Positions 1-62,748 of a stretch of 62,748 bases of DNA are shown here, piece after piece. Source of the DNA: Candidatus Omnitrophota bacterium (GTDB taxonomy: Bacteria; Omnitrophota; Gorgyraeia; Zapsychrales; Aceulaceae). How positions within the stretch are numbered: the first letter of the stretch is position 1; each line of letters opens with the position of its first letter. Location of the stretch: contig JAQUUP010000010.1 in NCBI GenBank assembly GCA_028693815.1, positions 1 through 62,748 on the forward strand, given 5' to 3'. A model generated the notes under the pieces. It did no database searches. It saw only the letters and a list, made by a program, of their open reading frames with translations, and was not told the origin of the DNA. The translations under genes and the position numbers were made by a program.

Positions 1-1
1 T

Positions 2-100
2 CGGATGGTAAGAATTAAAAAGACAACATTAGGACAAGACGCGGGTATTATTGGTTCGCAGGTTTTGGTTTTAGAGATGCTAGGAGCGCACCAAGCATAA
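2..100 (+). CDS. 3' end of a truncated upstream gene; the tail resembles a ROK-family sugar kinase/regulator
   Basis: Frame 2 is open from the window edge to TAA 98-100 and reads ...KTTLGQDAGIIGSQVLVLEMLGAHQA*. The LGxDAGxxG tail is ROK-like, but only 32 codons are visible. Confidence 0.3.
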   Translation, partial: RMVRIKKTTLGQDAGIIGSQVLVLEMLGAHQA

Positions 101-104
101 AAAT

Positions 105-2408
105 ATGAGAAACACAATTCTAAACTTTATTATTTTCTTAACGTTGATTGGATGCTTGTGCGGAGCATTTTGTGTTAATGCGATTGCTCAAGAGAAGCAA
201 AGTGTCCCTGATTCTGTTGTGTTAGATAGCGTTGATTTGAATGAAGGGATAATCGAGAAGGATGTTAATGAAGAAAAAACAGAGCAAGTATTTGAGGAGC
301 CGAAAGAAGAAATTCTTGTGAAAGAAACAGTCAAAGAGACAGAGCCTGATTCTGAATCTGGTTTTGACGATCAGGTGATTAATCCTGTTGAAATTGATGG
401 CGACAATGTTGAGCTTATGCAGGATGAGAATAAAGTTGTTGTTGATGGCAATGTTTCGATGGTTAAAGGCGATACTCGTTTAACCTGTGATCGCGTTGAA
501 TATTATCATAAGGATAAAAAAGCTTTTGCTCAGGGCAATGTCGTTTTATCTAATCCTAAGGGTCAAATATCTGGGGAGAATTTGATTTTTAATTTTGACA
601 CAATGACCGGAGAGTTTTCTGAAGCAAAGATTATCTCTGCTCCTTATTATGGACGAGGAGAAAAGATTTCTAAAGTTGGCGAAAATCACATGGTTATGAC
701 ACAAGGATATATTACAACATGTGATTTGGACAAGCCGCACTATAAAATGAAAGCTAAAAGGATTGATGTTTATCCAGGAGAAAAGGCTCAGGCGCGTAGT
801 CTTCGTATGATTATTGGCAAGCTTCCAATCGTTTATTTTCCACAGTTTACCCAGGTGCTTAACGATACAGAGCCTCGCGTGGTATATACGCCAGGCTATG
901 ATAAAGATTGGGGTATTTTTCTTTTGAGCGCGTGGAGATATTATTTCAATGAGAATTTTAAAGGTAATATTCATTTAGATATTAGGGAGAAAAAAGATTT
1001 TGCCTCTGGTTTTGATGTGGATTACAAGGTGCCTGGTTATGGCGAGGGGTTGATTAAGACATATTATATGAATGAGCGGAATATTACTTCTGATCGTTTT
1101 TGGGATGATCGACTTGATCCAACAGTGGAGAGAGAACGGTTTAAAGCAGAATGGCGTCATAAGTGGCGAATTGATGAGACAAGCAATCTTGTGTTGCAGT
1201 ATTATAAATTAAGCGATAATGAATTCTTAAAAGATTATTTCTCGCGAGAATATGATAAGGATCCTAATCCGGAAACATATTTCTTGTTTACAAAGAATTT
1301 GAATAAGGGCATTTTTAGTTTTCGTGTAGATAAAAGAGTGAATCGATTTGTTTCAAGCGTTGAGCGTCTTCCAGAAATTGGATACGACATGACTAATCAA
1401 GAAGTCGGGAATACAGGTTTATATTTCCAAAGTCGAAATTTATTTTCTAATTTGTCTTATCCAGAAGCCTCGCCATCGGATGTAAGAAAAGATACAATCA
1501 GAATTGATTCTGTTAATTCGCTTTCTCTTCCTAGAAAGATTGGATTTCTTGATTTTACACCGTCGATTGGCCAGAGAGAGACATTTTATACTAAAACCAA
1601 AGATGATTCGCAGAGAAATATTGTTCGTAGTATTTTTGAAGCGGGAGCAACGCTAAGTACAAAGTTTTATAAAACGTTTGATGTTGAAGCTGATGTCTGG
1701 GGTGTGGAGATTGATCGGTTAAGGCATATTATTACGCCAACAGTTGCTTATTTATACCGCAATGAGCCTTCTTTTCCGGGTTCCAAATTGAATGTTTTTG
1801 ATGCAGGAATCGATTCTATTGAGAGTGCACATAAGATAGAGTTTTCTCTAGAGAACAAGTTGCAAACAAAGCGTGATGGACAGAATGTTGATCTTTTGCG
1901 TTTTATTACATCAACAGACTTTCTTCTCAAGGAGGATCCTGGAAGCGGAAGTTTTAACAATATCAAGACGGACCTTGAATTTCGTCCAACGGAATGGTTA
2001 ACATTTTATAGTGATTCCGATTACGATGTCCAGGAAGAACAGATTGTTTCAAGCAATTTTGAGATTTATGTTAATTCAGGGGATAAATGGTCGTTTGGTT
2101 TAGGTAAGCGGTATCATGTTGATGTTGATGACCAAATCACAGCACAGCTGCAATATGTGATTAATCCAAAATGGAGATTTAGAGTATACGAGCGATTTGA
2201 TGTTGGCAGCGGTACTCAAAAAGAACAAGAATATACTGTTACGCGAGACTTGCATTGCTGGGAGATGGACATTAGCTTTAATGAAACAAGGGACCAGGGA
2301 AGTGAAATTTGGATGGTTTTCCGGTTAAAAGCGTTTCCTGATATGAGTATTGATATTATGAGCACAGGGTTTAATGAAAGAAAAGTAGGGTCTGAAAGAA
2401 ATTTGTAA
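105..2408 (+). CDS. lptD: LPS-assembly outer membrane protein LptD (OstA/Imp family)
   Basis: 767-aa ORF with an N-terminal signal peptide and an OstA-like N-domain (VELMQDENKVVVDGNVSMVKGDTRLTCDRVEYY...AQGNVVLSNPKGQISGENLIFNFDT). A long beta-rich C-terminal barrel region follows. Size and layout fit LptD. Confidence 0.8.
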   Translation: MRNTILNFIIFLTLIGCLCGAFCVNAIAQEKQSVPDSVVLDSVDLNEGIIEKDVNEEKTEQVFEEPKEEILVKETVKETEPDSESGFDDQVINPVEIDGDNVELMQDENKVVVDGNVSMVKGDTRLTCDRVEYYHKDKKAFAQGNVVLSNPKGQISGENLIFNFDTMTGEFSEAKIISAPYYGRGEKISKVGENHMVMTQGYITTCDLDKPHYKMKAKRIDVYPGEKAQARSLRMIIGKLPIVYFPQFTQVLNDTEPRVVYTPGYDKDWGIFLLSAWRYYFNENFKGNIHLDIREKKDFASGFDVDYKVPGYGEGLIKTYYMNERNITSDRFWDDRLDPTVERERFKAEWRHKWRIDETSNLVLQYYKLSDNEFLKDYFSREYDKDPNPETYFLFTKNLNKGIFSFRVDKRVNRFVSSVERLPEIGYDMTNQEVGNTGLYFQSRNLFSNLSYPEASPSDVRKDTIRIDSVNSLSLPRKIGFLDFTPSIGQRETFYTKTKDDSQRNIVRSIFEAGATLSTKFYKTFDVEADVWGVEIDRLRHIITPTVAYLYRNEPSFPGSKLNVFDAGIDSIESAHKIEFSLENKLQTKRDGQNVDLLRFITSTDFLLKEDPGSGSFNNIKTDLEFRPTEWLTFYSDSDYDVQEEQIVSSNFEIYVNSGDKWSFGLGKRYHVDVDDQITAQLQYVINPKWRFRVYERFDVGSGTQKEQEYTVTRDLHCWEMDISFNETRDQGSEIWMVFRLKAFPDMSIDIMSTGFNERKVGSERNL

Positions 2409-2413
2409 ATTAG

Positions 2414-3754
2414 ATGGGAGACTTCAAGAAGATGAATATTGCAATTATTGGCTCTGGATACGTTGGTCTTGTGACAGGTCTTTGTTTGGCGGATATTGGA
2501 CACAAGGTTATTTGTGTTGATAGCGATATTTCGAAGATTAAGAAATTAAAGAAATTAGAGCTTCCGATTTATGAGCCGGGTCTCGAAGAGATCCTAAAGC
2601 GTAACGTTAAAAAGAAACGATTAAGTTTTTCATCTTCTGTAACGGATGCAGCCAAGAAGTCAGAAGTTATTTTTATTGCGGTTGGAACGCCTTCAAAGAA
2701 GAATGGGGATGCTGATTTAACGTATGTCGAGGGAGCTGCACGGGATATTGCCAAGGGCATGGATTCTTATAAACTGATTGTGGAAAAGTCGACTGTGCCA
2801 GCGCATACGGGAAAGAAAGTTCAGCATGCCATAAGGTTGACTCTTGATCAGAAATATAAGAATAAGAAAAATAAGAGCATTGATTTTGATGTTGCCTCTA
2901 ATCCAGAATTCTTAAGAGAAGGATCTGCAGTTTCTGATTTTATGAATCCAGATCGGATTGTTATTGGTGCTGAAACTAAAAAAGCTAAAGAAATGTTGAG
3001 CGAAGTTTATAAGCCTCTGAAAGCTAGACTCATTGTGACAGATGTTAATTCTGCTGAATTAATCAAACATGCTTCTAATTCATTCTTGGCGACAAAAATT
3101 TCTTTTGCTAATGCTGTTTCTCAAATTTGCGATAAAGTAGGGGCTGATGTACTTAAGGTTGTCGAGGGCATGGGCCTTGATAGACGAATTGGCCGAGATT
3201 TTTTGTCCGCTGGCGTAGGGTACGGTGGTAGCTGTTTTCCAAAGGACGTGGATGCTTTTGTTCGCTTAAGTGAAAAAGTCGGGTATGATTTTGCTCTTTT
3301 AAAAGAGGTCCGTCAGATCAATGAATCTCAGAAAAAATCTTTTTCAAGGTTGATTGAAGATCATATGTGGATTTTAAAGAATAAAACGATCGGTGTTTTA
3401 GGGCTTGCATTTAAGCCAAATACAGATGATATGCGAAGTGCGCCATCGCTTGATATTATTCGGGATTTACAAAAAGAAGGGGCCAAAATCAAAGCCTACG
3501 ATCCTCAAGCAATGGAGAAATCAAAGAAAATATTTTCTAATGTCAAATTTTGTAAAGATGCTTATGAAGTCGCCAAGGGATCTGATTGTCTTGTTGTTTT
3601 GACGGAGTGGGATGAATTTACAAAGATTAATTTTAGAAAAATTCGTCAACTAATGAGCAATCCTTTGATATTTGATGGCCGCAATATGTATAACAAGGAA
3701 CAGATCAAAAAGTTGGGATTTGAGTATTACGGGATTGGGACAAATACTGTTTAG
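2414..3754 (+). CDS. ugd: UDP-glucose 6-dehydrogenase
   Basis: MNIAIIGSGYVGLVTGLCLADIGHKVICVD Rossmann start, GGSCFPKDV catalytic Cys motif, AFKPNTDDMRSAP. The real start may be ATG 2432 (MNIAIIG). Confidence 0.9.
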   Translation: MGDFKKMNIAIIGSGYVGLVTGLCLADIGHKVICVDSDISKIKKLKKLELPIYEPGLEEILKRNVKKKRLSFSSSVTDAAKKSEVIFIAVGTPSKKNGDADLTYVEGAARDIAKGMDSYKLIVEKSTVPAHTGKKVQHAIRLTLDQKYKNKKNKSIDFDVASNPEFLREGSAVSDFMNPDRIVIGAETKKAKEMLSEVYKPLKARLIVTDVNSAELIKHASNSFLATKISFANAVSQICDKVGADVLKVVEGMGLDRRIGRDFLSAGVGYGGSCFPKDVDAFVRLSEKVGYDFALLKEVRQINESQKKSFSRLIEDHMWILKNKTIGVLGLAFKPNTDDMRSAPSLDIIRDLQKEGAKIKAYDPQAMEKSKKIFSNVKFCKDAYEVAKGSDCLVVLTEWDEFTKINFRKIRQLMSNPLIFDGRNMYNKEQIKKLGFEYYGIGTNTV

Positions 3755-3768
3755 AAAAAAGGATATAA

Positions 3769-4701
3769 ATGCGCATTGTTGTGACAGGTGGAGCTGGATT
3801 TATTGGCTCAAATTTTATTCATCATATTCTAAAGAAATATCCAAATTATAAGATTGTTAATATTGACAACCTTACTTATGCAGGGAATTTGCATAATCTT
3901 AAAGATGTTGAAAAGAATAAGAATTATAAATTTGTAAAAGCTGATATTTGTGACCGTAAAAAAATAGATCCATTGATCAAGGGATGTGATTGGATTATCC
4001 ATTTTGCTGCTGAATCCCACGTTGATCGCTCTATTGAAAGTGCAGATATTTTTACCCTAACTAATGTTTTGGGGACTCAGGTGCTCTTGGATGCGGCTGT
4101 GCGCCATCGGGTAAAAAAGTTTATTCATATTAGTACTGATGAAGTTTATGGGAGTCGAAAAAAAGGATTTTTTAAGGAAACAGACATCCTTAATCCCAGT
4201 AGTCCTTATGCGGCAAGCAAGGCAGCATCCGATTTGATGGTTATGGCGTATCGCACAACGTATGGTCTTCCCGTGATCATTACGAGGAGTTCTAATAATT
4301 TTGGCCCGCGTCAATTTCCTGAGAAAATCATTCCTTTATTTATTACGCGCTTGATGGAGAATAAAAAAGTTCCTCTTTATGCTAAAGGCGAAAATGTGCG
4401 TGATTGGATTTTTGTTGAAGACAATTGCCGTGCCGTTGATTTGGTTGCTCATAAAGGAAAAATAGGGGAGATTTATAATATTTGTGCAAAGAATCACTTA
4501 AGTAATATTCAGCTTACAAAAAAGATTTTAAAACGAATGAAGAAGCCAGAATCTATGATCAAGAATGTCAAAGACCGGTTAGGTCATGATTTTCGTTACG
4601 CAATTGATAATAAAAAATTGAGTCAGCTAGGTTTTACGCCAAAATATTCTCTAGAACAGGCCCTTGATTTGACAGTTAAATGGTATGCAGGCAAGTCATG
4701 A
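3769..4701 (+). CDS. rfbB: dTDP-glucose 4,6-dehydratase
   Basis: [50 protein letters not shown] (YxxxK). This is the classic RmlB pattern. Confidence 0.9.
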   Translation: MRIVVTGGAGFIGSNFIHHILKKYPNYKIVNIDNLTYAGNLHNLKDVEKNKNYKFVKADICDRKKIDPLIKGCDWIIHFAAESHVDRSIESADIFTLTNVLGTQVLLDAAVRHRVKKFIHISTDEVYGSRKKGFFKETDILNPSSPYAASKAASDLMVMAYRTTYGLPVIITRSSNNFGPRQFPEKIIPLFITRLMENKKVPLYAKGENVRDWIFVEDNCRAVDLVAHKGKIGEIYNICAKNHLSNIQLTKKILKRMKKPESMIKNVKDRLGHDFRYAIDNKKLSQLGFTPKYSLEQALDLTVKWYAGKS

Positions 4702-5996
4702 AAGAATTAAAACAAAAGATTTTATCAAAAAAAGCTAAAATTGGCGTAATTGGATTAGGTTATGTGGGATTGCCTTTGGCTGTTAGTTTTGCACGCGTTG
4801 GTTTTACTGTTTTAGGATTAGACAAAAACAAAGCCCGTGTTTCTCGTGTGAAGGGTGGAAGAAACTACAACGAAGATGTTTCCGTTAAGGAGATTTCAGG
4901 GCTTGTACGCAAAAAGAAATTTATTGTTTCATCAGATCTTTCGTTGCTTTCAAAGGTGGATGTTATTTTTATATGTGTTCCGACACCGCTGAAGCGTAAA
5001 TATACCCCGGACATTTCTTATATCTTAAGCTCAGTTAAAACTATTCAGTTCTATATTAAGAAGGGAACGCTTGTTATTTTAGAAAGTACAACATATCCAG
5101 GCACAACTGAAGAATTGATTTTACCAAAGCTTGAAAAAGGCGGATTTAAAGTAGGAAAAGATTTTTATTTGGCTTTTTCTCCTGAACGCATTGATCCAGG
5201 CAACAAGAAATATCCCGTTACGAAAATTCCAAAAATAGTTGGCGGCGTTGATAAAGCTTCAGGAATACTCTCTAAGATGCTATATCAGACAATTATTAAA
5301 AGTGTTCATCTTGTTTCTTCTCCAAAGGCAGCGGAAATGGTTAAGCTTTTAGAGAATTCATTTCGGTTAGTCAATATTAGTTGGGTTAATGAAGTTGCTA
5401 TGATGTGTCACAAAATGAATGTGGATATTTGGGAAGTTATTGATGGGGCAAAGACAAAGCCTTTTGGTTTTATGCCGTTTTATCCAAGCCTTGGGGTTGG
5501 CGGTCATTGTATTCCAGACGACCCTCTTTATTTGTATTGGAAAGCAAAACATCACGGTGTTAGCTCAAAGTTTATTAAGCTCTCGGCGGATACGAATGAT
5601 AAGGTTCCCGAATATGTGCTTAATCGCATGAAGGTTTTTTTGAAGGAAAATAAAAGGCCTTCTATGAAATCAAAAATTTTAGTTGTTGGAGTAACGTACA
5701 AAAAAGATGTTAAGGATTTGCGTCGATCGCCAGCAATAAAGTTTTTAGAATTGCTTAAAAAAGAAGAATACAAAGTTAGCTATTCTGATCCTTTAATTCC
5801 TTACTTGGAGATTGGGTCATTACATTTAAAATCAGAATATTTAAGTGAGAAAATATTAAAATTAGCTGATTGTGTGATTATTGCAACTGAACACACGGGT
5901 GTTGATTATAAGAAAATTAAAACGCATGCTAATCTTATTTTTGATTTATGTAATGTTTATAAAGGAAAAAGAAATTCTAAGTTAATGATTTTATAG
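4698..5996 (+). CDS. UDP-N-acetyl-hexosamine 6-dehydrogenase (WbpA/WecC/TviB-type nucleotide-sugar dehydrogenase)
   Basis: [40 protein letters not shown] catalytic Cys, [17 protein letters not shown]. The start is taken at MKELKQK (the track ORF begins at 4680). Confidence 0.8.
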
Positions 5997-6006
5997 TGGA
6001 GAAAGC

Positions 6007-6951
6007 ATGGCTCAAAGAAAGAAAATATGTTTGATTGCAGGCGGCGCTGGATTTATTGGAAGCCATTTGTGCGACCGCATGATTCAAGACGGATACAAGG
6101 TTATTTGTGTTGATAATTTGATTACGGGAAGCCAAAGAAATATTGCTCATCTTTTAGAAAATAAAGATTTTTCTTTTTTCAAACAAGATATTTCTGAGGA
6201 ATTTGTGATAACTGGACCGATTGATTATGTTTTGCAGTTTGCTTCTCCGGCAAGTCCTATTGATTATTTAAAATATCCAATTGAGACATTAAAAGTTGGG
6301 TCTTTTGGAACATATCATATGCTTGAGCTAGCTAAAAAAAAGAAAGCTAGATTCTTTTTAGCGTCGACTTCTGAAGTTTATGGTGATCCTTTGATTCATC
6401 CTCAGGTTGAAAGTTATTGGGGCAATGTTAACCCCATTGGCATTCGAAGCGTTTATGATGAGGCCAAACGTTTTGCAGAGGCAATGACTATGGCATATCA
6501 GAGAGAGCATAAAATAGACACGCGTATTGTTCGTATTTTTAATACATATGGGCCGCGCATGCAAACGTTAGACGGACGAGTTGTTCCAAATTTTATTTAT
6601 CAGCTTTTGCATAAAAAACCGCTTACGGTTTATGGAACAGGGAAACAAACGCGGTCTTTTTGTTATGTTGATGATTTAGTTGAAGGGATTGTTCGACTTC
6701 TTCGCTCGAGCGTTAAAACACCTGTTAACTTGGGAAATCCTTGTGAATTTACGATGTTAGAGCTGGCTCAGATTATTCAGAAAGTAGCAAAGACAAAATG
6801 TCGCATTATTAGATGTCCTTTGCCAAAAGATGATCCTAAGCAGCGAAAACCAAACATTTCGCTTGCAAAAGAAAAACTAAAGTGGAAGCCAGTCGTTGAT
6901 TTAAAAGAAGGATTGTCTCGAACCATTACATGGTTTGAGAAGCAAATGTAA
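6007..6951 (+). CDS. uxs: UDP-glucuronate decarboxylase (UDP-xylose synthase)
   Basis: [68 protein letters not shown]. Typical UXS/ArnA-C family. Confidence 0.85.
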
Positions 6952-6955
6952 TTAT

Positions 6956-7900
6956 ATGAATGAGAATTCTAAGATTTTAGTTGTTGGACACAATGATGGA
7001 ATTGAAAAATCATTGTTCGAATATTTTTCTAACAATAATTTTTCTGGTGTTTTTTCGTCATCTCAAATAGGGCTGGACACAACAATACAAAGTTCTGTGT
7101 ATCAATTTTTTTCAGAAGTTGAGCCCGAATATGTTTTTTTGGGATCTGTTTGTTCTGGCGGCATTGAGGCAAACAAAAACAATCCTGCGGATTTCTTTTA
7201 TAAGAATTCTGAAAGCCAGAACAATGTGGTGTATGCTGCGCAGAAGTTTGGTGTAAAGAAATTAATGTATTTTGCAAGTTCTTGTGTTTATCCCAAGGAT
7301 TGTCCTCAGCCGATGAAAGAGGAATATTTAACGACAGGGCCGATGGAACCAACAAGCGTTGCGTATTCAACGGCTAAGCTTGCGGGCATAAAATTATGTG
7401 AAAGTTTTCGCGCGCAGTACGGGCTTAACGTTATTGTTGTAATTCCAGCAACTGTTTATGGGCCTGGATGCGATGTTGATTTATCAACGGCTCATGTTAT
7501 TGGTGCTTTGATTCATAAATTTTATGAGGCAAAAGAAAAAGATCAAAAAGAAGTGATTGTTTGGGGAACAGGCAATGCTAGAAGAGAATTTATTTTTGCT
7601 GACGATTTTGTTCGTGCTTGTCTTACTTTAATGAAAAGATATGACAGCGCGCCGATTATTCATATTGGGTCAGGGGAAGATGTTTCGATTCGTGACTTAG
7701 CTTTAATGATTAAGAAAGTTTGTGGGTTTAATGGAGAAGTTGTTTTTGATGCAGCAAAGCCAGAAGGTGTGATGAAAAAACTTTTAGACAATACTAAAAT
7801 TTTAGATTTTGGATGGAGTCCAGAAGTTACGATAGAAGAGGGTATTAAAAAAACTTTTCAGTGGTATGAAAATTTAAGAAAAGCGGAGATGATAACATGA
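6956..7900 (+). CDS. GDP-L-fucose synthase family 3,5-epimerase/4-reductase (Fcl/WcaG-like)
   Basis: KILVVGHNDGIEKSL (compare AGHRGMVGSA in E. coli Fcl), ASSCVYPKDCPQPMKEEYLTTGPMEPTSVAYSTAKLAG, VIPATVYGP. No gmd gene is present in the window. The track ORF starts at 6935; ATG 6956 avoids overlap with uxs. Confidence 0.7.
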   Translation: MNENSKILVVGHNDGIEKSLFEYFSNNNFSGVFSSSQIGLDTTIQSSVYQFFSEVEPEYVFLGSVCSGGIEANKNNPADFFYKNSESQNNVVYAAQKFGVKKLMYFASSCVYPKDCPQPMKEEYLTTGPMEPTSVAYSTAKLAGIKLCESFRAQYGLNVIVVIPATVYGPGCDVDLSTAHVIGALIHKFYEAKEKDQKEVIVWGTGNARREFIFADDFVRACLTLMKRYDSAPIIHIGSGEDVSIRDLALMIKKVCGFNGEVVFDAAKPEGVMKKLLDNTKILDFGWSPEVTIEEGIKKTFQWYENLRKAEMIT

Positions 7901-8829
7901 AAATTTTAGTAACCGGTGGAGCTGGGTATATAGGGTCGATCTTAGTTCCGGAACTTCTTAAAAATGGCCATGAGGTAAGCGTTGTCGATAATTTTATGTA
8001 CAATCAAAATTCATTGCTGGATTGTTGTTTGAATAAGAAATTAAAGATTGTGCGTGGGGATTGTCGAAATAAAACCATTATAGAAAAAGAGCTAAAGCAA
8101 GCGGATGCGATTTTTCCTTTGGCATGCCTCACGGGAGCACCTCTTTGCAAGCAAGATCCTCTGGCGGCACAATCGGTTATTGTTGATGCTGTAAAAATGA
8201 TTTTAGATTTAAGAAGTCCTGACCAAGTAATTATTTATCCGACGACAAATAGTGGCTATGGTATTGGGCAAAAAGATAATTTTTGTACGGAAGAAACTCC
8301 GTTGAATCCTGTTTCGCTTTACGGAAAATTAAAGTGTGAAGCTGAAAAAATGATTTTAGATAAAGGAAACGGCATCACATTAAGGCTTGCAACTGCTTTT
8401 GGCGCAAGCCCAAGAATGCGTTTGGATCTTTTGGTCAATGATTTTACGTATCGTGCTGTATATGATCGTTGCGTTATTCTGTTTGAAGCTCACTTTAAGA
8501 GAAATTATATTCACGTTAGAGATGCTGCTCAGGCTTTTATGCTAGGACTATGTAATTTTGATCAAATGAAGAATGAGCCATATAACGTCGGATTAAGCGA
8601 TGCGAATTTGAGCAAAAAAGAACTTTGCGAGGAGATTAAAAAACATGTCAAAGAATTCTATTTTTATGAATCTCCTATTGGAGAAGATCCAGATAAGCGT
8701 GATTATGTTGTGAGCAATGAGAAAATAGAAAAAAAAGGCTTTAAGCCAAATGTTTCATTGGCAGACGGTATTGAAGAATTAGTTAAGGCGTATCAAATTA
8801 TTAAGCGTAGCCAATACGCAAATATTTAA
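7897..8829 (+). CDS. NAD-dependent epimerase/dehydratase (extended SDR)
   Basis: MKILVTGGAGYIGSILVPELLKNGHEVSVVDNF, SLYGKLKCEAE (YxxxK). ATGA overlap with the upstream gene. Confidence 0.7.
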   Translation: MKILVTGGAGYIGSILVPELLKNGHEVSVVDNFMYNQNSLLDCCLNKKLKIVRGDCRNKTIIEKELKQADAIFPLACLTGAPLCKQDPLAAQSVIVDAVKMILDLRSPDQVIIYPTTNSGYGIGQKDNFCTEETPLNPVSLYGKLKCEAEKMILDKGNGITLRLATAFGASPRMRLDLLVNDFTYRAVYDRCVILFEAHFKRNYIHVRDAAQAFMLGLCNFDQMKNEPYNVGLSDANLSKKELCEEIKKHVKEFYFYESPIGEDPDKRDYVVSNEKIEKKGFKPNVSLADGIEELVKAYQIIKRSQYANI

Positions 8830-8846
8830 AGTAAAGAGAGGATTTT

Positions 8847-9674
8847 ATGAAAAAACAATTAAAGAAAAAAGCCTGGGATATTCGAAAGCATATTTTGAAT
8901 ATGTGTGTTAAGGCCGAGACAGGTCATGTGACCTCGTCGATGTCTTGTGTTGATATCTTAGTTGCGCTGTATCATGGGTGCATCCTGCGTCATGATCCTA
9001 AGAATCCAGATTGGAGTGATCGAGATCGTTTTATTTTAAGCAAGGGACAGGCTAGTCCTGCGCTTTATACTGTGCTTGCGGATTGTGGATATTTTAATAT
9101 GAAGGAGCTAGATAAATTTGCTCAAAAAGATGGCAACTTTGGTGTTCATCTTCAAAACAGCGTTCCAGGCGTTGAAATTACATGTGGATCTTTAGGGCAA
9201 GGTTTTGGGTTTGCTGCGGGAACGGCGTTGGCAGCTAAGAAAAATAGAGATTTATTTTTAACATTTACACTTTTAGGTGACGGTGAGTGCTACGAAGGAT
9301 CTATTTGGGAAACAGCGATGTTTGCATCGCACAATCATTTAAATAATTTAGTAGCGATTATTGATCGTAATTATTTGTGTGTAACTGATTTTACGGAAAA
9401 TATTGTAAGCCTAGAGCCGATGAATGAACGATGGCGATCTTTTGGTTGGGATGTTGAATGTATTGACGGACATTCAATGGATGATTTGCTTGATGTTTTA
9501 GGACGTGTTCGTTCTCGTCGATCAACGCAACCTTTGCTAATTATCGCAGACACGATCAAAGGAGAAGGCGTCGAATCTTTTTGTTATCAACCCGTGTGTC
9601 ATGGTATTGCTCCAAAAGGAGATGATGCTAAAAAAGCATTAGCCGAACTTGAAAGAAGGTGTAGCTATGAATAA
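8847..9674 (+). CDS. Transketolase, N-terminal (ThDP pyrophosphate-binding) subunit
   Basis: GHVTSSMSCVDILVALY, GSLGQGFGFAAGTALA, LLGDGECYEGSIWE. Typical split-transketolase N half. Confidence 0.85.
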   Translation: MKKQLKKKAWDIRKHILNMCVKAETGHVTSSMSCVDILVALYHGCILRHDPKNPDWSDRDRFILSKGQASPALYTVLADCGYFNMKELDKFAQKDGNFGVHLQNSVPGVEITCGSLGQGFGFAAGTALAAKKNRDLFLTFTLLGDGECYEGSIWETAMFASHNHLNNLVAIIDRNYLCVTDFTENIVSLEPMNERWRSFGWDVECIDGHSMDDLLDVLGRVRSRRSTQPLLIIADTIKGEGVESFCYQPVCHGIAPKGDDAKKALAELERRCSYE

Positions 9675-10596
9675 TATTACTCAACGTGATTCATTCTGGA
9701 ATAAAGTTTATGATTTAGCAAAAGAAAATAAAGACATCATTGTTTTATCTGCAGATATGGGTGCGCCATCTCTGGATAAATTTAGAACAGATTTATCTGC
9801 TCAATTTGTCAATGTTGGCATCGCTGAGCAAAATGCTATTTTGATAGCTTCTGGTCTTGCGAAGGAGGGCAAAAGAGTTTTTGTTTATGCGATCGCTCCT
9901 TTTATTACATTTCGATGTCTCGAGCAGATTCGTGTTAATAATTCAATGATGAAAATTCCAATTACAATTGTTGGGGTTGGTGCTGGTTTTGGATATGAAG
10001 ATTCTGGGCCCACGCATCACATGATAGAAGATATTGCGCTTATGCGTTCTATGCCAGATATCGTGATTAATAGCATCTCGGATAGCACGATGGCTGCGGC
10101 TGTTGCTGAGATGTCGACGCGGATGAAAAAAGCAAACTATGTTCGCTTAGATAGACTTGTTTTGCCAACATTGTATGGTCAAGAGGAAGACTTTTCTAAA
10201 GGTGTCGCAATTTTAAGACCGGGTGATATTTATATTGCAGCGACAGGCAGTATGGTGCATGTTGCGCTTGAAGCAGCAGAAAAGCTTAATAAGAGCGGAG
10301 TTAACGTCGGTGTCGTGGACGTATACACTATTCCTATTAATGAAAAGAATTTTGTTGAAGCTATCGACGGATCTAAGAAGCTAATCGCTCTCGAAGAACA
10401 CTTTGTTTCTGGTGGGTTTGGTGGAGCTATCTGTGAAGTTTTGCAGGATAATGCTGTTACAATTCCTGTGAAACGTATTGGGCTTTCGATGGATCAAGGA
10501 TATTGCTATAAATATGGCGGACGTGATGTCATTCGTCAGCATTATGGCATTGACGCTGACAGTGTTGTGCAAAAAATAAATGAATTCTTAAAATAA
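9667..10596 (+). CDS. Transketolase, C-terminal (pyrimidine-binding) subunit
   Basis: FVNVGIAEQNAILIASGLA, GPTHHMIEDIALMRSMP. ATG 9667 overlaps the upstream stop by 8 nt; the track ORF begins at TTG 9649. Confidence 0.85.
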   Translation: MNNITQRDSFWNKVYDLAKENKDIIVLSADMGAPSLDKFRTDLSAQFVNVGIAEQNAILIASGLAKEGKRVFVYAIAPFITFRCLEQIRVNNSMMKIPITIVGVGAGFGYEDSGPTHHMIEDIALMRSMPDIVINSISDSTMAAAVAEMSTRMKKANYVRLDRLVLPTLYGQEEDFSKGVAILRPGDIYIAATGSMVHVALEAAEKLNKSGVNVGVVDVYTIPINEKNFVEAIDGSKKLIALEEHFVSGGFGGAICEVLQDNAVTIPVKRIGLSMDQGYCYKYGGRDVIRQHYGIDADSVVQKINEFLK

Positions 10597-10610
10597 GTAT
10601 AAGAAATTTA

Positions 10611-12089
10611 ATGTCTCTTGATATTGTTTTAGTTAATCCAAGTATTCAAAAAGAAATGTTTGGCAAGCTCGGAGAAAGCCTTGCCGGCATTGAGCCGCCT
10701 TTATGGATTGGTCTTTTGGCCGCGGTTTTGCGGGATCGAGGATTTTCTGTAAAAATTATTGATGCAGAGGCTGAAGGCTTAGGCGCAAAAGAGACGGTTG
10801 ATAAAATTATTGAATATAGCCCTTTAACCATTGGCATTGGGGCTGTTGGGGCTAATCCTTCTGCGAGTTCAACGCCGAAAATGGTTGGTGTTCGTCATGT
10901 CGTGTCTTTACTTAAAGAAAAAAATATAGCATCTGCAACAATTTTGTATGGTATTCATCCTTCTGCACTGCCTGAGCAAACTTTAAAAGAAGAAAGAGCT
11001 GACTTTGTTTGTCGGGGAGAAGCTTTTGAACCGATATCAAAACTTTTAGAAGAGCTTAAATCACAAAAAAAAGAATTGAATCTTGATATTAAAGGTCTTT
11101 GTTATCTGAAGAATGGAAATTTTGTTGATAACGGATGGGCGGATGTGGTGGAAGATTTAGACAGCTTGCCTTTTGTTGCATGGGACCTTCTCCCGATGGA
11201 AAAGTATCGAGCACATAATTGGCATTGCTTTGGTGATGTTAAGCATCGTTCGCCGTATGCGATTATTTATTCAAGCTTAGGTTGCCCGTTTCATTGTCAT
11301 TATTGTAATATTCACGCACTTTATAGTGGCAATCCAGGCATTCGTTTTCGAAGTCCAAAACGAGTTGTTGAGGAAATCGACTATTTGGTTGAAAAATATC
11401 AAGTGCGGCATATGAAAATTTTAGACGAACTTTTTGTTATTGATAAGCAACGTATGTTTGAAATTTGTGATCTTTTAATTGAGCGAAACCACAATATAAA
11501 TTTCTGGGCATATGCAAGAGTCGATACGGTTTCCGAGGAAGTTTTAAAGAAATTAAAAGCCGCAGGAATTAATTGGCTCTGTTATGGAATAGAGGCAGGC
11601 TCTGCGGATGTTCGACAAGGTGTTTCAAAAGGGCGTTTTAGTCAGGATGTGGTTAAAAAAGCCATGAAGATGACCCAAGATGCTGGTATTCATATTATTG
11701 GTAATTTTATGTTTGGACTTCCCGACGATACTCTTGAAACTATGCAAGAAACATTTTCTTTAGCGCAAGAAATTAATTGTGAATATGTTAATTTTTACGC
11801 CACCATGGCGTATCCGGGTTCGCCGCTTTATCAAGATGCGATTAAACAAGGATTGAGTCTGCCGGATGGATGGATGGGATTTTCGCAGTTTAGCCCTCAA
11901 ACGCTTCCTTTGCCAACAAAATATTGTTCGGCCGAAGAAGTTTTGCGTTTTCGTGATGATGCGTTTAACGCTTATTATAGTAATTCTAAATATTTAGATA
12001 TGATTTTGGAAAAGTTTGGACAAGAAACAGTAGATCATATTAAAGAGATGCTTAAACATAAACTCAAGCGGGATATTTTATCAAAATAA
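10611..12089 (+). CDS. B12-binding-domain radical SAM enzyme
   Basis: The N-terminal cobalamin-binding-like domain (IGLLAAVLRDRGFSVKIIDAE) is followed by the SSLGCPFHCHYCNI CxxxCxxC cluster motif. Confidence 0.85.
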   Translation: MSLDIVLVNPSIQKEMFGKLGESLAGIEPPLWIGLLAAVLRDRGFSVKIIDAEAEGLGAKETVDKIIEYSPLTIGIGAVGANPSASSTPKMVGVRHVVSLLKEKNIASATILYGIHPSALPEQTLKEERADFVCRGEAFEPISKLLEELKSQKKELNLDIKGLCYLKNGNFVDNGWADVVEDLDSLPFVAWDLLPMEKYRAHNWHCFGDVKHRSPYAIIYSSLGCPFHCHYCNIHALYSGNPGIRFRSPKRVVEEIDYLVEKYQVRHMKILDELFVIDKQRMFEICDLLIERNHNINFWAYARVDTVSEEVLKKLKAAGINWLCYGIEAGSADVRQGVSKGRFSQDVVKKAMKMTQDAGIHIIGNFMFGLPDDTLETMQETFSLAQEINCEYVNFYATMAYPGSPLYQDAIKQGLSLPDGWMGFSQFSPQTLPLPTKYCSAEEVLRFRDDAFNAYYSNSKYLDMILEKFGQETVDHIKEMLKHKLKRDILSK

Positions 12090-12106
12090 TTTATAGGAGT
12101 TAAGAA

Positions 12107-13105
12107 ATGATTATAAGCCGAACCCCTTTTCGTGTTTCTTTCTTTGGCGGCGGAACAGATTATCCTGCTTGGTTTAATGAAAATAAAGGTGCTTCTTTAG
12201 GTACGACTATTGATAAGTATTGCTATATTACTTGTCGCTATTTGCCTCCTTTTTTTGATCATAAGTCGCGTATTATTTATTCTAAGGTCGAGCAGGTGAA
12301 CAACGTCGACGACATTGTTCATCCGGCTGTGCGTGAAGCGATTAAGTTTTTAAAGATTTCAGATGGTCTTGAAATTCATCATGATGGTGACCTTCCCGCT
12401 CGCACAGGCTTGGGCTCTAGTTCGTCTTTTACCGTTGGGCTTTTAAACGGATTATATGCTTTAAAAGGAAAGATGGTTAGCAAGCAACGTTTAGCTGAGG
12501 AAGCGATTTATGTTGAGCAGGAAATGTGCAAGGAAAATGTTGGATGTCAAGATCAAGCATTAGTGGCAAATGGTGGATTTAATTATGTTGAATTTGGTGG
12601 GTCAACCCATTTAAAGACAACAAAGGTAACGATTTCATCTGAGAAGTTAAAGTTTTTACAAGATCGTCTGATGTTGTTTTTTACAGGATTCTCAAGAACG
12701 GCATCAGAGATTGCGAAACATCAAATTGAAAATATTCCAAAGAAGAAAAAAGATTTAACTGAAATGTATCAAATGGCATCAACAGCTCTCGATATTCTAA
12801 ATGGAAATGATATTTCAGAATTTGGAAAACTTTTAGATGAATCTTGGCAAATAAAAAAACAATTATCTGATAAAATATCAACGCCATATATTGACGAAAT
12901 TTATGAAAAGGCTAAAAAAGCTGGGGCTTCAGGAGGAAAACTTTTAGGTGCCGGTGGGGGAGGATTTGTTTTGTTATTTGCTGATCCAGAAAAACAAAAT
13001 CAGATCAGAGAAGCTCTAAATTCGTTATTGGAAATTCCTTTTAAGTTTGAGATGCAAGGAAGCCAAATTATTTTTTATCAACCAAATACTGGAAAAGTGG
13101 AGTAA
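12107..13105 (+). CDS. GHMP-family sugar-phosphate kinase, HddA-like (D-glycero-D-manno-heptose 7-phosphate kinase type)
   Basis: MIISRTPFRVSFFGGGTDYP start, LPARTGLGSSSSFTVG GHMP motif, GAGGGGFVLLF. Confidence 0.8.
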   Translation: MIISRTPFRVSFFGGGTDYPAWFNENKGASLGTTIDKYCYITCRYLPPFFDHKSRIIYSKVEQVNNVDDIVHPAVREAIKFLKISDGLEIHHDGDLPARTGLGSSSSFTVGLLNGLYALKGKMVSKQRLAEEAIYVEQEMCKENVGCQDQALVANGGFNYVEFGGSTHLKTTKVTISSEKLKFLQDRLMLFFTGFSRTASEIAKHQIENIPKKKKDLTEMYQMASTALDILNGNDISEFGKLLDESWQIKKQLSDKISTPYIDEIYEKAKKAGASGGKLLGAGGGGFVLLFADPEKQNQIREALNSLLEIPFKFEMQGSQIIFYQPNTGKVE

Positions 13106-13110
13106 GCCTT

Positions 13111-13824
13111 TTGTGCGACTTATCAAAAATAGATGTTGTTGTTTTAGCCGGAGGCTTAGGAAAACGTCTTCGTTCTGAGACGGGAAATACGCCAAAAGTT
13201 TTGGCTCAGGTTAATGGTGTTCCTTTTCTTGATATCTTGCTTAAAAATCTTTCAAGCCAAGGCTTTAAAAAAGTTATTTTATGTACCGGTTATCAGTCTC
13301 AAGAGATTGAGTCTTATTATCAGAATAATGCTTTAGGATTGACGATTGAATTCTCTACGGAAGAAGCGCCTCTTGGAACAGGAGGTGCAATTAAGAAAGC
13401 TCGATCATTTGTGCGAAGCGATAAATTCTTTGCTCTCAATGGTGATTGTTTTTGCACCGTTTTATTTAAAGATTTCTTAAAGTTTCATAATGAAAAGAAT
13501 GCTTTTACTTCAATGGTCTTAACAGAAGTTAAGGATAAGAAGGATTTTGGATCTGTTGTTATTGATGATAATAACGCAATTATGAGTTTTCAAGAAAAGA
13601 GTGAAAAAGCATTTTCGCCGTATGTTAGTGTTGGCATTTATTGTTTTGAAAGAGAAGTTTTTGACTCAATGCCAAGCCAAGAAGCTTTTTCGATTGAACA
13701 TGATTTTTTTCCAAATCTCATTAACAAAAGTTTCTTTGGATTTATCACGGATCAAGGTTTCTTAGATATCGGTACCCCGGATCGATACAAACTAGCACAA
13801 GAAAAATTAGTCAATAATGAATAA
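13111..13824 (+). CDS. Sugar-1-phosphate nucleotidyltransferase, HddC-like
   Basis: VVLAGGLGKRLRSETGNTPKVLAQVNG signature, EEAPLGTGGA. TTG start 5 nt after the kinase stop. Confidence 0.8.
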   Translation: MCDLSKIDVVVLAGGLGKRLRSETGNTPKVLAQVNGVPFLDILLKNLSSQGFKKVILCTGYQSQEIESYYQNNALGLTIEFSTEEAPLGTGGAIKKARSFVRSDKFFALNGDCFCTVLFKDFLKFHNEKNAFTSMVLTEVKDKKDFGSVVIDDNNAIMSFQEKSEKAFSPYVSVGIYCFEREVFDSMPSQEAFSIEHDFFPNLINKSFFGFITDQGFLDIGTPDRYKLAQEKLVNNE

Positions 13825-13887
13825 GAAAAGAATGTTTTTACTGGAGATGGCTGATTAAGAATTATTGAAAATTAGCTGATAAAGTGG

Positions 13888-13915
13888 TTGAAAAAAGCCA
13901 TTGTAAAATTATACT
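13888..13915 (+). promoter_or_regulatory. Putative sigma70-type promoter in the 196-nt gap before the aminotransferase
   Basis: TTGAAA (13888-13893), 16-nt spacer, TATACT (13910-13915). Confidence 0.3.
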
Positions 13916-14020
13916 GTTAAGAGGGTCTTCCGAAAAATATCTCTGTCAGTTTATGATTCAGACAATGATTTAATATTTATGGGAAGCAAGCTAGGCGCTT
14001 ATTAAAGGAGTTGTAATAAA

Positions 14021-15160
14021 ATGAGTATTCCATTTGTTGATTTTCGTCCTCAATATGATGAGGTAAAAAATGAAGTTGATAAAGGTGTAAAAAAAGTTTT
14101 CGAGACTGGAAATTTTATTCTTGGGGCTGAAGAAAAAGATTTTGAAGTAAATTTTGCAAAATATTGTGATACGCAATACGGCATTGGCGTTAATTCCGGA
14201 ACAGATGCACTGCATTTGGCTTTACGTGCGCTTGATATCGGGCCGGGAGATGAGGTCATTGTTCCGACATTTACATTTATTGCTTCTGCTTTAGCTGTGT
14301 CGTACACCGGAGCAACGCCTGTTTTTGCAGATATTGAAGAGGGCACGTATAGTCTTGATATAAAAAAGCTGGAGTCTCTTATTACGAAGAAAACAAAAGC
14401 TATTATGCCAGTTCATTTGTACGGTCAGCCTGCAAATTTAGATGAGATTTTAGCTATTGCTAAAAAGCATAATTTAAGAATTGTTGAAGATTGTGCGCAG
14501 GCTCATGGAGCGCTTTACAAGAACAAGAAAGTTGGTTCGTTTGGCGATATAGGTTGTTTTAGTTTTTATCCGACTAAGGGATTAGGAGCTTTTGGCGACG
14601 GAGGATTTATTGCAACGAATAGTGAAGATCTTTATAATAAAGTTTTGATGTTGCGCGATTATGGAAGAAAAGGCCGTTACGAGCACGTTATCAAGGGATA
14701 TAATTCTAGGCTAGACACGGTTCAGGCTGTTGTTTTAGACGCTAAGTTAAAACATTTTGATCGGTGGAATAAAATGCGAAATGAAGCAGCTGTTTATTAT
14801 GGAAAACTTTTAGATCAAATTGAAGGTGTTTGTGCGCCTGTGATTAAAGAAAATCGAACACACACATTTCAAACATTTGCTATTCGAACAAAGAATAGAG
14901 ATATTGTTTGCGAAAGAATGCAGAAAAAAGGGATAGGGGTTTTGGTTCACTATCCGATTCCTGTTCATCTTCAAGAAGCATATCAAGAGCTAGAATATAA
15001 AAAAGGTGATCTTCCGGTATCAGAAAAAATTGCAGGTGAGATTTTGTCTTTGCCGATGTTTCCGCATATTAAAAAAGAGCAAATTGATTTGGTTTGTGCA
15101 GTGCTTAAGGAATCTTTGTTTGATGGGTCAGGCCAACAGTGTGGTTGTTGTAAAGAATAA
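14021..15160 (+). CDS. DegT/DnrJ/EryC1/StrS-family PLP-dependent sugar aminotransferase (WbpE-like)
   Basis: IPFVDFRPQY start, GVNSGTDALHLAL, FSFYPTKGLGAFGDGG (catalytic Lys present), YNSRLDTVQA. AAAGGAG RBS upstream. Confidence 0.85.
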   Translation: MSIPFVDFRPQYDEVKNEVDKGVKKVFETGNFILGAEEKDFEVNFAKYCDTQYGIGVNSGTDALHLALRALDIGPGDEVIVPTFTFIASALAVSYTGATPVFADIEEGTYSLDIKKLESLITKKTKAIMPVHLYGQPANLDEILAIAKKHNLRIVEDCAQAHGALYKNKKVGSFGDIGCFSFYPTKGLGAFGDGGFIATNSEDLYNKVLMLRDYGRKGRYEHVIKGYNSRLDTVQAVVLDAKLKHFDRWNKMRNEAAVYYGKLLDQIEGVCAPVIKENRTHTFQTFAIRTKNRDIVCERMQKKGIGVLVHYPIPVHLQEAYQELEYKKGDLPVSEKIAGEILSLPMFPHIKKEQIDLVCAVLKESLFDGSGQQCGCCKE

Positions 15161-15247
15161 GAAAAAGAAATAAAAAGGTGTGTTTTTTCATTTTGCTAGA
15201 TTATGAACTGTGCAAAATATTTGGATATTGAAAAAGGATAAGAAGAA

Positions 15248-15847
15248 ATGAAAATTGCTTTTTTAGATCGGGATGGTGTTATTAATCAGTTTCCTGGATT
15301 TGGGAAGTATGTTACTAAGGTTAAAGACTTCCATTTTATTCCTGGATCGATTGAGGCTATTGTTGATTTAACGAAAAGAGGATACGCTATTTTTGTTGTA
15401 TCTAATCAGGCTGGCGTTGCAAAGGGAATTTATTCAGAAAGAAAGCTTGAGCAGATTAATGATTATATGATGCGACATGTTAAAAAAGCTGGTGGACGAA
15501 TTAAAAAAGTTTTTTATTGCAGACATCGTTCTGATGCAGGGTGTGATTGTCGAAAACCAAATATAGGCTCTATTGAGCGGGCTCTTAAAATTATCAATAA
15601 AGAGTCAAAGGATGCCAAGTATGCGTATTTTGTTGGTGATGACAAGACGGATATCGAAGCAGGGCATAATGCTGGATGCAAAACAATTTTAGTGTTATCT
15701 GGAAAGAATCAAAGAAAAGATGCAAAGAGTTGGGCGGTTCAACCTGATTTTATTGCACAAACACTTTCAGATGCAAGAAAGATTATCATCAATGAAAATT
15801 CTTCTTATTCATGCCTCGGCAGGAGCCGGACACCAAAAAGCCGCTGA
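15248..15847 (+). CDS. gmhB: D,D-heptose 1,7-bisphosphate phosphatase (HAD, GmhB type)
   Basis: FLDRDGVIN (DxDG), VSNQAGVAKG, CRHRSDAGCDCRKP zinc loop, GDDKTDIEAG. Confidence 0.8.
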   Translation: MKIAFLDRDGVINQFPGFGKYVTKVKDFHFIPGSIEAIVDLTKRGYAIFVVSNQAGVAKGIYSERKLEQINDYMMRHVKKAGGRIKKVFYCRHRSDAGCDCRKPNIGSIERALKIINKESKDAKYAYFVGDDKTDIEAGHNAGCKTILVLSGKNQRKDAKSWAVQPDFIAQTLSDARKIIINENSSYSCLGRSRTPKSR

Positions 15848-16877
15848 GGCTATTTATACTAGCGTCAAAAAACATACCGATTTTAATGTTCAACTCGTTG
15901 ACGCTCTAGACTATACCAATTCTTTTTACAAAAAGATTTATCGAAAAACATATGCCCTTTTAATTAGCAAATGCCCAAAGGCGTGGGGGTTTTTCTTTTG
16001 GCTTGCGGATATTCGTTTTTTGCTGAGGGTTGTGCAGGGGTTGAGACGTTTTTTTAATGCCATCAATGCGCAGAAATTGCATCAATTTTTAAAAAAAGAA
16101 AATTTTGATTATATTATTTCGACGCATTTTTTTCCAAATGAGGTCGCGGCGTTTTTAAAGCGCAGAGGAGAGATCACTTCAAAAATTATTTGTGGCGTTA
16201 CGGATTATGATGCACATAGCATCTGGGTCTCTCAGGGTGTTGATCGTTATTGTGTTGCTTGTGAACATACTAAAAAGACGCTAGTTTCTTTAGGTGTTCG
16301 AAGTGAAGAAATATTGATCACAGGAATTCCAACGGACGAGAAATTTTCACAAGAATATGATCGTGCAAGTCTTTGTGATAAGCTAGGGCTTAAAAAAGAT
16401 ATTTTTACAGTTTTAATTGCAACCGGATCTTTTGGTATAGGACCGATTGAAGAAATTATCGCATCATTATCTGGGTTTCAGCGAGTTGTTGTCTGTGGGC
16501 ATAACAAGAGTTTATTTAATCGTTTATTGAAAACTAAAGATGACCTTACTAAGGTATATGGTTTTATTGATAACATGAACGAGTTTATGGCTGTTTCCGA
16601 TGCTATGGTTACAAAGCCAGGTGGTCTTTCCATTTCAGAAGCCCTAGTTACAGGGCTTGTTCTTATTTTCTTCAGCGCGATTCCTGGACAGGAAACAAAT
16701 AATATTAAAGTTTTAAAAGAATATGGTGTTGGAGTAAGCGGTGTAACAATTCTTGAAATGGCTGAGGAAATTAAGACTCTCAATGCTTCCCTAGAATATA
16801 GAGCGAAAGCAATGGCCAATATAAAGAAATTAGCCCGTCCATCTGCCTCTTGTGATATTATTAATCTAATCGCGTAA
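15792..16877 (+). CDS. GT28-family glycosyltransferase (MGDG synthase / UgtP-like diacylglycerol glycosyltransferase)
   Basis: MKILLIHASAGAGHQKAAEAI start, C-terminal VTKPGGLSISEAL. The start is taken at MKILLIH; the track ORF starts at 15720 inside gmhB. Confidence 0.75.
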   Translation: MKILLIHASAGAGHQKAAEAIYTSVKKHTDFNVQLVDALDYTNSFYKKIYRKTYALLISKCPKAWGFFFWLADIRFLLRVVQGLRRFFNAINAQKLHQFLKKENFDYIISTHFFPNEVAAFLKRRGEITSKIICGVTDYDAHSIWVSQGVDRYCVACEHTKKTLVSLGVRSEEILITGIPTDEKFSQEYDRASLCDKLGLKKDIFTVLIATGSFGIGPIEEIIASLSGFQRVVVCGHNKSLFNRLLKTKDDLTKVYGFIDNMNEFMAVSDAMVTKPGGLSISEALVTGLVLIFFSAIPGQETNNIKVLKEYGVGVSGVTILEMAEEIKTLNASLEYRAKAMANIKKLARPSASCDIINLIA

Positions 16878-16895
16878 ATTTATTCATTAAAAAAT

Positions 16896-18743
16896 ATGAA
16901 AAAACAAATTGCTCAGGTTGTTGTTGGTCTTCCTGTAGATAAATCATTTGATTATAAGATTGATTCTGCATTTTTAGGAAAGATAAAAGTGGGTCAACGC
17001 GTTATTGTCCCATTCCAGTCAAAAAAAATGATGGGATTTGTTGTTGGTTTAAAAGAGACAAGTCCTTTTGAAAAACTAAGATCGATTATTAATGTCTTAG
17101 ACTCAGAGCCGGTTATTTCGCCTAACCTTCTTAAGCTCGCAGAAGAGTTTTCAAAATATTATTGTTGCTCTTTTGGCGAGGCGGTAGAAACATTCTTGCC
17201 TAGAAATTTAAAGAAAACAAAGAAATCAGTAGAAATCTCTATTAAGAAAGATGTTCTGCCGAATAAAAGGAAACCTAGATTTTTCTTAGTTTGCGGACAG
17301 CCGACCGATCAAAGTTGGATAAAGGTTTTAAATAAGATAAAAAATACAATCAATGCAGGCCAGGGTGTTATTGTTTTAGTTCCAGAGAATTTAAAAATTA
17401 AGTATGTTGCTGATCAATTAAAGGAACAGACAAAAAAAGAAGTTATTGTTTTAGATAAAAAGATTAGAGGGACTGAGGAGCTTAAGAATTGGTTAAGACT
17501 TAAGAATGCAGAAGCTTCTGTTGTTGTTGGTACGCGTTCATGTGTTTTTGCCCCCGTCTACAATTTGGGCCTTATTGTCATTTTAGAAGAGAACAATTTC
17601 TCCTATAAGCAAGATCAATCGCCTTTTTATCATGCGCGCGATGTGGCTTTGATGCGTTCAAGAATCGAAAAGTGTTCTTTTGTCGCCTTGGCCCAAGTCC
17701 CATCGGTAGAAATTTTCTTTTTAACAAAATCTAAAGAAATAGATCTCGTCAATTTATACCCTAAAACAAATTTGCCTGTTCAGGTTATTGATATTTCAAA
17801 TTATAAGCCTCGAAAAAATACACTTGTCTCTATTCCTCTTTATTATGCAATTGAAAAAACACTTAATGAAAGAGGCAAAATATTACTTTTGATGAATAAA
17901 CGAGGATTTAGTAGTTTTGGAGTTTGTGCAAAATGCCAGAATGTTTTAAAGTGTCCGCGCTGTGATGTGCATCTAACGTATTTGTTTCATTCCAAAGAAG
18001 TTGTTTGCAGGCATTGCAATTATAAATCTAATCGTCCAGAGATCTGTCCAAGTTGTAATGTTGGGTATCTGAATTTTACAGGGCAGGGCATTGAAAAGTT
18101 AGAGAGTGAGGTCGCTCGCATTTTCCCTTCGGCGCGTGTTAGTTGTTTTGACAGAGACAGCGGTCAGATTAAAAAAGATTTTGATGTTTTGGTTGCAACC
18201 CAAGCTGTTTTGAATTTACAAAAAAAACCTTCATTTGATCTAACGGCCGTTGTTCAGCTTGATAGCGAGCTCAATCGCTTGGATTACCGAGCGGCACACA
18301 AGGCGTTTTCTTTATTGTTGCATCTTAAGAGTTTGACAAATAAACAGATGGTTATTCAGACGAGGCTTGCCGACAATTATTGTATTGAGAATCTTGCGAA
18401 GGATGATTTTTTAGGGTTTTATGAAAATGAATTAGAGCTAAGAAAAGAAATTGAGTGTCCACCGTTTGTGCACATGGCCGAAGTGCTTGTTCGTTCACTT
18501 AAAAAAGAGTCTGCGCTTATTCAAGCGGATGCTTTATATCAAAATTTCTTGAGTCAGGATATCAAAGGCGTCGAGGTTTCTGACCCGCAGCCACATATGA
18601 TTGCTCAGTTGCGCGATCAGTATCGATTTGCTATATTGATAAAAAGCAAGGAAGTTCAAAAAATTGTAAAAGTTGTCCGACAAGGTCTTAAGGATATAAA
18701 GCGAAAAGCAGATTCTATCGTGACTATTAATGTGGATCCTTAA
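16896..18743 (+). CDS. priA: Primosomal protein N' (PriA) with degenerate helicase ATPase motifs
   Basis: PriA layout: N-terminal VGLPVDKSFDYKI, SYKQDQSPFYHARDVA, Cys-rich zinc region CAKCQNVLKCPRCDVHLTY...CRHCNY...CPSCN. The Walker A position reads GQPTDQSW and DEEH reads LEEN. Confidence 0.8.
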   Translation: MKKQIAQVVVGLPVDKSFDYKIDSAFLGKIKVGQRVIVPFQSKKMMGFVVGLKETSPFEKLRSIINVLDSEPVISPNLLKLAEEFSKYYCCSFGEAVETFLPRNLKKTKKSVEISIKKDVLPNKRKPRFFLVCGQPTDQSWIKVLNKIKNTINAGQGVIVLVPENLKIKYVADQLKEQTKKEVIVLDKKIRGTEELKNWLRLKNAEASVVVGTRSCVFAPVYNLGLIVILEENNFSYKQDQSPFYHARDVALMRSRIEKCSFVALAQVPSVEIFFLTKSKEIDLVNLYPKTNLPVQVIDISNYKPRKNTLVSIPLYYAIEKTLNERGKILLLMNKRGFSSFGVCAKCQNVLKCPRCDVHLTYLFHSKEVVCRHCNYKSNRPEICPSCNVGYLNFTGQGIEKLESEVARIFPSARVSCFDRDSGQIKKDFDVLVATQAVLNLQKKPSFDLTAVVQLDSELNRLDYRAAHKAFSLLLHLKSLTNKQMVIQTRLADNYCIENLAKDDFLGFYENELELRKEIECPPFVHMAEVLVRSLKKESALIQADALYQNFLSQDIKGVEVSDPQPHMIAQLRDQYRFAILIKSKEVQKIVKVVRQGLKDIKRKADSIVTINVDP

Positions 18744-18758
18744 AAAAGGAATTTGGCT

Positions 18759-19682
18759 ATGAAAATAGTTTTTTTTGGAAGCGATGATTTTGCATCTAGA
18801 AATTTAGAGAGCTTGATTTGCTCTCGGCATGAGGTTTTGGCGTGCGTGACTCAACCGGATAGGCCTAAAGGGAGAGATCTTAAAATTTCTTTGCCAATGC
18901 CTAAAATTATTTCGGCTAATTATGGCGTAGATGTTTTACAGCCCAAAGATTTAAGAAGTGATGAGTTTTTAAAAGCACTGAAAGGCTATGGTGCTGAGCT
19001 TTTTGTTGTTATTGCGTATGGACGTATTTTGACAAAGGAAATTCTTGATTTACCAATGATGTTTTCAATTAATGTTCACGGCTCTCTTCTTCCGAAATAT
19101 AGAGGAGCGGCTCCGATTAATTGGGCGATTATTAATGGCGATCAGAAAACGGGCATGACGATTGCTAAAATTGATCAAAATCTTGATTCTGGTGATATTT
19201 TAAAGCAAAAAGAATTAGATATTAAAAAAGATGATACTTCCGCGATTTTGAGGCAACGGATGATTAATGAGAGCGTCGATTTTCTTTTAAATTGCTTAGA
19301 TGATATTGAAAATAATAATATTTCTCTTCAAAAGCAAGATTGCACCAAAGTTAGTTTTGCCCCAAAACTGACAAAGGAATTAGGGCTGATTGATTGGAAT
19401 AAATCTGCAGAAGAGATTCGAAATCTTGTTCGTGGGCTATTGCCGTGGCCAAGCGCGTATACAAAATACAAAGGAAAAATTTTAAAGATTCTAGAAACAG
19501 AAGTTGTTGATCAGAATTCTGTTCCTGGCAAAATTATTAATGTTTCAAAGCAAGGTTTCGTGGTTGGCGCATCAGATAAGGCTCTTTTGGTTAAGAGAGT
19601 TCATCTGGAGTCTTCGAAACAAATGGATGCAGCAAGTTTCGTTGCAGGGCATAAGATTGAAGTCGGTACTATTTTAGGCTAA
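18759..19682 (+). CDS. fmt: Methionyl-tRNA formyltransferase
   Basis: MKIVFFGSDDFA, QPDRPKGR, NVHGSLLPKYRGAAPINWAIING. Confidence 0.9.
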   Translation: MKIVFFGSDDFASRNLESLICSRHEVLACVTQPDRPKGRDLKISLPMPKIISANYGVDVLQPKDLRSDEFLKALKGYGAELFVVIAYGRILTKEILDLPMMFSINVHGSLLPKYRGAAPINWAIINGDQKTGMTIAKIDQNLDSGDILKQKELDIKKDDTSAILRQRMINESVDFLLNCLDDIENNNISLQKQDCTKVSFAPKLTKELGLIDWNKSAEEIRNLVRGLLPWPSAYTKYKGKILKILETEVVDQNSVPGKIINVSKQGFVVGASDKALLVKRVHLESSKQMDAASFVAGHKIEVGTILG

Positions 19683-19752
19683 TAAGATGTAATTTTGTAG
19701 GATAAACCCCACTTAAGATTTTTACTAAACAATTTTCCTTATTCCCCCTTTG

Positions 19753-19761
19753 TGCTATAAT
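19753..19761 (+). promoter_or_regulatory. Extended -10 element (TGcTATAAT) upstream of the galT-like pair
   Basis: tgtgcTATAAT lies 25 nt upstream of ATG 19786, with AAGGAAAAG between them. Confidence 0.35.
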
Positions 19762-19785
19762 CGTGCATTAAAGGAAAAGTAATAT

Positions 19786-20826
19786 ATGCATGAATTAAGA
19801 AAAGATCCGATTATTGGCCGCTGGGTTGTTATGGCAAAAGATAGAGCCAGACGTCCAGGTAATTTTATTGTTGCGGATAGAAGTAACGACGATATTTCTT
19901 TGGAAAAAGAATGTTGTTTTTGTGAAGGTCATGAAAAAGAAACCCCGCCTGAAATCTATGCCATTCGAGAAAATAATTCTAAGCCAAATTCTAAGGGTTG
20001 GAAGGTGCGCGTTGTACCGGATAAGAATCCTGTTTTAGAAACAGATGTTGATTTGACACCAAAAGGTCATGGACTTTATGATGTTCTTGAGGGGAGAGGA
20101 GCGCATGAGGTTATTATTGAGACTCCAAGTCATATTGCAAATATGGCTGATTTAGATATTTCGCAGATTGCACTAGTGATTCAGACATATGTAGCGCGCA
20201 TTAATGATCTTGAAAAAGATACTCGTTTGCAATATGTTTTGGCACATAAGAATTATAATTGGTCGAGGGACAATCAAAATATCACGCATTCTTATTCAGA
20301 GATTATTGCAACACCGATTAAACCTATGCGGGTTAAAGAAGAGCTTAATGGCTCAAAAAAGTATTTTGACTATCATGAGCGATGTATTTATTGCGATTTA
20401 ATTAAGCAGGAAATTGCTGCTCAAGAACGCGTTATTTTTGAAAATGACCATTTTCTTGTTGTGGTGCCTTTTGCATCAAGATTTCCGTTTGAGCTTTGGG
20501 TTTTACCTAAAAAACATAATGCACAATTTCCAAAAGGAGTCAGTGGGCTGGAAACTGAATTGGCAAAAGCATTAAAGGAAATTTTGCTTAAGATCAAAAT
20601 TGGTCTTGGTGATCCAGCATATCATTTTGTTGTTCATACAGCTCCATTTCAACGACAAAAAGAAAAACCGATGCAGGAGAATACTATGGAAGAGGATTAT
20701 CATTGGCACATTGAAGTTATGCCAAGATTGACACATACAGCTGGTTTTGAAAAAGGAACAGGTTTTTATATTTGTCCTATTCCGCCAGAAGAAGCGGCAA
20801 GTTATTTAAGAGAGGTTGAGATTTAA
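19786..20826 (+). CDS. Galactose-1-phosphate uridylyltransferase-like protein with a degenerate active site
   Basis: MHELRKDPIIGRWVVMAKDRARRP, CCFCEGHE zinc site, GAHEVIIE. The HxHxQ position reads H168-S-Y-S-E. Confidence 0.8.
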   Translation: MHELRKDPIIGRWVVMAKDRARRPGNFIVADRSNDDISLEKECCFCEGHEKETPPEIYAIRENNSKPNSKGWKVRVVPDKNPVLETDVDLTPKGHGLYDVLEGRGAHEVIIETPSHIANMADLDISQIALVIQTYVARINDLEKDTRLQYVLAHKNYNWSRDNQNITHSYSEIIATPIKPMRVKEELNGSKKYFDYHERCIYCDLIKQEIAAQERVIFENDHFLVVVPFASRFPFELWVLPKKHNAQFPKGVSGLETELAKALKEILLKIKIGLGDPAYHFVVHTAPFQRQKEKPMQENTMEEDYHWHIEVMPRLTHTAGFEKGTGFYICPIPPEEAASYLREVEI

Positions 20827-21840
20827 ATGGGAGAGTTGCGCAAAGATCCAATTTTAGGACGATGGGTTATTGTTAAAACAGAAAAATCTTTGATGCCTGA
20901 AGATTATGAGCAAGAGACGAGAGTTTTTCATCAGCAGGTAACGTGTCCATTTTGTCCTGAGCGAGAGAATCGAACGCCCCCAGAAATTGAAGCTATTCGC
21001 GATGGTGGCGGGGCAAATAGTTCTAATTGGCGTGTTCGCGTTGTGCCTAACAAATTTCCAGCGCTTGATATTTCAGGTGAAATTAATAGACGAGGTATTG
21101 GTGTTTTTGATATGTCGAATGGAATCGGAGCGCATGAAGTTATTGTTGAAACGCGGGATCACAGCAAAGATATCCCTGATCTAACAGATCAAGAAGTTTT
21201 TGATGTTATTAGCAAATATTGTTCTCGTTCTATTGATTTGGCAAAAGACCCGAGATTTAAATATGTTTTAATTTTTAAGAATTATGGCGTTCAAGCTGGC
21301 GCTAGTCTTGAGCATGCCCATAGTCAGGTGATGGCGCTTCCGATGGTTCCAAAATATGTTTTGGAAGCTTTGGAAGGTTCTGATCAGTATTATAGGTTTC
21401 ATGGACGTTGTATTTATTGTGACATTATTCAGCAGGAGATAAAAGATAAGGACCGAATTATTGCAGAAAACGAAGATTTTATTTGTTTCGCTCCATATGC
21501 GTCTCGTTTTTCTTTTGAATCATGGATTATGCCGAAAAAGCATCAGGCTCAGTTTTGCGAAATGAATGATGCTCAGAAATATAGTCTTGGAAAAATTTTA
21601 AAAGAAATGTTGATGCGGAATAAAGCCTGTTTATTCGATCCTTCATATAATTTCTTTATTCACACAGCTCCTGGTAAGTATCACTATCCAGAGGGATATC
21701 ATTGGCATATTGAGTTGATCCCAAAATTGACTAATATGGCTGGTTTTGAATGGGGCACTGGGTTTTATGTGGTTCAAACGGACCCTTTGATTGCGGCAAA
21801 ATTCTTAAGAGAAGCTAAAATAGGGCAATCCACATCGTAG
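20827..21840 (+). CDS. galT: Galactose-1-phosphate uridylyltransferase family (HIT superfamily), canonical active site
   Basis: MGELRKDPILGRWVIV, CPFCPERE, GAHEVIVE, FKNYGVQAGASLEHAHSQ (HxHxQ intact). It starts 1 nt after the paralog's stop. Confidence 0.85.
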   Translation: MGELRKDPILGRWVIVKTEKSLMPEDYEQETRVFHQQVTCPFCPERENRTPPEIEAIRDGGGANSSNWRVRVVPNKFPALDISGEINRRGIGVFDMSNGIGAHEVIVETRDHSKDIPDLTDQEVFDVISKYCSRSIDLAKDPRFKYVLIFKNYGVQAGASLEHAHSQVMALPMVPKYVLEALEGSDQYYRFHGRCIYCDIIQQEIKDKDRIIAENEDFICFAPYASRFSFESWIMPKKHQAQFCEMNDAQKYSLGKILKEMLMRNKACLFDPSYNFFIHTAPGKYHYPEGYHWHIELIPKLTNMAGFEWGTGFYVVQTDPLIAAKFLREAKIGQSTS

Positions 21841-21869
21841 GTTTTCTTTCAAATAAATTTTCAAAGCTC

Positions 21870-21897
21870 TTGACTAAATAAAGGGAATGATTATAAT
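21870..21897 (+). promoter_or_regulatory. Near-consensus sigma70 promoter for gap
   Basis: TTGACT (21870-21875), 16-nt spacer, TATAAT (21892-21897). Confidence 0.5.
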
Positions 21898-21975
21898 AGT
21901 CATTCTTAAGATTAGATATTTTAAATTTATTACGATCATAAAATCACTTATTAACAAACCAGATGGAGGAAGATT

Positions 21976-22965
21976 ATGAAAATAGGAATTAATGGTTTTG
22001 GACGCATTGGAAGAATGGTACTTCGTGTTGCTATGAAAAAAAGCAATATTGAAATTGTCGGAATTAACGATTTGACAGATGCTAAGACATTGGCACATTT
22101 ATTGAAATATGATTCTGTTCAAGGTAGATTTGATGGAACTATTGAAGCAAAAGACAGTGCAATTGTTGTTAATGGCAAAGAAATTCCAGTGACGGCGATT
22201 AGGAATCCAGCTGAGATTCCATGGGGAAAATATGGTGTTGATGTTGTTGTTGAATCAACAGGTGTTTTTCGTAAAAAAGAACAGTGTCTAGAGCACATTA
22301 AGGCAGGGGCTAAAAAAGTTATTTTAACAGTTCCTTCTAAAGATGAAATTGATAACACGATTGTTTTAGGTGTTAATGATAATGAGCTAAAGAGTACAGA
22401 CGTTGTTGTTTCAAATGCATCTTGTACAACAAATTGTTTGGCTCCGATGGTTAAGGTGTTAAATGATAATTTTGGTTTGGTTAAAGGGTTGATGACAACA
22501 ATTCATTCTTATACAAATGATCAAAGTCTTCTTGATTTTCCACATTCTGACTTGAGACGCGCCCGATCAGCTGCTGTTTCTATGATTCCAACAACAACAG
22601 GAGCTGCTAAAGCGGTAGGAAAAGTTATTCCAGCACTTAATGGAAAATTAAACGGAATGGCGATTCGCGTACCAACTCCAGATGGATCTGTCACTGATTT
22701 TGTTGCTGAACTTAAAAAAGAAGCTACAGTTGAAGAAATTAACGCTGCTATGAAAAAAGCAGCTGAAGGTCCTCTAAAAGGTATTTTAGAGTATTGTGAT
22801 GAGCCAATCGTTTCTTGTGACATCATTGGAAATCCGCATTCATGTATTTTTGATGCGTTATCAACAATGATTTCTGGAAATATGGTAAAGGTCATTGGTT
22901 GGTATGATAATGAGTGGGGATATTCAACCAGAGTTATTGAGTTGGCAGAAAAGCTTGCAAAATAA
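21976..22965 (+). CDS. gap: Glyceraldehyde-3-phosphate dehydrogenase (type I)
   Basis: [34 protein letters not shown]. Confidence 0.95.
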
Positions 22966-22989
22966 TTTTTTTAAAGAATAGCAAAAAAA

Positions 22990-23020
22990 GGGCGCAACAA
23001 AAAAGTTGCGCCCTTTTTTA
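22990..23020 (+). terminator. Rho-independent terminator after gap
   Basis: gggcgcaac-aaaaaa-gttgcgccc stem-loop followed by TTTTTT. Confidence 0.8.
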
Positions 23021-23087
23021 TTTCTCTATTTTGAAAATAAGGTATAATAAATATAAATCAGTTGTTTATTATGCATAGGAGAAAGAT

Positions 23088-23747
23088 ATGAATTTTTTAA
23101 AAATAGCACAAGAGAAGATGAATGTTCTTCTTTTTGTATTGATTTCACTTTTCTTTTTGATGCCCGCACTTCAAGATGTTCATCCGATTATTCCCATATC
23201 GCCATTTGTGTTCTTTTTTATTCTCGTTTTGTCTCTTCGAGCAGGGTCTTTGAAAATGAAGACTTTTTGGCAATCGATTCTATTAGTTGCGATTGGTTTT
23301 TTTCTTGATCTTATTCTCGCGTTCATTACTACTCCGCTTCTCGAGAGGGTTTTGATTGTTTCTGTTCATGGAATCTATATCTTGATTTTAGGGCTTTCGA
23401 TCAAAATGATTATAAAAAAGTTGATGGAGCAAGAGGACGACGTTGTTAATATTTTTAAATCTGGAATTTGTGGATATTTATTGATTGGTTTGTTATGGGC
23501 GGTTCTCTATTCTTTTACGTATTGGATTAATCGTGCAAACTTCTCTACTTACGAGTTAGGACAGATACCATTTTTTTATTTTAGTTATTCTGTTTTGACA
23601 TCCTTGAAATTTTCTGGTGTTTTTCCGGTTACAACATGGGCGATTAGTTTGGCGTATCTCGAGATTATTTCTGGACAAATATTTTTAATTATTTTTGTGG
23701 CTCGCATGGCGGCTATTTTTATTAAAAAACAAAATATATTTAGATGA
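23088..23747 (+). CDS. Multi-pass membrane protein; the C-terminal half looks like a 2-TM pore-loop ion channel with a degenerate selectivity filter
   Basis: Six or so hydrophobic segments. [21 protein letters not shown] sits where K+ channels carry F.S..TLTTVGYGD. Stop/start overlap with gpmA. Confidence 0.45.
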
Positions 23748-24505
23748 TAAAAGATATTTATAAGATTGTTTTACTTCGTCATGGTGAAAGCATTTGGAAT
23801 CGGGAAAATAGATTTACTGGATGGACAGATGTGGATTTGTCTGAAAACGGAATCGCCGAAGCCCACAAAGCAGGGCAAGTTTTAAAAGAAGAAGGTTTTG
23901 TTTTTGATGTTGCTTTTACGTCTGTTTTAACTCGCGCAACACACACCCTTTCAATTGTGCTTCAAGAGATGGACTTATCGTCAATTCCTGTTTCTTTTTC
24001 TTGGCGTTTAAATGAGCGGCATTATGGAGCTTTGCAGGGATTAAACAAAGCCGAGACAGCAAAAGAATATGGAGAGAGCCAAGTTCATATTTGGCGAAGA
24101 AGCTATGATGTTTGTCCGCCGCCTTTGACAAAACAAGATCAACGTTATCCTGGGTTTGATGAAAAGTATAAAAACTTAGATGAGAGCGATATTCCTTTAA
24201 CTGAAAGCTTAGAAAAAACAGTTAATCGATTTTTACCTTTTTGGCATAATACAATTACGCCTGAGATAAAGAAGGGGAAGAGAATTTTGATTGCCGCCCA
24301 CGGTAATAGTTTGCGCGCTTTAGTTAAGCATCTAGACGGCATTTCTGATCAAGATATTTCTAGTCTTAATATTCCAACAGGCATTCCATTGGTTTATGAG
24401 CTTAACTTAAATTTATGTCCAATTAAACATTATTATTTAGGAAAACCTGAAGATATCAGAAAAGCCACAGATTCTGTGGCTTCGCAGGGAAAAATAACAA
24501 AATAA
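23744..24505 (+). CDS. gpmA: 2,3-bisphosphoglycerate-dependent phosphoglycerate mutase
   Basis: [49 protein letters not shown]. Confidence 0.95.
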
Positions 24506-24515
24506 CGACTTTTCT

Positions 24516-24534
24516 AATGATGCTGCATCATTTT
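24516..24534 (+). terminator. Weak hairpin plus T-run after gpmA
   Basis: aatgatgc-t-gcatcatt followed by tttt. Confidence 0.35.
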
Positions 24535-24706
24535 AATTTGCGTCTTATCCGTATTAAAATTAATAAAACCAGGGTACTTTTTGTCACGCATTTTCTATCG
24601 TAAGGTCTTCAATTATGTTTTTTGTTTAAAAGAGCTTACGGAATAGTCCTTTAGGCATTTGAAGAGGACCATAATTTGTTGGAAAGAAATAACTTATGCG
24701 TATTCT

Positions 24707-24733
24707 AATATTCTTTAGCCTCTAAAGAATATT
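24707..24733. promoter_or_regulatory. 12-bp-stem hairpin abutting the trxA -35 box
   Basis: aatattctttag-cct-ctaaagaatatt, perfect arms. Confidence 0.4.
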
Positions 24734-24734
24734 A

Positions 24735-24763
24735 TTGATATAAACCTTAAATATTTGTATAAT
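24735..24763 (+). promoter_or_regulatory. Putative sigma70 promoter for trxA
   Basis: TTGATA (24735-24740), 17-nt spacer, TATAAT (24758-24763). Confidence 0.5.
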
Positions 24764-24773
24764 ACATTTTCAC

Positions 24774-24795
24774 TATATATACATATGTATATATA
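24774..24795. promoter_or_regulatory. Perfect 22-bp AT-rich palindrome in the trxA leader (possible operator)
   Basis: tatatatacatatgtatatata equals its own reverse complement. It begins about 11 nt after the -10 box. Confidence 0.4.
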
Positions 24796-24839
24796 AATCT
24801 AAATATATTTTTATAAATTTAACGAAAGGGGAGCGCTTT

Positions 24840-25160
24840 ATGGGAGCATCTCATTTAACAGAGAAAAATTTTGAGCAGGAAGTCGTCAATTCAGAGATTC
24901 CAGTTTTGGTTGATTTTTGGGCGGAATGGTGCGGTCCTTGCAAGATGATGAGTCCAATTCTTGATGAGTTGGCTGATGAATTGGCTGGAAAGGCTAAGGT
25001 CGCGAAGGTTAATGTGGATGAAGCTCAAAGCTTAGCTGTAAAATACGGGATCATGTCTATCCCAGCATTTATTTTGTTTAAAAATGGTGAAGCTGTTGAT
25101 CAGGTTGTCGGAGCTGTGGCAAAGGATCAGTTATTAGAGCAAATTAATAAGAATTTATAA
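24840..25160 (+). CDS. trxA: Thioredoxin
   Basis: VDFWAEWCGPCK active site, 106 aa, GGGGAG RBS. Confidence 0.95.
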   Translation: MGASHLTEKNFEQEVVNSEIPVLVDFWAEWCGPCKMMSPILDELADELAGKAKVAKVNVDEAQSLAVKYGIMSIPAFILFKNGEAVDQVVGAVAKDQLLEQINKNL

Positions 25161-25189
25161 ATTAGGGCAGGACGAGAGGACGCTGAGAG

Positions 25190-25540
25190 ATGATTTTGAC
25201 TATTCTGAAATCAAAAATTGCAAATGCTTGCGTGACAGAGGCTGAGCTGTATTATGAAGGAAGTATTACTGTTGATGAAGCAATCTTAAAAAGTGTTGGT
25301 ATTCTCCCTGGAGAAAAAGTTGAGCTTTTAAATATAAATACTGGTTCTAGAATTGAAACGTATGCTATTGCGGGAAAAGAAAACTCGGGAGTTGTTTGTC
25401 TGAACGGTCCTGCAGCTCGATCAGGATGCGTAGGAGACAAGCTTATTATTTTAAGTTATTGTTTTTTAGAAGAAAATCAAGCAAAGACACATAAGGCAAA
25501 GGTTGTTTATTTAGATGATCAAAACAAAGTTAAGAATTAG
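25190..25540 (+). CDS. panD: Aspartate 1-decarboxylase (pyruvoyl-dependent)
   Basis: LKSKIANACVTEAELYYEGSITVD (Gly-Ser self-cleavage site), LNGPAAR. Confidence 0.9.
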   Translation: MILTILKSKIANACVTEAELYYEGSITVDEAILKSVGILPGEKVELLNINTGSRIETYAIAGKENSGVVCLNGPAARSGCVGDKLIILSYCFLEENQAKTHKAKVVYLDDQNKVKN

Positions 25541-26039
25541 GACATATGGGGATCCTTGTTTAAGAAGGAAATCAGAGCCAGTTAAGAAAATTGGTCCTGC
25601 TGAACGTATGCTCATTAATGTAATGATTAACACAATTGCAGATAACGAAAATGAAATTGGCCTGGCAGCACCACAAATAGGAATTAATAAGAAAATTTTT
25701 ATTGTTGATCTTCCTGAATTTCCAAGAGTTTTTGTTGATCCCAAGATCCTAAAGAAAGAGGGCCAATCGTCTATGGAAGAAGGGTGCCTGAGCTTTCCTG
25801 GGTTTGCCTTTACGATTAAGAGACCAAAAAAAATTACTGTTGAATATCTAGATGAGAATAAAAAGAAACGAATTATTGAATGTGAAGATTTCTTTGCTCG
25901 CGTTATTTTGCACGAGACAGATCATCTTGATGGGGTGCTTTTTGTCGACCGTGCAAGCGAGGAAGAAAGAGCGCAGAATCAAAAAGCATTGGATAACTTA
26001 GCAAAAAAGACTAAAAAAGATTTAAAAATAAATTCGTAA
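25515..26039 (+). CDS. def: Peptide deformylase
   Basis: GLAAPQIG, EGCLSFPG, HETDHLDG. Confidence 0.9.
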   Translation: MIKTKLRIRTYGDPCLRRKSEPVKKIGPAERMLINVMINTIADNENEIGLAAPQIGINKKIFIVDLPEFPRVFVDPKILKKEGQSSMEEGCLSFPGFAFTIKRPKKITVEYLDENKKKRIIECEDFFARVILHETDHLDGVLFVDRASEEERAQNQKALDNLAKKTKKDLKINS

Positions 26040-26044
26040 AATAG

Positions 26045-26941
26045 ATGACAGTTGTACAAAGAATACTTCCTAGTTGGTTTAAGCAAAAGATTCCTAATAA
26101 AAATAAGATTGATTCCATGAAAGAATCATTTGCTCAGTTAGGAATTTACACGGTTTGTGAACATTCTTATTGTCCTAATATGGGATCTTGTTGGTCAGCT
26201 GGCGTTGCAACATTTATGATTTTAGGCGATCGTTGCACTAGAGCTTGTCGATTTTGTGCGGTTGAATCGGGGCAGGCTAAAGAAGTTGATCCTTTTGAGC
26301 CTTGTCATGTAGCTCAGGCGGTAAAGCGACTAGGGTTAAAATATGTTGTTGTGACATCTGTGACAAGAGATGATTTGGAAGATCAAGGAGCAGCGCAATT
26401 TTCTAAGACGATTCAAGAAATTAAGGCGTCTGTTCCGGGAATAAGGATTGAAGTATTGGTTCCTGACTTTTTGGGTAATGAAAATTTAATCAAAATTGTT
26501 TTGGATGCAGAACCTAGTGTTTTTGGACATAATCTTGAGACGGTTAAAAGATTGTCAACACTCTTTCGACCACAAGCAGATTATGAAAGATCTCTGAATG
26601 TTTTAAGATTAGCAAAACAATTGAATCCAGGTATCTTTACTAAATCTGGATTGATGGTTGGTCTAGGTGAGACTAAGCAAGAGGTGAAGCAGGCGATGCG
26701 GGATTTGAGGGCAGCTGGGTGTGATCTTTTGACCATTGGTCAGTATTTAGCACCGTCAAAAAAAGAGCGTCACGTTTGTGTTGATCGTTTTGTTTTGCCA
26801 GATGAATTTAAAGAGTACAAAACTTTTGGTATGTCTATTGGATTCGGACATGTTTTAAGCGGCCCACTCGTTCGAAGTTCATATTTAGCTGAGGACGGAT
26901 ACCAAAATTGTTTAAATAGATTAAAGGGTTTAGATATATAA
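26045..26941 (+). CDS. lipA: Lipoyl synthase
   Basis: CEHSYCPNMGSCW auxiliary cluster and CTRACRFC radical SAM cluster motifs. Confidence 0.9.
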   Translation: MTVVQRILPSWFKQKIPNKNKIDSMKESFAQLGIYTVCEHSYCPNMGSCWSAGVATFMILGDRCTRACRFCAVESGQAKEVDPFEPCHVAQAVKRLGLKYVVVTSVTRDDLEDQGAAQFSKTIQEIKASVPGIRIEVLVPDFLGNENLIKIVLDAEPSVFGHNLETVKRLSTLFRPQADYERSLNVLRLAKQLNPGIFTKSGLMVGLGETKQEVKQAMRDLRAAGCDLLTIGQYLAPSKKERHVCVDRFVLPDEFKEYKTFGMSIGFGHVLSGPLVRSSYLAEDGYQNCLNRLKGLDI

Positions 26942-26954
26942 AAGGGTTTAGAAT

Positions 26955-27941
26955 TTGAAGAAGAAAATCAAAGAATTAGCCTCATTATTGCTACGAGTAG
27001 GATTAAGTGCAGCGTTGCTTTTTTATCTTTTTAAGAAAATCGATGTTGCCAAAATGATGGATATTCTGAAAGAAGCAAATTTTGCTTATCTTTTTGCTGG
27101 TTTATTTTTTATGTTTGTTATTTATTTTCTTATTTTGATTCGATGGGACATTATTATCCGTTATTTGGGAATCAAGGTTCCATTTAAAAGCGTGGCACGT
27201 TGTTTTTTGATTGGTTCTTTTTTTAATTTATTTTTACCAACATCAACAGGTGGAGATGTTGTAAAGACCATTGGGCTTTTTAGAGATACATCTGAGAAAA
27301 CAAAGGTGGTCGCCTCGGTGCTTTTGGATCGAGTTTTTGGTCTTGTGGCTTTGGTCATCGTTTCGATTGTTGCTTTTGCATCGGCGTACCGAATTGTTTA
27401 TGATAAATTTTTGTTGATCGCCATTGGAATGATATCTTTAGCTACGGCATTAGGTATTTTGTTTCTTTTTAATGAACGGCTTTATTCGTTTGCTTGCCAG
27501 GTTTTTAATAAATGGCCAGTTGTTAAAGATAAATTGATGGAGCTTCATTATGCGATTGTGCTGATTAAAGAAAAAAAACAGGCATTATTTTTAGTCATTA
27601 GTATTTCTTGTTTTGTTCAGGTCTTGTTAGCGATAGTATTTTATCTGACCGCAAAAGGCTTGCACCAAGATGTTGGATTAATTTATTGGATTATTTTTGT
27701 TCCCTTGATTTGTGTTGCATCAGCTTTTCCATCGATTGGTGGTTTGGGTGTTCGGGATGTGAGCTCTGTTTATTTGTTTTCAAAGGTCGGCGTTGCTGCG
27801 GCAACGGCTGCCAGTATGAGTTTGATTAATTTCTTATTTATGGCTATTATTGGCTTGATTGGGGCAATGGTTTATGTCTGTTCATTATCTCATAGACGGG
27901 TACAATGCTGTTTATCAGATTCCAAATCTTCTGAGGGGTAG
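26955..27941 (+). CDS. Flippase-like / LPG-synthase-TM (UPF0104) family membrane protein
   Basis: Multi-TM protein with FLIGSFFNLFLPTSTGGDVVK, characteristic of the family. TTG start. Confidence 0.7.
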   Translation: MKKKIKELASLLLRVGLSAALLFYLFKKIDVAKMMDILKEANFAYLFAGLFFMFVIYFLILIRWDIIIRYLGIKVPFKSVARCFLIGSFFNLFLPTSTGGDVVKTIGLFRDTSEKTKVVASVLLDRVFGLVALVIVSIVAFASAYRIVYDKFLLIAIGMISLATALGILFLFNERLYSFACQVFNKWPVVKDKLMELHYAIVLIKEKKQALFLVISISCFVQVLLAIVFYLTAKGLHQDVGLIYWIIFVPLICVASAFPSIGGLGVRDVSSVYLFSKVGVAAATAASMSLINFLFMAIIGLIGAMVYVCSLSHRRVQCCLSDSKSSEG

Positions 27942-28347
27942 TTTGCAGGAATCTCGAGAGAGTCTTGTTCGCCTTGTTGAACAAGATTGTCCGCAGGGAA
28001 GTTCTCGAAACCTGGTAACCATTGTGTTTGATGGTCAGCCTGGAGTAGGCATTAATGCATATGCGGTAGCACCAAAAATATTGTTTACCGAAAACGAAAC
28101 AGCGGATGAAGCAATTAAGAAAATTGTTGAGAGAGCAGATTTAAAAAAGAATATTATTGTTGTTACAGATGACAAAGAAATACAGTTTTATGTTCGTCAG
28201 TTTGGGGCAAAGGTTTTAGCTGTTAAAGATTTTTTCTTGAGAAAGCCAGGTAAGAAGAAAAAAGATTTTCAAAGGTCGATTACAAATACGGAAGAATGCC
28301 AGATTAATCAAGAACTTAAAAAGGTGTGGCTTAAAAAAGGCGAATGA
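27874..28347 (+). CDS. YacP/NYN-domain (PIN-like) predicted RNase
   Basis: MSVHYLIDGYNAV start, VTIVFDG, VVTDDKEIQ. The start is taken at the second Met of the track ORF (27859). Confidence 0.7.
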   Translation: MSVHYLIDGYNAVYQIPNLLRGSLQESRESLVRLVEQDCPQGSSRNLVTIVFDGQPGVGINAYAVAPKILFTENETADEAIKKIVERADLKKNIIVVTDDKEIQFYVRQFGAKVLAVKDFFLRKPGKKKKDFQRSITNTEECQINQELKKVWLKKGE

Positions 28348-29132
28348 AAATATTAATTTTTTTAAAACATTTCTTTCAAAGTGCACTTGAAGGCATTGCT
28401 GGTCTTGGAAACGCCTTGTATTTCTTGGTTAGTGTATTAAATCGAATCGTCAGAGGAAAAATTCGATTTTCGGAAGTTATAAAGCAAATTTATGAACAGG
28501 GCATGCAGTCTGTGGTTGTCATCGCTCTTACGTCGATTGCTTCTGGTGTTGTTTTAGCTTTGCAGGGATATGTTATGCTTGACCGATTTGGGGCAAAAGA
28601 AAAGGTAGCTGCCTTAGTTGCTCTTTCGCTTGTTCGAGAGCTTAGCCCTGTTTTTAGTGCTTTGGTTTTTTCTGGAAAAGCCGGAGCACGACTTACGGCA
28701 GAATTGGGAGCAATGAATGTTAACAATCAAATTGTTGCAACCAAAGTTATGGGTGTTGATCCGATTGAGTTTTTGGCTGTTCCGAGAATGTTAGCGTGTT
28801 TCCTTGTTTTGCCTATTTTAGTTGTGATGTCTGAGATTATTGGAATCACGGGTGGGTATTTAGTTGGAGTTTTTGAGGCGAATATTCCAGGATCGTTTTA
28901 TATTAATCAAACATTACAATCGATTGATTATGTTGATTTCTTTAGTGGTTTTATTAAAACATTCTTTTTTGCTATTTTAATTGGATGGATTTGTTGTTAT
29001 CAAGGTTTTGTCACAAAGGGTGGATCGTTAGGGGTTGGTCGTTTCACGACAAAAGCTGTTGCTTTGGCTTATATTTTGGTTGTTGTTTCAAATACAATAT
29101 TGACAAAAATTATTTTGACATTTTGGGGATAG
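28344..29132 (+). CDS. mlaE: Phospholipid ABC transporter permease MlaE
   Basis: 262-aa multi-TM protein with QSVVVIALTSIASGVVLALQG and LVRELSPVFSALVFSGKAGA, typical of the MlaE/Ttg2B family. Confidence 0.85.
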   Translation: MKILIFLKHFFQSALEGIAGLGNALYFLVSVLNRIVRGKIRFSEVIKQIYEQGMQSVVVIALTSIASGVVLALQGYVMLDRFGAKEKVAALVALSLVRELSPVFSALVFSGKAGARLTAELGAMNVNNQIVATKVMGVDPIEFLAVPRMLACFLVLPILVVMSEIIGITGGYLVGVFEANIPGSFYINQTLQSIDYVDFFSGFIKTFFFAILIGWICCYQGFVTKGGSLGVGRFTTKAVALAYILVVVSNTILTKIILTFWG

Positions 29133-29141
29133 GAGGAAAGC

Positions 29142-29480
29142 GTGAGAGATTTCTTTAATTATTTAAGGATATTTATTTTTCTTATTGTTGCGATCGGTTT
29201 TATAGGGTGCGATGCGAATGCAGCCAAAAGAAAAAGACCAAAGTCTTTTTCTGTTTTAGAGGTGGAAGCTCAATGGATTCAAGATGGCAAACCTATTCTT
29301 TTTGAGGATGAGTTATGGTACCCTAAAGATGATATTGACATTTTATCGGATTCAGAGGTTTACTTGTTAGGTGAACAAGATGGAGTTCAGTTTTTTGTTG
29401 GGACGATTGATGTGCGCCCGTATAATCGTATCTATACTAAATTTGAAAAGAATAAGTTTCGTATTTTTGAAAAGAAATAA
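29142..29480 (+). CDS. Small predicted lipoprotein of unknown function inside the mla operon
   Basis: GTG start, signal peptide with lipobox AIGFIGC. I recognise no motif in the mature part. Confidence 0.55.
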   Translation: MRDFFNYLRIFIFLIVAIGFIGCDANAAKRKRPKSFSVLEVEAQWIQDGKPILFEDELWYPKDDIDILSDSEVYLLGEQDGVQFFVGTIDVRPYNRIYTKFEKNKFRIFEKK

Positions 29481-29482
29481 AA

Positions 29483-30199
29483 ATGATTAAAGTTTCGCAT
29501 TTGTACAAGTCGTTTAACGATCAACCGATTCTTAAAGATGTTAATTTTGAGGTTAAGGAGGGTGAAATTCTTGCTATTTTAGGACAAAGCGGGGTCGGCA
29601 AGAGCGTATTGCTTAAACATTTAATTGGTTTGCTTGTTTTGGATAAAGGTTCCATCGAAATTGATTCGATGGATGTTACAAGCTTTGGTGAAAAAGATTG
29701 GCTTTTGTTAAGAAAGAAAATGGGATATCTTTTTCAAGATGGAGCGCTATATGATTTTATGACAATTTTTGAGAACGTCGCATTTCCGCTGAAAGAACAT
29801 ACAAAAATGAATGAGCAAGAAATCAGAGAAAAGGTTAGGAGCACTTTGAATTTAGTTGGGCTCGATGATATTGAAGAAAAATATCCGTCTGAGTTAAGTG
29901 GCGGGATGCAAAAACGAGCTGCGCTAGCTCGAGCGGTTATCTTAAACTCAAAGATTCTTTTGTGTGATGAGCCGACATCGGGTTTAGATCCGATTCGTAG
30001 TCGAGATATTGCTGATGCTATTTTAAATATTTCACGGCATTTTAATACAACAACAGTGATCACATCCCACGACATGAAGAATTCGTTTCGCATCGCCGAT
30101 CGATTAGTTATTATGAAAGACGGGTCGCTTGTAGCGCAAGGCACGGCTAGGGAGATTGAATCAATAGATAATGCTTTTGTTAAAGAATTTCTAAATTAA
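29483..30199 (+). CDS. mlaF: Phospholipid ABC transporter ATP-binding protein MlaF
   Basis: GQSGVGKS Walker A, LSGGMQKRAALARA signature, LLCDEPTSGLD Walker B. Confidence 0.85.
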   Translation: MIKVSHLYKSFNDQPILKDVNFEVKEGEILAILGQSGVGKSVLLKHLIGLLVLDKGSIEIDSMDVTSFGEKDWLLLRKKMGYLFQDGALYDFMTIFENVAFPLKEHTKMNEQEIREKVRSTLNLVGLDDIEEKYPSELSGGMQKRAALARAVILNSKILLCDEPTSGLDPIRSRDIADAILNISRHFNTTTVITSHDMKNSFRIADRLVIMKDGSLVAQGTAREIESIDNAFVKEFLN

Positions 30200-30212
30200 C
30201 CTTGGAGTTATA

Positions 30213-30812
30213 ATGGAAAAAAAAGAGTTTTCAATAAAGTTATATGCAGGTCTATTTTTTATTATTGGGGTTATTTTGATTGGTGTTGTTGTTTTGACGA
30301 TTGGGATGGAGAGAGGATTGACTCAGCCAAAGTTTACGGCTCAAGTTTTATTTAGTCAAGTTGGCGGCCTGTCCATCGGAGCACCAGTTCGCTTGTCCGG
30401 AGTTAATGTGGGAACTGTTGGCAAAATCGATTTTCTTGATGAAGAAGTTGACGGGCGTCACGTTGTTGTGAGTTTAAGCCTTTTTAAACGATATAAGAAG
30501 CAAATTGAAAAGGCGTATAGTTTTGAAATTAAGACCGAAGGTGTCTTAGGGCAAAAGTTGATTGCTATTAGCAAAGATCCGTCCGGGAATGGTCGAAAGC
30601 TTGATATTGCTAAGCCGTTAGTTGGCGAAGATCCTCTGGATGTTCAAGATCTTGCTAGAACATTTGGCCAGACAGCTGTTTCTCTTCAAGACACAGCAAA
30701 AGGAATGGCTGTTGTTATGAATGAAGTTGATGATAACTTCAAGAAGATCAAAAGAGTGCTTAACCGCATTGAAGAGAGATTAATTGACGGAAATTTATTT
30801 ACAGTTTTTTAG
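30213..30812 (+). CDS. mlaD: MCE-domain substrate-binding protein MlaD
   Basis: N-terminal TM anchor, then the MCE core GLSIGAPVRLSGVNVGTVGKI. Confidence 0.8.
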   Translation: MEKKEFSIKLYAGLFFIIGVILIGVVVLTIGMERGLTQPKFTAQVLFSQVGGLSIGAPVRLSGVNVGTVGKIDFLDEEVDGRHVVVSLSLFKRYKKQIEKAYSFEIKTEGVLGQKLIAISKDPSGNGRKLDIAKPLVGEDPLDVQDLARTFGQTAVSLQDTAKGMAVVMNEVDDNFKKIKRVLNRIEERLIDGNLFTVF

Positions 30813-30833
30813 AAAAGTAAGGAGGATTGGTTT

Positions 30834-31913
30834 ATGGGTGATTCAATAACAATTTTTGGTATTAAGATTTTTGCGTGGATTTATATCCCTCTTAGCTATT
30901 TATTGTGGGTTATGGCAGGTCTTTTGATTAAAGGCATTGTATTTAAATCTATCAAAAAATTCGCGAAAAAAACAAAAACAAAAGCTGATGATATTCTTGT
31001 TGATTCGCTTGATGTCCCGTTGCTCTTATTAATTTTTACAAGCGGTGGAATTCTTGTTGAGCGGATTGCTCCGATAACTGCAGGCGCAGATTTGGCAAAG
31101 TATGTTGTTCTTGGATTTAAAGCAGTTACAATTATTGCGATTGTTTTATTTTTTGATAAATTTATTAACAAATTAATTGAAGCCTATTCGCCGAAATATG
31201 ATGTTTTGCAGACTTCAGGAAGCGTTGTTAAGACGATTACGCGCTTACTTGTCATTGGCATCGGACTTTTGGTTCTTTTGGACAGTTTTGGTGTTTCCAT
31301 CACACCTGTTTTAGCTTCTTTGGGGATTGGTTCTCTGGCAGTTGCTCTTGCATTGCAGCCAACGCTTGAGAATTTCTTTTCAGGTGTTCAAATTATTGTT
31401 GATAAACCAATTAAAGTTGGCCAATTTGTTAAACTTGAATCTGGTGAAGAAGGCTATGTGCACAAAATTGGATGGCGTTCAACTTGGATTCGAATGCTTC
31501 CGAATAATATTGTGGTAATGCCCAACAAGGTGATGGTTAATTCAAGAGTAACGAATTATTATTATCCTGAGCAAGAATTAGCTGTGTTAGTTCAGGTTGG
31601 TGTACACTATACATCGGATTTGGAAAAAGTAGAAAAAGTTACCATAGAAGTCGGAAGAGAAGTAATGAAAGAGGTCGTAGGCGGAATTAAAGATTTTGAG
31701 CCGTTTATTCGATATCATACTTTTGATCATTCGAGTATTAATTTTAGTGTGATTTTGCGCGCCAAAGAATTTGTGGATAATTATTTAATTAAACATGAAT
31801 TTATTAAGCGTTTAGCGAAGCGCTATACTAAAGAGGGCATTGTGATTCCATTTCCGATTCGTGCGATTAACTATGATCAAGAAAAATCTCTTGAGAACAT
31901 TCAAAAAAGCTAA
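30834..31913 (+). CDS. Mechanosensitive ion channel (MscS family)
   Basis: Several N-terminal TMs, pore helix LGIGSLAVALALQPTLENFFSGVQIIVDKPIKVGQFV, beta-domain. Confidence 0.85.
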   Translation: MGDSITIFGIKIFAWIYIPLSYLLWVMAGLLIKGIVFKSIKKFAKKTKTKADDILVDSLDVPLLLLIFTSGGILVERIAPITAGADLAKYVVLGFKAVTIIAIVLFFDKFINKLIEAYSPKYDVLQTSGSVVKTITRLLVIGIGLLVLLDSFGVSITPVLASLGIGSLAVALALQPTLENFFSGVQIIVDKPIKVGQFVKLESGEEGYVHKIGWRSTWIRMLPNNIVVMPNKVMVNSRVTNYYYPEQELAVLVQVGVHYTSDLEKVEKVTIEVGREVMKEVVGGIKDFEPFIRYHTFDHSSINFSVILRAKEFVDNYLIKHEFIKRLAKRYTKEGIVIPFPIRAINYDQEKSLENIQKS

Positions 31914-31933
31914 AATAACCACGGGGGAGCTTT

Positions 31934-32236
31934 ATGTTTATTTTTGGAAATTTAATTATTTCATTGGCAAAAATTCTTGATATTATTTTAACATTTTTAT
32001 ATTGGTTAATTTTGATTCGTGCTCTGATTAGCTGGGTTAATCCAGACCCTTTTAATCCCGTTGTGCAGTTCTTGCATCGAACCACAGAGCCAATTTTAGA
32101 GCCTATTCGCCGGATTTTGCCAAGAATGGCGATTGATTTTTCTCCCATCGTGGCATTTTTAGGCATTGTGTTCTTAAAATCTTTTTTAATTTCAACATTG
32201 ATTGAAATGGGATATCGATTGAAAAATTTAATATAA
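31934..32236 (+). CDS. yggT: YggT-family membrane protein
   Basis: LILIRALISWVNPDPFNPVVQFLHRTTEPILEPIRRILP...DFSPIVA is the YggT signature. Confidence 0.8.
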   Translation: MFIFGNLIISLAKILDIILTFLYWLILIRALISWVNPDPFNPVVQFLHRTTEPILEPIRRILPRMAIDFSPIVAFLGIVFLKSFLISTLIEMGYRLKNLI

Positions 32237-32251
32237 TAAAGGAGTTGTGCG

Positions 32252-32545
32252 ATGTTTGATCAGATGAAAAAATTGATGGAGATGAAAAAGCAAGCGGACC
32301 AGATTAAGCGAGAGCTTGAAGCTTCAAGAACTGAAGCTGATGATGGGTCTGGAATTAAGATTGTTATCGATGGAGCACAAAGGTTTCACTCTGTTGAAAT
32401 CGACCCTAGTCTTTTAGGACAAGATAATCAGCAAGAGTTTCAGAAAAAAATTCTAAAGAGTATTAATTATGCGATTGCTCAGTCCCAGGCAATGGCTGCA
32501 GAAAAAATGAAAAAAATGGCTGGATTAAACATTCCAGGGCTTTAA
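32252..32545 (+). CDS. ybaB: Nucleoid-associated protein YbaB/EbfC
   Basis: 97 aa, MFDQMKKLMEMKKQADQIKRELE start and MAGLNIPGL tail typical of the family. Confidence 0.85.
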   Translation: MFDQMKKLMEMKKQADQIKRELEASRTEADDGSGIKIVIDGAQRFHSVEIDPSLLGQDNQQEFQKKILKSINYAIAQSQAMAAEKMKKMAGLNIPGL

Positions 32546-32573
32546 CTAACAACACAACAAAAGGAGAAGTATC

Positions 32574-32807
32574 ATGCCGTATGATAAATCGCTTGATATT
32601 GAAATTTTTAAGGATGCAAAGGAATTCGAAGAGACAAGAATTACAGTTGGTGTTTTTTCTTACAACGGAGGCGAAAAAAAGCTTCAGATTTCACGAGAAA
32701 ATAAAAATGCAGCTGAAGAATGGCGTTTTGCTAAATTAGGTCGCATGAACAAAGCGGAAATTCAAGAAATTCTTCCTTCGCTTAAGACTGCTATCGAGAA
32801 CATGTAG
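32574..32807 (+). CDS. Small hypothetical protein (possibly YdbC/PC4-like ssDNA-binding fold)
   Basis: 77 aa with a GGAG RBS. ITVGVFSYNGGEKKLQISREN...EWRFAKLGRM loosely resembles YdbC-type proteins. Weak call. Confidence 0.45.
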   Translation: MPYDKSLDIEIFKDAKEFEETRITVGVFSYNGGEKKLQISRENKNAAEEWRFAKLGRMNKAEIQEILPSLKTAIENM

Positions 32808-32816
32808 TAAGAGTTT

Positions 32817-32850
32817 TTGGGATGCTCTTTTTTAAAAAAGAGCATCCCAA
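32817..32850. terminator. Perfect palindromic hairpin (bidirectional terminator type)
   Basis: ttgggatgctctttttt/aaaaaagagcatcccaa. GC-rich core GGGATGCTC/GAGCATCCC with flanking A/T runs. Confidence 0.75.
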
Positions 32851-32900
32851 CAAGATTTCTTATTTTAAATTAAAGAAAATTGATATGCAAAGGAAATTAT

Positions 32901-33374
32901 ATGTCAGGTGATGTTTATTTAACGAGAGAAGGATATGAAAAATTGATTAAAGATCTTGATCAGCTTAAAGGAGTTGAGCGTCTTAAGATTTCAAGGGCTA
33001 TCGGAGAGGCCAGGCTTTTAGGGGATTTAAAAGAGAACGCAGAATATGATGCTGCTAAAAACGCTCAGGCTCATTGTGAAGCAAGAATTTCAGAGCTTGA
33101 AGGCACCTTGTCTCGTGCTCGAATCATTGAAGATGAGGATATTCCAAAAGACAAGGCTTTTATTGGAGCAACTGTGACCTTAATTGATTTGGATACGAAC
33201 GAGGAATCTGTGTATATTCTGGTATCTCCGGAAGAGTCAAATTATGAAGAGGGAAAGATTTCGATTACATCGCCAATTGGAAAAGCTTTGCTTGGTCGTA
33301 AATTAGATGATGAAGTTGAAATTCAAGTTCCTGCGGGAGCCTTAAGATATAAAATTACAAAAATTAATCGATAG
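32901..33374 (+). CDS. greA: Transcription elongation factor GreA
   Basis: YLTREGYEKLIKDLDQLKG...GDLKENAEYDAAKNAQ, C-terminal ISITSPIGKALLG. The track ORF begins at TTG 32880. Confidence 0.9.
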   Translation: MSGDVYLTREGYEKLIKDLDQLKGVERLKISRAIGEARLLGDLKENAEYDAAKNAQAHCEARISELEGTLSRARIIEDEDIPKDKAFIGATVTLIDLDTNEESVYILVSPEESNYEEGKISITSPIGKALLGRKLDDEVEIQVPAGALRYKITKINR

Positions 33375-33382
33375 GAGTTTGC

Positions 33383-34399
33383 GTGATTTCAATTGGTGTT
33401 ATTGGATGTGGTCATTGGGGGCCTAACCATATTCGAACATTTTCTCAGCTTGCAGATTCTGAAGTTGTCATGTGTTCGGATTTGGAGCAAGATCGATTAA
33501 CGGCCATTAAGAACCTTTTTCCTCATATTAAAATAACAAAAGACTATCGAGATATTTTAAGCACTGATGATGTTGACGCGGTTTGCATCGTGACTCCTAC
33601 AGCAAGTCATTTTCAAATTGCCAAAGAATCCTTAGAATCCGGCAAGCATGTTTTGTGTGAGAAGCCGTTAGCTATTTCCGCGAAAGAATGTCAAGAGTTG
33701 GGTCGTTTAGCTCAAGAAAATTCGAAGATTTTAATGGTCGGGCACGTTTTTTTGTTTAATGAAGGCATTGTGCAGTTAAAGAAATATTTGTCGCAGGGCG
33801 AGCTTGGTAATATTTATTATGCTCATTCAGAAAGAACAAACCTTGGCCCATTTCGCTACGATGTTAACGCTCTTTGGGATTTGGCACCTCATGATATTTC
33901 TATTTTTAATTATTTGTTTGATAGTTGTCCTATCAATGTTTCTGCCAGGGGCCAAAAATGTTTAAAAACATCTCTGGAAGATTTGGCATTTGTGACATTG
34001 GAATATCCAAATAACATTTTGGTGAATATCCATGTGAGCTGGCTTGATCCTCGAAAAGTAAGGCAGATTACGATTGTTGGAGATGAAAAAATGATTGTGT
34101 GGGATGATTTGGATAATATGGGTCCGATACGACTTTATGATAAACATGTTGAGCGAACAGAAGTTTTTTATGAAACGTATGGTGAATTTCAGCTTTTATC
34201 AAAAGAGGGAAGTGTGATGATTCCGAAGATTGCGATTAAAGAGCCTTTGAAAAATCAAAATCAATATTTTCTTGATTGCATTAAGAATAATCGGTTGCCT
34301 GATGTTTCAGATGCGAAAAAAGGGGAAGATGTTGTTAGGACACTTTTAGCTATTTCTGAATCAATGAACAATGGCGGATCGCCAGTAAAGATTTCTTAA
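33383..34399 (+). CDS. Gfo/Idh/MocA oxidoreductase, WbpB-like
   Basis: ISIGVIGCGHWGPNHIR, EKPLAIS. GTG start. Followed directly by a WbpD-like acetyltransferase. Confidence 0.75.
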   Translation: MISIGVIGCGHWGPNHIRTFSQLADSEVVMCSDLEQDRLTAIKNLFPHIKITKDYRDILSTDDVDAVCIVTPTASHFQIAKESLESGKHVLCEKPLAISAKECQELGRLAQENSKILMVGHVFLFNEGIVQLKKYLSQGELGNIYYAHSERTNLGPFRYDVNALWDLAPHDISIFNYLFDSCPINVSARGQKCLKTSLEDLAFVTLEYPNNILVNIHVSWLDPRKVRQITIVGDEKMIVWDDLDNMGPIRLYDKHVERTEVFYETYGEFQLLSKEGSVMIPKIAIKEPLKNQNQYFLDCIKNNRLPDVSDAKKGEDVVRTLLAISESMNNGGSPVKIS

Positions 34400-34954
34400 A
34401 TGAATTATTCAAAGCATCCAACCGCATTAGTTAACGATAAATCCCAGATAGGAGACCGGACGCGTATTTGGGCTTTTGTTAATATTCAAGATGGGGCTAT
34501 TGTCGGATCCGATTGCAATATTTGTGATTGTTGTTTTTTGGAAAAAGGGGCTAAGCTTGGAAATCGCGTAACAATTAAAAATGGTGTCTCGATTTTTGAT
34601 GGTGTTATTTTAGAAGATGATGTTTTTTGTGGGACAAATGTTGTTTTTGTTAACGATCGAAATCCTCGCAGCAAAAAAGAAGACTGGGTTCTTGAAAAAA
34701 CAATTGTAAAAAAGGGCGCTACCATTGGAAGCAATGCAACTGTTTTGTGCGGTGTTACCATTGGAGAATATGCTTTTGTTGGAGCGGGTAGCATTGTGAC
34801 AAAAGATGTTTTGCCATTTGAAATGGTTGTTGGTAATCCTGCTAGAAAAATAGGTTATGCATGTTGTTGCGGAAAAAGATTAGAAGAATCTTTAAAGTGT
34901 TCTTGTGGCTTACTGTATAGCATAGGGGAAAAGGGATTAGAAATTAATGACTAA
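34400..34954 (+). CDS. Hexapeptide-repeat N-acetyltransferase, WbpD/WlbB-like, with a Cys-rich tail
   Basis: Left-handed beta-helix repeats (IGDRTRIWAFVNI..., IGSNATVLCGVTIGEYAFVGAGSIV). Tail CCCGKRLEESLKCSCG. Confidence 0.8.
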   Translation: MNYSKHPTALVNDKSQIGDRTRIWAFVNIQDGAIVGSDCNICDCCFLEKGAKLGNRVTIKNGVSIFDGVILEDDVFCGTNVVFVNDRNPRSKKEDWVLEKTIVKKGATIGSNATVLCGVTIGEYAFVGAGSIVTKDVLPFEMVVGNPARKIGYACCCGKRLEESLKCSCGLLYSIGEKGLEIND

Positions 34955-35678
34955 GGTCTTAGTTTGTCCGATTGCTTTTAATGAACATGTTAAGATTAAA
35001 AGAACAATAGAGCGTTTTATTGCAAGCCCGGCTTTTGGAAAAGTTGAATATCTGGTAATGGATGATGGGTCGACAGATGAAACAACCAAAATCATTGAAA
35101 GTTTTTCAAATCAAGGTGTTCAAACCATTAAGCACGCTCATCGAATTGGAGTAGGGGCTGCAATTCGAACAGCGATAAATCACGCGATCAAAAAGAATTT
35201 TGATATTATTGTTATTATGGCTGGTAACGATAAGGATGATCCAAATGAAATATTTTCTCTTGTTGATCCAGTGATAAAAGAAGATTTTGATTTTGTGCAA
35301 GGGTCTCGATACAAGGGTGGATGCGGAGTCGGAGGGGACATGCCAATGTACCGAAGAATTGCTACACGCCTTCATCCAGCATTGCTTTCTTTTTTTACTA
35401 AAAAGCGAGTCACCGATAGCACCAATGGTTTTAGGGCGATTAAGCTCTCTGTTTTTAAAGACAAGCGAATTAATTTGGATCAGCAGTGGCTTAATGCGTA
35501 TGAACTTGAGCCTTATATCTTATTTAAAGTTTTAATCTTTGATTATAAGTTTAAAGAAGTTTTAGTGAAGAAAGTTTATCCTTCTAGAAAATTAGGATAT
35601 ACAAAAATGCGACCTTTTTTAGGATGGTGGAGCATTTTAAAACCAATTCTTTATTTAGGGTTTAGAATCAAGAAATAA
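34947..35678 (+). CDS. Family 2 glycosyltransferase (polyprenyl-phosphate sugar synthase type)
   Basis: VCPIAFNEHVKI..., YLVMDDGSTDET, MAGNDKDDP. Confidence 0.8.
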   Translation: MTKVLVCPIAFNEHVKIKRTIERFIASPAFGKVEYLVMDDGSTDETTKIIESFSNQGVQTIKHAHRIGVGAAIRTAINHAIKKNFDIIVIMAGNDKDDPNEIFSLVDPVIKEDFDFVQGSRYKGGCGVGGDMPMYRRIATRLHPALLSFFTKKRVTDSTNGFRAIKLSVFKDKRINLDQQWLNAYELEPYILFKVLIFDYKFKEVLVKKVYPSRKLGYTKMRPFLGWWSILKPILYLGFRIKK

Positions 35679-35711
35679 AGATTTTTTATGTTCATTGAAT
35701 AAAAGAAAAAT

Positions 35712-36416
35712 ATGAGAAAATGCTTAAGTTGCAATATCACTTTTGATGATGAAAATCTCGTTGGCTGCCTTTATTGCGAGAGCATTCTTGTCAAGATTCA
35801 TCAGGATCAATCGAGAGAAGATGTTGCGCCTTCTGCTCAAGGCACAGAATCATTGCCTTCAAAAAAGATTCTCACGCATCAGAATAAAGATTATTTGATG
35901 GGAATTCTTTTTCGCAGAAGAACATTTTTGTCATCCTTTGCTTTTAGCTGTAATGATATTAAGCGTAGTAAGAAAGCAACCAGATTTCTTGTTCAGCCAA
36001 TTGACATTGGATATGTTGTGAAAATTCCGTGGCTTGTTGTTGATATTGTTTATTCGCTCTTTTTTCATATATTGCATTCTCGGTATTGCCCTTTATGCAA
36101 CACGCGATATTTTATATTTTATCATTTTCAGGAAGCTCAACACCCAAAAGATGCATGTGAATATTGTCAGGAGTACAATCGTATTTCAGATGAAATTTTT
36201 CTAAAAAAAGAACGTGTTGATTTAAGAGTATTGCGCAAGGAGTCTGAAGAGAAGGTTAGAAGAGGGAAAAAGAGTGCGTTTTTTGATTTAACTCACAGAA
36301 ACATTAAGTTGGAAAGATTTCTAGATATTCTTTCGATACTTATTTCGATTGCTTTATATGGTTATGTTGTGATTCGTGTGAGCATGCCGATCTTTGCTGA
36401 GATTTATCAGTTTTAG
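35712..36416 (+). CDS. Uncharacterised double zinc-ribbon membrane protein (paralog A)
   Basis: CLSCN-x13-CLYCES N-terminal ribbon, FLSSFAFS, hydrophobic IPWLVVDIVYSLFF, second pair CPLCN...CEYCQEYNR, C-terminal TM. Confidence 0.6.
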   Translation: MRKCLSCNITFDDENLVGCLYCESILVKIHQDQSREDVAPSAQGTESLPSKKILTHQNKDYLMGILFRRRTFLSSFAFSCNDIKRSKKATRFLVQPIDIGYVVKIPWLVVDIVYSLFFHILHSRYCPLCNTRYFIFYHFQEAQHPKDACEYCQEYNRISDEIFLKKERVDLRVLRKESEEKVRRGKKSAFFDLTHRNIKLERFLDILSILISIALYGYVVIRVSMPIFAEIYQF

Positions 36417-36460
36417 TATTAGGAAGAATTTGTTTTGTGTTAATTTCTAAGGAGAATAAA

Positions 36461-37159
36461 ATGAAGAAATGTCCTCGATGTCAGGTTGCTTATAAAGATG
36501 ATCATGAGATCAAATGTCTGTATTGTGATGGAATTTTGATAGATGCGGATCTTTTAGCTTTTGAAAGAAATAGTGGAACAAGTCTTTCTCAACCAAAGCA
36601 AATAAGAATGAAAGATCCCATGACGCATCAGCGCAAAGCGTACCTGATTGGGGTTTTTCTAAAAGGAAAAACATTTTTGTCTTCGTTTGCGTTTAGTGCA
36701 AACGAGATGAAAAAAGGAGAAAAATTTAAACGTTTTTTTGTCCAGCCTCTTGATATCAGCTATATTATTAAATTGCCATGGCTCTTGGTTAATTTTATTT
36801 ATTCGCTCTCGTATCGTCTTTTGTATCACTCGTATTGCCCTGAATGTGGTTGGAAATATATTTTATCTGATGGTAAAGGTGTCCATGCGAAGGATGAGTG
36901 CGAATATAATCAGGAATACAATCGACTTTCAGAAGAAATATTTTCAGGAAACGTTTTTATTGATTTAGATGAGCTAATTGCACAATCAAATGAGAAAAGA
37001 AAGAATGGAAAAAGAAGCGCTGTTTATGATGCGCGCAACCGTAATGTAGGATGGGAATCATTCTTGGATGTTTTATCGATTTTAAGTTCAATTATGCTCT
37101 ATCTTTTTTTATTCACTTTATTAGTTATGCCTATTTTCGGTAGAATTTTTGAGTTCTAA
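36461..37159 (+). CDS. Uncharacterised double zinc-ribbon membrane protein (paralog B)
   Basis: Same layout as paralog A: CPRCQ-x13-CLYCDG, FLSSFAFS, LPWLLVNFIYSLSY, CPECG...CEYNQEYNR, C-terminal TM. ATG 36461 is preceded by AAGGAG; the track ORF starts at GTG 36437. Confidence 0.6.
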   Translation: MKKCPRCQVAYKDDHEIKCLYCDGILIDADLLAFERNSGTSLSQPKQIRMKDPMTHQRKAYLIGVFLKGKTFLSSFAFSANEMKKGEKFKRFFVQPLDISYIIKLPWLLVNFIYSLSYRLLYHSYCPECGWKYILSDGKGVHAKDECEYNQEYNRLSEEIFSGNVFIDLDELIAQSNEKRKNGKRSAVYDARNRNVGWESFLDVLSILSSIMLYLFLFTLLVMPIFGRIFEF

Positions 37160-37252
37160 ATTGTGCTTATTTTTAATAAGAATTTTTGATGGTTCGATGG
37201 AATCATTGTTCAATCAGAATATTGTTATGAAGTTCTGATTAAGGAAGGGTGT

Positions 37253-37981
37253 ATGAAACTTTTTGGAAAAAATTCAGTTATCGAAAGAATAAAATCTAAT
37301 CCTAAAAGCATAAGAACGATTTATGTCCAAACGGATCACGCGGATGCCTCTTATATTCGAAAAAAGGCAAAGAAGTGGGGCATTGCAGTTTATGGTGTTG
37401 CTCAATCTAAGATTTTGAAGATGACTCGAAATTTGAACAGTCAAGGCGTTGTTGCGGATGTTGAAGATTTTCAGTATACAGAGTATTCTGATCTTTTGGA
37501 TCAGGCGCTGAAAAAGAAGCTGTCATTATTGTTTTTGGATAATTTAAAGGATCCTCAAAATTTAGGGGCTATTATTCGAAGCGTTGCTTGTCTGGGTGAT
37601 TTTGGAATTGTTCTTCCAAAAAAAGAATCGGTTTCAATTACCGAAGCTGTTTTTCGTGTTGCTTCTGGGGGAGATAACTACGTTTCTGTCTCAAGAGTTT
37701 CTAACCTAAGTAATGCTATTTCCTTGGCTAAGAAACAAGGTTTTTGGATTGCAGGATCTGTGGTTGAAGGAGGAGAAGATTTATCAGAGCAATCTCTGCC
37801 TTTTCCGATCGGCCTTGTTATTGGATCTGAACAAAGAGGTATTCGGGATGTTATTCGAAAACAAATTGATGTTAGCGTTACAATCCCTATGAAACATGAA
37901 CGCTTGTCGTTTAACGCAGCACAAGCAACTGCTATTTTATGCTATGAAATCACAAAACAAAAAAACAAAAAAGATTGTTAA
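37253..37981 (+). CDS. rlmB: SpoU/TrmH-family 23S rRNA 2'-O-ribose methyltransferase (RlmB-like)
   Basis: N-terminal L30e-like region, then LDNLKDPQNLGAIIRS, VIGSEQRGIR, SFNAAQATAILCYE. Confidence 0.8.
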   Translation: MKLFGKNSVIERIKSNPKSIRTIYVQTDHADASYIRKKAKKWGIAVYGVAQSKILKMTRNLNSQGVVADVEDFQYTEYSDLLDQALKKKLSLLFLDNLKDPQNLGAIIRSVACLGDFGIVLPKKESVSITEAVFRVASGGDNYVSVSRVSNLSNAISLAKKQGFWIAGSVVEGGEDLSEQSLPFPIGLVIGSEQRGIRDVIRKQIDVSVTIPMKHERLSFNAAQATAILCYEITKQKNKKDC

Positions 37982-38555
37982 AAGTCAATCAAAGGCATTG
38001 GATTTTTTTGCTGAGGCAGGACTTCTAAAGCGAGTTAAGCGCAGTGGTTGGTGGGTCGCTGGAATCAAGGATCCAGAGAGCGTGGCTGATCATAGTTTTC
38101 GCTGCGCGATTATGGCGTATTATATCGCTCACTTAGAAGGTGTCGATCCATACAAAGCAATTGTGATGGCGCTTTTTAATGATATTCATGAAGCGCGCAT
38201 TAATGATTTGCATAAAATGGGTCATTATTATATTGATTTTAAAACAGCAGAAAAAAAAGTTTTCGATGATCAGGTTAAGGGTTTAGATAAGAAAGTAAAA
38301 GAAGAATTGTCTCGTTTTCGAAAGTCCTATGATGAGCAAAAGACCAAGGAAAGCTTGGTTGCACGAGATGCGGATATCTTAGAATGTCTTTTGCAGGCAA
38401 AAGAATATATGCAAAACGGACACAAGAAAGCAGAGATCTTCTTAACAAAAGCGCCAGATCTTTTAAAAACTAAGAGTGCTAAGAAAATATGGAATAGTTT
38501 AAAGAAATGGGACAGTGCTTCTTGGTGGCAAAGCGTTGTTAAGTTTGAGCGATAA
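37944..38555 (+). CDS. HD-domain phosphohydrolase (YfbR/COG1896-like)
   Basis: ESVADHSFRCAIMAYYIA, ALFNDIHEARINDL (ND where HD is expected), ARDADILECLLQAKEY. The start is taken at MKSQNKK. Confidence 0.65.
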   Translation: MKSQNKKTKKIVKSQSKALDFFAEAGLLKRVKRSGWWVAGIKDPESVADHSFRCAIMAYYIAHLEGVDPYKAIVMALFNDIHEARINDLHKMGHYYIDFKTAEKKVFDDQVKGLDKKVKEELSRFRKSYDEQKTKESLVARDADILECLLQAKEYMQNGHKKAEIFLTKAPDLLKTKSAKKIWNSLKKWDSASWWQSVVKFER

Positions 38556-39361
38556 TGAGTAATCGTCGATATAAATTCTTATTTTTTACATTTTGTTTTT
38601 TATTGGCATCCTTTAGTTTGGGCGGATGTGCAAGTTTAAAGACGTATAATGCAGCGACCGAGCGTTACGAGTTTGTTTTACTTTCACCTCAAGACGAGGT
38701 TTCGATCGGGTATGATTCGAACAAAAGCATTATCAAGGAATATAAACTTTCGTCTGACAAAGATAAGCAGAGACGCCTTGATGAGATTGGAAGACGTTTA
38801 GTCAATGTTTTAGAGAAAAAGATATATCCATATCATTTTTTCTTAATTGAAAAAGATGAGCTTAATGCTTTTACGACACCTGGCGGGTATATTTATTTCT
38901 TTACAGGGTTATTTGATAAATTAAAAACAGATGATGCGATTGCCTCTGTAGTGGCGCATGAATTGGGTCATAATTCTGCTCGGCATATTGCAAAGAAGTT
39001 TCAGGCAGCGTTAGGATATAATGTTGCGGGGTCAATTATCTTTTCAATGGTGGATATGGGCGGAGATTTCTCGACTCAGATTGCTTCGATGTCTGCTGGA
39101 GTTTTGATGAATATCGTTTCTGCGTCATTTAGTCGTCAAGATGAATACGAAGCAGATCGATTGGGCGTTAAGTATATGTTCTTGGCAGGATATGACCTCA
39201 ATGGTATCATAGAATCATTCGAGATTTTATTAAAGGAATCAAAGGGGTCAAGCGTTCCGCTGTGGCTTCGAACACATCCCTTTGTTGAAGATCGAATTGA
39301 GTCGGTGAAAGAAGAAATTGTTTTTGCGCCGTATCGATATAATGGCAATACAGAGAAATAA
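38555..39361 (+). CDS. M48-family zinc metalloprotease lipoprotein
   Basis: Lipobox SLGGC, HELGHNSARH (HExxH), distal EYEADRLG. Confidence 0.8.
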   Translation: MSNRRYKFLFFTFCFLLASFSLGGCASLKTYNAATERYEFVLLSPQDEVSIGYDSNKSIIKEYKLSSDKDKQRRLDEIGRRLVNVLEKKIYPYHFFLIEKDELNAFTTPGGYIYFFTGLFDKLKTDDAIASVVAHELGHNSARHIAKKFQAALGYNVAGSIIFSMVDMGGDFSTQIASMSAGVLMNIVSASFSRQDEYEADRLGVKYMFLAGYDLNGIIESFEILLKESKGSSVPLWLRTHPFVEDRIESVKEEIVFAPYRYNGNTEK

Positions 39362-39385
39362 TTAAAATAGGAAAAAGAGGGCTCT

Positions 39386-39679
39386 ATGCAAAGAATCGGA
39401 ATTGCCGCAAGTAAAATTGCCAAAGGAAATCTTTTTTTGTATAATTTTTTCGTTATTTTGTTATCGTTTCTATTGTCACTTCTTGTTTTTATTATCTCTG
39501 GGTTACTTATTTTTCTTGGTCTTCTTGCGATTGCTTATTTAACACAGATGCCTATTATTGTTGATTTACAAAAAGGAAACATTTCTCCGATTTCAATTTG
39601 CATGATGTTTTTAGGGATCGTTATCGGAATATTTAATTTATATGCTATTGGCATTAATGTAAAAATTAAAAGGAATTAA
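39386..39679 (+). CDS. Small 3-TM membrane protein, unknown function
   Basis: 97 aa and highly hydrophobic. It ends 3 nt before the TM-less hybrid kinase. Confidence 0.5.
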   Translation: MQRIGIAASKIAKGNLFLYNFFVILLSFLLSLLVFIISGLLIFLGLLAIAYLTQMPIIVDLQKGNISPISICMMFLGIVIGIFNLYAIGINVKIKRN

Positions 39680-39682
39680 AGA

Positions 39683-41245
39683 ATGATTGAAATGAATACG
39701 AAGCTTAAAGATCTTGTTAATAATTTAGAGATTGGTATTTTTCGTTATTCCTTAGATTCTCGAGGTAAATTTGTCTTTGCCAATGCTGCTTTTTCTCGTA
39801 TGCTCAACAAGAAAACAGAAGATGTTTTAGGGATAAGTTTTCAGGATATTTGTGAGAATCCAGAGGAGCTTACGCGTTTAAACACAAAGATTTGTTCTCA
39901 GGGACGTGTTGAGAATGAATGGATTGGATTAAAGAGAGAAGATGGAAGTCTGATTCAGTGCTCGATTAAAGCGGTGCTGGTAAAAGATGACAACGAAAAA
40001 GATCTTTTGATTGATGGAATTATCGAGGATATTACAGAGCACAAAAAGGCCCGTGAAGGTCTTTTGCAGGCAAAATTGGCTGCCGAAGAAGCGAGTAGTG
40101 CAAAAAGTATGTTTTTGGCAAACATGTCTCACGAAGTCAGAACACCGATGAATGCGGTTATCGGTATGCTTGATTTGACGCTTGAAACAGATTTGACTGA
40201 CGATCAAAAAGATAATATAGAAACCGCAAAAGAAGCTGCGGACAATCTTTTAAGTCTTTTAAATGATATTTTAGATATTTCTCGTGTTGAGGCAGGGAAG
40301 ATTGTTCTAGAGAAGGTTAAATTTGATTTGTGGAAAGTCACCGATAGCGTTGGCAAAGGCTTGTCGGTTCTTGCCAACAAAAAAAATATTCAGCTAACGG
40401 TTAATGTTGATCCAAAGGTTCCAAGGATGATTGTTGGAGATTCGACACGTCTCCGTCAGATTATTATTAATTTGCTTAACAATGCTATAAAGTTTACAGC
40501 CAAAGGGAGCGTTGAGCTGAAAGTAGGCGTGGCAAGTTCTCTTGAAGGTGAAGTTGAATTACTTTTTTCTGTTACGGATACTGGGATTGGGATACCAAAA
40601 GATAAGCAGCAGGCGATTTTTGAAGTTTTTACTCAAGCCGATGCGTCAACAACAAGAAAATTTGGCGGAACAGGGTTGGGATTGGCTATTTCTCGTAAGT
40701 TAGTTGAAATGATGTCAGGAAAGATTTGGATTGAAAGTGAAGAAGGCGTTGGAAGCACGTTCTTTTTTACAGCACGATTTGATGTAAGTGATCAGTTACA
40801 AACGCAAGATGAAAAAGAACACAAAAAGGTTTTTGTCCAGGGCAAGGAGCCTGTAACGAAGGCAGCAAGAATTCTAAATATTTTACTTGCAGAAGACAAT
40901 CCTTTAAATCAAAAGATTGCTGTTAAGCTTTTGGAAAAAAAAGGATGGCTTGTCGAGGTTGTTGATAATGGGCAAAAAGCGATTGATCATATTGTCGATA
41001 AAAATTTTGATGTTATTTTAATGGATGTTCAGATGCCTGTTTTAGATGGGCTGGAGGCAACAAAAAAAATCCGTGAACAAGAAAAACAAACCGGCAAGCA
41101 TATCCCGATTTTGGCCATGACAGCGCGCGCCATGGTTGAAGATGAAAAAAAATGTATAGAATCTGGTATGGATGGATATATTCCAAAGCCAATCGATGCA
41201 GTTAAAATGTATTCGATCATCGAACAAGTTTTAGAAAAAGGATAA
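39683..41245 (+). CDS. Hybrid sensor histidine kinase / response regulator (PAS-HisKA-HATPase-REC), no TM segment
   Basis: SHEVRTPMNAV H-box, NLLNNAIKFT N-box, DTGIGI, GGTGLGLAIS, receiver domain with DVILMDVQMPVLDG. Confidence 0.9.
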   Translation: MIEMNTKLKDLVNNLEIGIFRYSLDSRGKFVFANAAFSRMLNKKTEDVLGISFQDICENPEELTRLNTKICSQGRVENEWIGLKREDGSLIQCSIKAVLVKDDNEKDLLIDGIIEDITEHKKAREGLLQAKLAAEEASSAKSMFLANMSHEVRTPMNAVIGMLDLTLETDLTDDQKDNIETAKEAADNLLSLLNDILDISRVEAGKIVLEKVKFDLWKVTDSVGKGLSVLANKKNIQLTVNVDPKVPRMIVGDSTRLRQIIINLLNNAIKFTAKGSVELKVGVASSLEGEVELLFSVTDTGIGIPKDKQQAIFEVFTQADASTTRKFGGTGLGLAISRKLVEMMSGKIWIESEEGVGSTFFFTARFDVSDQLQTQDEKEHKKVFVQGKEPVTKAARILNILLAEDNPLNQKIAVKLLEKKGWLVEVVDNGQKAIDHIVDKNFDVILMDVQMPVLDGLEATKKIREQEKQTGKHIPILAMTARAMVEDEKKCIESGMDGYIPKPIDAVKMYSIIEQVLEKG

Positions 41246-41249
41246 TATC

Positions 41250-41600
41250 ATGAGCGAACAGATTATTGACCTAGATGATGTTTTAGGGCGCATTCAAGGA
41301 GACAAAGAGCTTTTAGTGGAGTTGATCGAAATTTTCTTAGATGATTGCCCTCAGAAAATAAACGATATCAAAGAATGCGTAGAGCGTGGAAATCTTGATC
41401 AATTGTCTGAAGCGGCACATTCGGCCAAAGGCGCTGCTGCTAATATTGGCGCAAAAAAACTTTGGAAAACATTTCTTGAGGCAGAAGAAGCTGCCAAATC
41501 TGGCGCAATTGATCAATTTGAAGAAATGATTGTAAGAATAGATCAAGAATTTGATGAATTAAAGCAATATTTTCCAGAGCTTAAAGAAAAATTGGCTTAA
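41250..41600 (+). CDS. Hpt-domain phosphotransfer protein
   Basis: 116 aa with EAAHSAKGAAANIGA phospho-His motif. Confidence 0.85.
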   Translation: MSEQIIDLDDVLGRIQGDKELLVELIEIFLDDCPQKINDIKECVERGNLDQLSEAAHSAKGAAANIGAKKLWKTFLEAEEAAKSGAIDQFEEMIVRIDQEFDELKQYFPELKEKLA

Positions 41601-41709
41601 AGTAGTGTTGGACTGCTTTTTGCATTAACAATAAAATCCTTTCTGATTGACTCACATAATTTTAAAATAAATCTTCATATATTTTTGTTTAATTTATCGT
41701 ATAATTGCA

Positions 41710-43563
41710 GTGGAACACTTGTTGCAAGGAGAATTATTGCAAAATATCACTTTAAGAATAAATGCCTTTTTTGAATCTCTGACATCGCTAAAAGTATTCT
41801 TGATCTTATTAGCCTTAGGGGCTGTGGCATATCTTCAGACGATGTGGTATTCTTTTGTCCACGATGACTTTGTTTTTATTGTTGGAAATCCTGATATTGG
41901 ACGGCTTGATGATTTGAAAGAAGTTTTTTTGAGATCATCAAGATTTGAAGGCGGCTCTCCAATCGTTAATTTATATTACCGACCTATCCTAGATATTGTT
42001 TATAAAATTCAATATTATCTTTTTGGATCTTATCCATCTGGATATCATTTGACAAATGTCTTTCTTCATATTTTCAATAGTTTTTTTATTTTCTGGATTG
42101 TTCGTTTTCTTTTAAAAGAAAAAAAGATTGCGTTAATTGGCGCAACCCTATTTTTGCTTCATCCAGTTCAAACAGAAAGTGTTTGCGCTATCGCTGGAAT
42201 TTCTAATCTTTTAATGACTTTGTTTTGCTTGTTGGGTTTTGTTTTTTATCTGCGCAGCGGCAACTGTTCGACAAGAACAAAACGAAGTTGGCTGTATATG
42301 GGGTCTATTTTGTTTTTTGTTCTCTCGCTTTTCACAAAAGAAAGGGCGATTGTTTTTCCTTTGTTAATTTTGTGTTATGAGTTTTGTCGGGTAAATTTTA
42401 AAGTGAGATTAAGACAAATAAAAGAAATTGGATTCAGGTGTGTTGCGTTTTTTGTTGTTTTGTTAGGATATTTTAAGTTTCGAAGTATTGTTCTTGGAAA
42501 GTCTCTTCCAGATTTTGCCTCCAATACTCAAGAGCTTTGGCTAAGGATCGCATCTATTCCGGAAACACTTTTGGTTTATTTTGGGATTCTTGTTTTTCCG
42601 TCGAATTTGCATTATTACCGAAGCCAAGATATTCTTCTGTATTCTGTTTTCTCGACGCTTGGATTGATAGCAGTGCTTTTGTTGTTGCTTTATGTTGTAA
42701 AATTTTTCTTTAAAGAAGAGCGGCAAATTGCACTGTTTGGTTTGGGTTGGTTTTTTATTAGCCTTTTACCGGTTTTAAATATTGTTCCTTTGATTAATGA
42801 ATATTCGATTATTCTAACTTCGGAGCATTTTTTGTATTTTTCATTTCTTGGTTTTGTTCTTTTTTTGATGACTTTGCTAAAAGTGTTGCAGCAAAGAATT
42901 TTTCTGAGAAACTTTCGTGGTATTTCTTATGGTTTTTTTATTGCAATTCTTTTGATTTTTTCTGTTTTGACAATACATCAGAGCCGTTATTGGCGAGGAG
43001 AAATTCCTCTTTTTAAAAGAACTCTTCAATTTGAAGAAAATCTTGGGCGCGTTCGTATTCTTTTGGCTCGTGCGTATTATTTTGATCATTCATATGATAA
43101 GGCGATTATAGAATACCAAAGAGCTCTTAAAATTATGCAAGAATATATGATGAAGGCCGCAGGAACAAAAGCCGAGAGTTTTTATCTTAATTTTATTAAG
43201 GAGATTCATTTTGATTTAGCGCATTGTTATGAAGGAAAAAAGGACTTTGAGCGTTCCATTGAAGAATATCGACAGGTATTAGCCATTGACCCGAATGATT
43301 TTAAGATTTATACCAATATTGGGGTTAGCTATTTTCATATGAAGGATTTTGATAATGCGATTTTATATTTTAATAAAACGCTTGAAGCTGACCCTGCTAA
43401 TATAGGTGTGCTTAATAATTTAGCTTTTTGCTATATGGAAAAGAATGATTTGTTAAAAGCAAAAGAGATTTTGGAAGAAATTTCACGTATTGATTCTAGT
43501 TCTGAGTTGCCACAGGATCGTTTAAAGAAAATGATGGATTCTCAAAAGAGAGAAAAGAAGTGA
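41710..43563 (+). CDS. Multi-pass membrane protein with C-terminal TPR repeats (TMTC/DUF1736-like putative glycosyltransferase)
   Basis: About 10 hydrophobic segments including FVHDDFVFIVGNP and HPVQTESV motifs, then TPR-like repeats. A more likely start is TTG 41737, 5 nt after AAGGAG. A TATAAT lies at 41700-41705. Confidence 0.7.
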   Translation: MEHLLQGELLQNITLRINAFFESLTSLKVFLILLALGAVAYLQTMWYSFVHDDFVFIVGNPDIGRLDDLKEVFLRSSRFEGGSPIVNLYYRPILDIVYKIQYYLFGSYPSGYHLTNVFLHIFNSFFIFWIVRFLLKEKKIALIGATLFLLHPVQTESVCAIAGISNLLMTLFCLLGFVFYLRSGNCSTRTKRSWLYMGSILFFVLSLFTKERAIVFPLLILCYEFCRVNFKVRLRQIKEIGFRCVAFFVVLLGYFKFRSIVLGKSLPDFASNTQELWLRIASIPETLLVYFGILVFPSNLHYYRSQDILLYSVFSTLGLIAVLLLLLYVVKFFFKEERQIALFGLGWFFISLLPVLNIVPLINEYSIILTSEHFLYFSFLGFVLFLMTLLKVLQQRIFLRNFRGISYGFFIAILLIFSVLTIHQSRYWRGEIPLFKRTLQFEENLGRVRILLARAYYFDHSYDKAIIEYQRALKIMQEYMMKAAGTKAESFYLNFIKEIHFDLAHCYEGKKDFERSIEEYRQVLAIDPNDFKIYTNIGVSYFHMKDFDNAILYFNKTLEADPANIGVLNNLAFCYMEKNDLLKAKEILEEISRIDSSSELPQDRLKKMMDSQKREKK

Positions 43564-43566
43564 TTT

Positions 43567-44319
43567 TTAAGGTTGCGTAAAGCGTTGCTTGTTTGATTTG
43601 AATCCTTCAGGCCCCAGAATTTTTAAGGCCATTTCATCTTTATCTATCCCTGCATCAAAATCGTATTCAATAATGGCCAAAACTTGCAAGACAAATTCAA
43701 AGGGATTTTCTAGCATTTGCGGACTTTCTTGTGCCATGCCGTCAATCATGTCGACGTAGAATTCAGGAGATTTCTTGATAATAACACCTTTTTCTCTAAA
43801 GAAATCAATATAGCTTGCAACGATAAATAGTTTTGGTTCGATATCTGCGATTAGAGGCCATGCTTTGCTTGAGGTCTCGAGCGCCGTTAAAACATCTGAC
43901 ATATCAGCGACTTCGACAATTTCTGAATCATCAACAATTTCAATTTCTTTTTGGATGGGGATGTCCATCTCAAGTTCAATTCCTTGAGACCTTAGTTGCT
44001 GTTCTATGATAGCTTGTTGCATTGCGGCTCCCTGTACTGCCGCTTGTTGCATCGCGACTCCTTGCATTATTTGCTGATCTATGATGGCTTGCTGCATCAC
44101 GGCTTGCTGTATCGCGGCTCCTTGTACGGCTTGGACTGCCGCTTGTTGCATCGCGGTTCCTTGGACTGCGGCTTGCTGCATCATTTGCTGTTCCATCATA
44201 CCTTGTTGCATTGCAGCTTCTCGTGCAGCTTGCTGTTGCTTCATGGCAACAACGCCGCCGGCATAGGAGAAAGAATAAAAAAAGAACAGAAATAGGATCG
44301 CTAAAATTATTTTTTTCAT
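43567..44319 (-). CDS. Secreted protein with a Met/Gln/Ala-rich repeat region and an acidic C-terminal domain, unknown function
   Basis: Signal peptide MKKIILAILFLFFFYSFSYA, then about 95 aa of AMQQAAVQG-type repeats. ATGA overlap with the metF stop. Confidence 0.65.
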   Translation of the reverse strand: MKKIILAILFLFFFYSFSYAGGVVAMKQQQAAREAAMQQGMMEQQMMQQAAVQGTAMQQAAVQAVQGAAIQQAVMQQAIIDQQIMQGVAMQQAAVQGAAMQQAIIEQQLRSQGIELEMDIPIQKEIEIVDDSEIVEVADMSDVLTALETSSKAWPLIADIEPKLFIVASYIDFFREKGVIIKKSPEFYVDMIDGMAQESPQMLENPFEFVLQVLAIIEYDFDAGIDKDEMALKILGPEGFKSNKQRFTQP

Positions 44320-45194
44320 TTATTTTCTTTTATTTGAGAAAGGATTTTGTTAATAGGATAAAGTTTGTTGAGCGTATAAAAATGAATTCCTGGGGCACCT
44401 TTTTCGAGTAAATCTTGGCATTGTTTGACACAAAAATCAATGCCTTTTTCTAAAACAACATCTTTGTTTTCTGCAATAGGAGAAAAAATTTCATCAACGG
44501 CCTTCGGAATGCTTGTTCCGCAAGTTTTGCAAAAACGCGATACGCCGATATAGTCTGTAATCGGCAGAATTCCAGGAATAACGCGATTTTTAATGCCTAA
44601 GTCACGAAGACGTTTGACATAATCAAAATAGTCTTTGTTGTCAAAAAAAAGTTGCGTGATGATGTAATCGGCGCCGGAATCAATTTTCTTCTTTAGATAT
44701 TGCGCATCTAGTTCTTTGTTGGGACATAAAATGTGCCCTTCGGGAAAGCCTGCAACGCCGATAGAAAAATAATCTTGATATTGCTTGCGCGTAAAATCGC
44801 AAAGTTCATAAGCATACTTAAAGTTATCTTTTGTTGGCTGCCAGTCAGGATTGTCTTTTGGCGAATCCCCGCGCAGGGCTAGAATATTTTGAATATCGCG
44901 CTTCTGGATGTCTCCTAAGATATTTTGTATTTCGCTCTTTGTATTTAAAACACAGGTTAGATGAGCAACTCCTGGGATGTGATGTTCTTTTTCAATATGC
45001 TCAACAATGTCCAAAGTCTTGTTACGGCTTCCACCACCAGCTCCATAAGTGCAGGAGATAAAATCTGGCTTTAGGTCTGCCAAAGATTCAATGGTTTTAA
45101 GCAGATTTTGGTAGCCTTGATCTGTTTTTGGCGGAAAAAGCTCAAAAGAGAATGTTTTTTCTTTGTTTTTAAATATTTCGGTTACTTTTTTCAT
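44316..45194 (-). CDS. metF: 5,10-methylenetetrahydrofolate reductase
   Basis: FSFELFPPKT, CTYGAGGGS, HLTC, GFPEGH, ITQLFFD. The start is taken at MKKVTEIF (ATG 45194). Alternatives are ATG 45206 and TTG 45233 (track ORF). Confidence 0.9.
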   Translation of the reverse strand: MKKVTEIFKNKEKTFSFELFPPKTDQGYQNLLKTIESLADLKPDFISCTYGAGGGSRNKTLDIVEHIEKEHHIPGVAHLTCVLNTKSEIQNILGDIQKRDIQNILALRGDSPKDNPDWQPTKDNFKYAYELCDFTRKQYQDYFSIGVAGFPEGHILCPNKELDAQYLKKKIDSGADYIITQLFFDNKDYFDYVKRLRDLGIKNRVIPGILPITDYIGVSRFCKTCGTSIPKAVDEIFSPIAENKDVVLEKGIDFCVKQCQDLLEKGAPGIHFYTLNKLYPINKILSQIKENK

Positions 45195-45204
45195 AACAGT
45201 CTGC

Positions 45205-45233
45205 ATTATAACATGCTTATGGCTTTGCGGCAA
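45205..45233 (-). promoter_or_regulatory. Putative metF promoter giving a nearly leaderless mRNA
   Basis: On the minus strand: TTGCCG, 17-nt spacer, TATAAT, then 10 nt to ATG 45194 with no RBS. Confidence 0.45.
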
Positions 45234-45237
45234 TTTA

Positions 45238-45267
45238 TTGTGACATTTTTAGAATATTTGCTATAAT
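45238..45267 (+). promoter_or_regulatory. Putative rfbA promoter, back-to-back with the metF promoter
   Basis: TTGTGA (45238-45243), 18-nt spacer containing TGc, TATAAT (45262-45267). Confidence 0.45.
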
Positions 45268-45329
45268 AATCGCCGTATTACTAATATTCAAATATTAATA
45301 TATATATTCAAAAAAAGCGAGGTGGCGTT

Positions 45330-46199
45330 ATGAAGGGAATTATTTTAGCTGGAGGTAAAGCCACACGACTGTACCCGATTACAAAAAGTATTTCCAAGCA
45401 ACTTCTTCCTATTTACGACAAACCAATGATTTATTATCCTTTGTCTGTTTTGATGTTAGCGGGCATCAAAGATATTCTGATTATTTCTACTCCAGAGGCC
45501 TTGGGTAGTTTTAAGGCTCTTTTGGGAGATGGAAAAGACTTAGGAATAGATTTAAGTTATGCAGCGCAGCCAAAACCAGGGGGCATTGGACAAGCCTTTC
45601 TTATTGGAGAAGAGTATATTGCCGGAGAAAATGTTTGTCTTGTTTTAGGAGATAATCTTTTTTATGGAGATCATCTTTCGATGGCTCTTCAAAAGGCGAC
45701 AAAGAAAAAACAAGGAGCGACTATTTTTGGATATCTCGTTAATAACCCAGAAGAATATGGGGTGATCGCTCTGGATAAAAATAAAAAAGTTATTTCGATT
45801 GAAGAAAAACCAAAAAAACCAAAATCTCATTGGGTGGTCACGGGACTTTATTTTTATGATCAAGACATCGTAAAAATTGCTAAAAATACAAAGCCATCTA
45901 AAAGAGGCGAGATAGAGATTACGGATATTAACAAGGCGTATTTAAAGCGTAAAAATTTAGATGTTCAGTTTCTAGGGCGAGGATGTGCCTGGTTGGATAC
46001 CGGAACATATGAGTCATTGATTGAGGCTTCGCTTTTCATTAAGACAATTCAAGAGCGTCAGGGATTAAAGATCGGATGCATTGAAGAGGTTGCGTACCGT
46101 ATGAAATTTATTTCTAGAGAACAGCTAGAAAAATTATCGCGAGGGTTTAAGACAGAATATGGATCCTATCTCAAGCGACTTGCCCAAGGAGATAAATAA
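45330..46199 (+). CDS. rfbA: Glucose-1-phosphate thymidylyltransferase
   Basis: [58 protein letters not shown]. Confidence 0.95.
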
Positions 46200-46203
46200 T
46201 ATT

Positions 46204-46764
46204 ATGCCATTTATTTTTAAGAAATTAGAAATTCCAGAGGTTATTCTTGTTGAGCCAGAAATATTTGGTGATTCTCGAGGGTTTTTTGTCGAGCTTTATA
46301 AAAAAACAGATTTCTCAAAACAAGGCATTGATGCCCCGATTGCTCAAGTCAGTTATTCTCGCTCAACGAAAAATGTTTTGCGAGGTCTTCATTATCAAAA
46401 AAATCCTTTTGCGCAAAGTAAGCTGGTGCGAGCCGTTAAGGGAGAAATTTTTGATGTGGCTGTTGATATTCGAAAAGGGTCGCCAACCTTTGGCCAGTGG
46501 GTCGCAGCGTACCTTGATTCTAAAAAGATGAACATGCTCTATATCCCCGAGGGTTTTGCCCATGGATTTTTGACATTGTCGACTGAGGCTGAAGTGGAAT
46601 ATTGTTGTTCGAAAGAATATTGTCCTGAAAGTGAAGCCGGTATTATTTATAATGATCCAGCAATAAATATCGCCTGGCCCGAGGCCAGCCCCAAATTATC
46701 AAACAAAGATTTGACATATCCGTATTTCGAAGAGGCAGAGAATAATTTTGTTTTTGAAAAATAA
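46204..46764 (+). CDS. rfbC: dTDP-4-dehydrorhamnose 3,5-epimerase
   Basis: FGDSRGFF, RGLHYQ, KLVRAVKGEIFDVAVDIR, YIPEGFAHGF. Confidence 0.9.
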   Translation: MPFIFKKLEIPEVILVEPEIFGDSRGFFVELYKKTDFSKQGIDAPIAQVSYSRSTKNVLRGLHYQKNPFAQSKLVRAVKGEIFDVAVDIRKGSPTFGQWVAAYLDSKKMNMLYIPEGFAHGFLTLSTEAEVEYCCSKEYCPESEAGIIYNDPAINIAWPEASPKLSNKDLTYPYFEEAENNFVFEK

Positions 46765-47611
46765 AGTTTTAATTACCGGTGGACTAGGTCAGCTAGGAAT
46801 CGCTTTCCAAGAGCGATTTCTAAAAGATCGCGTTGATTTTTGTTCAGCGGATAAGCAAGATTTTGATATTTCTGATATTGATCAAGCCCAAGAGCTTATT
46901 AAGCAGACTCGGCCAGATTTTATTGTCAATTGCGCGGCCTATAATCTGGTGGACAAAGCTGAAGATGACCCAAAAGAGGCATTTTTAGTTAATCGTGAGG
47001 GAGTAAAGAATTTAGCTCTTTTGTGTCGCGAAAAGGGGATCTTTCTTGTTCATTACGGAACGGATTATATTTTTGATGGCAAAAAAGGAAAACCTTATAC
47101 AGAAGAAGATGCGTCTAATCCCCTTAATCAATATGGCATTAGTAAATTGGCTGGCGAGAAAGCGGTTGAAGAAATTCTAAGTGATTATTTGATTTTTCGC
47201 GTTAGCTGGGTGTTTGGCAAGGGCAAGCAGAATTTTCTGTACAAGCTTAATGAATGGGTGCAAAAAAGCAATGCTCTTCAAATTACAGATGATGAAATTT
47301 CTGTTCCGACATCAGTGGATGATATTGTTGAGGGAACAATGCGAGCGATGAAGAAGAGTTTAGTTGGGCTTTATCACATGCCGAATAGCGGGCTTTGTTC
47401 TCGTTATGAGTGGGCAAAGTATTTCTTTGAGAGAATGCAAAAGAAGATTGATATCAAGCCTGTTTCGCTGGAAAGTTTTAATTTAAAAGCAAAAAGACCA
47501 AAGTTTTCTGCCATGTCCAACGAGAAGGTTTGCCAGCTTTTGAATTGGAACATGCCAAGCTGGCAGAAATCTGTTGAGAGCTTTATTAGTTTAAAACAAG
47601 GCAAATATTAA
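46748..47611 (+). CDS. rfbD: dTDP-4-dehydrorhamnose reductase
   Basis: VLITGGLGQLG, NCAAYNLVDKAE, VHYGTDYIFDG, YGISKLAGE. Confidence 0.9.
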   Translation: MFLKNKVLITGGLGQLGIAFQERFLKDRVDFCSADKQDFDISDIDQAQELIKQTRPDFIVNCAAYNLVDKAEDDPKEAFLVNREGVKNLALLCREKGIFLVHYGTDYIFDGKKGKPYTEEDASNPLNQYGISKLAGEKAVEEILSDYLIFRVSWVFGKGKQNFLYKLNEWVQKSNALQITDDEISVPTSVDDIVEGTMRAMKKSLVGLYHMPNSGLCSRYEWAKYFFERMQKKIDIKPVSLESFNLKAKRPKFSAMSNEKVCQLLNWNMPSWQKSVESFISLKQGKY

Positions 47612-47723
47612 ATTAAAGTACAGACACAGCTGCTGGGCCGCAGCTGCATCTGTATAAATTCGTGCGGCTGACTTGACGCTTCTTCTAGTCGCGTAAGTCA
47701 GGCACTCATTTAAAGGAAAAAAT

Positions 47724-48920
47724 ATGAAAGTTCCATTTGGCACGATTACAATTAACAAACAAGCAAAAGATCTTGTTAATGAGGCCCTAAACTCTGGTCG
47801 CGTTTCGTCGGGCAAATACGTTTCTGAATTCGAGCAAGGCTTTGCCAGCCTTGTTAATGCAAAAGAGGCGATTGCTGTCAGTAGTGGCACGGATGCTGAT
47901 ATTTTAGCTTTGGCAACGGCTTATGATTTTGGAGCGCAAAGGGAAGATGAAGTTATTGTTCCTGCGCTTTCTTTTGTAGCGACGGGCAATGCTGTTTTGC
48001 ATGCAGGATTCAAGCCTGTTTTTGTTGATATTGATTACAAGACGCTTAATATTGATCCGCAAAAAATAGAAGCTGTTATTACAAAAAAAACAAAAGCCAT
48101 TATGCCGGTTCATCTGATGGGTAAGCCTGCCCAGATGGATGTTATTATGGATATTGCTAAAAAGCATAATTTGTTTGTTGTTGAGGATGCGGCTGAAGCC
48201 CATGGTGCTGTTTATAAGGGTAAAAAAGTAGGCGAATGGGGTGACATGGCGGCCTATAGTCTTTATTTAGCGCATATCATTACAACGGTTGAGGGTGGAA
48301 TTGTGACAACCAACAGAGAAGATTTGGCAGAGATTTTGCGGTCTCTTCGATGTCATGGGCGTGCGTGTAAATGTAAGACATGTGTAGTTAATACAATTAA
48401 TGGTTATTGTGAAAAACGTTTTGCGGACGGCAAAGATATTCGATTTATTTTTGAGCGCGTTGGCTATTCATCAAAAATGAACGAGCTAGAGGCTGCTGTG
48501 GGTATCGCAAGCCTTGAGATGTATGACGATATTATTGAAAAAAGACATCATAATTTGATCACCATGATTAATCGGCTAAAAGAATTCGGTGATTTTTTAG
48601 ATACCATTGAAGAGGAAAAAGATGAAAAAATCGGTCCTCATGCCTTCCCAATCATTGTTAAAAAAGACGCGCCTTTTACTCGCAATGAATTAGTTGATTA
48701 TTTAGATAAAAATGGCATTGATACGCGTGATCTTTTTTCTTCAATGCCGACGCAGTGCGCGGGTTTTAAATATCTAGGACATAGATTAGGCGAATTTCCA
48801 GTTTCTGAGTTTATGGGAACTAATGGTCTTCATATTGGTGTTCATCAAGATATTGGTGCACAACAGATTGATTATGTTTTTGAAACGGTCGGAGATTTTA
48901 TTAAAAGCAAGATTCGCTAA
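47724..48920 (+). CDS. PMP-dependent sugar 3-dehydratase of the RfbH/E1/SpnQ/ColD branch of the DegT family
   Basis: DegT fold (VSSGTDADILAL, EDAAEAHGA), but the catalytic Lys position is His184 (YLAHIITTVEGG). This is followed by the Cys cluster LRCHGRACKCKTCVVNTINGYCEKRF. Confidence 0.75.
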   Translation: MKVPFGTITINKQAKDLVNEALNSGRVSSGKYVSEFEQGFASLVNAKEAIAVSSGTDADILALATAYDFGAQREDEVIVPALSFVATGNAVLHAGFKPVFVDIDYKTLNIDPQKIEAVITKKTKAIMPVHLMGKPAQMDVIMDIAKKHNLFVVEDAAEAHGAVYKGKKVGEWGDMAAYSLYLAHIITTVEGGIVTTNREDLAEILRSLRCHGRACKCKTCVVNTINGYCEKRFADGKDIRFIFERVGYSSKMNELEAAVGIASLEMYDDIIEKRHHNLITMINRLKEFGDFLDTIEEEKDEKIGPHAFPIIVKKDAPFTRNELVDYLDKNGIDTRDLFSSMPTQCAGFKYLGHRLGEFPVSEFMGTNGLHIGVHQDIGAQQIDYVFETVGDFIKSKIR

Positions 48921-48944
48921 GAGCGTGAAGTAGAAACATAGTGA
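48832..48944. repeat. Copy A of a ~113-nt direct repeat (3' end of the dehydratase CDS plus ~25 nt)
   Basis: It aligns with 52709-52821. The first 26 nt are identical (atattggtgttcatcaagatattggt); overall identity is about 80% by hand count. Confidence 0.75.
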
Positions 48945-48948
48945 ATGT

Positions 48949-48977
48949 TTGATTATTTTAACTTTGTGTGCTATATT
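48949..48977 (+). promoter_or_regulatory. Promoter of AbiE module 1
   Basis: TTGATT (48949-48954), 17-nt spacer ending TGc, TATATT (48972-48977). Confidence 0.5.
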
Positions 48978-48978
48978 A

Positions 48979-49013
48979 TGTATGAAACTGTCATTTAATG
49001 ACAGTTTCATACA
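48979..49013. promoter_or_regulatory. 35-bp perfect palindrome, likely AbiEi operator
   Basis: tgtatgaaactgtcatt-t-aatgacagtttcataca. It starts 1 nt after the -10 box and ends at the AGGAG RBS of the antitoxin gene. Confidence 0.6.
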
Positions 49014-49022
49014 GGAGATAAC

Positions 49023-49667
49023 ATGAACAAAATTGTTGATTTGATCATTCAGAATATCCCTTATGATGTGTTTTCTTATTCGGTATTAATAAATATTATT
49101 GCCGGATCTAGGGATAGGCGCCATGCGATGATAAAAAGAGCCATCGCTTCAAAAGAAATTATTCATTTGCGTAGAGGCTTGTATTGCCTTGCGCAAAAAT
49201 ATCGTCGTAATGCGCTAGATCTTTTTGAAGTTGCTCAGAAAATTTATGGTCCATCATATATCAGCCTGGAATCTGCTTTGGCGTATCATGGATGGATCCC
49301 GGAAGCGGTTCATACGGTTACAAGTGCTTGTGTTCGTCGATCTAAAGATTTCAAGACATCTGTTGGGAATTTTTCTTATTGTAGAGTTCCGTTAAAGATT
49401 TTCTACGAAGGTGTTGAGACAGCGGGGTCTGCACGGCAAGGGATTTTTTTTATCGCAAGGCCGCTTAAGGCTTTGGCGGATTATGTTTATGTTCACAAGA
49501 AAGAATGGGAGGGCTTAAGTCCTCTTGTAAGCAGCTTAAGAATAGATCTTGAGAATTTTCGAAGTGTGCGTAAAAAAGAGTTTCTTGAGCTTAAAAAAAC
49601 ATATCCTTCAAAGCGCGTCTGTTGTTTTATCAGATCTATAGAAAAGGAACTGCGCGATGAGCATTAA
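49023..49667 (+). CDS. abiEi: Type IV TA system AbiEi-family antitoxin/transcriptional regulator
   Basis: 214 aa, IIHLRRGLYCL motif, LESALAYHGWIPE. It overlaps the downstream AbiEii gene by 11 nt. Confidence 0.85.
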   Translation: MNKIVDLIIQNIPYDVFSYSVLINIIAGSRDRRHAMIKRAIASKEIIHLRRGLYCLAQKYRRNALDLFEVAQKIYGPSYISLESALAYHGWIPEAVHTVTSACVRRSKDFKTSVGNFSYCRVPLKIFYEGVETAGSARQGIFFIARPLKALADYVYVHKKEWEGLSPLVSSLRIDLENFRSVRKKEFLELKKTYPSKRVCCFIRSIEKELRDEH

Positions 49668-50511
49668 GATTATCCAGAAACGATTAGAGTCTTATCGGTG
49701 CCGTTCGGCTCAGGAAGAGGACCATGCCTTGCGCGAGATCACTCAGGAGGTGGCGCTTGCGGCTCTTGCGCGGTCAGATTTCTACCAAACTGCGTCCTTT
49801 CAAGGAGGAACATGTTTGCGGATCTTTTATGGGTTAAACCGCTTTTCTGAGGATCTTGATTTTATTTTAAAAGAGACTAATGGTGCATTTTCTTTTGAAA
49901 AATATCTTAAGAATTTATCGATTGAATTTCAAGCCTATGGATATCAGGTTGAGATTGTCGATAGATCTAAGGCTGAGACAACGGTTAAAAAAGCGTTTAT
50001 TAAAGATGATTCCTTAGGAAAAGTTTTACAGCTACAGCATTTAAAAACTGATCGATCAATGTCGAAGATCAGGATCAAGATTGAGGTCGACACAAATCCA
50101 CCTCAAGGAAGCTTTTTTGAAAATAAATTTTTAGATTTTCCGTTTGTTTGTGCTTTGACAACCCAAGATATTCCAAGCCTTTTTGCTGGAAAGATCCATG
50201 CTTTGCTTTGCCGTGAGTATGTGAAAGGAAGGGATTGGTATGATTTTCTATGGTATGTGAGTTATCGCGCCACTATTAATTTAAAGTTCTTGGAAGCTGC
50301 TCTTGAACAAATCGGTCCTTGGGCTGGGCAGAACGTAAAAATTGATGATCAATGGTGTTGCGCTCAGCTAAGTGAAAAGATTTTATCGATTGATTGGCAA
50401 GCGGCACGTAATGATGTTGCTCGTTTCATTAAGCCTGCTGAACTGGCATCACTTGATTTGTGGAATGTGGACCTTTTTTTGGATAGGGTCAAGAAACTAG
50501 GAGATGTTTAA
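49657..50511 (+). CDS. abiEii: AbiEii/AbiGii-family nucleotidyltransferase toxin
   Basis: FQGGTCLRIFYGLNRFSEDLDF (pol-beta NTase GG...DxD motif), KIHALLCREYVKGRDWYD. Confidence 0.9.
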   Translation: MSIKIIQKRLESYRCRSAQEEDHALREITQEVALAALARSDFYQTASFQGGTCLRIFYGLNRFSEDLDFILKETNGAFSFEKYLKNLSIEFQAYGYQVEIVDRSKAETTVKKAFIKDDSLGKVLQLQHLKTDRSMSKIRIKIEVDTNPPQGSFFENKFLDFPFVCALTTQDIPSLFAGKIHALLCREYVKGRDWYDFLWYVSYRATINLKFLEAALEQIGPWAGQNVKIDDQWCCAQLSEKILSIDWQAARNDVARFIKPAELASLDLWNVDLFLDRVKKLGDV

Positions 50512-50544
50512 TTTCTTTGTGATTATGTTAACCCAAAAGATCTA

Positions 50545-50554
50545 CCCCCCCCCC
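50545..50554. repeat. C10 homopolymer tract
   Basis: tcta-cccccccccc-tgagg. It stands out in an AT-rich genome, 34 nt after the abiEii stop. Confidence 0.95.
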
Positions 50555-50703
50555 TGAGGTGGTCCGTTTGGCGTTCGTTTCGAAGAGTGAGTAAAACGGA
50601 GAGAGGTTGTTGTCTCGTTTTAGGATTTTGAATTTAGCTTTTTTCTTAAGAGCCTTATTCTAACTTAAAATCTTTAATCTGTTAGTGGGGAGCAGAATAA
50701 CAG

Positions 50704-50727
50704 ACCTTTATTTTAAGAATTAAAAAC
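50704..50727. repeat. Left copy of a ~25-nt imperfect direct repeat flanking AbiE module 2
   Basis: acctttattttaagaattaaaaac versus acctttatcttagaaattaaaaaac at 52677-52701. Confidence 0.5.
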
Positions 50728-50728
50728 T

Positions 50729-50771
50729 GGACATTTCTGCTTTTGGTAACGATAGGACATTCTTGCTTTGG
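50729..50771. promoter_or_regulatory. Two 17-18-nt direct repeats upstream of the module 2 promoter (possible AbiEi-2 binding sites)
   Basis: ggacatttctgcttttgg (50729-50746) and ggacattcttgctttgg (50755-50771). Confidence 0.35.
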
Positions 50772-50794
50772 CTTGACAGTGAAAAATAATATTA

Positions 50795-50822
50795 TTGACA
50801 ATATAAGAAATGATGGTATTTT
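50795..50822 (+). promoter_or_regulatory. Putative promoter of AbiE module 2
   Basis: TTGACA (50795-50800), 16-nt spacer ending TGg, TATTTT (50817-50822). A second TTGACA lies at 50773-50778. Confidence 0.4.
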
Positions 50823-50864
50823 AACACTATATAGAAGTTAACTCAAATTCCTTTAGAGGGCATT

Positions 50865-51662
50865 ATGGGTAATAAAGTTAGAGAGCGTCTGGGTAAGAAA
50901 GAAATTGATGTGATATCAAGGCTTTCCTATGAAAAGAAGCGGATCGTCACAAAAGAAGATTTAGATACCTTTTTTAATTTTAGTGATAATGCGCGAAATA
51001 AAGTTGTTTATCGATTGAAGAAGAAAGCTATTCTTTTTCCAATTAAGAAGGGAGTATATGTTTTTTCTCCTCTTGAGTACGGTGAACAAGGCGCTGCAAT
51101 TAATGAGATGCTTGTCCCGCCACAATTTTTCCCACAGGGCAATTATTATATTGGCTATTCAACGATGTTTAATTACTACAATCTCACAGAGCAACTTTTT
51201 CAGGTCATTTATGTTTTAAATACATCCTTCCAGAAGAAAAGGAAGATTTGCGGGATTCAATTTAACTTTTTACGAGTACCGGATAATCGTATGTATGGAC
51301 TTGAGAAAATAAAGATTGAAGGACAGGAAGTTGTAATTAGCTCATTAGAGAAGACGTTGGTAGATCTTGTCTATTTTAATAAGCCGGTTGGAGGACTGAA
51401 AGGTGCGCTTGAAATCCTTGATATTGAACTTCAAAAAGAACGCTGCGATGTAAAAAAGTTTATTCGTTTTGCGTCAAGATTTCCTGTTATAAAGATTCGT
51501 AAAATAATAGGCGTGGCGTTAGAGGAAAAGGGCTATTCTGATGAAATATTAGCTCCTCTTGTTAGAAGTCTTAAAAATACTGCGATAAGTTCATCGACAG
51601 GATCATTTAAGGGGAAATTAAATAAAAAATGGAAAGTTATCATTAATGATCCACAAGAATAA
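50865..51662 (+). CDS. abiEi: AbiEi-family antitoxin (second, divergent module)
   Basis: 265 aa, winged-helix-like N-terminus, ILFPIKKGVYVFSP motif, LEKTLVDLVYF. It overlaps the downstream toxin gene by 17 nt. Confidence 0.8.
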   Translation: MGNKVRERLGKKEIDVISRLSYEKKRIVTKEDLDTFFNFSDNARNKVVYRLKKKAILFPIKKGVYVFSPLEYGEQGAAINEMLVPPQFFPQGNYYIGYSTMFNYYNLTEQLFQVIYVLNTSFQKKRKICGIQFNFLRVPDNRMYGLEKIKIEGQEVVISSLEKTLVDLVYFNKPVGGLKGALEILDIELQKERCDVKKFIRFASRFPVIKIRKIIGVALEEKGYSDEILAPLVRSLKNTAISSSTGSFKGKLNKKWKVIINDPQE

Positions 51663-52527
51663 AAAAGAATTTATTGATTTAATTAATATGACTGTTCAAA
51701 GAACAGGATTTAGAGCACATCTTTTGGAAAAGGATTATTATTTGACACATCTTCTTTCCAAGATTAATGATCTCTCAGAGGATTTGATCTTTAAAGGAGG
51801 GACTTGTCTCAACAAGATTTATTATTCTTACTATCGTTTAAGCGAAGATTTGGATTTTAGTATGAAGTTGTCCGAGGATGCAACAGCTCGAGGGAAGCGG
51901 CAAAAATGTATACAGCCGATCAAAGATGGAATTGAAGCCTATGCTAATCAGATTGGAATGACTTTGGGCGATACACAAAATGCAGGGCGAAATGAATCGA
52001 AGCAATATGTTTATTATTTTATGTACAAATCCGTTGTTCAGCCAAAAGAACAAGTCATTAAATTTGAGATTGGTCTTAGATTTAATCCGATTCTTGATGT
52101 TGAAGCAAGAGAAGTGAAGCATAAATTTTTACATCCGTTTACAGGCAAACCATTATTTGATGGAGGCAAGGTCAATTGTTTGTCTTTGAAAGAAATTGTT
52201 AGTGAAAAATTAAGAGCCGCTGCCAATCGAAAGACGATTGCTCCTCGGGATTTCTATGATCTGGATTTTATAGTAAGACAAGGTTTTAATTTGTCTGATA
52301 AGCAAGTTTTGAATCTTTTTGTTAAGAAGCTAGAAGAAGACGGTGGCGATACGGATTTAGCAAAATACAGGATCAATCTCGGTCGTTCAGATAAAGAAAT
52401 TAAAGACATGAAATCGAGGATTGAAAATGAGTTGTTTGATGTTTTGACCGTTAGCGAGAGGGAGAATTTTGATTTGGATAACGCGTTTAAGAGGATCAAT
52501 AAGGTGATGAGGGAAATCAGGATCTGA
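51646..52527 (+). CDS. abiEii: AbiEii/AbiGii-family nucleotidyltransferase toxin (second module)
   Basis: FKGGTCLNKIYYSYYRLSEDLDF, KLRAAANRKTIAPRDFYD. Confidence 0.9.
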   Translation: MIHKNKKEFIDLINMTVQRTGFRAHLLEKDYYLTHLLSKINDLSEDLIFKGGTCLNKIYYSYYRLSEDLDFSMKLSEDATARGKRQKCIQPIKDGIEAYANQIGMTLGDTQNAGRNESKQYVYYFMYKSVVQPKEQVIKFEIGLRFNPILDVEAREVKHKFLHPFTGKPLFDGGKVNCLSLKEIVSEKLRAAANRKTIAPRDFYDLDFIVRQGFNLSDKQVLNLFVKKLEEDGGDTDLAKYRINLGRSDKEIKDMKSRIENELFDVLTVSERENFDLDNAFKRINKVMREIRI

Positions 52528-52676
52528 TATGCCTAAAATTAAGGATCTGTCGAAATACAAAGTCTTAGAAAGTCATTGCCAAGAAGGTGAAGATGAGAAA
52601 ACGGTACATTTCTCCTGCAGATGCTTCTTGGTGTAGATTTAAAATAGATGCAAGGCCTGTAAAAAGGAAAGAATGA

Positions 52677-52701
52677 ACCTTTATCTTAGAAATTAAAAAA
52701 C
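52677..52701. repeat. Right copy of the ~25-nt direct repeat flanking AbiE module 2
   Basis: It matches 50704-50727 with 3 substitutions and one extra A. It lies 7 nt before the gene-fragment repeat. Confidence 0.5.
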
Positions 52702-52707
52702 GAAATT

Positions 52708-52797
52708 TATATTGGTGTTCATCAAGATATTGGTCTTGAGCAGATTGATTATGTTTTCGAAGTTATTAAGGATTTTATCAAAAATAAGATTCGTTAA
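52708..52797 (+). pseudogene. Orphan 3' fragment of an RfbH-like dehydratase gene (displaced C-terminal 29 codons)
   Basis: It reads YIGVHQDIGLEQIDYVFEVIKDFIKNKIR* versus HIGVHQDIGAQQIDYVFETVGDFIKSKIR* at the end of CDS 47724-48920. There is no homology or start codon upstream. Confidence 0.75.
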
Positions 52798-52878
52798 GAG
52801 CGTAAAGTAACAACATTCTGAGAACGACCTATTTCCAAGCGTATTGTCCTAAGTCATTACAGCACAACATTTTTAATC

Positions 52879-52951
52879 CGGATTTTGCAGAAGCAAAATC
52901 CGCCCGTAGGGTCGCAGCGTCGCAACTTGTTGCGACTTGCGGGGTTACCCT
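52879..52951 (+). terminator. Two GC-rich hairpins downstream of the orphan gene fragment (probable ancestral terminator region)
   Basis: cggattttgc-agaa-gcaaaatccg (52879-52902) and a long imperfect stem agggtcgcagcgtcgcaa-cttg-ttgcgacttgcggggttaccct (52908-52951). There is no clean T-run. Confidence 0.35.
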
Positions 52952-53036
52952 CGCCATAAAGCGTTTTGCATTTGAATTCTTTAATTCCCTGTTTTAAGAC
53001 GAAAAAGATATTCAAATGTAAAATTCGGGTTAATCC

Positions 53037-53064
53037 TTGACAGAATATTAAAATCTTTTATAAT
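53037..53064 (+). promoter_or_regulatory. Consensus sigma70 promoter ahead of the regulator/leg cluster
   Basis: TTGACA (53037-53042), 16-nt spacer, TATAAT (53059-53064). Confidence 0.6.
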
Positions 53065-53085
53065 AATGTTCATTAATTGAACATT
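53065..53085. promoter_or_regulatory. Inverted repeat immediately after the -10 box (possible operator)
   Basis: aatgttca-ttaat-tgaacatt, 8-bp arms. Confidence 0.4.
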
Positions 53086-53123
53086 GATCTTGTTTTTAGA
53101 ATAAACCGCTGAAGGATTTTGAT

Positions 53124-53687
53124 ATGATTGATGAAAGAGAATTTGAACTTGTGAATATTATTGGCTCTGAAATTGTTTCCAATCAAAGAGATCTATCCCA
53201 CCACGTCAACCTTTCCTTAGGTCAGACAAACATGCTTTTGCGCAGGCTTATTGCTAAGGGCTATATTCGCATAAGAAAAATTGATAAGCGCAGAGTCAAA
53301 TACTTGCTTACTCCGCAAGGTCTTGCGGAAAAAATGAACAAATCCATCAAATATACCTTAAGGACGATTAATTCTATTAGCCTTATCAAAGAGCGTCTCA
53401 AAGATCTTCTGAGAGAAATTTATGAAAAAGGGGAGCGAAAATTTATTGTTATTGGAAAATCTGATTTAGCTATGATGATTGATATAGCTGTAAAGGAGAT
53501 GAATCTTAAAGATTATTCTTTGGAGCATTTTGAGGTCATTCCTCAAGAAAAAATGGACGGCTTATTTTTAATTTGTAAAGAAAATGTCATTATTGATAAA
53601 TCAATTACAAATCAGGTTGTTGATTGTATTCATGAATTGGCTAAAGAGCATGGTTTGCAAGAGGATGGCGAGAGCTCTGTTTTTTAG
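53124..53687 (+). CDS. Winged-helix (MarR-like) DNA-binding regulator with an extra C-terminal domain
   Basis: NQRDLSHHVNLSLGQTNMLLRRLIAKGYIRIRKIDKRRVKYLLTPQGL is an HTH plus wing. Confidence 0.7.
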   Translation: MIDEREFELVNIIGSEIVSNQRDLSHHVNLSLGQTNMLLRRLIAKGYIRIRKIDKRRVKYLLTPQGLAEKMNKSIKYTLRTINSISLIKERLKDLLREIYEKGERKFIVIGKSDLAMMIDIAVKEMNLKDYSLEHFEVIPQEKMDGLFLICKENVIIDKSITNQVVDCIHELAKEHGLQEDGESSVF

Positions 53688-53752
53688 CTCTTGTTTTTTT
53701 GATCAGTGCTAAATACTATTTTAACTATTAAGATTTTAGATTTTGAACAATC

Positions 53753-54757
53753 ATGACTAAGCAGAAAAAAATAAAACAAATTCTTTTGACTGGTGCAGAT
53801 GGATTTATTGGAAGCCATTTGACTGAGGAGTTAGTAAGAGAGGGATATAAAGTTAAGGCTTTTGTTTTTTATAATTCTTTCAATTCTTGGGGATGGCTTG
53901 ATAGCTTGCCAAAGGAAATCCTTGCAAAGATAGATGTCTTTTGCGGGGACGTGAGAGACCCTAACGGTGTCCGGGAGGCTATGAGGGGCTGTGAAATGGT
54001 TTTTCATTTGGCGGCATTAATCGGCATCCCATTTTCCTATCATTCTCCTGATTCGTATGTTGATACAAACATTAAAGGAACCTTAAATGTTTTACAGGCG
54101 GCACGAGAGCAGAAGACTGAACGAGTATTGGTAACCTCAACTTCTGAGGTCTATGGAACAGCACAATATGTTCCCATTGATGAAAAACATCCATTGCAAG
54201 GACAGTCTCCTTACAGTGCCACAAAGATTTCCGCGGATAAAATCGCCGAATCTTTTTATCGATCGTTTGATTTGCCGGTCACAATTGTTCGGCCTTTTAA
54301 TACCTATGGTCCGAGACAATCAGCCAGAGCGATTATTCCCACCATCATCACCCAGCTAATTTCAGGAAAAAAAGAAATACAATTAGGCGATTTAACTCCC
54401 ATGCGGGATCTTAATTATGTGAAAGATGTTTGTCAGGGTTTTATTGAGATCGCGAAATCAGATAAAACAGTTGGGGATGAGATTAATGTTTGTTCAGGAA
54501 GTGAGATTTCAATACAGGAGCTCGCAGAAAAATTAATTTCGTTGATCGGCTCTCAGGCTAAAATTATTTGTGATCAGCAAAGGATCCGTCCTGAAAAATC
54601 CGAAGTCAGGCGCTTATGCGGCGAAAATGCCAAGATCAAAGAGTTGACAGGATGGAAATCCAGGTATTCTTTGGAGGATGGATTGAAAGAAACAATTAAG
54701 TGGTTTTCCAACAAGGAAAACCTTAACCGTTACAAGGCTGATATTTATAATGTCTAA
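53753..54757 (+). CDS. legB: NAD-dependent nucleotide-sugar 4,6-dehydratase, LegB-like
   Basis: ILLTGADGFIGSHLTEELVREGYKVKAFVFYNSFNSWGWLD, TSTSEVYG, YSATKISAD. Confidence 0.7.
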   Translation: MTKQKKIKQILLTGADGFIGSHLTEELVREGYKVKAFVFYNSFNSWGWLDSLPKEILAKIDVFCGDVRDPNGVREAMRGCEMVFHLAALIGIPFSYHSPDSYVDTNIKGTLNVLQAAREQKTERVLVTSTSEVYGTAQYVPIDEKHPLQGQSPYSATKISADKIAESFYRSFDLPVTIVRPFNTYGPRQSARAIIPTIITQLISGKKEIQLGDLTPMRDLNYVKDVCQGFIEIAKSDKTVGDEINVCSGSEISIQELAEKLISLIGSQAKIICDQQRIRPEKSEVRRLCGENAKIKELTGWKSRYSLEDGLKETIKWFSNKENLNRYKADIYNV

Positions 54758-55838
54758 AAAAATTTATTTAGATGATCCATGTATCGGGGAACTGGAAAAA
54801 AAATATCTATGCGAAGCTATTGATTCGGGCTTTGTTTCATCGGTGGGTCCTTTTGTGAAACAGTTTGAACAAAAGATGGCCGACTATCTTGGTGTTCCTT
54901 CGGCAGTGGCAGTTCAAAGCGGTACCGCGGCCATTCATATGGCTTTACATGAACTGGGGATTGGCCCAGGCGATGAAGTCATTGTTCCCGCACTGACATT
55001 CGCGGCAACAGTCAATCCTGTTCTTTATGTCGGAGCGAATCCCGTGATCGTTGATGTTGATTCAAAAACGTGGAATATTGATCCGGATAAGATTAAGAAA
55101 GCCGTTACTGAAAAGACCAGAGCGATTATCCCGGTTCATTTATATGGCAACCCCTGCAATATGACAGAAATCATGCAAATCGCCGAGGAACATGGGCTGC
55201 ATATTATTGAAGATGCCACGGAAAGTTTGGGCGCGACTTTTCAAAATAAGCCTACAGGAACATTTGGTAATTTTGGGTGTTTTAGTTTTAACGGTAACAA
55301 ACTTATAACAACTGGCGGCGGAGGTTTAATTGTCGGGCGTGATCAGAAAAAAATGGATCATATCCGTTATCTGATCAATCAGGCTAAAGATTCTGATCGC
55401 CCAGGATTTCATTCGGAGATGGGCTTTAATTATCGGATGACGAATATTGAGGCGGCATTGGGGCTGGCCCAGTTGGAAAGACTGCAAGAATTTATTGAAA
55501 AGAAGAAAAGAATTTTTTCAATTTATGAAGAGTTTTTATCTGACAAGATCGATTTTCAGCAGGAGGAGGCAGGAGGCAGCTCTTCTCGCTGGTTTTCGGC
55601 GGGATGGGTAAATGGTCAAAAAGATGTGACTGCTGGTGTTATGAAAGAATACGGACTGCTAGTTAGAGATATTTTTATTCCTTTAACTCAGATGCCTTAT
55701 TTTAAGAAATATTCAGTTCATTGTTCAATTTCGGATAAAATTTATAATCATGCTCTATGTTTACCGGGTTCAACGATGAATGATGAAAAAGTTATAAAAG
55801 AAGCGGTGGTGGCGATTAGAGAGGTGCTCAATGATTAA
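54750..55838 (+). CDS. legC: DegT-family aminotransferase, LegC-like
   Basis: VQSGTAAIHMAL, FSFNGNKLITTGGGG (Lys present), FNYRMTNIEAA. Confidence 0.75.
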   Translation: MSKKIYLDDPCIGELEKKYLCEAIDSGFVSSVGPFVKQFEQKMADYLGVPSAVAVQSGTAAIHMALHELGIGPGDEVIVPALTFAATVNPVLYVGANPVIVDVDSKTWNIDPDKIKKAVTEKTRAIIPVHLYGNPCNMTEIMQIAEEHGLHIIEDATESLGATFQNKPTGTFGNFGCFSFNGNKLITTGGGGLIVGRDQKKMDHIRYLINQAKDSDRPGFHSEMGFNYRMTNIEAALGLAQLERLQEFIEKKKRIFSIYEEFLSDKIDFQQEEAGGSSSRWFSAGWVNGQKDVTAGVMKEYGLLVRDIFIPLTQMPYFKKYSVHCSISDKIYNHALCLPGSTMNDEKVIKEAVVAIREVLND

Positions 55839-56409
55839 GCAGGATTTAATTTTAATTGGCGGCGGCGGGCATGCCAAGGTTGTTATTGATGCCTTGAAGG
55901 GAAATCAAGAATTCAGGATTACGGGAATTCTTGACAAGAAACAAGGTGATGTTTTAGGAGTGAAAATTGTGGGCGATGATTCTTTACTAGAAAAACTTTA
56001 TCAGGAAGGGGTCAAGTACGCTTTTATTTCTATCGGTTCAGTAGGTGATTATTGTTTGAGAAAAGAGCTTTTTGAAAAAGCGGTTGAAGTTGGTTTTATT
56101 TTTCCGTCATTGATTCATTCGTCTGCGTATGTTTCTTCAGATGTTATGATTGGTCAAGGAACATTTGTCGCGGCCGGGGCTATCATTAATCCTGGTACTG
56201 TTATCGGAAATAATGTGATTGTTAATACAAATGCTTCTGTTGATCACGATTGTCGCATAGGTGATTTTGTCCATATCGCTCCCGGAGCGATTTTAGGTGG
56301 AAGTGTTATTATTGGAGCGGGTAGTCATGTTGGGATGGGGGCCAGGGTTATTCAGGGGGCAGCGGTACAGGAAAACACATTTATTAAAGCTGGGAGACTC
56401 GTTAGATGA
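55831..56409 (+). CDS. legH: NeuD/PglD-family hexapeptide acetyltransferase, LegH-like
   Basis: LILIGGGGHAKVVIDAL N-domain, then left-handed beta-helix repeats (IGNNVIVNTNASVDHDCRIGDFVHIAPGA). Confidence 0.75.
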   Translation: MIKQDLILIGGGGHAKVVIDALKGNQEFRITGILDKKQGDVLGVKIVGDDSLLEKLYQEGVKYAFISIGSVGDYCLRKELFEKAVEVGFIFPSLIHSSAYVSSDVMIGQGTFVAAGAIINPGTVIGNNVIVNTNASVDHDCRIGDFVHIAPGAILGGSVIIGAGSHVGMGARVIQGAAVQENTFIKAGRLVR

Positions 56410-57410
56410 GTAAAGTATTTATTATTGCTGAAGCTGGAGTCAACCACAACGGGGATATCAGCATAGCCAGAAAAATGATTGATGCGGCTGCGCTGGCAGG
56501 CGCTGATGCTATAAAATTCCAGACATTCAGGGCGGAAGACTGCATTTCCCGAAATGCTGTCAAGGCCGAGTACCAGAAAAAAACAACATCAACGTCCGAG
56601 AGCCAGCTTGAGATGATAAAAAAACTCGAGTTGAGCTTCGATCAGCAAAAAGAACTGTTTCAGCATTGCAGATCAAAAGGGATTATGTTTTTGGCTTCGG
56701 CTTTTGATTTGGACAGTATTGACTTTCTTAACAGCCTGGGTGTAAGTATTTTTAAAATTCCTTCCGGGGAAATTACGAATCTTCCTAGCCTTGAAAAAAT
56801 AGCTTCTTTCCATAAAGAAATCATTCTTTCAACGGGGATGGCTGATCTGGAGGAAGTGAGGATCGCAGTAGATTTGCTGCTTAACGCCGGATCAAGCAGA
56901 GAAAGAATATCCCTTCTTCACTGTTGCACTGAGTACCCTGCTCCTGTTGAAGAAGCCAACCTTAGGGCTATGGAAACGATGCGTAAAGAATTCGGCATTA
57001 AAGTAGGTTATTCGGATCATACAGAAGGGATAGAGGTCGCACTGGCTGCAGCTGCTTTGGGTGCGGAAATTATTGAAAAGCACTTCACTTTGGATAAAGA
57101 AATGGAAGGCCCTGATCATAGTTCTTCTGCAGATGTGGAAGAACTAAAAAAAATGGTAACAGGGATTAGACGTATTGGATTGTCCTTAGGAGATGGGGTA
57201 AAAAAACCTTCATTATCAGAAAAGAAGAATCTGCCAATTGTAAGAAAAAGTATTGTGGCACGTAGATATATTCGAAAAGGCGAAGTTTTTGATGAGCATA
57301 ACCTGGCGGTTAAACGGCCGGGGATAGGAATAAGTCCTATGCGATGGCATGAGGTTTTGGGTAAAATTTCGCCAAGGGATTTTCAACAAGATGAGATGAT
57401 TGTTTTATGA
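56406..57410 (+). CDS. legI: NeuB-family nonulosonic acid synthase (legionaminic acid synthase type)
   Basis: VFIIAEAGVNHNGD, FKIPSGEITN, GYSDHTEG, C-terminal SAF domain. Confidence 0.85.
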   Translation: MSKVFIIAEAGVNHNGDISIARKMIDAAALAGADAIKFQTFRAEDCISRNAVKAEYQKKTTSTSESQLEMIKKLELSFDQQKELFQHCRSKGIMFLASAFDLDSIDFLNSLGVSIFKIPSGEITNLPSLEKIASFHKEIILSTGMADLEEVRIAVDLLLNAGSSRERISLLHCCTEYPAPVEEANLRAMETMRKEFGIKVGYSDHTEGIEVALAAAALGAEIIEKHFTLDKEMEGPDHSSSADVEELKKMVTGIRRIGLSLGDGVKKPSLSEKKNLPIVRKSIVARRYIRKGEVFDEHNLAVKRPGIGISPMRWHEVLGKISPRDFQQDEMIVL

Positions 57411-58597
57411 GAATTGCGATGAAGAGAAAAATTTGTGTTTTTACCGGAACTCGGGCGGAATATGGATTACTCGCACCGCTCATGAAAAAGATCAGGGACG
57501 ACCGGGAGCTTTGTCTCCAAACGATCGTATCAGGAGCGCATCTTAGCCGGGAACATGGATTCACTTATAAGGAAATTATCAAAGAAGGCTTTAAAATAGA
57601 TAAAAAAATCGCCATTGATTTGAATTCGGATACAGAGACTGGAGTGGCGCGTTCTTTTGGTCTTGGTGTAGAACATTTTGCCAAAGCCTTAACACAACTA
57701 AGGCCTCATATTGTTGTTATTTTAGGTGATCGCTACGAAGCCTTTGCGATGGCTACTGCCGCTATGATTTGCCGCGTTCCGATTGCGCATTTGTACGGAG
57801 GAGAGGTAACGATTGGAGCAATTGATGAAGCTATTCGTCATTCGATTACTAAAATGAGCCATTTTCATTTTGTTGCGACAAAAGAATATCGTCAAAGGGT
57901 TATTCAACTTGGTGAAAATTCAAAGAGTGTTCTTAATGTTGGAGCTTTGGGGGTGGATAATATTAAGGAGTTAAATCTTCTTTCGAAAAAAGAATTGGAG
58001 CAGCGCCTGGGATTTTCTTTTGATAAGCGTAATTTGTTGATTACATATCATCCGGTCACGCTAGAGAAAGGATCAGAAAAGAAAAGCATGTGGATATTAT
58101 TGTCTGTACTTAATGGATTAAAAAACACACGTTTGATTTTTACCAAAGCCAATGCAGATATGGGTGGGTGCGTGATTAACAGCTTGATTGAAGATTATGT
58201 TAGAAAGAATAGGCATAAAGCAGTGTGTTTTACTTCGTTAGGGCAATTGAATTATTTGTCAGCGATGAAATATGTAGATGCGGTGGTAGGCAATTCGTCG
58301 AGCGGGATTATTGAAGCGTCGAGTTTTAAGATTGGCACGATTGACATCGGCAACAGGCAGGCAGGACGCATTAAAGCGGATAGCGTGATTTCATGTGGTT
58401 TGCAAAAAGCGTCATTAGAAAAGGCGTTTCGAAAGTTATATTCTAAAAGGTTTCAAGAGGTTCTTTTGCGGGTTGTTAATCCCTATGGGAATGGCCGTGT
58501 TGCTTCGCGCATTGTTGACAAGTTAAAAAGTATTGACCTTGATGGAATTTTGAAGAAAAAATTTTATGATTTAAAGTGTACGGGTAAGCGCAGATGA
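57407..58597 (+). CDS. legG: Hydrolysing NDP-HexNAc 2-epimerase (NeuC/LegG type)
   Basis: KICVFTGTRAEYGLLAPLMKKI, ILGDRYEAFA, HLYGGEVTIGAIDE. Confidence 0.85.
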   Translation: MRIAMKRKICVFTGTRAEYGLLAPLMKKIRDDRELCLQTIVSGAHLSREHGFTYKEIIKEGFKIDKKIAIDLNSDTETGVARSFGLGVEHFAKALTQLRPHIVVILGDRYEAFAMATAAMICRVPIAHLYGGEVTIGAIDEAIRHSITKMSHFHFVATKEYRQRVIQLGENSKSVLNVGALGVDNIKELNLLSKKELEQRLGFSFDKRNLLITYHPVTLEKGSEKKSMWILLSVLNGLKNTRLIFTKANADMGGCVINSLIEDYVRKNRHKAVCFTSLGQLNYLSAMKYVDAVVGNSSSGIIEASSFKIGTIDIGNRQAGRIKADSVISCGLQKASLEKAFRKLYSKRFQEVLLRVVNPYGNGRVASRIVDKLKSIDLDGILKKKFYDLKCTGKRR

Positions 58598-59529
58598 AAA
58601 AAATTCTCATTATCGGATTAGGATCTATTGGTCAGCGGTATGCATCGCTATTGCATCAACATGGTGGACTTGAAATTTTTGCCCTCCGCCAGCAAGGCAA
58701 TGATGTGGTTGAAGGTGTAAAGAATTTGTATTCGTGGGATGAGGTGGCCTCGGCGAAACCGGATATCGCTTTTATTACTAATCCGACGTCATTGCATATT
58801 GCAACGGCCATTCAATGTGCGCGTTTGGGCATGCATTTGTTTATTGAAAAGCCTTTGGATAAGAATCTTTTAGCGTTTGATGAATTGCATGCGATTGTCA
58901 AAGAACAGCAGTTACAGTGCTATGTGGCCTATAACCTTCGGTTTCATCCGGGAATACTAGATCTTAAAGAGGTGCTTTCTCAAGAATCGTATTATTATGC
59001 CCATATTCTTAATTCTTCTTATTTGCCGGCTTGGCGTCCAGGGGCGGATTATTGGAAAAATTACAGCGGCCAAGCGCTTTTTGGGGGAGGAGTGCTTCTT
59101 GATCTCTCTCATGAATTAGATTATGCGCAGTTTTTGTTCGGCGAAATTCAACATATTGAAGGTTATTTTGAGCATTCTTCAGATTTAAAAATTGACGTAG
59201 AAGATACCGCGGATTTATCAGTATTTTTTATAAATCAGCGTCGCATCCAAATTCATTTAGATTTTTGCAGTTTGCCAGTTGAGCGCGTTATCAAAGTTTT
59301 TGGCCAAAAGAGCGTTTATATAGTAGATCTTATTAAGAATACGTTTCAGACATATTCTTATGATGGCTCTATTAAAGAAGTGAATTATGAGATCGACCGT
59401 AATGCTATGTATGCACGGCAAATTGATTATTTCTTAATTGGCTTGAGAAATGAAACGTCTGTAGATAATTTAGAGGAGTCTGCAAAATTATTGAAATGTA
59501 TTATTGAATTTAAGGCGGGCAAAAAATGA
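58594..59529 (+). CDS. Gfo/Idh/MocA-family oxidoreductase (PtmF-like accessory enzyme of leg clusters)
   Basis: MKKILIIGLGSIGQRYASLL, EKPLDKN. ATGA overlap on both sides. Confidence 0.65.
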   Translation: MKKILIIGLGSIGQRYASLLHQHGGLEIFALRQQGNDVVEGVKNLYSWDEVASAKPDIAFITNPTSLHIATAIQCARLGMHLFIEKPLDKNLLAFDELHAIVKEQQLQCYVAYNLRFHPGILDLKEVLSQESYYYAHILNSSYLPAWRPGADYWKNYSGQALFGGGVLLDLSHELDYAQFLFGEIQHIEGYFEHSSDLKIDVEDTADLSVFFINQRRIQIHLDFCSLPVERVIKVFGQKSVYIVDLIKNTFQTYSYDGSIKEVNYEIDRNAMYARQIDYFLIGLRNETSVDNLEESAKLLKCIIEFKAGKK

Positions 59530-60233
59530 ATATTTTAGTCACGATATGCGCTCGGGCAGGATCTAAGGGTGTTAAAAACAAAAACATTCGTGAGTTGGCG
59601 GGCAAGCCGCTTGTTGCCTATGCTATTGAACAGGCTCAAGAATGGGGTAAGGCGGCGCATATTGTTGTGTCTACGGATTCTCAGCAGATTTCGAAGTTAG
59701 CACAAGATTGTGGTGCAGAAGTTCCGTTTTTGCGAGAGAAGCAATTGGCCTCTGATGAGTCGGGAAAAATAGCAGCTATTATCGACGCTTGGAAACGTAG
59801 TGAGGCGCATTTTGGATGTTCGTACGATTATGTTATTGATTTGGATGTTACCGCTCCTTTACGGGCAATGTCTGATATTGATGCTTGTTTGGATTTGGCA
59901 GTCAAAAAAAAGGCACTCAATGTGATTACTGTTGTGCCGGCACATCGTAATCCGTATTTTAATATGGTTCAGGACGTTGGTGATGGGAGGGCTCGGTTGG
60001 TGAATGGAGATCAACAGGAATACCTGAGGCGGCAGGATGCACCCCAAATTTTTGATATGAATGCCTCGATTTATGTTTTTGGGAGAGGTTTTTTGGAGCA
60101 GGAATTGAATCTGTTTACAGAAAAGACGTTTTGTCATGTTATGGGTGGAATATCTCGCTATGATATTGATTGTGAATTGGACTTTGAGATGGTTGAAATG
60201 ATTGTGAAAAATGGATTATGGAGTTTTCAATGA
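59526..60233 (+). CDS. legF: CMP-nonulosonic acid synthetase (acylneuraminate cytidylyltransferase family, LegF-like)
   Basis: ICARAGSKGVKNKNIRELAGKPLVAYAIEQA, RRQDAPQIFDMNASIYV. Confidence 0.85.
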   Translation: MNILVTICARAGSKGVKNKNIRELAGKPLVAYAIEQAQEWGKAAHIVVSTDSQQISKLAQDCGAEVPFLREKQLASDESGKIAAIIDAWKRSEAHFGCSYDYVIDLDVTAPLRAMSDIDACLDLAVKKKALNVITVVPAHRNPYFNMVQDVGDGRARLVNGDQQEYLRRQDAPQIFDMNASIYVFGRGFLEQELNLFTEKTFCHVMGGISRYDIDCELDFEMVEMIVKNGLWSFQ

Positions 60234-60988
60234 GCGAAATTCTAGAAAATTTTAATTTTAAAAACAAAACGATTGTGATTCTTGGCGGGGAGGGCCTCAT
60301 TGGCAGGGCGCTAGTCGAAGGCTTTGTTGAGACCCAAGCGAAGGTAGTTGTGTTGGATTTGGAGAATGCCGTAGATAAAGACCGAGTTTTTTTCAAAAAA
60401 GTTGATGTTGCTCAACTTGAAATACTGGAAGATTTTTTTAGCAATCTTAAAAAAGAGTTTGGATATGTTGATGCGTTTATTAATGCATCCTATCCACGCA
60501 CGACTAGTTGGGGCAAGGGCGTAGAGGAGACCTCTTTGGAGTCATTGAAGGAAAATGTGGATATACACCTTAATTCTTATTCTTGGTTAACACGAATTAT
60601 GGCGATGTTAATGAAAGACAAGGGAGGAAGTATTATTAATTTTAGCTCGATTTATGGTATGTTGGGTAATGATTTTTCCGTGTATCAAGGGACGGCGATG
60701 ACTTCTCCTATGGAGTATTCGGTCATAAAAGGTGGTATTACTAATTTAACACGATATATGGCATCGTATTTTGGGCCTTATGGGGTTAGGGTTAATACAG
60801 TTTCGCCAGGAGGGGTTTTAAATCATCAAGATGAAACATTTGTTCAGAAATATATTCAAAAAACGCCTCTAGGTCGTATGGCCAAGCCCGAAGATATGGT
60901 TGGGATTGTGCAGTTATTGGCTAGTGATTTGTCGTCTTATATTACAGGACAAAACATAGTTGTAGATGGAGGCTGGAGTATATGGTAA
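60230..60988 (+). CDS. Short-chain dehydrogenase/reductase (PtmA-like)
   Basis: VILGGEGLIGRAL, YSVIKGGITNLTRYMA (YxxxK). ATG 60230 overlaps the legF stop (ATGA) with GGAG 6 nt upstream. Confidence 0.7.
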   Translation: MSEILENFNFKNKTIVILGGEGLIGRALVEGFVETQAKVVVLDLENAVDKDRVFFKKVDVAQLEILEDFFSNLKKEFGYVDAFINASYPRTTSWGKGVEETSLESLKENVDIHLNSYSWLTRIMAMLMKDKGGSIINFSSIYGMLGNDFSVYQGTAMTSPMEYSVIKGGITNLTRYMASYFGPYGVRVNTVSPGGVLNHQDETFVQKYIQKTPLGRMAKPEDMVGIVQLLASDLSSYITGQNIVVDGGWSIW

Positions 60989-62067
60989 AAGAAAACTTAA
61001 ATATTAGTAAATGGCTGATTGACAAGAAAAGTACTGTGAAGCAGGCAATGAAGCAAATGCGACATGTTGGAGAAAAGCTTCTTTTTGTAGTTTCAAATAA
61101 TTCTGTGTTATATGGAGCGTTAAGTGATGGAGATATTAGGAAGTGGATTCTGAAAAAAAACGATCTCAGTGAGAAAATAACTAAAATTTGTAACAAACAA
61201 CCGATTATACTAGAAAAATCATATAATGTTAATCAAGTAAAAAAGATATTTATAGATCTTAAAATACAAGCGCTTCCTATTGTTTCAAGAAATAAAATAA
61301 TAGATGTTATAAGCTGGGATGATATTTTTGCAGGGGAAAAAGACGTTAAAGTTTCTGTAAAAAAAGTCAACATTCCTTTAGTTGTAATGGCAGGGGGAAA
61401 GGGAACTAGATTGGATCCTTTTACAAGGGTGCTCCCAAAACCACTTATTCCTATAGGAGACAAACCTATTGTAGAGCACATTGTTGAAAATTTCTCGGAA
61501 TATGGGGTTAAAGAGTTTTATTTCTCAGTTAATCATAAGGCTAAAATGATACGTGCATATTTTGATGAAATGAAGGATATTTTTAATATTAAATATCTTG
61601 AGGAAAGTAAACCTTTGGGAACAGCTGGAGGACTTAGACCTCTTTTTGGTGAAAGACATAAAAGGTATTTTGTTGTTAACTGTGATATTTTCTTAGGAAC
61701 AAATATTTCAGATATAGTTGATTTTCATGATGAGAATAATAATGATGTAACAGTTGTTGCGTCATATAAGCATCATGTTATGCCTTATGGAGTGTGTAAC
61801 ATTAATAAAGGCGGAGAGCTTAAAAGCATTGATGAAAAACCTGAGTATGATTTTTTGATTAACATAGGGGCATACATTTTGAACAAAAGAGCGATAAAGC
61901 TTATCCCGGCAAATAAAATGTTTCATATGACGGATCTGATAAAAGCATGCAAAAAGGAAAAATTCAAAATCAAGGTTTTTCCTATATCTGATAATATGTG
62001 GATGGACATAGGCCAACTAGAAGAGTATAGAAGAACCTTAAAAACCATAGGCATGTTACAAGATTAG
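60982..62067 (+). CDS. ptmE: CBS-pair plus sugar-1-phosphate nucleotidyltransferase (PtmE-like)
   Basis: N-terminal CBS pair, then VVMAGGKGTRLDPFTRVLPKPLIPIGDKPIVEHIV. Confidence 0.75.
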   Translation: MVKENLNISKWLIDKKSTVKQAMKQMRHVGEKLLFVVSNNSVLYGALSDGDIRKWILKKNDLSEKITKICNKQPIILEKSYNVNQVKKIFIDLKIQALPIVSRNKIIDVISWDDIFAGEKDVKVSVKKVNIPLVVMAGGKGTRLDPFTRVLPKPLIPIGDKPIVEHIVENFSEYGVKEFYFSVNHKAKMIRAYFDEMKDIFNIKYLEESKPLGTAGGLRPLFGERHKRYFVVNCDIFLGTNISDIVDFHDENNNDVTVVASYKHHVMPYGVCNINKGGELKSIDEKPEYDFLINIGAYILNKRAIKLIPANKMFHMTDLIKACKKEKFKIKVFPISDNMWMDIGQLEEYRRTLKTIGMLQD

Positions 62068-62098
62068 AAAATCATCAAGGGCGGAGTATTAGGACAAA

Positions 62099-62748
62099 AT
62101 GAATAAAATCAAAGAATCTTTTAAAATCGCATTGATTGATTTAAATCACATGACTTTAGGAGTGCATACAAATACGGCTCCCTTGGGACTTGGCTTGATT
62201 GCGCATTACTTAAAGAAGAATATATCCAAAGAGTGTGATGTCAGACTTTTTAAAAATCCAAAAGTTTTCAGTGGAGCTTTAGCAAGATGGAAGCCTGATG
62301 TGTTAGGCATGGCTCAATATGTTTGGAATACAGAATTAAACCATCATATGGCAAAACTGGTAAAAGAAATGAATCCAGAGTGTCTTACAATAGCTGGTGG
62401 ACCAAATTTATATTTGACTTCATCAGAAAAAATAGAGTATCTTAAGGAAAAAGATTTTATTGATTTTTGCATTAGTTATGATGGAGAAATACCTTTTACT
62501 GAGCTCGTTAAACGTTTTGTTAATGGAAAAAGTATCAATGAAATAAAGGATGATCTTGTACCTGGCACATATGCTTTGTCAAGGGATAAGAAAACCTTGC
62601 AAGAATCAAGTTTTTTGCCACCAAGAATTAAAAGTTTGGATGTTTTTGGTGCGATTTATGCAGATGGATTCTTTGATGAATTCTTAGACAAAGGGTTTCA
62701 CCCTTTTCTACAGACTCATAGAGGATGTCCTTTTAAATGTACATATTG
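62099..62748 (+). CDS. B12-binding-domain radical SAM enzyme, 5' partial (runs off the window)
   Basis: My translation from ATG 62099 is MNKIKESFKIALIDLNHMTLGVHTNTAPLGLGLIAHYL...LQTHRGCPFKCTY, i.e. the start of a CxxxCxxC motif at the window edge. This ORF is not in the supplied track. Confidence 0.75.
   Translation, partial: MNKIKESFKIALIDLNHMTLGVHTNTAPLGLGLIAHYLKKNISKECDVRLFKNPKVFSGALARWKPDVLGMAQYVWNTELNHHMAKLVKEMNPECLTIAGGPNLYLTSSEKIEYLKEKDFIDFCISYDGEIPFTELVKRFVNGKSINEIKDDLVPGTYALSRDKKTLQESSFLPPRIKSLDVFGAIYADGFFDEFLDKGFHPFLQTHRGCPFKCTY

Follow-up and report, generated by a model that had tools for sequence, protein, structure and literature searches.

What does a split transketolase-like enzyme do in a gene cluster that also encodes a B12-domain radical SAM enzyme and a set of sugar-activating enzymes, and what sugar does the cluster make? 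An earlier note on this DNA proposed that the embedded transketolase (TK) could make sedoheptulose-7-phosphate (S7P) or an octulose phosphate, to be activated, aminated by a DegT enzyme and perhaps given a C-methyl group by the radical SAM enzyme, in a pathway without the canonical isomerase. Comparison of the window (the whole stretch analysed, 62,748 nucleotides of an Omnitrophota contig) with related loci leads us to a different reading: it would hold one copy of a widespread gene cassette whose enzymes modify a GDP-linked sugar destined for a glycan of the cell surface, by a composite route that we hold with even confidence, from sequence comparison, up to and including the step at which a ThDP enzyme acts on a GDP-keto-sugar.

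The seven genes originally singled out are all present and intact on the plus strand in the ORF list of the window (Table 1), and the 196-nt gap between the nucleotidyltransferase and DegT genes is confirmed; the gene for the C-terminal TK half overlaps that for the N-terminal half by 26 nt. All seven fall short of the NCBIfam equivalog cut-offs. The functional unit extends upstream over two SDR genes (6935-8829) and includes a remote DegT-fold gene; from 6935 to 13824 the genes are densely packed on a single strand, with ORFs that overlap or nearly abut.

Table 1. Genes of the window discussed in the text, with family matches.
Feature	Position	Strand	Evidence
GDP-L-fucose-synthase-like SDR	6935-7900	+	NCBIfam GDP-fucose synthase, 330 bits (cut-off 500)
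C4-dehydrogenase (putative), Cj1427-like SDR (SDR4)	7897-8829	+	alignment to PDB 6VO6/6VO8
Split transketolase-like N-terminal half (ThDP/PP-domain)	8847-9674	+	Pfam Transketolase_N, 134 bits
Split transketolase-like C-terminal half	9649-10596	+	Pfam Transket_pyr + Transketolase_C
B12-domain radical SAM enzyme, class B architecture	10611-12089	+	Pfam B12-binding, 59.8 bits; Radical_SAM, 71.5 bits
HddA-like GHMP sugar kinase	12107-13105	+	Pfam GHMP kinase N + C domains
HddC-like nucleotidyltransferase	13111-13824	+	Pfam NTP_transferase
Lys-type DegT aminotransferase	14021-15160	+	Pfam DegT, 403 bits
GmhB-type phosphatase	15248-15847	+	HAD-IIIA, GmhB-like
His-for-Lys DegT-fold 3-dehydratase (likely), ColD/E1 (RfbH) type	47724-48920	+	His184; RfbH best NCBIfam match, 286 bits

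Related loci were gathered with the radical SAM gene as anchor, which is why this gene occurs in every locus; 593 confirmed radical SAM stretches came from species-representative genomes. In 41 fully flanked loci spanning many phyla, a gene counted as a partner if its ortholog lay no more than 9 kb from the radical SAM gene, and a wider sample of 80 related loci served for counts of GmhA, GmhB and TK; all co-occurrence counts are raw and ignore phylogenetic kinship among loci. The most constant partner in the 41 loci is the GHMP kinase (88%), followed by the His-for-Lys DegT-fold protein and a two-subunit ThDP enzyme (85% each), SDR4 (76%), the nucleotidyltransferase (68%) and the fucose-synthase-like reductase (59%). 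The genes are thus co-conserved across phyla, and their arrangement is not a matter of chance, since it recurs in dozens of unrelated lineages. A literature search met no characterised pathway that combines these enzymes, in agreement with the earlier note.

The first step to be placed is the origin of the heptose. Phmmer searches of the six-frame ORFs of at least 60 aa, using E. coli GmhA (E-values up to 10) and an SIS protein of S. magneticus as queries, found no GmhA-type isomerase on the 62.7-kb contig, so that the reported absence of a SIS/GmhA isomerase from the window stands. Its reading as a pathway that dispenses with the isomerase does not: GmhA lies within the cassette in 12 of the 80 related loci and GmhB-like genes in nine, among them loci from Dehalococcoidia, two cyanobacteria and one Methanoperedenaceae archaeon. 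The pathway would therefore begin at GDP-heptose, a derivation in which we have high confidence, and the missing isomerase reflects gene placement in this lineage. The same counts bear out the proposal that the logic of heptose activation underlies the set of kinase, nucleotidyltransferase and phosphatase. The kinase scores 135 bits with the NCBIfam HddA model (cut-off 600) and about 112-121 bits with the heptose kinases PDB 3k85, 4usk and 4n3o; its orthologs in cassette loci score 400-500 bits, and it is the sole HddA-like gene found by our scans in loci with both GmhA and GmhB. The nucleotidyltransferase matches NCBIfam Man-1-P guanylyltransferase (173 bits), HddC (157 bits; cut-off 300) and PDB 5xhw/6jq8, annotated '6-deoxy-D-mannoheptose pathway protein' (138 bits), and is probably a sugar-1-phosphate transferase of the guanylyl type. 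The phosphatase scores 168 bits with PRK08942, the beta-anomer GmhB model (cut-off 178), and 115 bits with the alpha-type model (cut-off 250). It would supply the heptose-1,7-bisphosphate 7-phosphatase step required by the pathway, and may be shared with LPS-core heptose synthesis; its gene is syntenic with an MGDG synthase gene in locus L007.

Two further steps would be taken by SDRs. SDR4 gave a gapless alignment of 308 residues with PDB 6VO6 and 6VO8 (408 bits, about 59% identity); we take 6VO6 to be Cj1427 of Campylobacter jejuni, and by this likeness SDR4 very probably acts as a C4-dehydrogenase. Cj1427 produces GDP-4-keto-heptose with 2-oxoglutarate as oxidant (PMC10680097). A gene for L-2-hydroxyglutarate oxidase, lhgO, is linked to the cassette in five loci, namely the pDMC1 cassette of S. 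magneticus RS-1 and four others. The fucose-synthase-like SDR matches PDB GDP-fucose synthases at 249 bits, and further 'GDP-L-fucose synthase' chains, presumably the C. jejuni heptose C4-reductases, at about 211-215 bits. It is probably the cassette's reductase for the C4 or the branch ketone, and possibly doubles as an epimerase.

Two DegT-fold proteins have to be told apart. The one found in the cassette has exchanged its catalytic Lys for His in some 60 orthologs, and the window's ortholog is, judged by similarity, the remote gene, displaced by 34 kb: His184, within YSLYLAH, stands in the Lys position, and the protein matches the cassette genes of S. magneticus and locus L029 at 561 and 479 bits, respectively. 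It is likely the pathway's 3-dehydratase, and given its distance and its rmlACD neighbours it could serve another pathway. In C. jejuni HS:5, a PLP/glutamate C3-dehydratase acts on GDP-4-keto-heptose (PMC10680097). About 23 of the 60 orthologs share with the window protein a four-Cys insert (C215, C217, C220, C229). The adjacent DegT protein retains the catalytic Lys motif SFYPTK and has orthologs (516-546 bits) only in L007 and L041, the close relatives to which adjacency of the DegT and GmhB genes to the cassette is also confined; L041 encodes both this Lys-type protein and the His-type cassette protein. A promoter-like site (13888-13915) lies in the 196-nt gap, such matches being no more numerous than in shuffled sequence. 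Membership of the Lys-type DegT in the pathway is uncertain. Because the conserved cassette member is a His-for-Lys 3-dehydratase, the conserved pathway would deoxygenate rather than aminate; the proposed amination survives as a possibility in this lineage, through the Lys-type enzyme, and not as a feature of the cassette.

The role of the ThDP enzyme is the crux. In the N-half, the metal/ThDP motif (GDG...N) is intact and residues equivalent to H26, H100 and H261 are present, with H66 replaced by Gln, and the C-half keeps E411, H473, R358 and R520. The retained catalytic histidines (H26, H100, H261, H473) and two of the phosphate-binding arginines (R358, R520) make the enzyme compatible with a sugar-phosphate substrate, and the best PDB match of the C-half is a genuine split transketolase, that of Carboxydothermus (139 bits). 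These features would suit a supplier of S7P, and the lack of GmhA on the contig and the Lys-type aminotransferase 196 nt downstream, syntenic in L007 and L041, also fit the earlier model. The two halves score 256 and 167 bits with the NCBIfam transketolase model (cut-off 488). In all 33 cassette TK-like orthologs (33 of the 80 related loci have the N-half) H461 is replaced by Gly and S385 by Pro, leaving the enzyme without two substrate-phosphate ligands of true transketolases; an apparent D469 to Ser change may stem from the alignment being off by one residue. Of the fully flanked loci, 41 in number, 20 have the TK type, 15 an E1 alpha/beta type, which is incapable of S7P synthesis, none both and six neither, and sister Omnitrophota loci in the same LptD-UGDH-UGDH-SDR2 frame have the E1 type where the window has the TK type. 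Cassettes bearing E1 (S. magneticus, L057) still have GmhA, so their S7P would come from central metabolism. SDR4 is present in 30 of 35 ThDP-positive loci as against one of six ThDP-negative loci (kinship ignored). In locus L009 the TK and radical SAM genes stand side by side, accompanied by two SDR genes, one dehydratase-like and one fcl-like, and by a GT10 gene; our scans of this locus for orthologs of the kinase, nucleotidyltransferase, GmhA and SDR4 were negative. Replacement by E1, tracking of the C4-dehydrogenase, L009 and the lost phosphate ligands together make ketose-phosphate supply by the TK unlikely and, with a dehydratase rather than an aminotransferase as the conserved DegT-fold partner, we consider the earlier model improbable. 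It is instead rather likely that the ThDP enzyme works on a nucleotide sugar; branching at C4 specifically we put forward tentatively, at slightly less than even confidence. Attachment of C2 branches to keto sugars is a known or proposed activity of three classes of ThDP enzyme, YerE, alpha-KADH2 and split TK (PMC12247030, PMC4753412).

The radical SAM family has an invariant CxxxCxxC motif (C225/C229/C232), and the best NCBIfam matches of the window enzyme, HpnJ (174 bits) and BchE (160 bits), lie far under the cut-offs. Of 8000 scored database candidates, 6835 reached E<=1e-20, a set that may include other B12-rSAM families; identity ranged from 58 to 89% across the best 120 matches listed. 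The gene occurs without any ThDP enzyme on Azospirillum plasmids, in L003 and in six of the 41 loci, so its reaction would be independent of the branch. Methylation is a possible reaction, dehydration a somewhat unlikely one. The best PDB match is AprD4, by sequence (84 bits) as well as by fold (TM 0.72-0.79), and an AprD4-like enzyme might turn the C6-C7 diol of the GDP-heptose side chain into a carbonyl, after which C2 addition by the ThDP enzyme, through ordinary transketolase/DXS chemistry, would give a linear deoxy-nonose and not a heptose branched at C4; oxidation of C4 and deoxygenation of C3 would then be separate tailoring steps. Such chain extension would suit transketolase and DXS, whose natural acceptors are aldehydes; in 18 loci the radical SAM gene follows directly on the end of a TK C-half gene, and in Azospirillum it has an fcl-like SDR as its neighbour, an arrangement reminiscent of AprD4/AprD3, a dehydratase and its reductase. 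We regard it as distinctly unlikely, however: the AprD4 family model scores 87 bits (cut-off 500), the radical SAM gene also accompanies 6-deoxyhexose-type genes, without a C6-C7 diol (L003, L009), and the tracking of the C4-dehydrogenase by the ThDP enzyme would go unexplained. Ordinary C. jejuni-like modified-heptose synthesis (GDP-heptose, C4 oxidation, 3-deoxygenation or epimerisation, reduction), with the TK halves and radical SAM gene as unrelated passengers, is very improbable, for although the Cj1427-, fcl-, HddA- and HddC-like genes and the 3-dehydratase would alone suffice for a 3-deoxy-heptose, the constancy, within 9 kb of the anchor gene, of the ThDP pair (85%) and kinase (88%) across the 41 loci, the placing of the TK C-half gene and the dense packing of 6935-13824 speak against it.

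Family membership, the His/Lys difference, the co-conservation and the mutual exclusion of the two ThDP types can be read from sequence. The substrates, step order and product that we infer for the preferred route, branching of a GDP-linked heptose, would be as follows. S7P would be isomerised by a GmhA encoded elsewhere in the genome; the Cj1427-like SDR would oxidise C4, probably with 2-oxoglutarate as oxidant; the His-type DegT-fold enzyme would strip the C3 hydroxyl to give GDP-3-deoxy-4-keto-heptose; and the split TK-like ThDP enzyme would attach a C2 unit to this product, a hydroxyacetyl group with the TK type present here and an acetyl group in E1 alpha/beta lineages, much as the branches of yersiniose, paulomycose and eurekanate are made. 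The fucose-synthase-like SDR would reduce a leftover ketone, and the radical SAM enzyme would modify the GDP-sugar once more, by C-methylation or AprD4-like radical dehydration.

Several known systems resemble parts of this route. The C. jejuni capsular heptose pathway (HddA/GmhB/HddC) likewise activates its sugar with a kinase, HAD phosphatase and nucleotidyltransferase, and likewise has a C4-dehydrogenase (presumably 6VO6, the close relative of SDR4), a PLP-fold 3-dehydratase (the HS:5 enzyme) and GDP-fucose-synthase-like reductases (Cj1428-type C4-reductases). It lacks the ThDP and radical SAM enzymes, its solved kinases are only distantly matched by the window kinase, and the cassette has no cupin C3/C5-epimerase and, on this contig, no GmhA. 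The yersiniose A pathway (CDP-glucose, 4,6-dehydratase, E1/E3 3-dehydrase, YerE, YerF) and the alpha-KADH2 E1 alpha/beta enzymes of the paulomycose, eurekanate and kibdelomycin branched sugars share with the cassette the order 3-deoxy-4-keto nucleotide sugar, ThDP C2 addition, ketone reduction, as well as an E1/RfbH-like dehydratase of the His type; in architecture, the cassette's E1 alpha/beta variant corresponds to alpha-KADH2. The cassette differs in its nucleotide (probably GDP, not CDP or dTDP), its sugar (a heptose, not a 6-deoxyhexose), a ThDP enzyme outside the YerE (decarboxylase) class, an extra class-B radical SAM enzyme, and its setting in cell-envelope glycans of uncultured phyla rather than actinomycete antibiotics. 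Split-gene transketolases are proposed to add the hydroxyacetyl branch of miharamycin and amipurimycin; by description, these also are two-gene TKs in a sugar-tailoring cluster beside an oxidoreductase that makes a keto sugar, unproven in vitro and reported from Streptomycetes only, with 13 sequences (PMC12247030). AprD4/AprD3, the radical SAM 1,2-diol dehydratase and NADPH reductase of apramycin C3' deoxygenation, offer a further parallel: AprD4, which acts on a carbohydrate, matches the window's radical SAM enzyme over the full two-domain fold, and an SDR reductase gene lies near the latter. Identity to AprD4 is low, however (about 20%), the Pfam B12-binding match of the window protein is significant, and its substrate would be a nucleotide sugar instead of an aminoglycoside. 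The lincosamide GDP-octose route (LmbR transaldolase, LmbN, LmbP, LmbK, LmbO) similarly activates a higher-carbon sugar phosphate by kinase, phosphatase and guanylyltransferase before nucleotide-sugar tailoring; a transaldolase domain was found in no scanned window ORF, carbon transfer in the cassette would be ThDP-based and most likely follow activation, and GmhA in related cassettes points to plain S7P.

We know of no glycan with such a sugar from any carrier organism. Hundreds of bacteria, most of them uncultured, and some archaea carry the cassette, and its end product is probably a deoxygenated surface sugar made from an activated seven-carbon sugar, probably with a carbon branch.

The seven ORFs singled out in the earlier note are all present at full length with the Pfam domains it described, and none reaches an NCBIfam equivalog cut-off. 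Every gene in the first 43 kb lies on the + strand, in sequence of about 36% G+C with a strong, positive GC skew. The 196-nt gap preceding the adjacent DegT gene holds one promoter-like site and no terminator; the site is weak evidence only, because the match count is not above that of shuffled sequence. The presence of LptD indicates that the organism is diderm. The sequence, which makes up an entire contig, occurs in DNA sequencing runs of a landfill metagenome and in no RNA runs; the MAGs closest to it carry the label Omnitrophota or Planctomycetales.

Features of the window, and frequency of the corresponding genes at most 9 kb from the radical SAM gene (41 fully flanked loci)
Feature	Position	Strand	Domain or remark	Share of 41 loci
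LptD	105-2408	+	upstream of cassette	
UDP-glucose dehydrogenase		+	upstream of cassette	
Three SDRs		+	upstream of the seven genes	
RmlB	3769-4701	+		
Second nucleotide-sugar dehydrogenase	4680-5996	+	upstream of cassette	
fcl-like SDR	6935-7900	+		59%
Cj1427-like SDR	7897-8829	+		76%
Transketolase-like, N half	8847-9674	+	Transketolase_N	85% (two-subunit ThDP enzyme)
Transketolase-like, C half	9649-10596	+	Transket_pyr + Transketolase_C	
Radical SAM protein	10611-12089	+	B12-binding + Radical_SAM	
GHMP kinase	from 12107	+	GHMP kinase	88%
Nucleotidyltransferase	from 13111	+	NTP_transferase	68%
Lys-type DegT	from 14021	+	DegT	10%
GmhB	15248-15847	+	HAD-IIIA phosphatase	12%
GmhA				20%
MGDG synthase, PriA, Fmt, housekeeping genes			downstream of the seven genes	
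Divergent galactose-1-phosphate uridylyltransferase-like genes, tandem pair	19786-21840	+	HIT/DUF4921; between fmt and gap	
GFO/IDH/MocA oxidoreductase, hexapeptide acetyltransferase, GT2	33383-35678	+	clustered	
MTHFR	44316-45233	-	methylenetetrahydrofolate reductase	
RmlA, RmlC, RmlD	within 45330-47611		second glycan region, from 45 kb	
His-type DegT-fold protein	47724-48920		second glycan region	85%
Two successive AbiEii-type genes	49023-52527		type IV toxin-antitoxin nucleotidyltransferases	
Legionaminic-acid-type nonulosonic acid cluster	53753-62067		complete	

The radical SAM gene belongs to a widely dispersed family. Of 8000 scored database candidates, 6835 matched at E<=1e-20, a set that may include other families of B12-domain radical SAM proteins; the best 120 matches listed share 58-89% identity, and a scan of one genome per species yielded at least 593 confirmed stretches. 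Carriers among the matches listed include Omnitrophota, Planctomycetota, Desulfobacterota, Dehalococcoidia, Nitrospirota, Elusimicrobiota, Verrucomicrobiota, Alphaproteobacteria and two cyanobacteria, together with one Methanoperedenaceae archaeon and one Nanoarchaeota MAG. We compared the window proteins with the ORFs of 85 loci, grouped all the ORFs of the 80 genome-collection loci into clusters, and scored neighbours of the radical SAM gene where flanks were complete. The co-conservation on which the earlier proposal depended is borne out, since the cassette neighbours recur in these 41 loci from many phyla. Their frequencies show that the real unit takes in the two SDR genes preceding the transketolase halves; the pair formed by the adjacent DegT and GmhB genes is common only to the window and its close relatives, loci L007 and L041.

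Some carriers are plasmids. In the cultured Solidesulfovibrio magneticus RS-1, the 58.7-kb plasmid pDMC1 (NC_012797.1, 24342-39663; L090) bears a full cassette of the E1 type described below, together with a NUDIX gene, a PMT-like glycosyltransferase, lhgO and a SIS/GmhA gene. Plasmids of Azospirillum lipoferum 4B (L089) and A. ramasamyi (L092) bear a minimal version, in which the radical SAM gene and the kinase are accompanied by a NUDIX gene, a hypothetical protein of about 1127 aa and, in the annotation of L089 alone, an fcl-like gene; this version adjoins genes resembling the O-methyl-phosphoramidate set of C. jejuni (a PEP-utilising kinase, a cytidylyltransferase, a GATase-like hydrolase and an APS-kinase-like protein).

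The starting point of the pathway can be read from cassettes in other genomes. Queried with E. coli GmhA in phmmer, the six-frame ORFs of the 62.7-kb contig gave no GmhA-like match, in agreement with the earlier note, which had gone on to postulate a pathway lacking the canonical isomerase. That absence probably reflects gene location and not a property of the pathway: the same query found GmhA in 12 further loci as part of the orthologous cassette, and pDMC1 carries one too. The match is clear (100-150 bits) in ten of the 12, among them Dehalococcoidia/Chloroflexota (L024, L025, L026, L040), cyanobacteria (L057, L060) and an archaeon (L018), and weaker in the other two. Since scans of loci with GmhA in the cassette found no HddA-like kinase besides the cassette's own, the cassette appears to begin from sedoheptulose-7-P by way of GmhA, the kinase, GmhB and the transferase, and we regard this GDP-heptose origin as very probable. 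In loci carrying both GmhA and GmhB, the cassette kinase is likewise the only HddA-like gene that scans found. The kinase is not an HddA equivalog (NF049969, 135 bits against a cut-off of 600) and matches solved heptose-7-P kinases at about 112-121 bits; the nucleotidyltransferase scores 157 bits against the HddC model (cut-off 300) and 138 bits against the HddC-like PDB entry 5xhw; and the phosphatase approaches the beta-type GmhB model (168 bits, cut-off 178) more closely than the alpha-type (115 against 250). Heptose kinases and HddC-like proteins are thus far from close to the kinase and transferase, being their best matches at only about 112-138 bits; GDP is the probable nucleotide.

Oxidation at C4 is predicted from the SDR gene immediately upstream of the transketolase halves. 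Its product aligns without gaps over 308 residues, at about 59% identity and 408 bits, with PDB 6VO6/6VO8, a close similarity over full length; 6VO6 we take to be C. jejuni Cj1427. The neighbouring fcl-like SDR resembles GDP-fucose synthase, and its weaker PDB matches under that name are presumably heptose C4-reductases of C. jejuni. Enzymes of the Cj1427 type work by a ping-pong mechanism in which tightly bound NADH is reoxidised by 2-oxoglutarate, giving L-2-hydroxyglutarate (PMC10680097). In line with this chemistry, the gene for L-2-hydroxyglutarate oxidase, lhgO, is linked to the cassette on pDMC1 and in four other loci (L036, L053, L056, L060). The Cj1427-like SDR is highly likely, by homology, to be a GDP-heptose C4-dehydrogenase.

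The next step is assigned to a gene remote from the cassette. Alignment of all DegT-fold proteins from the loci revealed that the cassette member, in about 60 orthologs, has His in place of the catalytic Lys (SFYxAH), the hallmark of the ColD and E1 (RfbH) 3-dehydratases. The adjacent DegT, which the earlier note had taken for the aminotransferase of the pathway, retains the catalytic Lys (SFYPTK) and falls outside the ColD/E1 class; L041 has both kinds. The conserved role belongs to the His-type protein, and its window ortholog lies in the second glycan region (479 bits to the L029 cassette protein, 561 bits to that of S. magneticus), with His184 (YSLYLAH) in the Lys position as in ColD and E1. 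RfbH is its best NCBIfam match, at 286 bits against a cut-off of 423, and we consider it likely to be the 3-dehydratase of the pathway. A PLP- and glutamate-dependent C3-dehydratase acting on GDP-4-keto-heptose is described from C. jejuni HS:5 (PMC10680097). The Lys-type DegT may serve another pathway or, in this lineage, act as a transaminase on a ketone. A four-cysteine insert (CxCxxCx8C) at residues 210-229 of the His-type protein, shared by about 23 of the 60 cassette orthologs and missing from the others, recalls the [2Fe-2S] site of E1 (RfbH); no E3-type reductase was seen near the gene.

The ThDP enzyme occurs in two exchangeable forms. Twenty of the 41 loci have a transketolase-like pair and 15 a pair resembling E1 alpha and beta subunits, an identity backed by Pfam and PGAP labels; none has both and six have neither, an exclusivity with a Fisher p of about 1e-6 when kinship of the loci is ignored. 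Within Omnitrophota, four loci (L029, L030, L035, L050) reproduce the LptD-UGDH-UGDH-SDR2 frame of the window with the E1 type in place of the transketolase type, which occupies that frame in the window, L006 and L007. The predicted C4-dehydrogenase is present in 30 of 35 ThDP-positive loci as against one of six ThDP-negative ones (p = 0.002), and the ThDP pair co-occurs with the putative 3-dehydratase in 32 and the fcl-like SDR in 21 of the 35, a context expected of keto-sugar branching. Because sedoheptulose-7-P cannot be formed by an E1-type enzyme, and GmhA persists in cassettes of that type, the role shared by the two types is unlikely to be precursor supply. One locus, L009, reads MTHFR (- strand), dehydratase-like SDR, fcl-like SDR, WecG glycosyltransferase, both transketolase halves, radical SAM gene and GT10 fucosyltransferase-like gene; scans of it turned up neither kinase nor nucleotidyltransferase, and neither GmhA nor a Cj1427-like gene.

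Aligned with E. coli TktA, the transketolase-like protein of the window keeps the ThDP/metal motif, H26, H100, H261, H473, E411, R358 and R520, and so has the motif and catalytic histidines of a canonical transketolase (EC 2.2.1.1). Such an enzyme might supply the ketose phosphate, as the earlier note had proposed. Across all 33 transketolase-like orthologs, H461 is replaced by Gly and S385 by Pro, leaving the phosphate/acceptor ligands incomplete; in about half, Arg occupies position 26 and Ile position 100, and the two halves score 256 and 167 bits against the NF004559 transketolase model (cut-off 488). A D469-to-Ser change was discarded as evidence because the alignment allows a one-residue shift. 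Given the loss of H461 and S385, the exchange for an E1 type, the association with the C4-dehydrogenase and the content of L009, we judge supply of a precursor by the embedded transketolase unlikely. The Pfam scan of about 60 window ORFs, which left out about ten of 100-220 aa, gave no domain of an LmbR-like transaldolase of the lincosamide type. The favoured reading, which we consider moderately likely, is that the ThDP enzyme acts on the nucleotide sugar rather than supplying sedoheptulose-7-P. YerE-type enzymes, alpha-KADH2 (E1 alpha/beta) and split-gene transketolases add C2 branches to 4-keto or 3-deoxy-4-keto nucleotide sugars, the branch ketone being afterwards reduced, methylated or transaminated (PMC12247030, PMC4753412); the split-transketolase class is proposed, unproven in vitro and reported only from Streptomycetes (PMC12247030). 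With its dehydrogenase, E1/ColD-type 3-dehydratase, ThDP enzyme and SDR reductase, the cassette would apply the logic of yersiniose to GDP-heptose.

The radical SAM protein combines a B12-binding domain with a radical SAM domain (PF02310, 59.8 bits, cut-off 32.1; PF04055, 71.5 bits) and has a CxxxCxxC motif in which C225, C229 and C232 are invariant. Its AlphaFold model (pLDDT 88, pTM 0.90) and its sequence profile (84 bits) both find their best solved match in AprD4, a radical SAM 1,2-diol dehydratase with a sugar substrate, at TM 0.72-0.79 over the whole protein and 20% identity; the next fold matches are the cobalamin-dependent TsrM, MgmA, OxsB, CysS and TokK. By sequence it lies outside the AprD4 family (NF033070, 87.5 bits against a cut-off of 500), and the nearest named families by HMM score are HpnJ (174 bits against 578) and BchE (160 against 481), no equivalog being reached; neither HpnJ nor BchE is known to be a methylase, and both are ring-forming. 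C-methylation, radical dehydration or another rearrangement are candidate reactions. The gene also occurs where there is no ThDP enzyme, on the Azospirillum plasmids with only the fcl-like, kinase and NUDIX genes and in L003 with Gmd-like and fcl-like genes, which makes its reaction independent of the branch; its target is probably a feature shared among GDP-manno-type sugars. In about a quarter of cassettes (L018, L028, L042 and others) the radical SAM gene is joined by one or two more distant paralogs with the B12 domain; L042 has three in tandem.

An alternative drawn from the AprD4 resemblance is that dehydration of a side-chain diol yields a carbonyl, which the ThDP enzyme then extends; set against the low NF033070 score, the occurrence of the radical SAM gene with 6-deoxyhexose-type genes that offer no C6-C7 diol (L003, L009) and the association of the ThDP pair with the C4-dehydrogenase, such chain extension seems to us improbable. 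A bolder conception, to which we give somewhat less credence still, makes the ThDP and radical SAM enzymes a portable two-enzyme module building a new carbon skeleton on GDP-4-keto sugars by C2 addition followed by a radical C-C or C-H step. That step could be a ring closure joining the branch to the heptose side chain, with a carbocycle-fused, bradyrhizose-like sugar as the result, or further chain growth. The only genetics paper on bradyrhizose gives the genes as unknown; the 11-gene cluster that it mentions includes a dTDP-glucose 4,6-dehydratase but neither a transketolase nor a radical SAM gene. No link between bradyrhizose and the cassette could be drawn.

In the route that we prefer, branching of the nucleotide sugar, the kinase, GmhB and transferase would make GDP-heptose, with GmhA encoded elsewhere; the Cj1427-like SDR would oxidise it to a 4-keto sugar, which the His-type protein would convert to the 3-deoxy-4-keto form; the transketolase halves would add a C2 unit to this product, the fcl-like SDR would reduce a ketone, and the radical SAM enzyme would perform one further tailoring step. 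Every enzyme family involved is known, one sub-pathway has its counterpart in C. jejuni, and yersiniose and paulomycose share the branching logic. That the cassette carries out plain C. jejuni-like heptose modification, its other genes being passengers in loci of so many phyla, is highly implausible.

The remainder of the contig suggests further glycan pathways. The dTDP-L-rhamnose genes, all four above their NCBIfam cut-offs, are divided between its two glycan regions, as are the cassette and its His-type dehydratase, so that the two regions complement each other. The nonulosonic acid cluster comprises a LegB-like 4,6-dehydratase, LegC-like aminotransferase, PglD-like acetyltransferase, NeuB, hydrolysing 2-epimerase, GFO/IDH/MocA oxidoreductase, CMP-transferase, SDR and PtmE-like CBS-domain nucleotidyltransferase. 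Between it and the putative 3-dehydratase gene lie the AbiEii-type genes, each preceded by a small ORF without a Pfam match. The oxidoreductase-acetyltransferase-GT2 group, with the second nucleotide-sugar dehydrogenase and the Lys-type DegT, could form a WbpA/B/E/D-like route to a diacetamido-uronic acid, or a GnnA/B-like route. MTHFR borders a glycan locus on the opposite strand, and it likewise borders one in L003 (6213-7103) and L009 (4032-4904). As these two related loci alone share the arrangement and the others lack it, the adjacency is probably lineage synteny and not a functional link, and MTHFR was dropped as a methyl-supply partner.

Full-text literature searches returned no relevant paper on this enzyme combination, and the statement that no characterised pathway unites these enzymes holds for their use on GDP-heptose in the papers found. 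What is distinctive is the conserved class-B radical SAM enzyme, with interchangeable transketolase and E1 modules, on GDP-heptose. Annotations of "transketolase" and "aminotransferase" in such clusters are probably misleading. Cultured carriers, namely S. magneticus RS-1 with pDMC1, Floridaenema fluviatile and the Azospirillum strains with their plasmids, offer an experimental entry. Were the two-enzyme module real, Omnitrophota, Planctomycetota, Dehalococcoidia, cyanobacteria and some archaea would commonly have higher-carbon sugars of a hitherto unknown class in their envelopes. Under the branching model, several hundred genomes at species level, drawn from at least 12 phyla and mostly uncultured, would make an undescribed heptose-derived sugar of surface glycans; the branching of sugars by ThDP-dependent enzymes, split transketolases and E1-like ones, would extend from actinomycete antibiotics to primary envelope biosynthesis; and a large, conserved family of B12-domain radical SAM enzymes would gain its first substrate class, nucleotide sugars.

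Follow-up and report, generated by a model that had tools for sequence, protein, structure and literature searches.

The window, i.e., the whole stretch of 62,748 nucleotides that was analysed here (contig JAQUUP010000010.1 of a Candidatus Omnitrophota bacterium), carries an intact sugar-enzyme gene, two AbiE cassettes behind it and, before a regulator gene, a second and isolated copy of the gene's 3' end (Table 1). The best full-length matches of this dehydratase-like gene are RfbH, under the equivalog cutoff, and the E1 dehydrases of PDB entries 3bcx and 3bb8, and its orthologues in other Omnitrophota (lineages designated here by L numbers) are 80-87% identical. The regulator heads a nonulosonic-acid gene cluster, as the same gene heads NeuB clusters in L168-L172, and its region (53056-53641) is 90% identical in nucleotides to that of L003. 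It is the conserved right border of a variable region, the interval between metF and the regulator, which differs completely across the other Omnitrophota in a comparison that rests on about six uncultivated lineages (for example, MNT/HepT in L171 and PDC-S23 in L003), and which often holds defence or toxin-antitoxin genes.

Table 1. Features of the locus, with positions counted from the first letter of the window.
Feature	Position	Strand	Details
GC-rich double hairpin	47618..47706	+	Separates rmlD from the dehydratase-like gene; fold energy -41 kcal/mol, z -5.0
DegT/DnrJ/EryC1-family sugar enzyme, RfbH/E1 3-dehydrase-like	47724..48920	+	Intact; PF01041 1.8e-100
Copy A	48829..48944	+	Last 92 nt of the gene, including the stop codon, plus 24 nt past the stop
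AbiE1 cassette	48945..50511	+	AbiEi 49023-49667, AbiEii 49657-50511; PADLOC 8e-62 and 5e-101
Unique spacer	50512..50777	+	C10 tract; 23-nt direct repeat, first copy; 17-nt tandem repeat before the AbiE2 promoter
AbiE2 cassette	50778..52527	+	AbiEi 50865-51662, AbiEii 51646-52527; PADLOC 4e-43 and 7e-39
Unique spacer	52528..52705	+	23-nt direct repeat, second copy, at its end
Copy B	52706..52821	+	Codons 368-398 of a dehydratase allele with the stop and 24 nt beyond; isolated 3' end
GC-rich double hairpin	52879..52943	+	58 nt past copy B; z -3.4
Sigma-70 promoter and wHTH regulator	53037..53687	+	Perfect consensus 53037-53064; MarR/EPS-type wHTH 53124-53687

The two copies align without gaps at an offset of 3877 nt, with 92 of the 116 positions identical (79.3%), and the sequences flanking both copies in the same register show only the identity expected by chance (28-30%). 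The local alignment score of the pair is 114, against 20.0 +/- 2.4 and a maximum of 33 in 300 shuffles. This repeat had been noticed in a sequence-only reading of the window, whose estimate of about 80% over some 113 nt agrees with the 79.6% measured at 48832-48944, and whose initial block of 26 identical nucleotides is identical at 26/26 positions (48832-48857). The reading frame and the stop codon are intact in both copies, and the peptides are exactly those that it had given. The left edge of copy B coincides exactly with the block, and the remaining 90 nt are 73% identical.

Copy B starts at the conserved GxHIGVHQDI block of the family, lacks a start codon and has an in-frame stop upstream, at 52687-52689. 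A profile HMM built from 120 family members matches it at profile positions 366-397 only (52696-52791, E 2e-9) and finds no further dehydratase-family match in any frame of 48900-53130, in which tblastn concurs; the remark that nothing gene-like precedes the second copy is thus borne out for the window.

The differences between the copies look like those of two alleles that diverged while both were functional. For example, 22 of the 29 residues of the peptide tips are identical, and the tips differ solely at positions that also vary among the orthologues. The nucleotide changes cluster in the codons that vary between orthologues; in three codons every position differs, and the values of pN and pS are 0.145 and 0.525. 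Divergence of this kind fits a replacement end and a displaced end, rather than a fresh target duplication that later decayed. In the 24 nt past the stop, which are unconstrained, copy A is identical to copy B at 19 positions and to L164 at only 14, as would be expected of alleles whose lineages are closely related. An assembly artefact does not explain the junctions, given that two independently assembled Logan contigs of sample SRR22315505 reproduce both sides: the A side through AbiE1 to 50874 is identical base for base, and the AbiE2 end, copy B and the wHTH stretch are 100% identical over the compared stretches. The 26-nt identity is shorter than the usual assembly k-mers.

The type IV toxin-antitoxin or abortive infection system AbiE pairs AbiEi, a wHTH antitoxin and regulator, with the nucleotidyltransferase AbiEii. 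The two AbiE modules proposed between the copies proved to be two complete AbiEi/AbiEii pairs according to PADLOC and, for the toxins, to Pfam PF08843 (1.8e-29 and 5.9e-30). As in known systems, both modules consist of paired genes that overlap (by 11 and 17 nt) with full-length matches to AbiEi and AbiEii, and the predicted promoters of both carry repeats that would suit autoregulation. In AbiE1, a promoter-like site lies at 48949-48977 and a putative operator, a 27-nt inverted repeat, at 48969-49023, while the promoter of AbiE2 is predicted at 50773-50822. The two cassettes are only distantly related, the toxins being 27% identical over 189 residues.

AbiE1 is 86-87% identical in nucleotides to its counterpart in L164, with homology spanning 48945-50495. 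AbiE2 (50778-52515), on the other hand, recurs at 81-84% nucleotide identity in three unrelated Omnitrophota contexts, with sharp ends, no flanking repeats and no common 3' flank, and moves as a minimal unit of 1.74 kb. The spacer between the cassettes holds no gene remnant and no match to any related locus; the C10 tract that had been reported was located in it at 50545-50554. The further pair of short direct repeats also exists, as a 23-nt sequence at 50704-50726 and 52677-52699, which scores 31 against 18.7 +/- 2.3, a score reached in 0/500 shuffles.

In three other lineages (L163-166, L180/181 and L167), the orthologue of the dehydratase-like gene is likewise followed by an AbiE module about 101 nt after the stop. 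In L163-166 and L180 this is AbiE1, at the same spacing, and in L167 the slot holds an unrelated AbiE type (31-36% amino acid identity). No second 3' end is found in any of the three, where AbiE is followed by a glycosyltransferase gene instead. These glycosyltransferases are orthologous to one another and to the one abutting the gene in L003 (57-83% amino acid identity), so that the AbiE slot is bounded by conserved genes able to mediate exchange.

L003 and L112 have no AbiE module, but carry a different fragment of the dehydratase (residues 165-297) immediately before their wHTH gene, which is 90% identical to that of the window, with a glycosyltransferase and a PDC-S23/RhuM-like gene between the intact gene and the fragment. 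This fragment is 86% identical in amino acids to the gene in the window, does not overlap copy B and does not contain the supposed 26-nt core, which indicates that broken gene copies occur beside the wHTH gene independently of the 26-mer or of AbiE. The sequence-only reading held that homology to the dehydratase extending upstream of 52709 would point to a decayed tandem paralogue; such homology is absent from the window and exists at the equivalent position in L003. No genome was found in which a full-length B-type allele directly precedes the sequence from 52822 onwards.

The locus is mosaic. Compared with L164, metF and the rml genes are 68% identical in nucleotides and saturated at synonymous sites (pS 0.63-0.78), while pS in the dehydratase-like gene is 0.69 in the 5' third, 0.44 in the middle third and about 0.77-0.80 in the 3' part. 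In four lineages AbiE1 directly adjoins end A, yet their synonymous divergence from L164 is unequal, as pS drops from the latter range to 0.37-0.42 in AbiE1. AbiE1 is younger than its flanks in every pair compared, those with L180 included. The break in sequence history with respect to L164 lies at 48944/48945, where the AbiE1 promoter starts, and not at 48857, the end of the supposed core: the adjoining AbiE1 promoter is identical to L164 at 66 of 78 positions, against the 14/24 of the nucleotides just before it.

On balance, the arrangement is probably the product of a 3'-end displacement by homology-anchored recombination, in a hotspot that accumulates toxin-antitoxin cassettes, as judged from these sequence comparisons. 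From the repeat, the cassettes, the arrangements in the relatives and the mosaic pattern, all of which are directly observed, we infer the order of events, the copy that was resident and the type of recombination. Copy B would be the vestigial 3' end of an earlier dehydratase-like allele that, in the presumed ancestral state, stood directly upstream of the wHTH gene. Donor DNA from a related member of the Omnitrophota, bearing all or part of a dehydratase allele followed by an AbiE cassette, would have recombined with the resident gene through conserved coding sequence, which served as the homologous anchor. A non-homologous join would have linked the far end of the donor DNA to the interior of the resident gene near codon 367, at the junction 52705/52706, of which the recipient side is seen here. 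A single crossover of a circularised fragment within the shared 116 nt would be an equivalent route. The outcome of either would be an intact gene that ends in A, followed by the passenger cassettes and by B, the displaced end of the resident allele, with no need for a dedicated integrase.

AbiE2, which has its own 23-nt repeat on either side, probably arrived in a second event of this type. The setting would be a surface-polysaccharide locus whose variable part, between metF and the wHTH/nonulosonic-acid cluster, may exchange alleles and small defence or toxin-antitoxin cassettes between lineages by recombination through conserved flanks. The repeat is most likely the trace of ordinary recombination at a surface-sugar locus that varies strongly, rather than evidence for a new type of mobile element.

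Two copies of the gene might also be old tandem or segmental paralogues, one after rmlD and the other before the wHTH gene, the second of which decayed by lineage-specific deletions while cassettes accumulated between them. Two genomes do have an intact copy and a remnant in the same relative positions, and in both the differences (about 79% nucleotide identity for A/B and for the intact gene and remnant of L003) resemble long divergence under selection. Two intact copies, however, occur in none of the relatives examined and, in the one segment that can be compared, the L003 remnant is closer to the intact gene of the window (84%) than the intact L003 gene is (80%), which is the opposite of the orthology that paralogues predict. 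Between the window and L003, divergence is also far greater in the rml genes (71% nucleotide identity) than in the wHTH region, which suggests that the left block was replaced rather than inherited from a common ancestor. Given this, a paralogous origin is unlikely.

The sequence-only reading had itself proposed an integration scar, i.e., a 3.9-kb integrative element that entered site-specifically at the 26-nt block as the att core, supplied end A and later lost its integrase, or was moved in trans. Such an island would be CIME-like. The anatomy that it described stands, with an intact gene, cargo and an orphan 3' end, and a working end A with a displaced end B fits this topology; the att core and the integrase are not supported. 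The direct repeats have the right topology, with frame and stop codon retained in both, and a perfect block at the upstream edge followed by diverged ends is the pattern expected from strand exchange there, and would suit an att core or a RecA crossover equally. The cargo is of the type usual in islands, and AbiE2-type cassettes adjoin a Phage_integrase gene in L175/176 and a Y1 transposase in L178/179, but in L175 and L178 the homology to AbiE2 ends before the integrase or transposase gene.

The 26-mer, moreover, codes in AT-preferred codons for IGVHQDIG, the C-terminal motif that is best conserved in the family, and 24 of its 26 positions are identical in L003, another AT-rich relative, so that no crossover is required for its identity. 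The position of the L164 break and the coreless remnant of L003 also argue against an att core. The relatives show neither an empty site nor the same two att sites, as AbiE1 stands at the same position in other lineages without an attR-like orphan.

That no recombinase ORF lies between the copies was confirmed, and neither an integrase nor a relaxase, nor a remnant of either, was found in the element or in the scanned ORFs of the window. The Pfam scan of 58 other large ORFs detects no family of integrases or transposases, and three further, terminal ORFs (59526-62067) were checked by PADLOC only; tblastn with tyrosine integrase and Y1 transposase queries from related loci finds no homologue in the window, which also has no tRNA gene. 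No integrase or recombinase gene was found at the corresponding site in L003, L163-167 or L180, and viral contigs yielded no exact 26-mer and no AbiE relative. The composition of the cargo, whose comparison had been suggested, is native, with GC and GC3 equal to those of the genome. Integration by such an element is therefore quite improbable.

CIMEs have att sites without recombination genes, and, like ICEs and IMEs, are integrated in the 3' ends of protein genes (fda, rpmG and rpsI) in streptococci (PMC7563491, PMC3234194). The window resembles a CIME in its small island, its cargo without recombination genes, and its direct repeats that include the 3' end of a protein gene left intact. CIMEs, however, can be traced to recognisable ICE/IME families, and integrase-bearing relatives with the same att sites occur at the gene concerned, whereas here no integrase-bearing relative, att conservation or integrase was found, and the cargo occurs elsewhere without the second repeat.

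AbiE might instead be actively targeted to the tail of the gene, for example by a trans-acting recombinase, loosely as Tn7 is to glmS, with copy B as a by-product. Across five lineages, this gene is followed by cassettes of three unrelated types (AbiE1, AbiE2 and that of L167), the nearest of which always begins about 25 nt past the stop codon, and both the youth of AbiE1 and the sharp, repeat-free ends of AbiE2 would accord with this. Ordinary exchange through flanking homology, however, explains the recurrence, given the conserved orthologous genes on both sides of the slot; AbiE2 copies stand elsewhere in unrelated contexts without the dehydratase-like gene, no candidate recombinase was found, and the jump in identity at 48945 coincides with the start of the predicted promoter and operator, where selective constraint alone can produce it. 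Targeting is, on this evidence, highly improbable. Integron gene cassettes were rejected, as the cassette test found no IntI integrase and no attC-type palindrome at the cassette ends, the two tails sharing only the 23-nt direct repeat.

The displacement of a 3' end preferred here has a precedent in the integrase-free C-terminal displacement proposed for rhs genes (Jackson et al. 2009, PMC2935791) and in the sequential displacement of T6SS effector-immunity modules in Vibrio cholerae (Kirchberger et al. 2017, PMC5361080). Those systems share with the window an intact gene, passengers and an orphan 3' fragment that starts in conserved sequence without a start codon, and have no integrase either, the proposed route being recombination in the conserved part with a circular intermediate or an illegitimate far end. 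Repeated events build arrays in them. The window has one orphan only, and its host gene is a sugar-nucleotide enzyme, not a polymorphic toxin. In the rhs and T6SS systems, the toxins encoded by the displaced tips differ, and what is selected as cargo is the new tip together with its immunity gene; in the window, both tips are predicted to be functionally equivalent, and the passengers appear to be self-contained AbiE modules.

Gene remnants occur at the junctions of O-antigen or capsule loci, and the mosaic identity blocks and leftover gene fragments of the window resemble such glycan loci and hotspots. The core defence hotspots of Pseudomonas aeruginosa are integrase-free and lie between core genes (PMC10250203). 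They share with the window a variable interval between conserved flanks (here metF and wHTH/NeuB), with lineage-specific content that includes toxin-antitoxin and defence genes; the window differs in lying inside a glycan locus, not a dedicated defence island, and its comparison covers some six uncultivated Omnitrophota lineages.

The locus has two GC-rich double hairpins. The one before the dehydratase-like gene has no Rfam match and is absent from L164, L003 and L180, where rmlD and the gene abut; it marks the left edge of a block 83.5% identical to L164 and is one of the two most stable 100-nt windows of the whole 62.7 kb. The one past copy B is the most stable 100-nt window of the whole sequence, at -41.4 kcal/mol.

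Copy A, the 3' end of the dehydratase-like gene, and copy B, the orphan end beyond the two AbiE cassettes, form an ungapped direct repeat at an offset of 3877 nt, with 92 of 116 positions identical (79.3%). The sequence-only reading had claimed such a repeat with an identical beginning of 26 nt, which is borne out (26/26), as are the frame and stop codon kept in both copies and the peptides that it quoted. Compared in the same register, the flanks of the repeat share only 28-30% identity, and the local alignment of the copies scores 114 against 20 +/- 2.4 for shuffled sequences. Copy B is, with a somewhat better than even chance, the displaced end of a former allele that abutted the wHTH regulator gene, left by recombination in which no integrase took part. 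An assembly artefact is ruled out, given that both junction regions are reproduced in two independently assembled Logan contigs of the same sample (SRR22315505), which match the A and B sides identically (100%) over the stretches compared.

That nothing gene-like precedes copy B, as had also been claimed, agrees with a profile HMM of the dehydratase family (120 members), which matches there at profile positions 366-397 only (52696-52791) and finds no other family match in any frame of 48900-53130, as does tblastn. Copy B has no start codon and lies shortly behind an in-frame stop; it is a dead fragment. The two copies show 18 coding differences, confined to 10 of the 29 codons compared; three codons differ at all three positions, and the changed codons are positions that vary among the orthologues too, the conserved codons being unchanged (pN 0.145, pS 0.525). 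A fresh duplication of the target site with later neutral decay is ruled out by this distribution, and the divergence has, judged from these codons, the pattern of two apparently functional alleles and not that of a decaying duplicated target. In the unconstrained 24 nt past the stop codon, copy A matches copy B at 19 positions and the main comparison locus of a related genome, L164, at 14, so that B appears to come from a lineage near that of A. The sequence beyond copy B carries no AbiE promoter, and the copy corresponds to an allele with no cassette downstream of it.

The window comes from the chromosome of an Omnitrophota bacterium; its other genes include those for LptD, PriA, Fmt, GAPDH, Def and Mla proteins and several clusters for sugar nucleotides, and the closest named relative of the dehydratase-like gene is in Candidatus Aceula meridiana. 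The best full-length matches of this gene are RfbH/E1 3-dehydrases, under the NCBIfam equivalog cutoff, and the label "dehydratase" is reasonable, if unproven. The two AbiE modules recognised earlier between the copies are both complete AbiEi/AbiEii pairs, only distantly related to each other (toxins 27% identical); in AbiE1, a promoter-like site is accompanied by a putative operator, a 27-nt palindrome (48969-49023), and AbiE2 has consensus-like promoters with a 17-nt tandem repeat upstream of them (repeats at 50729-50771). The spacer that holds a C10 homopolymer matches no related locus; the tract could change its length by slippage, and its function is not evident. Downstream of copy B, the MarR/EPS-type wHTH gene heads a nonulosonic-acid (NeuB) cluster. 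Genes of this type head such clusters in many Omnitrophota (L168-L172). L003 and L171 have conserved the wHTH promoter region, whereas the sequence that precedes it differs genome by genome.

Coordinates of features in the window and in loci of related Omnitrophota genomes
Feature	Locus	Coordinates	Remarks
Split transketolase and B12-binding radical SAM gene trio	window	8847-12089	in another sugar cluster
250-aa protein	window	43567-44319 (-)	adjoins metF
Double hairpin, left	window	47618-47706	-41.0 kcal/mol
DegT/DnrJ/EryC1-family gene	window	47724-48920	PF01041, 1.8e-100
Tract similar to L164	window	48150-48500	85-95% identical
Copy A	window	48829-48944	
26-nt perfect run	window	48832-48857	first copy
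AbiE1	window	48945-50511	
C10 homopolymer	window	50545-50554	34 nt past AbiEii-1 stop
23-nt imperfect direct repeat	window	50704-50726, 52677-52699	20/23 identical
AbiE2 unit	window	50778-52515	1.74 kb
In-frame stop	window	52687-52689	shortly upstream of copy B
Copy B	window	52706-52821	
Double hairpin, right	window	52879-52943	-41.4 kcal/mol
wHTH regulator with promoter	window	53037-53687	perfect sigma-70 consensus TTGACA-16-TATAAT; MarR/EPS-like, under TIGR04176 cutoff
Dehydratase-glycosyltransferase slot	L163	2889-4389	AbiE1
Dehydratase-glycosyltransferase slot	L180	11300-12800	AbiE1
Dehydratase-glycosyltransferase slot	L167	2125-3566	other AbiE
Dehydratase-glycosyltransferase slot	L003	2379-2382	empty
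AbiE2 unit	L175	6133-7870	
AbiE2 unit	L177	6138-7868	
AbiE2 unit	L178	6140-7864	
MNT/HepT toxin-antitoxin pair	L171	5888-6536	metF-wHTH interval
PDC-S23 (RhuM/Fic-like) candidate defence gene	L003	3732-4799	in variable interval

Five related arrangements were recovered. In L163-166 (dehydratase 87% identical in amino acids), the order is rmlC-rmlD-dehydratase, 102 nt, AbiE1, a glycosyltransferase and further glycan genes, and the same dehydratase, 102 nt, AbiE1 and glycosyltransferase follow one another in L180/181 (80%), which share the left synteny of the window from an HD-domain gene through metF and the rml genes. In L167, from Ca. Aceula meridiana (83%), the dehydratase is followed after 101 nt by an AbiE pair with only 31-36% amino-acid identity to AbiE1, and then by the orthologous glycosyltransferase. 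In L003/L112 (85%), the dehydratase overlaps the glycosyltransferase, AbiE is absent, and a PDC-S23/RhuM-like gene, a dehydratase fragment and the wHTH gene follow, the last with 90% nucleotide identity to that of the window; the fragment belongs to a second dehydratase allele (residues 165-297, 86% amino-acid identity to the window gene). Just past the wHTH gene, L003 also encodes a 458-aa protein (5991-7367) with weak matches to PADLOC pAgo- and SIR2-associated models. The more distant L168-172 have metF on the left, the wHTH/NeuB cluster on the right and entirely different genes between them, which in one genome include a toxin-antitoxin pair of another type. Across the phylum, toxin-antitoxin and defence genes seem to accumulate in this glycan locus, and none of the AbiE-bearing relatives examined has a second copy of the dehydratase 3' end.

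Under the preferred explanation, a former resident dehydratase allele would have abutted the wHTH gene, and incoming DNA, consisting of another dehydratase allele with the AbiE cassette or cassettes trailing behind it, would have recombined through the conserved coding sequence, its far end being joined inside the resident gene, so that copy B would be the displaced end of the latter. An equivalent route would be a single crossover of a circularised fragment within the common 116 nt. The same topology is described, with no integrase, in two known systems, namely C-terminal displacement in rhs genes, ascribed to homologous recombination and circular intermediates (PMC2935791), and sequential displacement in Vibrio T6SS arrays, for which homology-facilitated illegitimate recombination is held responsible (PMC5361080). 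The feature is probably one more example of something already known, a gene end orphaned by recombination in a variable glycan/defence hotspot.

The histories of neighbouring segments differ in the same locus. Relative to L164, metF and the rml genes have 68% nucleotide identity with synonymous sites saturated, and one tract of the dehydratase-like gene is far more similar than the parts that flank it (71-81%); this tract shows no added conservation against L003 or L167 and looks like a pair-specific recombination patch. AbiE1 is 86-87% identical to that of L164, and its synonymous divergence is below that of the flanking genes in 3/3 pairwise comparisons. Between the window and L003, nucleotide identity is 71% in rmlD and 81% in the dehydratase, and L167 has had another AbiE type swapped into the AbiE slot. 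Taken together, such comparisons indicate that the locus is a recombination mosaic. Orthologous genes flank the slot on either side, and the recurrence of cassettes in it can therefore be explained by ordinary exchange through the flanking homology.

A second possibility is that the copies are old paralogues that decayed differently from lineage to lineage. This is unlikely, since two intact copies occur in none of the examined relatives, and the sole similarity comparison that is testable points the opposite way.

The sequence-only reading had proposed an island with the 26-nt run as its att core. A decayed integrative element of the CIME type (defined in PMC7563491; integration into the 3' end of a gene is described for fda, PMC3234194) is rather improbable, and owes what credit it keeps mainly to the perfect block at the edge of the repeat. 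An element carrying its own replacement 3' end predicts an orphan wherever AbiE1 occurs, but the AbiE1-bearing relatives lack it, and the fragments on the wHTH side should start at the core, but that of L003 has neither the core nor the 3' end. The break in history relative to L164 lies at 48944/48945, the boundary between the repeat and the AbiE1 promoter, rather than where the 26-mer ends: after the 14/24 just past the stop codon, 66/78 positions are identical in the next 78 nt, and pS is 0.77-0.80 for the 3' part of the dehydratase, against 0.37-0.42 for the AbiE1 genes. The 26-mer codes for IGVHQDIG, the most conserved C-terminal stretch of the family, in the AT-ending codons that this genome prefers, and is matched at 24/26 positions in the AT-rich L003, 22/26 in L167 and 20/26 in L164; given this, the perfect run is unusual without being demanding, and it could be a short gene-conversion patch or a RecA crossover site. 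What stands of the island is its topology, with A incoming and B displaced; the att core, the dependence on an integrase and the notion of an "element" do not.

The claimed lack of a recombinase holds for the large ORFs of the window scanned with Pfam, in which no family of integrases, transposases or relaxases was found (the scan of the three ORFs at 59526-62067 used PADLOC only), and tblastn of the window with recombinases from related loci found nothing. The window has no tRNA gene in a tRNA scan, and hence no tRNA-type att site; the Rfam scan of 47000-53800 gave no match, and no hidden glycosyltransferase, integrase or dehydratase remnant was found in the spacers. In viral contigs, a pattern-based search of limited sensitivity found neither the exact 26-mer nor an AbiEii relative of either type. 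The comparison of cargo and flanks proposed as a test for foreign DNA was uninformative, since the cargo (GC 0.35-0.40, GC3 0.30-0.36) equals the rest of the window and the genome, and the proposed search for empty sites, performed through wHTH homologues, found no full B-type gene beside wHTH among the closest. Scans of genomes and metagenomes with the dehydratase protein returned few close relatives, the peptide patterns being too specific, and most of the useful contexts came from exact-protein look-ups.

The AbiE2 unit recurs with 81-84% nucleotide identity in three unrelated Omnitrophota contexts (in a defence island beside a Phage_integrase gene, in a housekeeping region and beside a Y1 transposase), the homology beginning at the promoter and stopping some 15 nt short of the toxin stop codon, with neither shared flanks nor terminal repeats. 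In the window, the 23-nt repeat that brackets it (ACCTTTATYTTARRAATTAAAAA) scores above all 500 shuffles, which suggests a second insertion event; the second copy of this repeat ends 6 nt upstream of copy B. It is very improbable that AbiE cassettes in Omnitrophota are minimal mobile units of ~1.6-1.75 kb (promoter to toxin stop) actively targeted to the tail of the dehydratase-like gene. They would then be inserted preferentially just 3' of this conserved gene, by a so far unrecognised mechanism that would act in trans or be guided by homology and could include the double hairpins bracketing the block, and the window would have caught one such insertion with its displaced target end.

In the whole 62.7-kb window, no other 100-nt fold is as stable as these two GC-rich hairpins (mean -17.6, sd 4.9 kcal/mol), which enclose the block from the dehydratase through AbiE1 and AbiE2 to copy B. 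The left one is absent from the relatives, in which rmlD and the dehydratase abut, and no comparable hairpins occur at the relatives' junctions. The two have no sequence similarity apparent by eye, no Rfam match and no U-tails, and their flanking segments match nothing else in the window; no connection between them and the repeat was found, and they may be REP-like intergenic palindromes.

If the displacement of a resident allele is the true history, the locus provides a clean example, from an uncultivated phylum, of toxin-antitoxin or defence cassettes riding allele exchange in a surface-glycan locus, and of an orphan gene tail that can mimic an att site, which is a caution for island-finding methods that accept the duplication of a gene 3' end as proof that integration was site-specific. 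Two compact AbiE cassettes are delimited, with sharp, repeat-free borders that recur across Omnitrophota genomes. No new mobility mechanism is revealed, and only active targeting of the cassettes would do so.

Two further observations concern other parts of the window. The N-terminal half of the 250-aa protein next to metF is long, repetitive and rich in Q/A/M; the protein matches no Pfam family, and proteins of 186-197 aa, also with no Pfam match, occupy the equivalent position in L164 and L180. Finally, the transketolase and radical SAM trio lies in L171 inside the variable metF-wHTH interval, and its two locations suggest that glycan modules move between loci.
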